Of a stretch of DNA of 28,829 bases, positions 1 to 28,829 are shown one piece after another. Within the stretch, counting starts at the first letter, position 1. Each line of letters opens with the position of its first letter. The stretch spans positions 1-28,829 of the IMG/VR virus record IMGVR_UViG_3300044878_000053; one strand, 5' to 3'. The stretch comes from a virus. Taxonomy: Duplodnaviria > Caudoviricetes. The position numbers and the translations under genes were made by a program. The notes under the pieces were generated by a model. It saw only the letters and a program-made list of their open reading frames with translations, searched no databases and was not told the DNA's origin.

Positions 1-514
1 CTACGTGGAAACAGTGAACGTTGTAATCACCAAGCAGAACATCCAGCTTTTCCTCGACGACAACGAGGGGAAAGAGTTCGAATGGCTGTGCCGCAATTTC
101 GATGTGTATTTTGACCATTACATACCAAGCGAAAGATATGAAGAGCACCAACCTACTGAGTCGCAGATCCGTCAGCTCTATTTGAAGCTGGCTGAGAAGT
201 ATCCAAACTCGTATCCGATCAAAGCGTGGAAAGAACAACGCTTTAATGATACCACCTGTCGTTCCACCAAGATCATCAACAAAGATGGTGTGGTGACTAC
301 GTGCTGGTCGGAAGCGGGCAAAGATGCTGTCCTCGACGAAGGTAAAGGGTTGGCTGCTAAACATGCGGCTGAAGAACGATTCATCGAACACTACGGGTGT
401 CTGTCGTGCGAGTATTACCAACGCTGCGGTTTGCGTTGCTTCTTGCATCACAGCTTTATCGAAGGCTCTACTACAGAGTGTGAGATCAAGCTCCTGTTCG
501 ACGAAATCTTGTAG
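1..514 (+). CDS. C-terminal part of a radical SAM/SPASM-like Fe-S protein (5' end outside the window)
   Basis: The ORF is open from the window edge. It has the Cys pattern 'TTCRSTKIINKDGVVTTCW...CLSCEYYQRCGLRC...EC', typical of SPASM/Twitch auxiliary cluster domains, and sits directly upstream of four radical SAM genes. The CX3CX2C motif is not visible because the gene is truncated. Confidence 0.7.
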   Translation, partial: YVETVNVVITKQNIQLFLDDNEGKEFEWLCRNFDVYFDHYIPSERYEEHQPTESQIRQLYLKLAEKYPNSYPIKAWKEQRFNDTTCRSTKIINKDGVVTTCWSEAGKDAVLDEGKGLAAKHAAEERFIEHYGCLSCEYYQRCGLRCFLHHSFIEGSTTECEIKLLFDEIL

Positions 515-517
515 CCC

Positions 518-553
518 AGGGCCGGTGGCTAGAACCACCGGCTTTGTGCCGTC
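518..553 (+). terminator. Hairpin followed by TTTGTGCCGT (variant of the TATGCCG 3'-end motif) inside the radical SAM cluster
   Basis: GCCGGTGG (521-528) pairs with CCACCGGC (535-542), followed by TTTGTGCCGTC and then the SD TAAGGAG of the next gene. Confidence 0.55.
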
Positions 554-568
554 ACTAAGGAGTGAAAT

Positions 569-1657
569 ATGAATCTCATTATTAAGCCTACGGTTAACTG
601 TAACTTCAAGTGCACCTTCTGCTCGAGCACCAAGCTGTCAGAAGAAGCCAAAGACATCGTGGAATTGGTGGACATTGAAAGCTTCCTCCACCGGTTTCCT
701 GAAACCTCAACCATCATCGTGAATGGTGGTGACCCCCTGATGATGCCTCCTCAGTACTACTGGGACATCATTGCTATCCTCGACCGTTTGGGGATGGACA
801 CTACGCTCGCGTTCACTACCAACCTGTGGGCTTTCTATAAGAAGCCTGAGATGTGGACGGATCTGTTTAAGCATGAACGGGTAGGGGTGACGACTTCGTT
901 CCAGTACGGGGACAAACGGCTCAAGGGTGACGGTGAGGTCTTTACTGACCAAGACTTCCTGAAGATCTCTAACCTGTTCCTAGAACGGGTGGGCTATCGT
1001 CCTGACTTCATTGCGGTGATTGACCAAGACAACGTCGACACTGTAATGCGTACCGTGAAGATGGCTCGGTACTTAGGGATTGAAGCCAAGATCAACTACG
1101 TGTCTGCTTCAGGCCCTGAGGTGAACAATCGTGGTGTGGTGATGGGGTCTTACAACAACTTCTACACCCAAGCGGACATGTACGAACAATACTTGGAGAT
1201 CCATGATGCGGGTCTAGGTGAGTTCGAGTACAACACCAAACAGATGGTGCGTCGTCTCAAACACGGTAACACTACCTGTCCTCTGTCGCGTAACTGTGAC
1301 TCCGGTATCCGTGCGTTACAACCCGGCCAGAACTACTACTCGTGCGGTAGCTTTGGTGACGACAATGAACACCCGATTGACTTCCAGCGAGAGATGGCTG
1401 GTGAGTTCTTTACCCCTCTCCAACAAGTTGCTGAACTCGACTCGATGAAACAAGCGTGCTACGAGTGTCCGATGTTCAGTATCTGCAATGGTTGCCGTAA
1501 GACGATCGCTGACACCAAACGTTTCGGTCTGACGGAGTACCACTGTAAGAAGATGAAGTCTCTCGCTCCACGCATCATTGAAGCCAACGGTTTAACAGGG
1601 TTGATCGAGCCAACTCCGTACGTTGATGAATCCGTCCAGATTATTGCAAGAGGTTAA
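569..1657 (+). CDS. Radical SAM/SPASM-domain protein (anaerobic sulfatase maturase/peptide maturase-like), 362 aa
   Basis: N-terminal 'IIKPTVNCNFKCTFC' (CX3CX2C), 'NGGDP' SAM-binding motif, C-terminal 'CPLSRNC...YYSC...CYECPMFSICNGC...C' SPASM Cys pattern, and an AAGGAG SD. Confidence 0.92.
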   Translation: MNLIIKPTVNCNFKCTFCSSTKLSEEAKDIVELVDIESFLHRFPETSTIIVNGGDPLMMPPQYYWDIIAILDRLGMDTTLAFTTNLWAFYKKPEMWTDLFKHERVGVTTSFQYGDKRLKGDGEVFTDQDFLKISNLFLERVGYRPDFIAVIDQDNVDTVMRTVKMARYLGIEAKINYVSASGPEVNNRGVVMGSYNNFYTQADMYEQYLEIHDAGLGEFEYNTKQMVRRLKHGNTTCPLSRNCDSGIRALQPGQNYYSCGSFGDDNEHPIDFQREMAGEFFTPLQQVAELDSMKQACYECPMFSICNGCRKTIADTKRFGLTEYHCKKMKSLAPRIIEANGLTGLIEPTPYVDESVQIIARG

Positions 1658-1658
1658 C

Positions 1659-2039
1659 ATGACTCAAGAAGTAAAAGACAACGTTCACTTGATCCATGGT
1701 TTGATTGACACTCAGACAGGCGCTGATCCCATCTGTGTCTATGTTGACAAAGAAAGTCTGGTCGAGAAACTGGAAGACATCGTTCACAACGTCGTGACTG
1801 TCCGGTACTGGATTAGTAGCGTCCCGTTGAAAACGGTTGAAGAAGCTGATGAACAGACCCTCGAGCAAGTCATGGGTCATTTGGATGCCGAGATCGACCA
1901 TCGGTACTCCGACATCACCGGTTACCTGTGGACCGACGAACACTTCAAGGTAGGTGGTCATGACCTCATCCCAATCTTCGAAGAGGCCGAAGGGAAATAT
2001 CTCTTACTGGAAATCACAGTCCATGAAAAGTCCGATTAA
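1659..2039 (+). CDS. Hypothetical acidic protein, 126 aa (start reassigned to ATG 1659)
   Basis: The ATG lies 1 nt after the upstream TAA, with a GAGG SD. The ORF fills the gap between two radical SAM genes and has no Cys cluster motif. Confidence 0.75.
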   Translation: MTQEVKDNVHLIHGLIDTQTGADPICVYVDKESLVEKLEDIVHNVVTVRYWISSVPLKTVEEADEQTLEQVMGHLDAEIDHRYSDITGYLWTDEHFKVGGHDLIPIFEEAEGKYLLLEITVHEKSD

Positions 2040-2970
2040 CCTCAGCGTTAACCTCACGTACTACTGTAACTTCAAATGTGGGTTCTGCTATTTGACTCCA
2101 GAGCAACTGCGTGACCGTCAACGGTTGCCTCTGGACATCTTGGAACAACGCCTCGATACCATCTTAGAGGAATACGACGTACACCACGTTGACCTCTATG
2201 GTGGTGAAGTTATGGTGCTCCCGAAAGAGTACCTGTTTCAAGTGCGGGACATTCTCCATGCGCGTGGGATTGACGACATAGTCCTTGTGACTAACGGCTC
2301 CATTACCAACGAAGTCACCTCGTGTCTGGACTTCGATTTAACGGTGTCATACGACCTCACAGCGCGTGAAAGAGCAGATTGGGTACTAGGCAACCTCTTT
2401 ATGCTCGATCGTCCTTATACGGTGCTTACGTTAGCTTCTAGAGCGTTCCTCGATACCGTATCGGTGGACGACTACGTGAACGAGATGAATCTGCTCAATC
2501 AGATGAAGTGTGCAGAGATCAAACCGTACTCGAGCAACCAAGCCAACCAGCACAACGTCACTTACAAAGAGTTCGAAGACTTTGTGTGGGCCGTGATCCA
2601 ACACCCTGAACGTAAGTTCTATTTCGAGAACCGTACACAGGTGAAGGAAGCGGTTGAAGGTCTACGCAATGCTTACAGTGATGATCATCTCTACATCACA
2701 CCTGAAGGCAACTTCGCGGTGTTGGAGTTCGATCACAACGATCATGAATTCTTCCTGAAAATGGATGACTTGCATCAATACCGTAACTGGTGTCAGGTGG
2801 AACGATTCCGTGTGGAGGGCAATCTGTTCTGCGGTACTTGCCCTTACAAAGGGAATTGCCTGTCAGAACACTTACGCGACGTGAAGTCCTTGGACAATTC
2901 CTGCAACGGATTCCGAGGGCTCTTAGACAGGTGGGCTGAACATGCAAGTACAACACCGTCAGAGGCTTGA
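2023..2970 (+). CDS. Radical SAM protein with C-terminal Cys-rich auxiliary cluster, 315 aa (start reassigned to ATG 2023)
   Basis: 'NLSVNLTYYCNFKCGFCYL' (CX3CX2C), 'LYGGE', 'VTNGS', and C-terminal 'CGTCPYKGNCLSEH...SC'. Confidence 0.9.
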   Translation: MKSPINLSVNLTYYCNFKCGFCYLTPEQLRDRQRLPLDILEQRLDTILEEYDVHHVDLYGGEVMVLPKEYLFQVRDILHARGIDDIVLVTNGSITNEVTSCLDFDLTVSYDLTARERADWVLGNLFMLDRPYTVLTLASRAFLDTVSVDDYVNEMNLLNQMKCAEIKPYSSNQANQHNVTYKEFEDFVWAVIQHPERKFYFENRTQVKEAVEGLRNAYSDDHLYITPEGNFAVLEFDHNDHEFFLKMDDLHQYRNWCQVERFRVEGNLFCGTCPYKGNCLSEHLRDVKSLDNSCNGFRGLLDRWAEHASTTPSEA

Positions 2971-3946
2971 GATCACCCTAGACCTGTTCCGAGGTTGTGG
3001 GCATCACTGTGCTGGCTGTATGATCGACAAGAGTCTAGGAGGGGACGTTAACGACCTTCCTGACTTGTACGCGTTGATCCGTGAGATGACTGCTGTGGGT
3101 TACGTAGCGTTCGATTTAGGGGTTGGACCTACTGACTACATGACTGCGACTAACACGCAGGAAGTGATGAACCACACGACCTTCCAGCAGATGGCTCAGT
3201 TGTTTCATCAAGTTACATTCAACGCTGCGTTCCTCGATACCAACCTCGACAACTACACAGCGATGTGTGAGGACATTGATGACGCAGTACCCGGCAAACC
3301 AATTCGCTTTCTGATCCCAGCCGTCCCTTCCCATTTCAAGAATGAGAAGTTCGGGTTGATGATCAAAGAGAAGTTGGAGCACATCAAAAAGACTCTAGAC
3401 CTTGCCTACTTAAACGAAGCAGGGTTTGTGGTCAACTGTACACAGGACACCATCGACGACAAGTTCGAGGAGCATTTACGTAATGGGTTTGATATTGAAT
3501 TCGTGGTGGACAAAGACGACATCCTCACCATCCCTTACGGAAGAGCACCCAACAAAGACCTCATGGTGGCGCAGAATGTTCGACGAGTCTCTCATCGAAT
3601 CAGTTCGTTTTATGCGGAGCTAAATGGTGAAGACGAAAGACGCCGTAACCCTGACCTTCACTACGACACTGGGACCATGGTCAACCTCCTTTATACAGGC
3701 GGTAAGCTCTACTGGGTTCCTTTCCTCAAAGACGACTGTCCGTTTCTGGACGACGAGTTTGTAATCGAGCGCCCCTGGTCTATGGCGAATCTGTTAGCGG
3801 CTCGTGAGCGCGCTCGTACGGCCTCCCTGGACTATCTAGCTGACACTCCTTGTATGGAATGTCCCCACCTCGGTAGTTGTCTCGAGAAAGGGATCACCAG
3901 CATCATGAAGAAGCTCTCGATCAAAGATTGTCTAGTGGGGTTGTGA
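2942..3946 (+). CDS. Divergent radical SAM-like Fe-S protein, 334 aa
   Basis: 'LDLFRGCGHHCAGC' (CX3CX2C), 'GPTD' at the usual GGE position, and C-terminal 'CMECPHLGSC...C'. Confidence 0.75.
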   Translation: MQVQHRQRLEITLDLFRGCGHHCAGCMIDKSLGGDVNDLPDLYALIREMTAVGYVAFDLGVGPTDYMTATNTQEVMNHTTFQQMAQLFHQVTFNAAFLDTNLDNYTAMCEDIDDAVPGKPIRFLIPAVPSHFKNEKFGLMIKEKLEHIKKTLDLAYLNEAGFVVNCTQDTIDDKFEEHLRNGFDIEFVVDKDDILTIPYGRAPNKDLMVAQNVRRVSHRISSFYAELNGEDERRRNPDLHYDTGTMVNLLYTGGKLYWVPFLKDDCPFLDDEFVIERPWSMANLLAARERARTASLDYLADTPCMECPHLGSCLEKGITSIMKKLSIKDCLVGL

Positions 3947-3947
3947 C

Positions 3948-4994
3948 ATGTTCTCCAAACGCATTTCGCAATCTTTCAACCTGTCGTTAGAAATACTGGT
4001 CGGGTGCAAGTTCTCTTGCCCCGGCTGTACGGTGGACAAAAACTATGCTCCCCTCGTTTTACCTGAGGAAGACACGCAAGCGTTACTTAGCCTCGTTGAC
4101 TCCCTCCAAAAGGAAGACTTTCGGCTTCTTGAGTTTAAGGTTGGTCCTACCGATCTTGTTAGTTCTGACAATGGGCACGCTGCTCTTACTCACCCCTTGG
4201 TTGTGGGGATGTCACAGTACTACAAAGCTCTTAACATCAACCTCGCATTGCTCCACACTGACGGCCTGGTGGAGTTGGCTGAACTTCTAGACAACCTGAT
4301 GCCGGGTAAGAAGTTGAGTGTGACCATTCCTTTAACGCTGGGGAATATCACCAAGCCTAAGTACATGGCGCTGCTCAAAGAACACGTCACCTACTTCAAG
4401 AGTCTGTTGAAACGTGTGGACTTCAATCGAGTCTACGCCAACTTCAACATCATTGAAGAGAACCTCAAAGACCTGACCATCGCTCAGTATGAAGCTGCGC
4501 ATGAAATGGACTTAGGGGACGTGGGGATTGTGGTGGAGTTTCCATTCGCCCACTCTCGTTTAGGGTTCGACAATCTGTTGGTTCAGGATCAATTCCGTCG
4601 TGATCTGTTCCAGTACACCGAGTTCGCCAAAGCTCGTGTAAACACGCGTTCCTTCCGACCCTTACAACCGGCCATCCTAGAAGGTTTCGAGTTCACCTAC
4701 CGCGCTGGAAAGCTTTACAGTACCCCTGTGCTGGTGGAGAACCTACCGATCTTCGACCCAGCGTTTGAATTACCTAAACCATGGACTACGGAGTCCGTAT
4801 TAACGTACAAAGAACACAGATACTACGACAACCTTGTCGAGTTTGCAGACCATCCATCATGCGGCGATTGCTGCTTCTTGGATCACTGTGCTCGTGGTGA
4901 CGTACACCGGGTGATGAAACTGGTGGGACGTGACGATTGCTTGACAGGGACTAAAAACCGTTGGGATCTGATTCTCGTAGAGGAAGGGATGTAA
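3948..4994 (+). CDS. Divergent radical SAM-like Fe-S protein, 348 aa, paralog of 2942-3946
   Basis: 'LEILVGCKFSCPGC' (CX3CX2C), 'VGPTD', 'YRAGKLY...PW' shared with the upstream paralog (YTGGKLY...PW), and C-terminal 'CGDCCFLDHC...C'. Confidence 0.75.
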   Translation: MFSKRISQSFNLSLEILVGCKFSCPGCTVDKNYAPLVLPEEDTQALLSLVDSLQKEDFRLLEFKVGPTDLVSSDNGHAALTHPLVVGMSQYYKALNINLALLHTDGLVELAELLDNLMPGKKLSVTIPLTLGNITKPKYMALLKEHVTYFKSLLKRVDFNRVYANFNIIEENLKDLTIAQYEAAHEMDLGDVGIVVEFPFAHSRLGFDNLLVQDQFRRDLFQYTEFAKARVNTRSFRPLQPAILEGFEFTYRAGKLYSTPVLVENLPIFDPAFELPKPWTTESVLTYKEHRYYDNLVEFADHPSCGDCCFLDHCARGDVHRVMKLVGRDDCLTGTKNRWDLILVEEGM

Positions 4995-5425
4995 TGTCTG
5001 ACCTGCCACACAAGCAATACCAAGAGTTGTACCAGATGGTTGTACAAGACCATCCTGACGATTTTGCCAAGATGGAAATCGTGTTGGACGAAGAGCTACT
5101 GGAGAATGCTAAGCACTACTTCCGTGAAGCTTCGTTCCCACTGATCTATCCAGCGAAGTCGATGGCTGTGGCTGTGATCTACGCTTTGCTGCTGGAAGAA
5201 ACCTACGCAATCAATCCGTTTGATTCGTTGCGTGACCCGGAGCTGTTCTTAGGGCAGGACGAATACTTCCAGACCTACGACAACCATCCCCTGATCTACG
5301 ACCAGTTGCTCGAGTGGGTGTTGAGTCACGACAACTGGAAAGAGATGGGCTGGGCACCGAAGACCGTGGAGTACTTCCGTTTGGAATGTACTGAAGAAGG
5401 CATCCGTGAAACCTTAGGGGGTTAG
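4994..5425 (+). CDS. Hypothetical acidic helical protein in the radical SAM operon, 143 aa (start reassigned to ATG 4994)
   Basis: TAATG stop/start overlap with the upstream gene and an upstream GAGGAAGG SD. No recognisable family. Confidence 0.75.
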   Translation: MSDLPHKQYQELYQMVVQDHPDDFAKMEIVLDEELLENAKHYFREASFPLIYPAKSMAVAVIYALLLEETYAINPFDSLRDPELFLGQDEYFQTYDNHPLIYDQLLEWVLSHDNWKEMGWAPKTVEYFRLECTEEGIRETLGG

Positions 5426-5427
5426 TT

Positions 5428-5985
5428 ATGAGAATCATTGAACCATGGCGTACACCGATTGGTCACATCAACCTCGGTCACTGTCTGGACATGGAAGCTC
5501 TCAGAAATGAGATCGGCACTCTAGCGATGATGGCTCAGGAAGACGGGGATCAGCGATTCGTCAATGACTACTCCACCTTCCCGAACATCGTGCATCTGCG
5601 CAAGGACATCATTGACCACGAGGTCAAGGACTTCGTCTTTAAGCAGTGGGATTACCTCATGGGTAGTTTCCGTGTAGAGACCAACGCTAAGTGGTTCCGT
5701 GAAGGTGAAGGCCTGTTCCCTCACTACCACCCCGGTTCTCAAGTGTCGGCCATCTTCTATCCTGAGACGTCTCCTTCAGGCTTGGCGATGTTTGACCCAC
5801 GGGGCAATGCGTGTCGTGGTTATCCCAAACCGATCCGTAACAAGTTCCTCGGTACACACCTGATCTCTCCAGAAGCAGGTGACCTCTGGATCTTCCCTTC
5901 CTTCGTACAACACAGTGTAGCCCACGTCAAAGAGGACACTCGGCTTTCTATGTTGTGTGAATACTACTTCTCTGACGAGCGCTAA
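5428..5985 (+). CDS. Putative 2OG-Fe(II) oxygenase (TIGR02466-like, HxH type), 185 aa
   Basis: 'LFPHYHPGSQVSAIFYP...FDPRG...PEAGDLWIFPSFVQHSV...RLSM' is the double-stranded beta-helix pattern with HxH...H...R. Confidence 0.85.
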   Translation: MRIIEPWRTPIGHINLGHCLDMEALRNEIGTLAMMAQEDGDQRFVNDYSTFPNIVHLRKDIIDHEVKDFVFKQWDYLMGSFRVETNAKWFREGEGLFPHYHPGSQVSAIFYPETSPSGLAMFDPRGNACRGYPKPIRNKFLGTHLISPEAGDLWIFPSFVQHSVAHVKEDTRLSMLCEYYFSDER

Positions 5986-5987
5986 TT

Positions 5988-6542
5988 ATGGAACTGATTC
6001 AACCTTGGAACACGACTATCTTCAAAGGTAACGTGTCCCACATGTGTAACGTGGATGCTATCGCTGCTGAGATCCTGACGCTCCACAGCTTGTCTCCTCA
6101 GGAGTCCACCACTCCGTATAAAGTCACCGCCGAAGAGTTCCCAGCTCTGTGCGACTTCCGTGATCGTGTAGTTACCAATCTGGTGAAGGAGTTCGTCAAA
6201 CAAACGATGGACTTCGACCTGACTCAATTCACTGTCGACACGTTCGGCAAGTGGTTTGCTAAAGGCGAAGACCTGGCTCCTCACGTCCACGGTAGCACTG
6301 GCTTTACCACGATCTTCTACCCTGACGATTACGAATCAGGCATGATGATCTTCGACCCACGCGGTAACGCTTCCCGTGGTTATCCACGAGCGATCCGTGA
6401 TGGTCACTTCGCTCCCTACTCGGTGTTCCCGAAGAAGGGTGATCTCTATATCTTGCCGTCGTTCCTGCAACATTATGTACCGACAGTCAAGGATGACCTG
6501 CGGCTGTCGTTGATTAACGATTACATGTTCTCAGGGGTTTGA
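5988..6542 (+). CDS. Putative 2OG-Fe(II) oxygenase (TIGR02466-like), 184 aa, paralog of the upstream gene
   Basis: 'LAPHVHGSTGFTTIFYP...FDPRGNASRGYP...PKKGDLYILPSFLQHYV...RLSL'. Confidence 0.85.
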   Translation: MELIQPWNTTIFKGNVSHMCNVDAIAAEILTLHSLSPQESTTPYKVTAEEFPALCDFRDRVVTNLVKEFVKQTMDFDLTQFTVDTFGKWFAKGEDLAPHVHGSTGFTTIFYPDDYESGMMIFDPRGNASRGYPRAIRDGHFAPYSVFPKKGDLYILPSFLQHYVPTVKDDLRLSLINDYMFSGV

Positions 6543-6543
6543 T

Positions 6544-7221
6544 ATGTTCGCTGTGCAAAACAAAGGCGAGATCAAGAAGAAGCAACAGGAGTTAAAAGAC
6601 CGAGGCTTCTACACTGGTAAAGTCGATGGTATCTGGGGTCCTTTGTCTGAGGCTGCGATGGTTGCGGCTCGAGGAGAGAAAGTGGTGACTCCACCGTTTG
6701 ACACTACTCGGATTATCTGGGCCAAGAAGGTTGATCGTGCTTTCATCATTCGTGTGCGTGACATCGCTGTAGCTCTTGAGATGCCCACAGAGGGCGCTAA
6801 CTGGCTGATGGCGTGTATGGCATTCGAGACGGGTGAAACCTTCTCACCGACGATCAAGAACGGCGCTGGTGCTCCTTACTACGGTCTGATCCAGTTCGGC
6901 GATGCTGCGGCTAAAGATGCTGGCACTACGGTCGAGGCTCTGCTGAAGATGACTGCTCTGGAACAACTGGAGTACGTCTACAACTTCTTCAAACCGTACA
7001 AAGGTAAGCTGAAGACTCTGTCCGATTGCTACATGAGAATTCTCTATCCGGTCGCAGTAGGTAAAGCGGAAGACTATGTACTCTTTGATACCGTCAAGAA
7101 ACCTACGGCTTACTTCCAAAACCGTGGTTTGGATTTGAATAAAGACGGGTTTATCACGAAGGGCGAATGTGCGGCTAAGGTGCAACAGAAGTTCGAGCGT
7201 GGTGCACAGTTCATTCTGTGA
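6544..7221 (+). CDS. Modular endolysin: N-terminal peptidoglycan-binding domain plus lysozyme-like/lytic transglycosylase domain, 225 aa
   Basis: 'QQELKDRGFYTGKVDGIWGPLSEAA' is the PG-binding D-G-x-x-G-P signature. 'WLMACMAFETGETFSP...YYGLIQF' gives the catalytic Glu and GLxQ motif. C-terminal 'NRGLDLNKDGFITKGE'. Confidence 0.88.
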   Translation: MFAVQNKGEIKKKQQELKDRGFYTGKVDGIWGPLSEAAMVAARGEKVVTPPFDTTRIIWAKKVDRAFIIRVRDIAVALEMPTEGANWLMACMAFETGETFSPTIKNGAGAPYYGLIQFGDAAAKDAGTTVEALLKMTALEQLEYVYNFFKPYKGKLKTLSDCYMRILYPVAVGKAEDYVLFDTVKKPTAYFQNRGLDLNKDGFITKGECAAKVQQKFERGAQFIL

Positions 7222-7262
7222 CGGCATAGAGGGAGGCCCAAAAGGCCTCCCTCGTTATGCCC
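7221..7262. terminator. Bidirectional hairpin flanked on both strands by TATGCC(G/C), between convergent genes
   Basis: Perfect 10 bp stem GAGGGAGGCC (7229-7238) / GGCCTCCCTC (7244-7253), with ACGGCATA on the left and GTTATGCCC on the right. No U-tract on either strand. Confidence 0.75.
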
Positions 7263-7664
7263 CTACATTCCTAAAAGAACTTGGATCAATTCCTTGCCAA
7301 CTTCAAATACGGATGCAAGTGTTTCTTTGTCCCAAGCTGCGCCATTCGGGTCGTAGGATGCGTAACACCCAATCACCACCATGGCCAACGCCACGATCAC
7401 CGAACCGGCTTTCATAACGTTCACCCCACGGGATGAGCTTGAGTCCACGCCTTCCAAGTTACCGATGTCCATAGTCAGAATAGCGATTTGGGTTTTATCC
7501 TCCATCGCTACGATCTTTTCCATGACAGCAGAACCTGAGTCGGTTAAGGCTACTTGTTTATCTTCAGGCAGGTGAAAGTTACAGATCTTTGCAACCATCT
7601 CTCCCCACGGAAAGGTACCAATGGTTTGGCTACCGATGGTACCCAGAGCACCTCCGATGTTCAT
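7263..7664 (-). CDS. Putative membrane protein, 133 aa (holin-like candidate)
   Basis: Hydrophobic segment 'AGSVIVALAMVVIGCYASY', an amphipathic C-terminal helix and a Gly-rich N-terminus. Adjacent to the endolysin. The function is inferred only. Confidence 0.55.
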   Translation of the reverse strand: MNIGGALGTIGSQTIGTFPWGEMVAKICNFHLPEDKQVALTDSGSAVMEKIVAMEDKTQIAILTMDIGNLEGVDSSSSRGVNVMKAGSVIVALAMVVIGCYASYDPNGAAWDKETLASVFEVGKELIQVLLGM

Positions 7665-7669
7665 ATGGT

Positions 7670-7894
7670 CTACACCTTGTTGTGGTCTGAAGTAGTCTCC
7701 TTATCGATCTTGGATTGTTCCTTCAAGTCCTTGACCTCACTCTCCAACCGCTCCCGATCTGCCTTAACCCCATCGACCTGTTTCTCGGCCTCTTTGATAG
7801 CTAAGGTTGTATGGTCCATGTACGCGTATACCCCTCCCAGTACAGAACCGATCAGCAGCAAGTGGAGAATGCTCTTTTTGATTCCCACAACCAT
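7670..7894 (-). CDS. Small N-terminally anchored coiled-coil membrane protein, about 74 aa (i-spanin-like topology)
   Basis: 'KKSILHLLLIGSVLGGVYAY' TM segment followed by the heptad-like 'IKEAEKQVDGVKADRERLESEVKDLKEQ'. ATG 7894 follows the RuvC stop. Confidence 0.6.
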   Translation of the reverse strand: MVVGIKKSILHLLLIGSVLGGVYAYMDHTTLAIKEAEKQVDGVKADRERLESEVKDLKEQSKIDKETTSDHNKV

Positions 7895-7896
7895 TA

Positions 7897-8481
7897 TCAC
7901 CACCCCCTAACGAAGTTGATCAACGTCAGACACTTGTAGTACCCCACGGCAATTGCGTCAGTGGAGTGTTCGTCTAACAGTTCGATCCGTTTCCCTGATT
8001 CGTTCCGGTAGTTCTTCAGACGCAGGATGCCTTGCAGGACTTCTTCCTTCTTCTTACTTTTACCGGGTGCCCCAACAGCAATCTTTGCTGATGGTGGATC
8101 AACTGTTTCGAGAGGCATGGTGACATCGTATTGATACAGTGCTCGACGGATAGCCGTCTTACATTCCACCAATGCTTCGAATGCTTGCGGAAATCTTCCC
8201 AAGAACGGTGACTCGCAAATCAGCGCGTTGGGTTGAAAGTATTGCATCCAATGTAACAGTTCGATCTGATGCGAATGCAGCTTAGCCCAGCGGTTCCCGT
8301 GTACTTCAGCCACACCAGGATACTGCCGACTGTTGCGCTCTCCGTGGAGAGTGGTAGCATCTCGCAAGATCACCTCTCCATTGTAGAGGTCTACATCATG
8401 TACAGCAGTACCTAGGGTGTCTGTACCAGGGTCAATAGAACCAACCCTGAAGTACCGACTGTGTTCTGGGATAAACAACAT
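7897..8481 (-). CDS. ruvC: RuvC-like Holliday junction resolvase
   Basis: Catalytic pattern 'VGSIDPGTDTLG' (D), 'LICESPF' (E), 'AKIAVGAPGKSKKKEEV', 'DEHSTDAIAVG' (DxxD-like). Confidence 0.85.
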   Translation of the reverse strand: MLFIPEHSRYFRVGSIDPGTDTLGTAVHDVDLYNGEVILRDATTLHGERNSRQYPGVAEVHGNRWAKLHSHQIELLHWMQYFQPNALICESPFLGRFPQAFEALVECKTAIRRALYQYDVTMPLETVDPPSAKIAVGAPGKSKKKEEVLQGILRLKNYRNESGKRIELLDEHSTDAIAVGYYKCLTLINFVRGW

Positions 8482-8490
8482 AAGCAAGGA

Positions 8491-9357
8491 TCAACCGTTG
8501 TTGGCACTCACGTAGTTGGCGTCAGTCAGCAGAGGCTCAGTCGCACCCAGTTCGATGTCCTGAGTGAAGCCTTTGTTGGTGAAGGCCACGGAGTGGTGAG
8601 TGGTGATGAAGCTAGCGATCTGTGCAGTGATCACTTCCTTCATGTTGAACTGAGTGTTACCTGGACCTTGTACTTGAGCGTTGCGATCCACGCCAGTCAC
8701 CATGCCGATCTCGGAGATCACGGCGTAGGCTTCGTTGTCGTATTTGATACGGCAAGCGTTGATCAGCTCGAGCACGTCTTCAGCACTGAACACGAGGGTC
8801 AGGATCTGAGAGGTCGACAGGTAGTCGCCAGTGGAAGTCAACACGCCTTCGTTCGACATCGCGGGAGGAGTCGGGTTCAGGTTGGCCAGGTTAGGAACGT
8901 AAGGAACCGTTTCCTTCTGGTCACCGTCCACGATGGTGTGGGTAATCTGAGGCTGGGTGTCAGCCATCGAGATACGCTTCAGGTAGTACGCGAAGTAGTT
9001 CACGCCACCGATGTTTTCCAGACGACGCAGACCGTAACGCGAACGGGCTACAACATCAAGGTCGTTATCAACACGGCGCAGGACAAAAGGCAAGTGTCGA
9101 TACAGAGCAGCATCTGAAGCTCGGTGTGGGAGAGGAGAAGTGTAAGGAACTCCATCGGCACCTACCATGTTCTTGTGGCCACCGTTACCAATGCAGTAGT
9201 AACGCATAGCAGGACGTTCAGCATCACCCAGTTCTTCGTCGGCCAGGATGCCGAACTTCTCGTTCAGGGTGGTGTGTTCGAGGATAGTGGGGAGCTGACC
9301 CAGCAGCAGAGAAGTCTGTAAGGAGGAACCCCAGACACTCCGAGTGATAGTTTTCAT
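8491..9357 (-). CDS. phiKZ-like virion structural (baseplate/tail) protein, gp139-like, 288 aa
   Basis: 'TTLNEKFGI...RYYCIGNGGH...LPFVLRRVDNDL...AYYLKRI...ISEIGMVTGVD' recalled as a conserved phiKZ-like structural family. Syntenic with RuvC. Confidence 0.7.
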   Translation of the reverse strand: MKTITRSVWGSSLQTSLLLGQLPTILEHTTLNEKFGILADEELGDAERPAMRYYCIGNGGHKNMVGADGVPYTSPLPHRASDAALYRHLPFVLRRVDNDLDVVARSRYGLRRLENIGGVNYFAYYLKRISMADTQPQITHTIVDGDQKETVPYVPNLANLNPTPPAMSNEGVLTSTGDYLSTSQILTLVFSAEDVLELINACRIKYDNEAYAVISEIGMVTGVDRNAQVQGPGNTQFNMKEVITAQIASFITTHHSVAFTNKGFTQDIELGATEPLLTDANYVSANNG

Positions 9358-9436
9358 AAAAGAACCTTTTCAACGAGAGGTTACAAGCCGACCTAGGTCA
9401 ACTAAATTAAGCCAGTACACAGTATATCTCTACGGA

Positions 9437-9465
9437 ACGGCATAAAGGAGAGCCGAAGCCCTCCT
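9437..9465 (-). terminator. UUCG hairpin followed by TTATGCCGT
   Basis: Minus strand reads AGGAGGGC-TTCG-GCTCTCCT-TTATGCCGT, just after the stop at 9472. Confidence 0.75.
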
Positions 9466-9471
9466 CTACGT

Positions 9472-10044
9472 TTAAGCATCCAGCAGAGACACGTTGCCAA
9501 GGTCACGAGTACCCGACAGGAACGCCAATTCACCACCGTTTGGATCAACCACTCGAACGAATACCGAACCACCGTTAGACGACTTCGGTAAGAAGCGTGG
9601 AGACTTGTCAGCTATCTTGAACTCCACCACACCACCAACAGCCATGGCTTCACTGATCATCGTCAGGTCAGTCATCGGGGTAGTCGTGTTAGGGATCAGA
9701 GTGTCCTGTGGCTCCAACACCAAACCGTACGCACCCTTAAGGTTAGCCGCCATGGTAGAGAAGCTGAACGGGAACATCGCTGTGAAGGTAAACTCCACGT
9801 AACCATTCAACAGGGTAGTCACGTTAGCCCGCTTGTAGGTCAACGGTACGACACCCTTGTAACGACCCGGTACGCCTGACAGCGCTGTGGTACGAGCCGT
9901 CATCGTGCACGTCACCGACTGACCTTGGTTGGTATAGCTCAGATCCAAGTGATCGGTTTCGAGGTAGTGGTCGTTGTAGTCTTGGAACAGTTTTACCAGC
10001 ACTTCATTGCCGGTGCTTTTCAATACTTCACTGAGTTCTAGCAT
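9472..10044 (-). CDS. Putative virion tail/baseplate protein (phiKZ gp130/gp131-family N-terminal domain), about 190 aa
   Basis: 'YKGVVPLTYKRANV...YGLVLEPQD...SPRF' resembles the N-terminal domain of the neighbouring 10044-11294 protein ('FSGESLFIYNRLDL...YGYVFDSDD...SLRW'). TGATG coupling. Confidence 0.6.
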   Translation of the reverse strand: MLELSEVLKSTGNEVLVKLFQDYNDHYLETDHLDLSYTNQGQSVTCTMTARTTALSGVPGRYKGVVPLTYKRANVTTLLNGYVEFTFTAMFPFSFSTMAANLKGAYGLVLEPQDTLIPNTTTPMTDLTMISEAMAVGGVVEFKIADKSPRFLPKSSNGGSVFVRVVDPNGGELAFLSGTRDLGNVSLLDA

Positions 10045-11294
10045 CACAGTTTACTCAAGTTGTAGTGGATCATCAGACTGCCTCGCAAGTTGGTGCAGTA
10101 CTGGTCATTGAGTTCAACCACCCAGATGTACCCCATGAACGGGTTGTAAGCCTGAGGATACTTACGGTTGAAACCGTTGAAGATCACCTTGGCACCGAAC
10201 AGGTTGTTTGGAGACTGTCGGTTCACACATTTCCAACGAGCCTCACCAGTGGCAGACTCTTGGTTGAAGATCGAGTTGAGGAAAGCAACGTTGGCGTTGT
10301 TAACCGTGAACTCAAAGTCCGTGGGGAACGACGTGATCTCCGTAGGGAAGTTGTGGCCATGGGCTTGACCCCAGTTGAGTAACTCAGGCACCCCTTTGTA
10401 CACGATCGGAAACTCAGGGAGGATCACAGGAATCCTCGAACTGTAGTAGATCACCAGATCACCGGCGAGGTCTGTACAGTACGTCGGCGACAGCTCAATC
10501 ACCAACACCTTAGTAGAAGCAGCGTTATAAGGCACCACTCCGTAATCTTCCACCCGTCCGTTGTACTTAACCTTAGCCCCGAACAAGTTACGAGGTCCCG
10601 GCGTAGTCGAGGACTTCCACGGGCCCTGTATGCCCGCTGGGAGGTGTCCGTAGATCGAGTCCAGATACTTGGTCAAGTTCGCCGTGTCCGTCACTGGGCC
10701 TTTACGTACGGTCTTCAGGTAACTACCGTAGAACAGTCCATCAGTGAATGGTTTCACATGCGTTACGAAAGTCCGTCCTTGGTTCTCCACTACATCGAGG
10801 CCACCCAAGTCAGTGATCTTCGCCAACGTAACCAGATCGTCACGAGGTAACAGGTTTACCGCAAACTCACCGACCCAACGTAAAGAACGTGGAGTAGCAC
10901 GCAGCTTGTAGCCGTGAGCATTGGAGACTGTGATGATCTCCTCGTAGAAGTCATCTGAGTCGAATACGTAGCCGTACTCTGCACCCAAGATGTCCACTAA
11001 GTGACTGGTGGTGGTTGGTAGGTCTAACGTCAGGTTAACCTTAACGCCCCCGAAGAAAGTCCCAAGGTCCAACCGGTTGTAAATGAATAGCGACTCCCCC
11101 GAGAAAGGTACGGGTGCAAAAGGGTCAAAGCTCTTGCGTACCTTTAACGTTACCTGAGTCTGTCGTCCCACGAGGGCAGTCACGTCACGGATGTCAATGA
11201 TGTCATCACGCAAGGTTACGCCGTTACGGAAACTGGCAATCTCAAGTAAAGCTTTGGTAGGAGTCAAGTTTAGAAGACCGATAGTGTCAAGCAC
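10044..11294 (-). CDS. Putative virion tail/baseplate protein (phiKZ gp130-like) with a duplicated C-terminal domain
   Basis: 'YNRLDL...SLRWVG' motif typical of phiKZ tail paralog families and two copies of 'W...NLFGAKVxxNG...ELxxxYCTxLxGxLxIxY'. GTG 11294 is better spaced from the AAGGAG SD than 11303. Confidence 0.68.
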   Translation of the reverse strand: MLDTIGLLNLTPTKALLEIASFRNGVTLRDDIIDIRDVTALVGRQTQVTLKVRKSFDPFAPVPFSGESLFIYNRLDLGTFFGGVKVNLTLDLPTTTSHLVDILGAEYGYVFDSDDFYEEIITVSNAHGYKLRATPRSLRWVGEFAVNLLPRDDLVTLAKITDLGGLDVVENQGRTFVTHVKPFTDGLFYGSYLKTVRKGPVTDTANLTKYLDSIYGHLPAGIQGPWKSSTTPGPRNLFGAKVKYNGRVEDYGVVPYNAASTKVLVIELSPTYCTDLAGDLVIYYSSRIPVILPEFPIVYKGVPELLNWGQAHGHNFPTEITSFPTDFEFTVNNANVAFLNSIFNQESATGEARWKCVNRQSPNNLFGAKVIFNGFNRKYPQAYNPFMGYIWVVELNDQYCTNLRGSLMIHYNLSKL

Positions 11295-11310
11295 TGTCCT
11301 CACTCCTTAC

Positions 11311-11360
11311 AGGCAAAAAAGAAAAGGGTCCACACACCCCCGAGAGAATGTGTGGAACCC
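11311..11360 (-). terminator. Rho-independent-type terminator
   Basis: Minus strand reads GGGTTCCACACATTCT-CTCG-GGGGTGTGTGGACCC-TTTTCTTTTTTGCC, directly after the stop at 11370. Confidence 0.75.
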
Positions 11361-11369
11361 ACTAACAAC

Positions 11370-14204
11370 TTAAGACTGACTCAAGGTCAAGCCTGGTAGA
11401 CGAGTGAATACAACCATGTCGGCCAGTTTATTGGAGTAGGTGAGACCATCGAGATCCGAGGCCAGCGCCAACGGAGCAGGTGGAGCACCGTATTCCAAAC
11501 CATCCATCGTAGCGGCTAGAGCAATCTGCTCTTCCTCAAACGGTGTATAGTCAAACCCTTCGAGGTTACTCAGGTTGAGCTTAGTCGGAGGCTCAGGGTA
11601 TTCGAATCCATCCATTACCGTAACGAGGTTCAGTCGCTTAGCATTGGTTGGGTAATCGAACCCAGGCATCTCGTTGATCAACTGCAACACTGGTGTGGTA
11701 TCAGCACCATAGTCGAAGCCAGTCAGCTCAGTCTCTACATCTATCGGGTTCTCTGGGACTGCGTAATCAAAGCCAGTCTGATCCAGTACCAAGTCGATGT
11801 CGAGACCTAAGTCCTCGTAGTCAAAGCCATCCAGATTCGGATCTGTGTCCAGAGGAGGCACAGGAACTGGTCCGTAGTTGAAACCATTCAGGTGCTGAAG
11901 GTTCAGTGCTACGTCGTCAACTGGAGAGTACTCGAAGCCATTGATCTGCAACGTAACCAGCGGTACTTCCAACGTTGGGCGATAGTCGAAACCACCCAAG
12001 GCTGTCAACACAGTGTTGATGTGTTTGTATTCGCCGATGTTGTGCGGAGGATTCTCTGGGTACAGGTATTCAGGCACCGGTGTCTTGTTGATGATGTCAT
12101 CAAGATCCAATACCTTAACTTCCGGCACCGACAGATACACGGTAGGAATAACCATGCGGTGGCTGTAACGAGTGTAGGCATCAGTACCAAAGTCAACTGT
12201 AGGATCGTAGCCGTCGGCGTGTCCTTCAATCGCACTGTTAGTAGCAGTGAACGTCACTTCATCCAGAGTGGTCGAGTCAACGTGCTTGCCAGTACCATCC
12301 ATTCCCTGAACATAAACGTTCGAGGAGTGCAGGTACATTCCACCTTCACCTTTACCAGCCGTGTCACCTTGACGAATCGCTGACCAGTTCAGTGCAATCA
12401 TGTTCGTACCGCGCAGCTCACGGATGAACTGAACAGTGTAACTACTGAGCTGTGTCAACAGACGAATCATTGCCTTCTGGAGTTCGTCCAGAGAGACTGT
12501 GACCTTTAAGCTGGTGCCTGTCGCCAAAGCTAACAGGTTGGTGTAGAGCAACTCGTACTCAGCCTTGGAGAACTCAGAGGTATCGATCTGGTGATCACGC
12601 AACCAAGTGTCGTACGGAATCTTATCCGCAAGGTTGCACTCTTTGTTCATGTACAGGTGGTTAGCCGCAGCTTCAGCCTGACCGCGAGAGACGTGGTGTT
12701 CCTGAGTGGTGTACAGCCAGTTGTGTTCACGCCAAGCTGCGTGGATCGCCACACACTTGTTATAGAACGCATCGACCGAGATCACCGGCTCTAAGACTGG
12801 TTGGTCATGTAACAACGCATCCAGCAGCTTGTCAGAGACTCGTTCTTCTTCAGTAATCTTACGCAGGTCTGCACGTGTGGGGAGCTTACGCTTCCGCACC
12901 ATAACAGCATCCAGATTCGGAACGTACGGCAGGTCTTGACCCAGCGCTTTGTTCAGAGCGTAGATAAACAGAATGAAGGCATCCTTCGCGTTGTACCACA
13001 ACTGATCGCCGGTAAGCGGGTTGTCGAATGCGATGATGGTCTCGTACAAACCTTCCTGAGCAAAGTAGATCCAGTGGTTCAGCAACACGTCAGAGAACGT
13101 CAGTGCGTAATCGTTACTCCGATCCACGACTGAGGACTCGAGGACTTTCGTCTTGAGTCGGTTCTTCGGACTGTTCTTCATCAGGTCAGTAACGCGACGG
13201 ATCTCACGATCAGTTTCGTTGTAGTTTCCTGGTGCCACTTCAGCTTCACGCTGAACGATCCCTTCCACCGTCCAAGTGTCAACTGGGTTACCACTCGCCA
13301 TCCGCGTCAGGTCACGACGCTTAACTTCAATGGTCGGGTACAAGTTGTCGGGCTGGTCACTTACGTTATGATGTAAATTGAACTCTGCCACCGGAAGCTT
13401 GCGCAGAGTCATGACCCGATCGACTAACCAGTCGAACGTTTCCTGTTTACCAGCGTTGCGCTGAATCCACAGAATGTTGCGGTAGAAGAACAACATCTGT
13501 TCTTTGTTCATGTGAGACATGAACTGATCCAGACGTCCGTGGGAAGCGAGGTACTCTCGAATGTGGAAGCTGTGGACTTGTTCAGTCTTACAGTTAGCCA
13601 GTCGAGCGTTCATGATGTCTACTGGAAGTTCCAGTGCTTGCAACAGCAGTTGACCTGCTGGGTACAAGTCATCAACGTTCACGTATTCAGCCACGTCCCA
13701 TCGAGTGCGGCGTGCGTAGATCTTCTCCTGGATTTGGTCAACCAGGTTTGTTTCGTTTTCCTCAATTAAGAATTGATCAATCCAGAGGATCTTCCCGTCA
13801 GGTGCATCAATGGCGGTTTGCAGATCAACTGGATTCAAGATACCTAGGATCAGGTCTTCCTGAGCCGGGAATCGTTTTACCAATTCGTTGTAATAGCGAG
13901 TACCGAATGCGTAGGCACGTCGGGTGTCAGTGTGGATCGCTAACGATTCAATGTCGAAGGAGATCTCTTGACGAGTCTCAATAGACATCACTGTCATCGG
14001 TTTGTCGTACGGGTGGTAACGCCCAGCCAAATTCAGGTAGTACTTCCACGTAGTTGGATCGTCAACGTCGACGTCGAACGGTACCGGACGGACCTCGGAT
14101 AGACCTGTATTTATTGCGTTAGCACTCGCTTCACTCTTGATGACAATCGTTTTCGCCATCGCAAGGACGGAGTCCTCGTAAAGTCTATAGTAAGCGTTGG
14201 ACAC
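11370..14204 (-). CDS. Large virion structural (baseplate) protein, phiKZ gp128-like, with a C-terminal GFDY repeat tail
   Basis: 'DPTTWKYYLNLAGRYH...HSFHIREYLASH...FYRNILWIQRNAGKQETFDWL...TKVLES' recalled as the conserved family divergent from the portal in phiKZ-like phages. Likely GTG start at 14204 with GGAGG 8 nt upstream; the ORF track uses TTG 14219. Confidence 0.75.
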   Translation of the reverse strand: MSNAYYRLYEDSVLAMAKTIVIKSEASANAINTGLSEVRPVPFDVDVDDPTTWKYYLNLAGRYHPYDKPMTVMSIETRQEISFDIESLAIHTDTRRAYAFGTRYYNELVKRFPAQEDLILGILNPVDLQTAIDAPDGKILWIDQFLIEENETNLVDQIQEKIYARRTRWDVAEYVNVDDLYPAGQLLLQALELPVDIMNARLANCKTEQVHSFHIREYLASHGRLDQFMSHMNKEQMLFFYRNILWIQRNAGKQETFDWLVDRVMTLRKLPVAEFNLHHNVSDQPDNLYPTIEVKRRDLTRMASGNPVDTWTVEGIVQREAEVAPGNYNETDREIRRVTDLMKNSPKNRLKTKVLESSVVDRSNDYALTFSDVLLNHWIYFAQEGLYETIIAFDNPLTGDQLWYNAKDAFILFIYALNKALGQDLPYVPNLDAVMVRKRKLPTRADLRKITEEERVSDKLLDALLHDQPVLEPVISVDAFYNKCVAIHAAWREHNWLYTTQEHHVSRGQAEAAANHLYMNKECNLADKIPYDTWLRDHQIDTSEFSKAEYELLYTNLLALATGTSLKVTVSLDELQKAMIRLLTQLSSYTVQFIRELRGTNMIALNWSAIRQGDTAGKGEGGMYLHSSNVYVQGMDGTGKHVDSTTLDEVTFTATNSAIEGHADGYDPTVDFGTDAYTRYSHRMVIPTVYLSVPEVKVLDLDDIINKTPVPEYLYPENPPHNIGEYKHINTVLTALGGFDYRPTLEVPLVTLQINGFEYSPVDDVALNLQHLNGFNYGPVPVPPLDTDPNLDGFDYEDLGLDIDLVLDQTGFDYAVPENPIDVETELTGFDYGADTTPVLQLINEMPGFDYPTNAKRLNLVTVMDGFEYPEPPTKLNLSNLEGFDYTPFEEEQIALAATMDGLEYGAPPAPLALASDLDGLTYSNKLADMVVFTRLPGLTLSQS
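11373..12010 (-). repeat. 12 tandem degenerate peptide repeats of 17-19 aa, consensus (L/M)-x-G-(F/L)-(D/E)-Y
   Basis: GGFDY, NGFEY, NGFNY, DGFDY, TGFDY, TGFDY, PGFDY, DGFEY, EGFDY, DGLEY, DGLTY, PGLTL, with spacings 18,18,19,18,18,19,18,17,19,18,18 aa counted from the translation. Confidence 0.92.
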
Positions 14205-14254
14205 GTCACGGTCCTCCAAATCAACTTTCTTTAATCGTCACTAGGAGTGGTTAT

Positions 14255-17140
14255 ATGTCTGGTCCTGATTATGACTCTAACCAAATGCAATTACTCGGGT
14301 TAGATAGTCAGAAGCGGCGCTTCGAAAAGATGCCGCTGTTCAAGAAACGTCCCCTGGCCTCGGCTGTTGTCAATAAACTTGTGCGCCGTGGTATGGACGC
14401 TCTGGAAGCGAACACCGGTCAGAATAACCGTAATGGCGCAGACATGCCCACTGCGGGCTATCTCAACAAGGTCTCGGACACTACCGCTGGTAACGTCACT
14501 GATGCAGCCAACCTGTACCAGATGTTGCCGGATACAGAACTGGCCGAACAGATCCTCGTTAGTAGTATCTTGTCTCCAAAAGACATGGTCACTACAGAGC
14601 TGAACTACCTCTGCAACGAGTCGTCGTTGAAGGGAGAGATCACCGGGGTAATGTTGGCCGTGGTGGAGGAGTTTTTCACCAAAGTCTATAAAATAGATCC
14701 CCAACTGCCGAAGATTCTGTCCGACGTTCTGTTTAAGAAGGGTTCCTACCCGATCTTGATCATTCCTGAGTCCTCGGTGGATGAAATCATCAACGGCGAT
14801 CGCCCTAACGCTTCGATGGAAGACATCGGTCAAGCGTCTGCTGGTCTGTTCAATTACAGCATCGGCATCCTGGGTGACTCGAAGTTTGAAGACGGTAAGT
14901 CTGTTCCTCGTTCCCGTCAGAAGGTCTCGATGGAAGACATGGGTCAGTACTACACCCAGAACTTCCGTATGTTGCGTCCACGACTGGTGAAGAAAGGTTT
15001 CGATACCAAGATCACCGTGTCGGACAACCCTGACGTACTGAAAGCTCCATTCGTCCAAGCACTGCAACGTCGTCGCCATTTGGCTAACACGTTCAAGTCG
15101 CGTGGCTTCGGTATGGAGTCGAACAACGAGGTGACGCGTGATGACATCGAAATGTCGTTCTACCGTCCTCGTCTGAATGCTGCTCGTCCTGTTGTGGCGA
15201 TGAAGACCAAAGACCAGATCAAGCGCGCTACTGTGGGTCACCCTCTGGTAATGCGTCTGCCTTCGGAATCCATCATCCCTGTGCACGTTCCTGGTTCTCC
15301 AGACGAACACATTGGTTACTTCGTGATCCTTGACCAGACTGGTAACCCAGTGGTGAAGGCAAACAGGTCTGAGTACTACAACGACCTGAACATGAACATG
15401 ACCACTAACAAGGACATGGCGTCTCAGTTGATCTCCCAAGGTCAGCGGACTGTAGAAGGTTACCAACAACGTTCTGACGTGGACACTGAGGAAGCTACTC
15501 GGATCTACGCACAGCTCGTGGAAGAAGATCTGGTGGCTCGTCTGCGTAACGGTATCTACGCTGACAACATCGAGATCTCTCGTCCGTTGGAAGTGTACCG
15601 GATCATGCTGGCGCGTACCTTTGCGAACATGACTACCCAGTTGCTGTTCGTACCTGCGGAACTTGTCACCTACTTCGCATTCGACTACAACCGCTTCGGC
15701 GTGGGTAAGTCCTTGCTGGAAGACAACAAGATCCTGGCTTCTCTGCGTGTAATGATGATGCTGTCCAACACCATGGCGGCTATCAAGAACTCGGTGCCAC
15801 ACACTGGGCTCAACATTACTCTCGACCCGACTGACCCAGATCCGTCGTCGACTGTAGAGAAACTGGTTCACAACTACACTCAGACACGTCAGGCTTCCTA
15901 CCCACTGGGTGCCTCGTCTCCTGTGGACATTGTGAACTTCCTGCAAAACGCTGGTGTGGACTTGAACGTTCAGGGTTCTCCTGCGTATCCAGAAACCCGC
16001 ATGGAAGTAGAAGACCGGCAGCGTTCGGTAGCCAAACCAGACACTGACCTCGAAGACAACCTCAAGAAGCAATTCCTGATGTCGTTGGGTCTGTCTCCTG
16101 AAACTGTGGACAATGGCTACAACGTTGAGTTCGCTACGTCCATCGTGACTTCCAACCTGTTGCTCACTAAGCGTGTGATGCTCTACCAAGACCTCTTCAC
16201 TGAGTTGCTGGGTGAGTTCATCCGTAAGTACGTGTTCAACTCCGGCAACCTCCTCGACAAGCTGCGCAAGGTTGTAGAAGCCAACCGCAACATGATCGAA
16301 GTGGAAGACGGTCAGGAAGCTCCTGAGACTGATGCAATCATCCAAGAGTTCATCAACTCTCTGGCAGTGTCTCTCCCACGTCCTGACTCGATTACCCTCG
16401 AACGTCAGATGGAAGCTTACGACAAGTACGTTGAAGGTCTGGAGAAGTGCTTGGAAGCCTACTTCAGCAGCGACTTCCTCGACGGTACTGCGATGGGCGA
16501 CCAGCAAGAATCCGTAGACGTAGTGAAGGCAGCTATCTTGGCTCACTTCAAACGTAAGTGGATGCGTGAGAACAACGTCCTCCCAGAACTGGCAGAACTC
16601 GTAACGTTCACAGAAGACGATCACCCAATGATTGACTTGCTGTCTGAACACACTACTCACATTGACGCAATTGCAGCCAGCATCCAGGGCTACATGGTCA
16701 AAGTGGCTGAGTCCGTCGATAAACGCAACAAGCTGACCGAAGCTATCGAATCCGATAAACATATCGAAGTAGGTGGTGGCGGTGGTGGTATGGATACCAG
16801 CAGCGATGACTCCGGTGACGGAGACGATGGCGGTGAAGGTGGTGATGACGACTTCGGCGATGATGGTTTCGGCGGAGACGACATGGGTGGTGACATGGAT
16901 GGCGGTGACGATACTGGCGAAGGTGACGACGAGTCCGGTGGTGATGATGAATCACTGGATGTAGACGACGCTGATGCTGAAGACGCAGCCGGTGCCGGTG
17001 GCGACGGTAGTAATGACAATGGTGGCGACTCAGATGAGGACATCGGTGACGAAGGTGCTCCTGATACAGCCAACAGTTCCCTAGCGGCATTCTTGGATCA
17101 GACCAAGCAAGCCCGTAAAGACAACGAACCAAAGGCATAA
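14255..17140 (+). CDS. Portal protein, phiKZ gp129-like, 961 aa, with an acidic G/D-rich C-terminal tail
   Basis: 'LPDTELAEQILVSSILSPKD', 'GHPLVMRLPSESIIPVHVPGSPDEHIGYF...GNP', 'YFAFDY...G.GKSLL'. Synteny with the capsid/RNAP block and an AGGAG SD. Confidence 0.75.
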   Translation: MSGPDYDSNQMQLLGLDSQKRRFEKMPLFKKRPLASAVVNKLVRRGMDALEANTGQNNRNGADMPTAGYLNKVSDTTAGNVTDAANLYQMLPDTELAEQILVSSILSPKDMVTTELNYLCNESSLKGEITGVMLAVVEEFFTKVYKIDPQLPKILSDVLFKKGSYPILIIPESSVDEIINGDRPNASMEDIGQASAGLFNYSIGILGDSKFEDGKSVPRSRQKVSMEDMGQYYTQNFRMLRPRLVKKGFDTKITVSDNPDVLKAPFVQALQRRRHLANTFKSRGFGMESNNEVTRDDIEMSFYRPRLNAARPVVAMKTKDQIKRATVGHPLVMRLPSESIIPVHVPGSPDEHIGYFVILDQTGNPVVKANRSEYYNDLNMNMTTNKDMASQLISQGQRTVEGYQQRSDVDTEEATRIYAQLVEEDLVARLRNGIYADNIEISRPLEVYRIMLARTFANMTTQLLFVPAELVTYFAFDYNRFGVGKSLLEDNKILASLRVMMMLSNTMAAIKNSVPHTGLNITLDPTDPDPSSTVEKLVHNYTQTRQASYPLGASSPVDIVNFLQNAGVDLNVQGSPAYPETRMEVEDRQRSVAKPDTDLEDNLKKQFLMSLGLSPETVDNGYNVEFATSIVTSNLLLTKRVMLYQDLFTELLGEFIRKYVFNSGNLLDKLRKVVEANRNMIEVEDGQEAPETDAIIQEFINSLAVSLPRPDSITLERQMEAYDKYVEGLEKCLEAYFSSDFLDGTAMGDQQESVDVVKAAILAHFKRKWMRENNVLPELAELVTFTEDDHPMIDLLSEHTTHIDAIAASIQGYMVKVAESVDKRNKLTEAIESDKHIEVGGGGGGMDTSSDDSGDGDDGGEGGDDDFGDDGFGGDDMGGDMDGGDDTGEGDDESGGDDESLDVDDADAEDAAGAGGDGSNDNGGDSDEDIGDEGAPDTANSSLAAFLDQTKQARKDNEPKA
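16770..17060 (+). repeat. Low-complexity GGT/GAC/GAT-rich tract encoding the Gly/Asp-rich tail
   Basis: 'GGGGGGMDTSSDDSGDGDDGGEGGDDDFGDDGFGGDDMGGDMDGGDD...'. Confidence 0.85.
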
Positions 17141-17145
17141 CAACC

Positions 17146-17185
17146 AAAAAAAAAAGAAGGGGTTAGCAGCCCCTTCTTTATGCCG
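17146..17185 (+). terminator. Hairpin followed by TTTATGCCG, with an A10 tract on its 5' side (possibly bidirectional)
   Basis: AAAGAAGGGGTT-AGC-AGCCCCTTCTTT then ATGCCG, directly after the portal stop. Confidence 0.75.
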
Positions 17186-17193
17186 CCTGCTAA

Positions 17194-17223
17194 ACGGCAT
17201 AGAGGGGAGCCGAAGCCCCCCTC
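17194..17223 (-). terminator. UUCG hairpin followed by TATGCCGT
   Basis: Minus strand reads GAGGGGGGC-TTCG-GCTCCCCTC-TATGCCGT after the stop at 17230. Confidence 0.75.
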
Positions 17224-17229
17224 CGTGTT

Positions 17230-19500
17230 TTACATCGCTACAGAGCGAACCAGTACAGAGTTCATACCCAGGTAACCAGGCAGCACTTCTACCATACGTT
17301 CGTTGATGTCAACGATGTAGTGGCGAGCGAAGCTGGTTTCCAGTTTACCAGTGCGTTCCAGCAGACCAACCATTGCCGCGTGGAATTGCGGATTGTCAGT
17401 AGCCTTCAGCACTTGTGCTGCATCTTCATACACGTCCAGTACCCACGGCACGTGAGTTACCGAGACCAACTCGTAGCGAGCCAACACGGAGCTGATCTCT
17501 GCCTTGTTTTCACGAGTCATGTTTTTGCCCAGCTTGGTGAGGTAGTCCCAGTACTCATCACCTTTCAGGATGTTGGTAGTTGCCTTGATGATTTCATCAG
17601 CACGTTCGCTGTTGAGGATAGTCCAGAGCAGACCCATGTTGTCTTCCATGAGTGCATCGCCCAGATCTTCGATGTCGTTGACAAAGTCCTCGATTTCCAG
17701 CTTAGGACCGTAGCCCAGGTTAACCGACAGCGTTTGGTTGGTGAGTTTGGTGAAGTCACGGTTCAGCAGGTTGTACAGGCGAACAGTGATCTTGTCGTTT
17801 TCCAGGTGGTCACGCAGGAACTTGGCAACACCTACCAGTGTAGTCTTCTTGGCCAACTCGATCATCACACCGATCATCGGCGCATCGACTTGAACAGGTT
17901 TCATGTCACGGTAGTAGTACTCGCGGACCTTACCCTCGAAGTTGTCAGAGCCAGCACCAATTACCTCGTTCAGGTATTTGATTTCAGCCTCTTCGAAGGA
18001 GTGTGCAGTGATTTCTTCGGGAATGATCTTCACTTCCGGGTTCTCCACTGGGATTTCCTTCCCATCCAGCTCGTCCAGCGTAACCTGAGGCTTGGCGAGA
18101 TCACCTACCTCTTTCCAGTCCACTGGCATTGCCCGTTTGGTTGGGTCCAGGACGTAAGGCTTGCGACCTTTGATTTCGTTCTGGAGGTATTCCATTTTCT
18201 CAGCTTCCGACTCAGTGATTTCTTTGACCACTTCTTTTACCGTGAACGTGCCGTCAGCATTTGGCGTACGAACATGGAACTTCATGTGGGTGTTTGGGTT
18301 GAAGGCCAGAGGCCAAGGGTTTTCCAGAGTCCAGGTGCGTTCCCAGCCAGACTTGTGCGCAGGACGAATCTCTACGCCGTTATCCAGCACTACGCAATCG
18401 TACGGACGGTCTGGATCAATGTTGTCCATGTTGGACACATTCTTCTCGTACTGTTCCTCGCGATAAGCTTCCGGTTGGATTTGTGCAGCCGGTGGCTGCT
18501 GTTGCTGTTGCTGACGAACTTGTTCAGCGAAGGCTTGCTGTTGCTTGTTGGTGGTTTCCATCGGAGGAGTCCCCATGTCTTCGAACATCGTTTCGACAAT
18601 TGCCGCACCACGACCCGAAGGCTGAGCCGCAGGAGCTGGGTTGGCTTTAGGCCAGTCAGAGCTGCTACGGTTACGAGCATTGGCGAACGCGTTAGTGGTA
18701 GAGGACAGTGGAGCAGGAGCTGGTGCAGGTTCAGCAGGTTGTCCAGGGTTACGCCCAGCACTGAGGCCAGAGCGTCCTTGGAACGAACCAGCAGGCTGAT
18801 AGGCCTGATTGGCTTGAGCGATAGTGCTTTGGGTGTTGGCGTAGCGACCCCAGTTGATGTCAGGGTTGCCTGCTGGTCCTGCTTGACGGTTAGGCCAAGC
18901 CGACTGGTTAGGCCAGTTACCTTGCGGTGCGTGACCTTGCCATTGTTGCTGAGCAGCCGCAAAGTTGCTCTGCTGACCGAACTGCTGTTGTTGCTGTTGC
19001 ATTTGTTGCTGCTGAGCCACCTGTTGGATCAGCGAAGCGATTTGAGTTTGACGTTGAACCAAGACGTTCAGTTCATTGTCGACACCTTGACCCATCATGT
19101 TCTTAACAGCAGGAGCTTGTTGGGCCACCGTTACCATTGCACAGTTCACAACTTCGTTAGCTGCGTTCAGAACGATTTGCTCTTGCGAGTTGTTCTGAGC
19201 TGACTGGGTAGCAGCCAGAGCTTCTGCCAGAACTACGGCGCTGGAGACCAGCATTTCGAAGAACTGGTTCTGCCACCCATTGGACGATGCCATGTTGTAC
19301 ATGTACGTACGCAGCGGGTTCATCTGCGCTTTGTCCTGCAACATCTTGATCACGTAACCGTTAACGATCTCAGGATGGTTGTTACGGAACGGGATGTGGT
19401 AGGGAGCGCTTTGAACGTAGAACTGTGGATCAGGTACAGTCGGGGAGAACTGAAACGCTTGACCTTGATTGGGCTGTTGAAAGAAGGGAGATTGGAACAT
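17230..19500 (-). CDS. Conserved hypothetical jumbo-phage protein, 756 aa, with a long Q/P/A-rich disordered linker
   Basis: Long ORF with phage-like codon usage, 11 nt downstream of the RNAP subunit gene, with an AGGA SD. Poly-Q tracts 'QQVAQQQQMQQQQQQFGQQ' and 'RQQQQQQPP'. Confidence 0.85.
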   Translation of the reverse strand: MFQSPFFQQPNQGQAFQFSPTVPDPQFYVQSAPYHIPFRNNHPEIVNGYVIKMLQDKAQMNPLRTYMYNMASSNGWQNQFFEMLVSSAVVLAEALAATQSAQNNSQEQIVLNAANEVVNCAMVTVAQQAPAVKNMMGQGVDNELNVLVQRQTQIASLIQQVAQQQQMQQQQQQFGQQSNFAAAQQQWQGHAPQGNWPNQSAWPNRQAGPAGNPDINWGRYANTQSTIAQANQAYQPAGSFQGRSGLSAGRNPGQPAEPAPAPAPLSSTTNAFANARNRSSSDWPKANPAPAAQPSGRGAAIVETMFEDMGTPPMETTNKQQQAFAEQVRQQQQQQPPAAQIQPEAYREEQYEKNVSNMDNIDPDRPYDCVVLDNGVEIRPAHKSGWERTWTLENPWPLAFNPNTHMKFHVRTPNADGTFTVKEVVKEITESEAEKMEYLQNEIKGRKPYVLDPTKRAMPVDWKEVGDLAKPQVTLDELDGKEIPVENPEVKIIPEEITAHSFEEAEIKYLNEVIGAGSDNFEGKVREYYYRDMKPVQVDAPMIGVMIELAKKTTLVGVAKFLRDHLENDKITVRLYNLLNRDFTKLTNQTLSVNLGYGPKLEIEDFVNDIEDLGDALMEDNMGLLWTILNSERADEIIKATTNILKGDEYWDYLTKLGKNMTRENKAEISSVLARYELVSVTHVPWVLDVYEDAAQVLKATDNPQFHAAMVGLLERTGKLETSFARHYIVDINERMVEVLPGYLGMNSVLVRSVAM

Positions 19501-19511
19501 CGTTTGAATTC

Positions 19512-21170
19512 CTAAGCGTATTTCGTAAATTGGATTCTGCGTTGGACATCGTCGATCAACTCACGGAACTTCTCGTTCCGAACGACGCGGTAGCTTGCAT
19601 CGTATTGCACGTACGGTGAGATACGCGTCCGTCCATCTGGGCTAGCCTTGGGCAGGTTGTTGTAGCTACCTACTTCGACAATGGACGAGTGCAGCAATTT
19701 GGACGCATCACCGGCAGCGGACTTACCACTATTGCGACCGTTACCTGTAGCGCTCGTCTGAGGCACCAGGTTCGACGTGATCTTGAAGTACATGTTATCC
19801 CCTGGGCTGGAGATACCTGCCACCTCGCCATGCTGTCGATTGATCTTCATGATCGCATCTACGGTCAGATTACGCCGCAGTGCATTGTTGATCTCCTCTT
19901 TGATCTTGGGCTTACGCACTGCTTTCTGCAATGCGAACTTGAAGTGCGAGATTGCCTTGTTAATATCAAACAAAGCGTAACGCAATACCATCAACTCCTT
20001 GTCGTACATCGTGGACTCGACGTTGTCCGACTGGATGACCATCTCTGAGAGCGCTCCAATGATGAACGCGAACAGTTGGTAAATGTCATTGGCGTTAATA
20101 TTCTCGCTACGAAGATCGAGCCGTGATCTCTCATCCAGGGATTCATCCAAGGATTCGATGTGGTTATCGATTTCGTCTGCCAGTTTCCCTTCGCTTTGGT
20201 CGGAACCAAAGATCAGATGTCCCAGCAAGATACGCCAGAATCGGGTAGACTCAATGAACTCGGGTTCCACACGCTGCGGGAAATGATCCGCAATGTAGAA
20301 GAACCCGGCCACCAAACCGATGTTCTGGGTAGTCCATGCTGTACGTCGAATGGCCATGCGGATGTTTGTTGCCACATAGCCACTGCGACGCACTCCCCTG
20401 AGTGTACGAGGGCAGATCTGCTTAGAGCCACAGATCAACCACTCTTCTTTCGGGTAGATGTCATAATTGATCTCGTCTGGATACCCCACGTACACATCCG
20501 AGTTCGACACCATTTTAAATGTTTGAGTGACGCCATACTTGCTGAACAAGTAATGTGCCATCGTGTGTTTCGCCGTAATGCGATTACGGTTGTTAGCTCC
20601 CTTCTCAGGGTTTCGATTATAGACCGTAGCCCAAGCCACGTTCGCGGTTTCATTCCAGTTCGATTCCAGGCCGTCTTGGACGTCGTAGATTCTGAACGTA
20701 TGGTCGAGCCGTTCAAAGGTGAGTTTAGTCACCTGAAGCGGAATGAAGATTGTGTTAACCCCGTAGCTAATAGCTCGATCAGCCAAAACTGGACTGATAG
20801 CAAAAGTACTGGCACGGATGGTGATCAGACCTGCCTGACGCACAGATGGCAAGTACATATGCGGTTCGTACATAGGTTCCCCATTGTACGTGAACCGATA
20901 CTTCATCAAGAACAGATCGTTCCGCGCAATGTCAAACACTGGCTTCCCGCTCCGCTTTGGTGTGATCACGTTGAACTCCTCTTGGGGGAGACACCGTGTG
21001 CAACCCTCGTATTTCAATCCCGGAGGAAAGCTTTTCGAGATACTTCTGAACAACCCATCGACGTGCCGTACAACTTCCCGCATTTGCTCCGTAGCGAGGC
21101 CTTTCATGACCTTCTCGTTCATGCGGGGTATAGCCTGATCAACTTTGACGTTGAATAGGTGGTTATCCAT
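19512..21170 (-). CDS. Non-virion RNA polymerase beta subunit, N-terminal part (phiKZ gp123-like), 552 aa
   Basis: 'HMYLPSVRQAGLITIRASTFAISPVLAD' corresponds to the beta P...G.F.I.G region and 'LLHSSIVEVGSYNNLPKASPDGRTRISPY' to the beta H.S...P...G region. Size and position two genes from the capsid gene fit phiKZ synteny. Confidence 0.8.
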   Translation of the reverse strand: MDNHLFNVKVDQAIPRMNEKVMKGLATEQMREVVRHVDGLFRSISKSFPPGLKYEGCTRCLPQEEFNVITPKRSGKPVFDIARNDLFLMKYRFTYNGEPMYEPHMYLPSVRQAGLITIRASTFAISPVLADRAISYGVNTIFIPLQVTKLTFERLDHTFRIYDVQDGLESNWNETANVAWATVYNRNPEKGANNRNRITAKHTMAHYLFSKYGVTQTFKMVSNSDVYVGYPDEINYDIYPKEEWLICGSKQICPRTLRGVRRSGYVATNIRMAIRRTAWTTQNIGLVAGFFYIADHFPQRVEPEFIESTRFWRILLGHLIFGSDQSEGKLADEIDNHIESLDESLDERSRLDLRSENINANDIYQLFAFIIGALSEMVIQSDNVESTMYDKELMVLRYALFDINKAISHFKFALQKAVRKPKIKEEINNALRRNLTVDAIMKINRQHGEVAGISSPGDNMYFKITSNLVPQTSATGNGRNSGKSAAGDASKLLHSSIVEVGSYNNLPKASPDGRTRISPYVQYDASYRVVRNEKFRELIDDVQRRIQFTKYA

Positions 21171-21197
21171 TTGTTACACGCCTTCTATTCCTAACAA

Positions 21198-22370
21198 CTA
21201 CTTGAATGCTAGAAAGATGGCCGCAAATCCAGCGGCGATGGCAGGAACCCATTTGAGGAACTCGGAGGAATCTTTCCTCACGTAACTCCGTTCTTCGTAA
21301 TGGTCTTTACGCTCTAGTGCTGCAATGTTCCGCAGGTGCTCCACTCGAGTTTGTTCCTCTTTCAATCTTGCGGATGCTTCGTTGATACGAGCTTCCTCCA
21401 ATTTCCATCTGTGCTCAAGCGACTTGCGATCACTCTCCTCCGTAACGCGCCTTTGTTCGATGTCACGCTTCCACTCTTCGAACTCCCTCTCGCGCTCCAA
21501 GGCCTCGAGCTTCTGGCGATGTTGAGTCTCCTTAAGATGTTGCGCCAGTTCCTCAAGTTCCCGTTTCCTCTCAGCCGCGATGTCACCCAGAACCCACGCG
21601 TCCTCATAAGACTTGAAGAGCCCCAGGAGTTCCTCCGCCTCCCCGAAGGTGAAGTAATCCGACCGAGGTGCACCCACGCCTCCCTTCTGGCTCACAGGAG
21701 CTGTAGAAGTTCGGTAGACCCCACTGTTACGACCAGGGTCCTTCGCAGGTTGTACTAAAAAGATCTCCTTGTTAATGTTGATATAACGCGGTCCAAACAC
21801 ATCTTCGTTGTCGACGATCTGAATGGCGTACCCTACAGTACCCGCAGTGTTGATTGTTTCATTGCTTGCGACTAGGCGATTACGAACCCCTTCAGCACTG
21901 AAGGGATGGTGAGGGACATAACCCCCTTGCATCGTGGAGACCACGACGTCAAGGTTTACTAGGTATAGTGACCCACCAGAAGATACAACATCATTCTCGT
22001 TAACTCCGTAGTCTACCTGGGCATAACACTGCCCCATCCGTTGTCGCACGCTCCCAGAGAGTACTGCATCCCTGAGTGCTCGCATTCCTTCAGATGTCGC
22101 ATTCGATAGGCGTTCTACGTCAATATTTACACCGACTCGGTACTTAATCGTGTACCGGACGATGAACTGGTTAAGTGCCTTGACATTCATAGGCTGAATA
22201 ACCAATGGCATTCCAGAACGGTCAACTAATGTAACGGGACTGCGGAACCCGTTATAAAACTCCTTCTCTATGGAAAGCTGCGCACCGGGACCCAAATCCA
22301 GAACGCCAGGAACTTGGGTCAGGGATGCTTGTTGGTTTATTAGTTGGTTGTTGTGGAGGTACTGACTCAT
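21198..22370 (-). CDS. Conserved hypothetical protein, 390 aa, with a C-terminal coiled coil and terminal hydrophobic anchor
   Basis: An E/R/K-rich heptad region of about 100 aa followed by 'FLKWVPAIAAGFAAIFLAFK'. Located between the capsid and RNAP genes. Confidence 0.8.
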   Translation of the reverse strand: MSQYLHNNQLINQQASLTQVPGVLDLGPGAQLSIEKEFYNGFRSPVTLVDRSGMPLVIQPMNVKALNQFIVRYTIKYRVGVNIDVERLSNATSEGMRALRDAVLSGSVRQRMGQCYAQVDYGVNENDVVSSGGSLYLVNLDVVVSTMQGGYVPHHPFSAEGVRNRLVASNETINTAGTVGYAIQIVDNEDVFGPRYININKEIFLVQPAKDPGRNSGVYRTSTAPVSQKGGVGAPRSDYFTFGEAEELLGLFKSYEDAWVLGDIAAERKRELEELAQHLKETQHRQKLEALEREREFEEWKRDIEQRRVTEESDRKSLEHRWKLEEARINEASARLKEEQTRVEHLRNIAALERKDHYEERSYVRKDSSEFLKWVPAIAAGFAAIFLAFK

Positions 22371-22424
22371 TTAAAGCCTTCTCTTAACTTATTATCTCGC
22401 GATAATCCTCTTCATGGTACACTT

Positions 22425-22444
22425 TGATAATATACACTTGAAAT
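22425..22444 (-). promoter_or_regulatory. Putative phage early promoter (phiKZ TATATTAC-like)
   Basis: Minus strand ATTTCAAGTGTATATTATC, about 55 nt upstream of the operon containing the nvRNAP subunit. Closely matches the copy at 28202-28221. Confidence 0.6.
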
Positions 22445-22460
22445 ACGTTTCAGTGAAATG

Positions 22461-22505
22461 ACGGCATAAAAAGGAAAGTCCTCCTAGACCCGAAGGTCTA
22501 GGAGG
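22461..22505 (-). terminator. Capsid gene terminator: UUCG hairpin, U-rich tract, then TATGCCGT
   Basis: Minus strand reads CCTCCTAGACC-TTCG-GGTCTAGGAGG-ACTTTCCTTTTTATGCCGT (perfect 11 bp stem). Confidence 0.82.
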
Positions 22506-22616
22506 GTTCCCAAGTCCCCACTTAAAGGACCCACTCCAAACCCGAGAGTCTAGAGTGGTCTAACCAACCGCAGTCCTGGTAGTCGCGTCTGCGTTACCAT
22601 TTCTGCAAGCTTTCGC

Positions 22617-24803
22617 TTACGGCTGCTCTTGAGTGGCCAGAACGATTTTGTTGGTAAGAACTTTATCCAACCCCTTCACTTTGATGATCGCCATCATTGG
22701 GAGGTGGTTGATGTGCAGGTTACGCGGCTGCACCATCGCCTCTGGGTAAGTACCGCCGTCACGCTGAACCATCATGCTGGAAGCCAGCTCAGGAATCCAC
22801 GCGTGAACACCGAAGGTCAGTGGGTCGATACCTTCTACCTGGCCGGTACGGGTCAGGGAGATGATGATGGTGTCCTTCATACGGCCGTCGAACGAAGATT
22901 CGATTTGGTATTCAGGGAACGCGATACCGAAGGTGCGCGGATCGCCGATGACCATCAGGTGACGTTGCAGAACGACGTCAGTACCGATGAGCAGCTTCGG
23001 CTGTTGCGAACCGCCGACAGCGGCGTTCAGTGCAGGCTGGTAGCCCGAGTCACGGTACATGCGGTACGACACGTCACGGATGGCGTTAACCAGGACAGCG
23101 TTGATGTCCTGAGCACGGTCCATGTCGCGGATGGAGTTGATTTCTTGTTCCAGATCGATTTCTTTCTCTTCGAAGAAAGGCTTGACCAGGAAACGACCAA
23201 CACCTTCCACTTCCGGGATGGTATCGTTACGCTTAACGCTGACCGCGTAGGAACGCAGGGTTTCAGCGTAGTTCAACAGGCGGGTTACCGCGTTGTTGGT
23301 GTTACGGACGCGAGCGGCGCTGATCAGGGATTCCAGGTCACGTGCATCACGGTTCGAACCAGCAGGGGAAGGAGCCGAGATCGGCGCGCCCAGCGGGATG
23401 TGGAAACGGAAGGTACGGTCGTTGGTGTCCAGGAGCAGACCACGGGTACGACGGTTGCTGTTGGTACGAGCAGCTTTCAGATCGTAAGCAACGACTTTGG
23501 CTGGCTTCAGGGAAGCAACGATCGGAGCACCGGCGCCAGCGGTCAGGCTGATGTCGTTGCCGTCTTTGTCGATGATCGAGTCAACGGTTACAGGCGAGCT
23601 GTAAACGCGGCCGTTACCGAGCTGAGTGTCGAACTCGCCGTTCAGGTTAACCGACAGACGAACAGTCAGTTCACCAGCAACGATGGCAGCCAACAGAGTT
23701 GGTGCAACGCCAGCGGTGGTCAGAGTGTTCTTGTCCAAGACCAGGTCAGAGGTCTTGAAGTTCAGGTTCATCTCACGGTTGGCGCCTTCGATCGACTTGA
23801 CGAAGTGCGAACGTGCCAGACGGCTGGTGTTGAACACCAGAGCTTCGCCATCAGCGAGCTGGATGTAGATCTTTTCCAGGCCGATGCTGTTGTCGATCGC
23901 GTCAGTGTGATCGATGATACCAGCGCCGATCAGGCCAGGGTGTTGGGACAGACCCAGCAGGTTCAGCTCTTGGTTGATGGCCAGTGGAGCAGTAGGCACG
24001 TCAACGTTGGAGATGCGACGCACGGTAGGAGCTACCAGGGAGTCGTCGATGAACATGTCAGCGTTCGAGCCGTTGGCCAGAACAACCGGAACCAGCGAAG
24101 TGGATTCGTCGGCCAGGATGGTGTGGTCCATCGCAGCGTCAACCAGGTTCTTACGGTTCCAGTTGGTAACTTTACCGGTGTTGCTGTGCTGGATGGCGTT
24201 GTGAACCAGGGTACGACGAACGGTGATGTCCAGACCGCCTTGCTCAGGAGCAACGACAGTGGTCGGGTACCACATTTCGGAGAAGCTGTCTTGTACGGCA
24301 GCTTTCACGTTGAAGACGATGGAGTAAGGCAGGAACTTGGCCAGCTCACGTTCGTCGAAGGATTCCAGGGATGGAGTTTCGCGGGTGTCAACAACACCAG
24401 CAGCACCGCTCGAACCGATGTCAACGACGGAAGTGTCGCCGTCAGCTACAGCTTGGGAGCGCATGGCGACGTCAGCGTATTCGGCTGGGTTACCAGCAGC
24501 CATGGCCGCGATGGCACCGGCTTGCAGTTGAGTTTCGGTCAGATCTTCATCGCCTTCACCTTCGCCGTCTTCCAGGGAAGGACGCAGAGCAGCGAAAGCT
24601 TCTTTGATCTGGGCGCCGAGGTCTTTGGCGTGGCGGTCCAGTTCGTGGTAGGCGCCTTCGTCCAGGGATTCCATGGAGATCAGGTTGGTGGTCATTTGCT
24701 TGGAAGCAAACTGAGTGCCTTGTGCGTCGACTGTCGCGCGCAGGGCAGAAACAACGTTGCCCAGGGCCGAACCAGCCGAGCCTTTGAATTTCAGGAATGA
24801 CAT
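22617..24803 (-). CDS. Major capsid protein precursor (phiKZ gp120-like), 728 aa
   Basis: Propeptide with S-x-E sites ending in 'PSLE/SFDE', then 'SIVFNVKAAVQDSFSEMWYPT', 'ARTNSNRRTRG', 'IGTD', 'VQPRNLHINHLP'. Strongly biased, highly expressed-type codons. Synteny with the helicase. Confidence 0.88.
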   Translation of the reverse strand: MSFLKFKGSAGSALGNVVSALRATVDAQGTQFASKQMTTNLISMESLDEGAYHELDRHAKDLGAQIKEAFAALRPSLEDGEGEGDEDLTETQLQAGAIAAMAAGNPAEYADVAMRSQAVADGDTSVVDIGSSGAAGVVDTRETPSLESFDERELAKFLPYSIVFNVKAAVQDSFSEMWYPTTVVAPEQGGLDITVRRTLVHNAIQHSNTGKVTNWNRKNLVDAAMDHTILADESTSLVPVVLANGSNADMFIDDSLVAPTVRRISNVDVPTAPLAINQELNLLGLSQHPGLIGAGIIDHTDAIDNSIGLEKIYIQLADGEALVFNTSRLARSHFVKSIEGANREMNLNFKTSDLVLDKNTLTTAGVAPTLLAAIVAGELTVRLSVNLNGEFDTQLGNGRVYSSPVTVDSIIDKDGNDISLTAGAGAPIVASLKPAKVVAYDLKAARTNSNRRTRGLLLDTNDRTFRFHIPLGAPISAPSPAGSNRDARDLESLISAARVRNTNNAVTRLLNYAETLRSYAVSVKRNDTIPEVEGVGRFLVKPFFEEKEIDLEQEINSIRDMDRAQDINAVLVNAIRDVSYRMYRDSGYQPALNAAVGGSQQPKLLIGTDVVLQRHLMVIGDPRTFGIAFPEYQIESSFDGRMKDTIIISLTRTGQVEGIDPLTFGVHAWIPELASSMMVQRDGGTYPEAMVQPRNLHINHLPMMAIIKVKGLDKVLTNKIVLATQEQP

Positions 24804-24971
24804 ATCAGGAAGTCCTTTACTTATTGACTAAGTACAAGTGGGGTGGAGTCGGCACGCTGCCTAGACCAGTTGTGACTTTACTACTGTCTCGGTTATAGCT
24901 GCTATATAATTAAACATCTACACAGAAACAATTGCAGAGTCATTGAAACATAAAATACGTATTTACGTACA

Positions 24972-25499
24972 TCAAGTACTTTTGATAGACAATAAGTACT
25001 CTTTGAAGAATGCGGTTGGTGCCACTTTCTCCAGGCCTTCAGCGATGACCCAGTGACCGACGATGCGATCTAGCAGGACTGCTCCATTCTCAGAAGCACT
25101 GGCACCGGCCTGTCCTAACATAGGTGTAATAATTAACGTATCGGAACCCAGCGGTGTTACATCGAGGGTGTATTCGACAGTTGAACCATCGTCACGACCG
25201 AACCAAAGCTCGACTACAGTAGCTGGTTTCTTGACGCTCAAATACTGCAAGCAGTACGAAATCTTTTCTTCCTTATTGTCTGAACCCGCACAAGGGCCAA
25301 TCCAATACGGCGTCGGGAAGGACTGTTCAAAAGCTGGAGAGAACAACTTACCACGGTTCCGTTGAAGGTCCAGATATTTGGCTACGTCTTCGGGTGATAG
25401 TATAGCAATCAACGCGTCGAGGTCTTTGACGGTTGAGAGATCCAATTTAGCGTAGTCCAGCGAGCGCTTCAGCCACTGGGGTACCAAGATTACATTCAT
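24972..25499 (-). CDS. Hypothetical protein, 175 aa (position of phiKZ gp119, probable head-associated protein)
   Basis: Complete ORF between the helicase and capsid genes, with a GGAG SD. Function inferred from synteny only. Confidence 0.7.
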   Translation of the reverse strand: MNVILVPQWLKRSLDYAKLDLSTVKDLDALIAILSPEDVAKYLDLQRNRGKLFSPAFEQSFPTPYWIGPCAGSDNKEEKISYCLQYLSVKKPATVVELWFGRDDGSTVEYTLDVTPLGSDTLIITPMLGQAGASASENGAVLLDRIVGHWVIAEGLEKVAPTAFFKEYLLSIKST

Positions 25500-25526
25500 T
25501 TAAAACTCCGCGTTAGGGTAACCGTG

Positions 25527-27077
25527 ATGGATGATAAACTTTTGTTGATACAGGTGATCACACTCCTGTATCGAGAGAGCCAGTTAGAGACTCGCAATTC
25601 AAACTCGAGTGACCTGGCTAACTCGGTTGTGGCCACTATCCGTATCCCAGAGACGGCTATGGAGGCTGATCGCGGACGTGAGTCGTTAAAGGCTCTGAGA
25701 ACCACCGCAATGTGGATGGCCTCAAATCCTCCCACCCAGGATTACGACAGGACGATCCTGCTTCAAAGAATACGTGTAAACGTAGGCGACGAGGATTCCC
25801 TGTATCAGGCCTTCGAAGGTGCCTCTGAGCCCCTAGAAGACATGAACCTGCTCAAGCGTATGGTGTTGGAGTTCCGTTGTGAACTGAATGCTTTCCTGAA
25901 CCGTGCACAGATCACTGAGATCTTTAAGCAGGCGAATGCGAAAGCTCTGTTCTCTCCACACACGATCGACTGGAAGAACTTCGTTAAAGATGTCATGGGT
26001 GAACTGGAGCCATTGGCTACGGTACAGACCATCGAATCGAACCCTGCGATTGTAGGCTCCGTAGACATCGATGACGACGAAGCTGTGATGGCCCTGATGA
26101 ACCAGGCGCAGGAAGAGCTATCGGCTGCTGGTGTGCTTCGTACAGGCTGGCAGGCTATTAATAGAATGTGTGGCGACCAAGGAGGCTTCCGTCGTGGGGA
26201 GTTTATTCTGCTCGGTGCACTGCAACACAACTTTAAGACAGGCTTTACACTGAACCTGTTTAAACAGATGTGTCTGTACAACATGCCGTACATGCGTGAT
26301 CCGTCCAAGAAACCGTTGATGCTACATATCTCGGCGGAGAACAACTTGATCGACAACGTCATGCAGCTCTATGTCTCTATTAAAGAGAACGAGACTGGCC
26401 AAGCTGTGGCTATCTGTGACGTGGACGAGAAAGAGGCTTCTGCATACGTCAAAGCTCGTCTGATGGGCAATGGCTACCACGTTCGTATGTTGCGTGTAGA
26501 TCCATCCCTATTCGGCTACCGAGACTTCTTCGACCTCATCGCGAAGTACGAATCGGAAGGCTACGAAGTACACGGTTGTGTGTTCGACTACCTGAACATG
26601 ATTTCCAAGCGCGGCTGTCAGCAAGGTCCCCACGGCTTTGAGACACGTGACTTGGTACGTCGCTTCCGTAACTTCACCGCACCTCGCGGTATTTGCTTCA
26701 TCACTCCTCATCAGCTTTCTACGCAGGCTAAAGAGCTGGTACGTTCTCAGATCGAGAACTTCGTACAGGAGATTGCCAACAAGGGTTACTACGACTCCTG
26801 CCGGACGGTCGACCAAGAGGTTGACATGGAGATCTCAATCCACATTGAGAAATTCAACGGTGAGTCTTTCCTAACCTGCCAACGCGGTAAACACCGTAAG
26901 GTAACGATCACGCCTGAGAAAGATTTGTACTGTGTATTGAAGTTCGAGAAGATCGGTAACATCCCTGACGACATTAATGGCCCTGACCGTTCTGTCCGTA
27001 AAGTGGGTGGCCGTCCTGCGAACGATGGTGGTAGCAGTAACGTTTGGTGGGAATCAGAAGAGAAGATGGCGGCCTAG
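25527..27077 (+). CDS. dnaB: DnaB-like replicative helicase (phiKZ gp118-like)
   Basis: 'LRTGWQAINRM...GGFRRGEFILLGALQHNFKTG' (variant Walker A), 'HISAEN', 'VFDYLNM' (Walker B), 'ITPHQLS', 'QEVD', 'RGKHR'. Confidence 0.88.
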   Translation: MDDKLLLIQVITLLYRESQLETRNSNSSDLANSVVATIRIPETAMEADRGRESLKALRTTAMWMASNPPTQDYDRTILLQRIRVNVGDEDSLYQAFEGASEPLEDMNLLKRMVLEFRCELNAFLNRAQITEIFKQANAKALFSPHTIDWKNFVKDVMGELEPLATVQTIESNPAIVGSVDIDDDEAVMALMNQAQEELSAAGVLRTGWQAINRMCGDQGGFRRGEFILLGALQHNFKTGFTLNLFKQMCLYNMPYMRDPSKKPLMLHISAENNLIDNVMQLYVSIKENETGQAVAICDVDEKEASAYVKARLMGNGYHVRMLRVDPSLFGYRDFFDLIAKYESEGYEVHGCVFDYLNMISKRGCQQGPHGFETRDLVRRFRNFTAPRGICFITPHQLSTQAKELVRSQIENFVQEIANKGYYDSCRTVDQEVDMEISIHIEKFNGESFLTCQRGKHRKVTITPEKDLYCVLKFEKIGNIPDDINGPDRSVRKVGGRPANDGGSSNVWWESEEKMAA

Positions 27078-27082
27078 AGGCC

Positions 27083-27114
27083 AAAAAAAAAAAAGAGTTC
27101 TTAACGCGGACTCT
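27083..27114 (-). terminator. Hairpin followed by U12 on the minus strand
   Basis: AGAGTTC/GGACTCT inverted repeat next to A12 (27083-27094), downstream of the minus-strand small genes. Confidence 0.5.
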
Positions 27115-27117
27115 CAG

Positions 27118-27158
27118 AGTAGGAGACCTTTAGGGGGTCTCCTACTTCTTTATGCCGT
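27118..27158 (+). terminator. Hairpin followed by TCTTTATGCCGT after the helicase
   Basis: AGTAGGAGACC (27118-27128) pairs with GGTCTCCTACT (27136-27146), followed by TCTTTATGCCGT. Confidence 0.78.
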
Positions 27159-27475
27159 CACTCGTCTTTGAGAGTCAGGTACATCACGCCAATGGCTTCT
27201 TCCAGAGTCGGAGCGTAGATGTCTATCGCTTCTTCGTCTGTAGCGCCGTTAGAGGTGATCTGAACGATGGTATCGGACTGGAGGTACTCTTCCACCCGAT
27301 CCGTATCGATCGCTTCCTGATTCAGCAGGTGAGCCAGCGCATCGTTAATGTCGTGACCGTAGTCGCGGTGTTCGTTGATGATGATCGTCAAACTGCCCGT
27401 AGACATTTTGTAGATCTCCAACAACATCACGTCGGTAGTCAGTTCGTCTTCGATTGGAACTTGAGTATCAGTCAT
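27158..27475 (-). CDS. Hypothetical acidic protein, 105 aa
   Basis: ATGA overlap with the upstream gene. Last gene of a three-gene minus-strand operon. Confidence 0.72.
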   Translation of the reverse strand: MTDTQVPIEDELTTDVMLLEIYKMSTGSLTIIINEHRDYGHDINDALAHLLNQEAIDTDRVEEYLQSDTIVQITSNGATDEEAIDIYAPTLEEAIGVMYLTLKDE

Positions 27476-27849
27476 TCATCGCTACTCGCAGCACGGACTA
27501 CTGTAGGACGCATCAGGATGTCCTCGAGGTAGTCATTGGTTTCTTCCATCTCTGCCAGCGTAGCCGAACGAGTGAGGTACTCGAGTACCCGGAAGGTAAC
27601 CTGGAATACTTCACCGTCTTCTTCACCACGGACGTGATAGCCCATGTGGCGGAGCTTCTTGATCATCGTGGCAATGCTGACGTCTTTGATACGGTCAGTC
27701 TTGGTCACGCCTTCACGCAACTCACTGCGAGTGAACTCGATGGTGATGTCGCTGGTGACGCCCAGCTTGATCAGGAGTTCGAAACGATCGCAGATCAGTT
27801 TGTTGATGTGATCGGCCAGGTCTTTAGTGCTAACTGCTTTAACTACCAT
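27472..27849 (-). CDS. Hypothetical protein, 125 aa
   Basis: AAGGA SD, ATG start, and coupling to the downstream gene. Confidence 0.75.
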   Translation of the reverse strand: MVVKAVSTKDLADHINKLICDRFELLIKLGVTSDITIEFTRSELREGVTKTDRIKDVSIATMIKKLRHMGYHVRGEEDGEVFQVTFRVLEYLTRSATLAEMEETNDYLEDILMRPTVVRAASSDE

Positions 27850-27880
27850 TTGTTACATTCCTTCTGAGGATTGAATTGGA

Positions 27881-28141
27881 TTAGACGTTCAGAGCTTTTT
27901 GTACTTTGGGGCCACCGGCGTAGTGGGGTTCAAGAATCCACCCACCTTTGACTTCCCGGACTAGGACGTTGGGAACGTAGGACATGCTCTCACCGACTTG
28001 CACCGTTACCCGATTACCGTCAACGCGGGTTTGCTCGAAACTCTGGTTCTTGACCAGTGCACCGTAACCTGTTTGCATTGCCTTGGTAGTGTGGTGATCG
28101 TCTTCTGACAGAATTACCCACTGATGTTTCTTACCGCCCAT
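27881..28141 (-). CDS. Hypothetical protein, 86 aa
   Basis: Strong AGGAGG SD before the ATG, downstream of a TATATTAC motif. Confidence 0.75.
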   Translation of the reverse strand: MGGKKHQWVILSEDDHHTTKAMQTGYGALVKNQSFEQTRVDGNRVTVQVGESMSYVPNVLVREVKGGWILEPHYAGGPKVQKALNV

Positions 28142-28201
28142 AAGGCCTCCTAAGGTCTATAGTTGTGGTGAACGGATCAAGTTAACTTAACCTATTCACC
28201 T

Positions 28202-28221
28202 AAGTAATATATACCTGAATT
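28202..28221 (-). promoter_or_regulatory. Putative phage early promoter with exact TATATTAC core (28204-28211)
   Basis: Minus strand AATTCAGGTATATATTACTT in an AT-rich intergenic region about 60 nt upstream of the small-gene operon. TATATTAC is the phiKZ early (virion RNAP) promoter consensus. Confidence 0.68.
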
Positions 28222-28320
28222 TCCTTTGGATCAGTTTTAATCTACATCGCTCACCTAGTAGATGAGTTGGATATGATGTCCACTCAGGGGAAACAATAAT
28301 CAAAAAAGGATAGTGTACCA

Positions 28321-28746
28321 ATGGATGCGGAAAACGCGAGAACCGTCGAACCAATAGCCATGGAAGCTGGCGAAGGTGCGGATTCTCGGCGCGGTACAGT
28401 TGTAAACGCAAAACCCAAATCGCTCGTTTCTCCCCAATCGGGGTTACTCAGTGATTGTAAATTAGCTTTAGCGGTAGCAAGTGCGATTGTCTCGCATCGG
28501 CTTCGACTTCCCCTAAAGACCACACCTGAGCAACACAGTGGTTGTGCCTTTGTTAAACCAGAGCTACCAGTCGTTGAAAGAGTCATAGACCTTCACGATG
28601 CAATGCTTGTGGAATATCGCCAGGATTCGAGTAGATCGTTGCCAAGGCAAGTTCGCTCCAACATCCGGTATCTTGTGAGAGAGTTTCTAAAACTGTCACA
28701 ACCCGTGTTCCTGTGGCCAATGGGCATAAAAGCCCAAATGCTCTAG
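28321..28746 (+). CDS. Hypothetical protein, 141 aa
   Basis: AAGGA upstream of the ATG, and the stop lies inside a hairpin followed by TTATGCCGT. The sequence is otherwise atypical and the start is uncertain. Confidence 0.5.
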   Translation: MDAENARTVEPIAMEAGEGADSRRGTVVNAKPKSLVSPQSGLLSDCKLALAVASAIVSHRLRLPLKTTPEQHSGCAFVKPELPVVERVIDLHDAMLVEYRQDSSRSLPRQVRSNIRYLVREFLKLSQPVFLWPMGIKAQML

Positions 28747-28793
28747 TAGCCTTCTTAGGAGGGCTACTAGAGCAGTCACAGTTATTATGCCGT
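28740..28793 (+). terminator. Hairpin followed by TTATGCCGT
   Basis: CTCTAGTAGCC (28741-28751) pairs with GGCTACTAGAG (28762-28772). TTATGCCGT at 28785-28793. Confidence 0.7.
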
Positions 28794-28829
28794 CACCTTT
28801 GGGATGCCGCATGTGGGAACAACCGCAGG

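Follow-up and report, generated by a model that had tools for sequence, protein, structure and literature searches.

A conserved operon of radical SAM enzymes in jumbo phages and its candidate protein substrate with a Cys-His tail

Maturation of whole proteins by radical SAM enzymes is represented by few cellular cases (HXS, CrpC/CrpA, QhpD), and our literature search found no virion case. The PapB ranthipeptides and QhpD are grouped with CrpC/CrpA as systems in which SPASM enzymes install thioethers. The accessible part of the HXS report (HxsA, HxsB, HxsC, HxsD; PMC13128918) describes several radical SAM enzymes with small partners that mature a whole ~200-aa protein; the system is a bacterial antiphage defence of four genes, including two enzymes, with a periplasmic peptidoglycan-binding effector and with His-x-Ser repeats of period 3 near the N-terminus, in a basic context. 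Triceptide synthases (HaaB, YhhB, ScaB, and XncB/AmcB-type enzymes, plus DynA) are SPASM enzymes that, in the portion of the source available (PMC11002830), link an aromatic residue i to the C-beta of residue i+2 (His-Ala, Phe-Ser, Trp-Asn), tolerate His-to-Tyr replacement, and act on short exported precursors accompanied by a protease and a transporter. In CrpC/CrpA of Methanococcus voltae, as far as the accessible text goes (PMC13692751), a radical SAM/SPASM enzyme makes thioethers from repeated Cys in a co-encoded protein; systems of this type are archaeal or bacterial, use one enzyme with an RRE domain, and have a substrate other than a virion protein. The genes studied here have received passing mentions only in the literature that we searched: the genome papers on phages DT01 (PMC8541153), 332-Vera (PMC12390700), and S13 (PMC11898562) report between six and eight radical SAM genes, one of them places these genes within a structural cluster and calls them highly unusual, and the available parts of the three papers name no substrate or Cys-His tail.

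The window, i.e., the whole stretch of 28,829 nucleotides of virus record IMGVR_UViG_3300044878_000053, comes from a jumbo phage, as a sequence-only reading had proposed: Pfam search detected the PhiKZ major capsid protein (PF25620, 715 bits) and a divergent DnaB (PF20307). The same reading described nine co-oriented genes with gaps of 2 nt or less, or overlaps, past the first junction, and the ORF coordinates agree with it (g1-g9, + strand, from <2 to 6542; junctions of 54, 1, -17, -29, 1, -1, 2, and 2 nt, in order). The operon is longer than proposed, however, since a tenth gene, g10 (6544..7221, + strand), follows g9 after a 1-nt gap; it encodes a peptidoglycan-binding and lysozyme-like protein (PF01471, E 0.0014, below the cut-off; phrog_4928, phrog_196), the homologue of which in DT01 is annotated as "putative transglycosylase", and an equivalent occupies the matching position in 13 of 35 sequences. 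Compared with two relatives, dN of g1-g9 is far below dS (dN/dS at most about 0.21); therefore, these genes are not chance frames, and the operon is real and under purifying selection. A hairpin at 514..549 (+ strand), with a 12-bp stem followed by UUUGUG, lies in the one real gap that the operon has (z -4.4, 0/200 shuffles); its stem recurs with different loops in two other loci (L005 and L014), and it is likely to be a leaky terminator or a processing site. A strong hairpin between convergent genes (7223..7261, unstranded; z -5.9, 0/200 shuffles) is the likely terminator of the operon, of which g10 is the last gene.

Among g1-g9, only g2 and g4 pass the cut-off of PF04055 (29.5 bits). The core enzyme of the cassette, g2 (family rC; 569..1657, + strand; 362 aa; 36.9 bits), has the full SPASM cysteine set (Cys 237/243/259 and 297/300/306/309/326) and is found in 52 of 54 well-flanked loci; its top NCBIfam model is DynA (40.9 versus a cut-off of 450). 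The product of g4 (rD; 2023..2970, + strand; 315 aa; 36.5 bits; 46/54 loci) contains CNFKCGFC, YGGEV, and the second auxiliary cysteine group only (Cys 270/273/279/294). The contig end truncates g1 (rB; 2..514, + strand; phrog_1802; 46/54 loci) and leaves the last 170 of the 336 aa of a radical SAM/SPASM protein; this part is 100% identical to positions 8657-9667 of a related contig, L125, the full-length copy of which carries CNLRCSFC and the GGE element (TGGELF) that place it in the superfamily. The SPASM-like end seen earlier on g1 has both cysteine groups, and the TIGR04085 scores of g1 (17.9) and g2 (17.2) are below the cut-off of 27. The CX3CX2C motif and C-terminal Cys clusters attributed to four genes are there in g2, g4, g5, and g6, but g4, g5, and g6 lack the first SPASM group; of the "at least five" radical SAM/SPASM proteins, g1 and g2 thus have full sets, three have the second group only, and two of these are degenerate.

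The degenerate pair consists of g5 (rE1; 2942..3946, + strand; 334 aa) and its paralogue g6 (rE2; 3948..4994, + strand; 348 aa), which are 24% identical. The g5 protein has CGHHCAGC, GPTD, and four C-terminal Cys invariant across 14 aligned rows, and g6 has CKFSCPGC and GPTD; the three Cys of the N-terminal motif are invariant, but both proteins lack the aromatic residue preceding the third Cys and have GPTD in place of the expected GGE. No Pfam or NCBIfam model is matched by either protein, and a PDB search with the rE alignment returned no match (best E 0.22). Their ESM Atlas features match radical SAM/SPASM clusters at 0.93-0.95 (136-158 of 256 features shared), homologues gave E 2.9e-4 and 5.9e-3, and the DT01 homologue of g6 carries a radical SAM annotation; hhalign to rD gave 7.9%. 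The family is found in 23/54 well-flanked loci. Conserved in 38 of the 54, and in Bdellovibrionota copies as well, is g7 (U7; 4994..5425, + strand; 143 aa; phrog_20737), a protein with a YPAKS motif and no recognised family. The 126-aa product of g3 (1659..2039, + strand; phrog_20281, unknown) is under purifying selection, and its family is found in 3/35 sequences; g3 is an accessory gene outside the conserved cassette. The two HxH oxygenases of the earlier reading hold up: g8 (5428..5985, + strand; HYH99, H162, RLS172) exceeds the cut-off of the 2OG-Fe(II) oxygenase model PF13759 (43.4 versus 27 bits), and g9 (5988..6542, + strand; HVH99, H162, RLS172; phrog_81, E 6e-13) shares the triad at a sub-cut-off score (24.7). 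For g8, the TIGR02466 score is below the cut-off (26.4 versus 62.5).

Of a conserved run of 15 genes, the window contains the right half. Contig L125, with 95.4% identity to window positions 1-7352, carries to the left two fibre-like genes (993 and 542 aa), a cupin, a sixth radical SAM enzyme (rA), a small gene that we call the motif gene, two genes of no recognised family (U2 and U3), and full-length g1. A Cys/His/Ser-rich substrate gene had been predicted to lie left of the window, and the motif gene is such a candidate, 2.3 kb from the window edge: it encodes 184 aa ending in (Cys-His-x-Ser/Asn)2-Cys-His-x-x-RGRR. In a sequencing run that contains 0.99 of the window's words, contigs of comparable depth extend over the motif gene, although none of them by itself links that gene to the window; an exact window pattern had zero matches in viral contigs. 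The rA enzyme exceeds the TIGR04085 cut-off (27.7). In NCBIfam, rA and g2 find their best matches among maturases of peptides or proteins (PapB, anSME, YhhB, AmcB, DynA), PapB being at the top for rA and for full-length g1; for rA, the scores are 48.3 versus 340 for PapB, 43.6 versus 445 for YhhB, 41.1 versus 425 for AmcB, and 38.5 versus 370 for FxsB. All these matches are far below the cut-offs (at most 48 bits versus 340-650), ranging from less than a tenth to a seventh of them, and assign rA to neither the PapB nor the 3-CyFE family. The cupin matches JmjC_2 (29.1 versus 22) and Cupin_2; we do not call it a His hydroxylase because its PDB match to the histidyl hydroxylase MINA is not significant (E 0.09).

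Neighbourhood analysis shows that the homologues do recur as a cluster. Among 34 loci selected by the enzymes, 28 have the motif gene, two more have a variant of it, and the remaining four end within 2.1 kb upstream; thus, it is present in 30/30 loci with sufficient upstream DNA. Conversely, in 80 loci selected by the motif gene, the gene directly upstream is rA in 78 and rB in one, the last being a contig end, so that a radical SAM gene immediately precedes it in 79 of 80. Cassette and motif gene occur together both in phages of the T4-like and PhiKZ-like groups and in the chromosomes of bacteria, including Bdellovibrionota (in the Bdellovibrio phylum, 19 of the 401 genomes sampled); the enzymes are encoded by phages DT01 and S13, and the family comprises 797 clusters at 50% identity. 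We make no claim on the direction of transfer because the rC tree is a quick version without a root test.

In 21 aligned motif proteins with a mean column identity of 31%, the only invariant positions are the tail Cys and His. One tail reads CHSSHSSHSSHSSRGRR. A tblastn search with only the tail as query returned no match, probably owing to the low-complexity filter. The canonical arrangement, with Cys at each fourth residue three times, is found in 321 of 368 distinct proteins; other tails are Cys-free, pure HxS runs, and tails reach 7-9 repeats. The second residue past His, counted in the 1150 His units of these 368 proteins (related sequences chosen by profile and pattern, both of which fix the first unit), is Ser in 852, Asn in 214, Ala in 71, Asp in 7, Gln in 5, Trp in 1, and Gly in none, and the residue next to His is Gly in 252; His is replaced by Tyr in five proteins and by Asn in one. 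Residues Ser/Asn/Ala/Asp/Gln at His+2 in 1149/1150 units agree with the aromatic-x-C-beta rule of triceptides, as do the Tyr replacements, in the accessible account of these systems (PMC11002830).

These observations make it probable that the cassette enzymes cross-link and hydroxylate the Cys-His tail of the small co-encoded protein. The earlier idea of a RiPP-like protein-modification cluster gains from the co-occurrence and from the candidate substrate gene; the modification itself is what we infer. If it takes place, a three-residue His cyclophane would be our first, still tentative, choice of link, and a Cys ranthionine thioether is a rather doubtful second; the residue usage (His+2 never Gly; His to Tyr) somewhat favours cyclophanes that join His to C-beta over thioethers of Cys. 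By analogy, the maturation would work like HXS or CrpC/CrpA as a member of neither. In contrast to HXS, the present cassette is encoded by phages and predators, has Cys-His repeats of period 4 at the C-terminus, and includes up to six enzymes plus oxygenases; rA scores 25.1 versus 370 with HxsB (TIGR03978), g2 scores 22.1 versus 267.9 with HxsC (TIGR03977), and no HxsA or HxsD match was obtained, NCBIfam giving none for U2 and U3 and none for eight motif proteins at E up to 10. The regularly spaced Cys donors are a trait shared with CrpC and the ranthipeptides, but enzymes of 315-362 aa with CX3CX2C at the N-terminus leave no room for an N-terminal RRE. The models TIGR04114-04119, which belong to the CXXX-repeat radical SAM target system, have no match in the motif proteins and are absent from the best 25 listed for g2, g4, and rA.

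The tail might instead be an unmodified metal site, in which the Cys and His of three chains stack Fe or Zn along the axis of a trimer. The Fe-S proteins would then insert the metal, or make a small cofactor and attach it, instead of cross-linking residues. Plain metal binding alone could conserve such a tail, where the residue before His is Cys in 1138 of the 1150 units, and the tips of T4 fibres contain metal-bound His pairs. A trimer is implied by one homologue fused to the S74 fibre chaperone in a minimal rA-motif-U2-U3-rC locus; a search for longer fused motif proteins gave a single protein, which is weak evidence. In addition, g5/g6 retain seven invariant Cys without the usual SAM-binding motifs, and one cassette includes a SufE gene. 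Metal binding does not account for the strict preference for a small residue with a C-beta at His+2, for the replacement of His by Tyr, for Cys-free HxS tails, or for the canonical SPASM enzyme adjoining the motif gene in 79/80 loci, and we consider it unlikely.

The virion location of the candidate substrate is seen in one T4-like phage, Atu_ph07, in whose published virion proteomics the motif-protein homologue gp170 (296 aa) is represented by eight peptides with 35% coverage (which, by tryptic mapping, need not include the tail peptide), whereas gp164-169, 171, and 172 are absent from the list. The 31.9-kDa gp170 is most abundant in band 1, at the gel top; this shift could reflect disulfides because the listed loading buffer contains no reductant. 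It should be noted that these virions were purified by PEG only. The earlier suggestion of a virion-protein substrate is thus upheld by one homologue, but the target is likely to be a small protein dedicated to this role, rather than a long fibre or the baseplate itself. Its sequence found no match in PDB (best E 0.23, with the motif alignment) or, for the L014 protein, in Pfam, and its ESM Atlas model was too poor for use (pTM 0.23, best TM 0.37).

Slightly less probable than the metal site is a classical RiPP core, which would be modified and then cleaved off to yield a short peptide with bioactivity, or a different true substrate, such as the long fibres or a host protein. The variable N-terminus with an invariant C-terminal core has a precursor-like layout, the expansion to 7-9 repeats fits as well, and in 47 of 54 well-flanked loci the cassette lies downstream of fibre-like genes. 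However, motif proteins are mostly of 170-230 aa, a hydrophobic N-terminal stretch is found in only 2/264, no peptidase or transporter was found among 112 representative unassigned genes, and a body of 170-300 aa is itself present in the virion, i.e., a structural protein as opposed to the short exported precursors of triceptides; the fibre families, moreover, differ between phage groups, whereas the tail is constant. Synthesis of a modified nucleotide, DNA base, or cofactor, with the motif gene as a bystander in a late operon, is highly improbable and was rejected as the main reading: DHFR lies inside the cassette in three loci (including RSL2) and ThyX beside it in three, DNA repair or host metabolism is a guess in the accessible part of the DT01 paper (PMC8541153), and viperin, MoaA, and QueE match weakly, but the viperin (43.9 versus 180) and QueE (19.3 versus 260.1) scores are far below the cut-offs, no kinase, Que, or transferase family recurs among the 112 representatives, and the cassette stays bound to the motif gene in T4-like and PhiKZ-like phages and bacterial chromosomes.

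For the preferred reading, tail cross-linking and hydroxylation, the following mechanism may be proposed. At a late stage of infection, rA and rC, the core pair of SPASM enzymes, aided by U2 and U3, would remove a hydrogen from the C-beta of the small residue at each His+2, and this C-beta would be joined to the His ring, giving a three-residue cyclophane, or to the Cys sulfur, giving a ranthionine. The products of g1, g4, and the degenerate g5/g6 might contribute extra links or act as partners and electron relays, and hydroxylation of the cross-linked product would fall to the cupin, g8, and g9. The motif protein is a predicted trimeric fibre-tip component of the virion, for which the S74 chaperone fusion also speaks, and its rigid basic tail would contact the host. 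This model does not explain why a tail of 16 residues should need six enzymes, with rE in only 23/54 loci. More speculatively, the six-enzyme line, common to unrelated large phages and predatory Bdellovibrionota, may build up a stack of both His cyclophanes and thioethers, perhaps linking different chains, where a trimeric adhesion fibre ends; RiPP chemistry would then make a structural tip for prey recognition and not a secreted peptide.

The cassette is directly testable because the family is large and widespread and cultured phages carry it; it points to several novel enzyme families, one of them the degenerate g5/g6 type, and to three proteins without a known family. If the tail is modified, phage particles would bear RiPP-type cross-links that standard proteomics misses, and fibres from heterologous production would be incomplete. 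Host recognition by these phages may then hinge on anaerobic Fe-S chemistry and on the iron supply of the host.

The window, which makes up the whole of its database record, is a fragment of a PhiKZ-type jumbo phage (Pfam PF25620, PF20307), and the nine-gene operon layout proposed in the sequence-only reading was borne out in its positions, with successive gaps of 54, 1, -17, -29, 1, -1, 2 and 2 nt. After a further gap of 1 nt comes a tenth gene, which is lysin-like. All operon genes have dN/dS of at most ~0.21, compared to their relatives on contigs L005 and L014. Pfam Radical_SAM is passed by the second and fourth genes (g2 and g4), and PF13759 by the oxygenase g8, with the second oxygenase, g9, just missing the Pfam cut-off. 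That reading had also counted at least five radical SAM/SPASM proteins; g1 and g2 do carry both SPASM cysteine groups, whereas g4, g5 and g6 do not. No curated Pfam or NCBIfam model matched g5 or g6. In a 14-row alignment of their family, three N-terminal and four C-terminal cysteines are kept in every row (14/14), the residue preceding the third cysteine is Gly, Asn or similar, not aromatic, and (G/P)TD occupies the place where GGE is expected. Since homologues of g5 and g6 match PF04055 weakly, and g5 sits near radical SAM/SPASM clusters in the ESM Atlas, we call both degenerate radical-SAM-like proteins. Elsewhere in the window, a 949-aa protein (11370-14219, minus strand) matches phrog_3222 over residues 7-656, and its C-terminus carries a series of roughly twelve acidic L-x-G-F-(D/E)-Y repeats. 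Frames without stops, 627-820 codons long, run antisense to real genes at 14300-16762 (-), 17320-19203 (+) and 22629-24800 (+); they are probably shadows of codon bias.

A substrate gene had been predicted to the left of the window, and such a candidate was found on L125, a metagenome contig that is 95.4% identical to window positions 1-7352 over 7363 columns and reaches 9.1 kb further left. This left part encodes repeat proteins of 993 and 542 aa, a cupin (168 aa), the radical SAM/SPASM protein rA (345 aa; TIGR04085 score 27.7 versus a cut-off of 27), a 184-aa protein with a Cys-His repeat tail ending in TVCHSSCHDNCHCARGRR (the motif protein), U2 and U3, two proteins of no known family, and a complete g1 (336 aa). 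The repeat proteins have no Pfam match; we infer that they are fibre-like from their repeats and the "virion structural protein" label of an RSL2 homologue. A hairpin after g1 may keep the enzymes encoded downstream at a lower expression level than the substrate. A sequencing run containing 0.99 of the window's words may be the source of the window; its contigs cover L125 4950-6814, 6807-9082 and 9154-10816 at depths of 6.5-7.8, and the last begins at the window's first base. The window's phage thus likely has its own motif gene, although none of that run's contigs bridges the 71-base gap between L125 9082 and 9154 or joins the window to that gene.

The clustering on which the sequence-only reading depended is upheld: cassette homologues recur together in gene-neighbourhood counts over 34 loci selected by their enzymes and the best 80 selected by the Cys-His tail. 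Relatives of g2 occur in 15 phage records of GenBank, namely those of DT01, the RSL2/RSF1 group, Atu_ph07 and Phosso, and the motif gene lies between rA and more enzymes in all four of these records examined. A CHxxCHxxC gene is present in 28/34 enzyme-selected loci and a variant in two; the remaining four have at most 2.1 kb of upstream DNA. Of the 234 pattern matches in the motif search, 142 were confirmed and the best 80 analysed, with near-duplicates kept and 17 previously collected contigs included; rA is the next upstream gene in 78 of these 80 and U2 the next downstream gene in 76, the exceptions being mostly contig ends. Using profiles made from the enzyme-selected loci, we counted, in the 54 of these 80 with long flanks, rA (54), U2 (54), rC, the g2 type (52), U3 (47), rB, the g1 type (46), rD, the g4 type (46), cupin (43), oxygenase (40), U7, the g7 type (38), rE, the g5/g6 type (23), and a B12-dependent radical SAM protein (15). 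The minimal cassette found, rA-motif-U2-U3-rC, makes g2 a core enzyme and g1, g4, g5 and g6 additions. At E <= 0.001 the motif family comprises 797 representatives, and it matched no named model in Pfam, NCBIfam or PDB sequence searches. Among 112 representatives of 282 genes in or beside cassettes that had been assigned to none of these cassette families, further 2OG oxygenases were the recurring named family, and transporter, peptidase, kinase and Que families gave no match at E <= 1e-4; DHFR and ThyX occur in or beside cassettes at three loci each. We also observed a SufE gene within a cassette (L098:6776-7213), a tryptophan-halogenase gene upstream of another (L073:3289-4854), and tandemly duplicated motif genes (L040:6062-6879, L041:9195-10030, L166 and L170), those of L040 and L041 directly behind fibre-like proteins of 2000-2900 aa.

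One motif-protein homologue exists as a fusion with a Peptidase_S74 chaperone (44.8 versus 22 bits), and Pfam Gly_rich_2 lies within two others. The S74 chaperone marks trimeric fibres. The motif protein belongs to the virus particle, on the evidence of gp170, its Atu_ph07 homologue: in the accessible proteomics data (PMC6102473, Table S5), gp170 has eight peptides and 35% coverage, and its abundance peaks in band 1 despite its 31.9 kDa, while gp164-169, gp171 and gp172 are absent from the protein table, available from gp57 onward. A band-1 peak is found for three of the 33 tabulated proteins of 25-37 kDa, and the two besides gp170 rest on 1-2 peptides. Disulfides or aggregation may possibly account for this position, since the gel buffer, as written, contained no reductant and the virions were PEG-purified (PMC6102473, methods as available). 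In another homologue (P0262), an intein-like insert interrupts the tail at residues ~173-307; its first residue is Cys and its last is Asn before Cys, and it matches an intein-containing model weakly (E 2e-4) and nothing in Pfam.

Invariance in the aligned motif proteins is confined to the tail, which we consider quite likely to be the modified segment. The canonical tail is found in 321 of 368 distinct proteins, which, it should be noted, are related sequences chosen by pattern. Of their 1150 His units, 1149 have Ser, Asn, Ala, Asp or Gln at His+2 and none has Gly there; His+1 is unconstrained, and the Cys before His is missing 12 times. His is replaced by Tyr in five proteins and by Asn in one, with a further Tyr case outside that count. 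According to the accessible text of PMC11002830, ranthipeptide enzymes link Cys to C-beta of Asp or Asn, and triceptide enzymes connect an aromatic residue (i) with the C-beta two positions further on (i+2); the pairs used are His-Ala, Phe-Ser and Trp-Asn, and Tyr in place of His is tolerated. By analogy, either type of link would fit the tail residues; the occurrence of Tyr instead of His, and of tails without Cys, inclines us toward a His cross-link. The closest NCBIfam models to rA and g2 are PapB, anSME, YhhB, AmcB and DynA, every score being far under the cut-off. Some tails are expanded to 7-9 Cys-His units, spaced by VPV or VV (L008:6503-7186, L012:6012-6716, P0018 and P0024); in others, period-4 CHxS drifts to a period-3, HxsA-like HxS (L178:4310-4918, L177:9062-9670 and L016:5301-5954).

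The cassette is also present in bacterial assemblies. When species genomes were searched for the motif, 11 of 126 matches were confirmed; six are labelled Bdellovibrionota, and cassette genes adjoin 10 of the 11. In a Bdellovibrionota sample, 19/401 genomes have a g2 relative (E <= 1e-60); of 18 regions fetched, 11 contain the motif gene, in three it lies just beyond the region or takes a short variant form, and four are cut by contig ends. Two of these cassettes lie on contigs of 2.4 and 2.8 Mb. S74-chaperone genes stand beside the cassette in 7/18 regions (own profile), and one does so in L042. In a quick g2 tree with no root test, L005 and L014 are the rows that cluster with the window, while a group of five Bdellovibrionota rows and one viral row nests in a viral-contig branch. 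A 4.3-kb contig of a Dysosmobacter assembly (L036), with a g2 relative nearly identical to that of jumbo-phage contig L008, is probably phage DNA. On a 208-kb contig labelled Gemella (L039, 5846-13525) the cassette is highly divergent; it encodes six CX3CX2C proteins, and its tail ends in CHSSCHSNCHHR.

In HXS, two radical SAM enzymes add +8 Da at the SHRSS motif of a 214-aa protein (PMC13128918, accessible part). The cassette can be likened in mode of action to HXS and to CrpC/CrpA (PMC13692751, accessible part), but by membership tests it belongs to neither. In the available portions of phage papers, DT01 is credited with six radical SAM genes, with DNA repair guessed as their role (PMC8541153), 332-Vera with eight within a structural cluster (PMC12390700), S13 with some among its accessory genes (PMC11898562), and the RP12/RP31 paper names others. 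Neither RP12/RP31 nor 332-Vera appeared among the matches to g2 and rA; possibly they carry different cassettes or are absent from the searched records. The word "radical" does not occur in the main text of a jumbo-phage review (PMC7824862), the accessible parts of PMC11242549 and PMC12801897 do not describe the cassette, and the literature outside subscription journals, as far as its text was available, yielded only mentions of these genes. The cassette is real, conserved and apparently undescribed, and probably represents a variant of radical SAM protein maturation.
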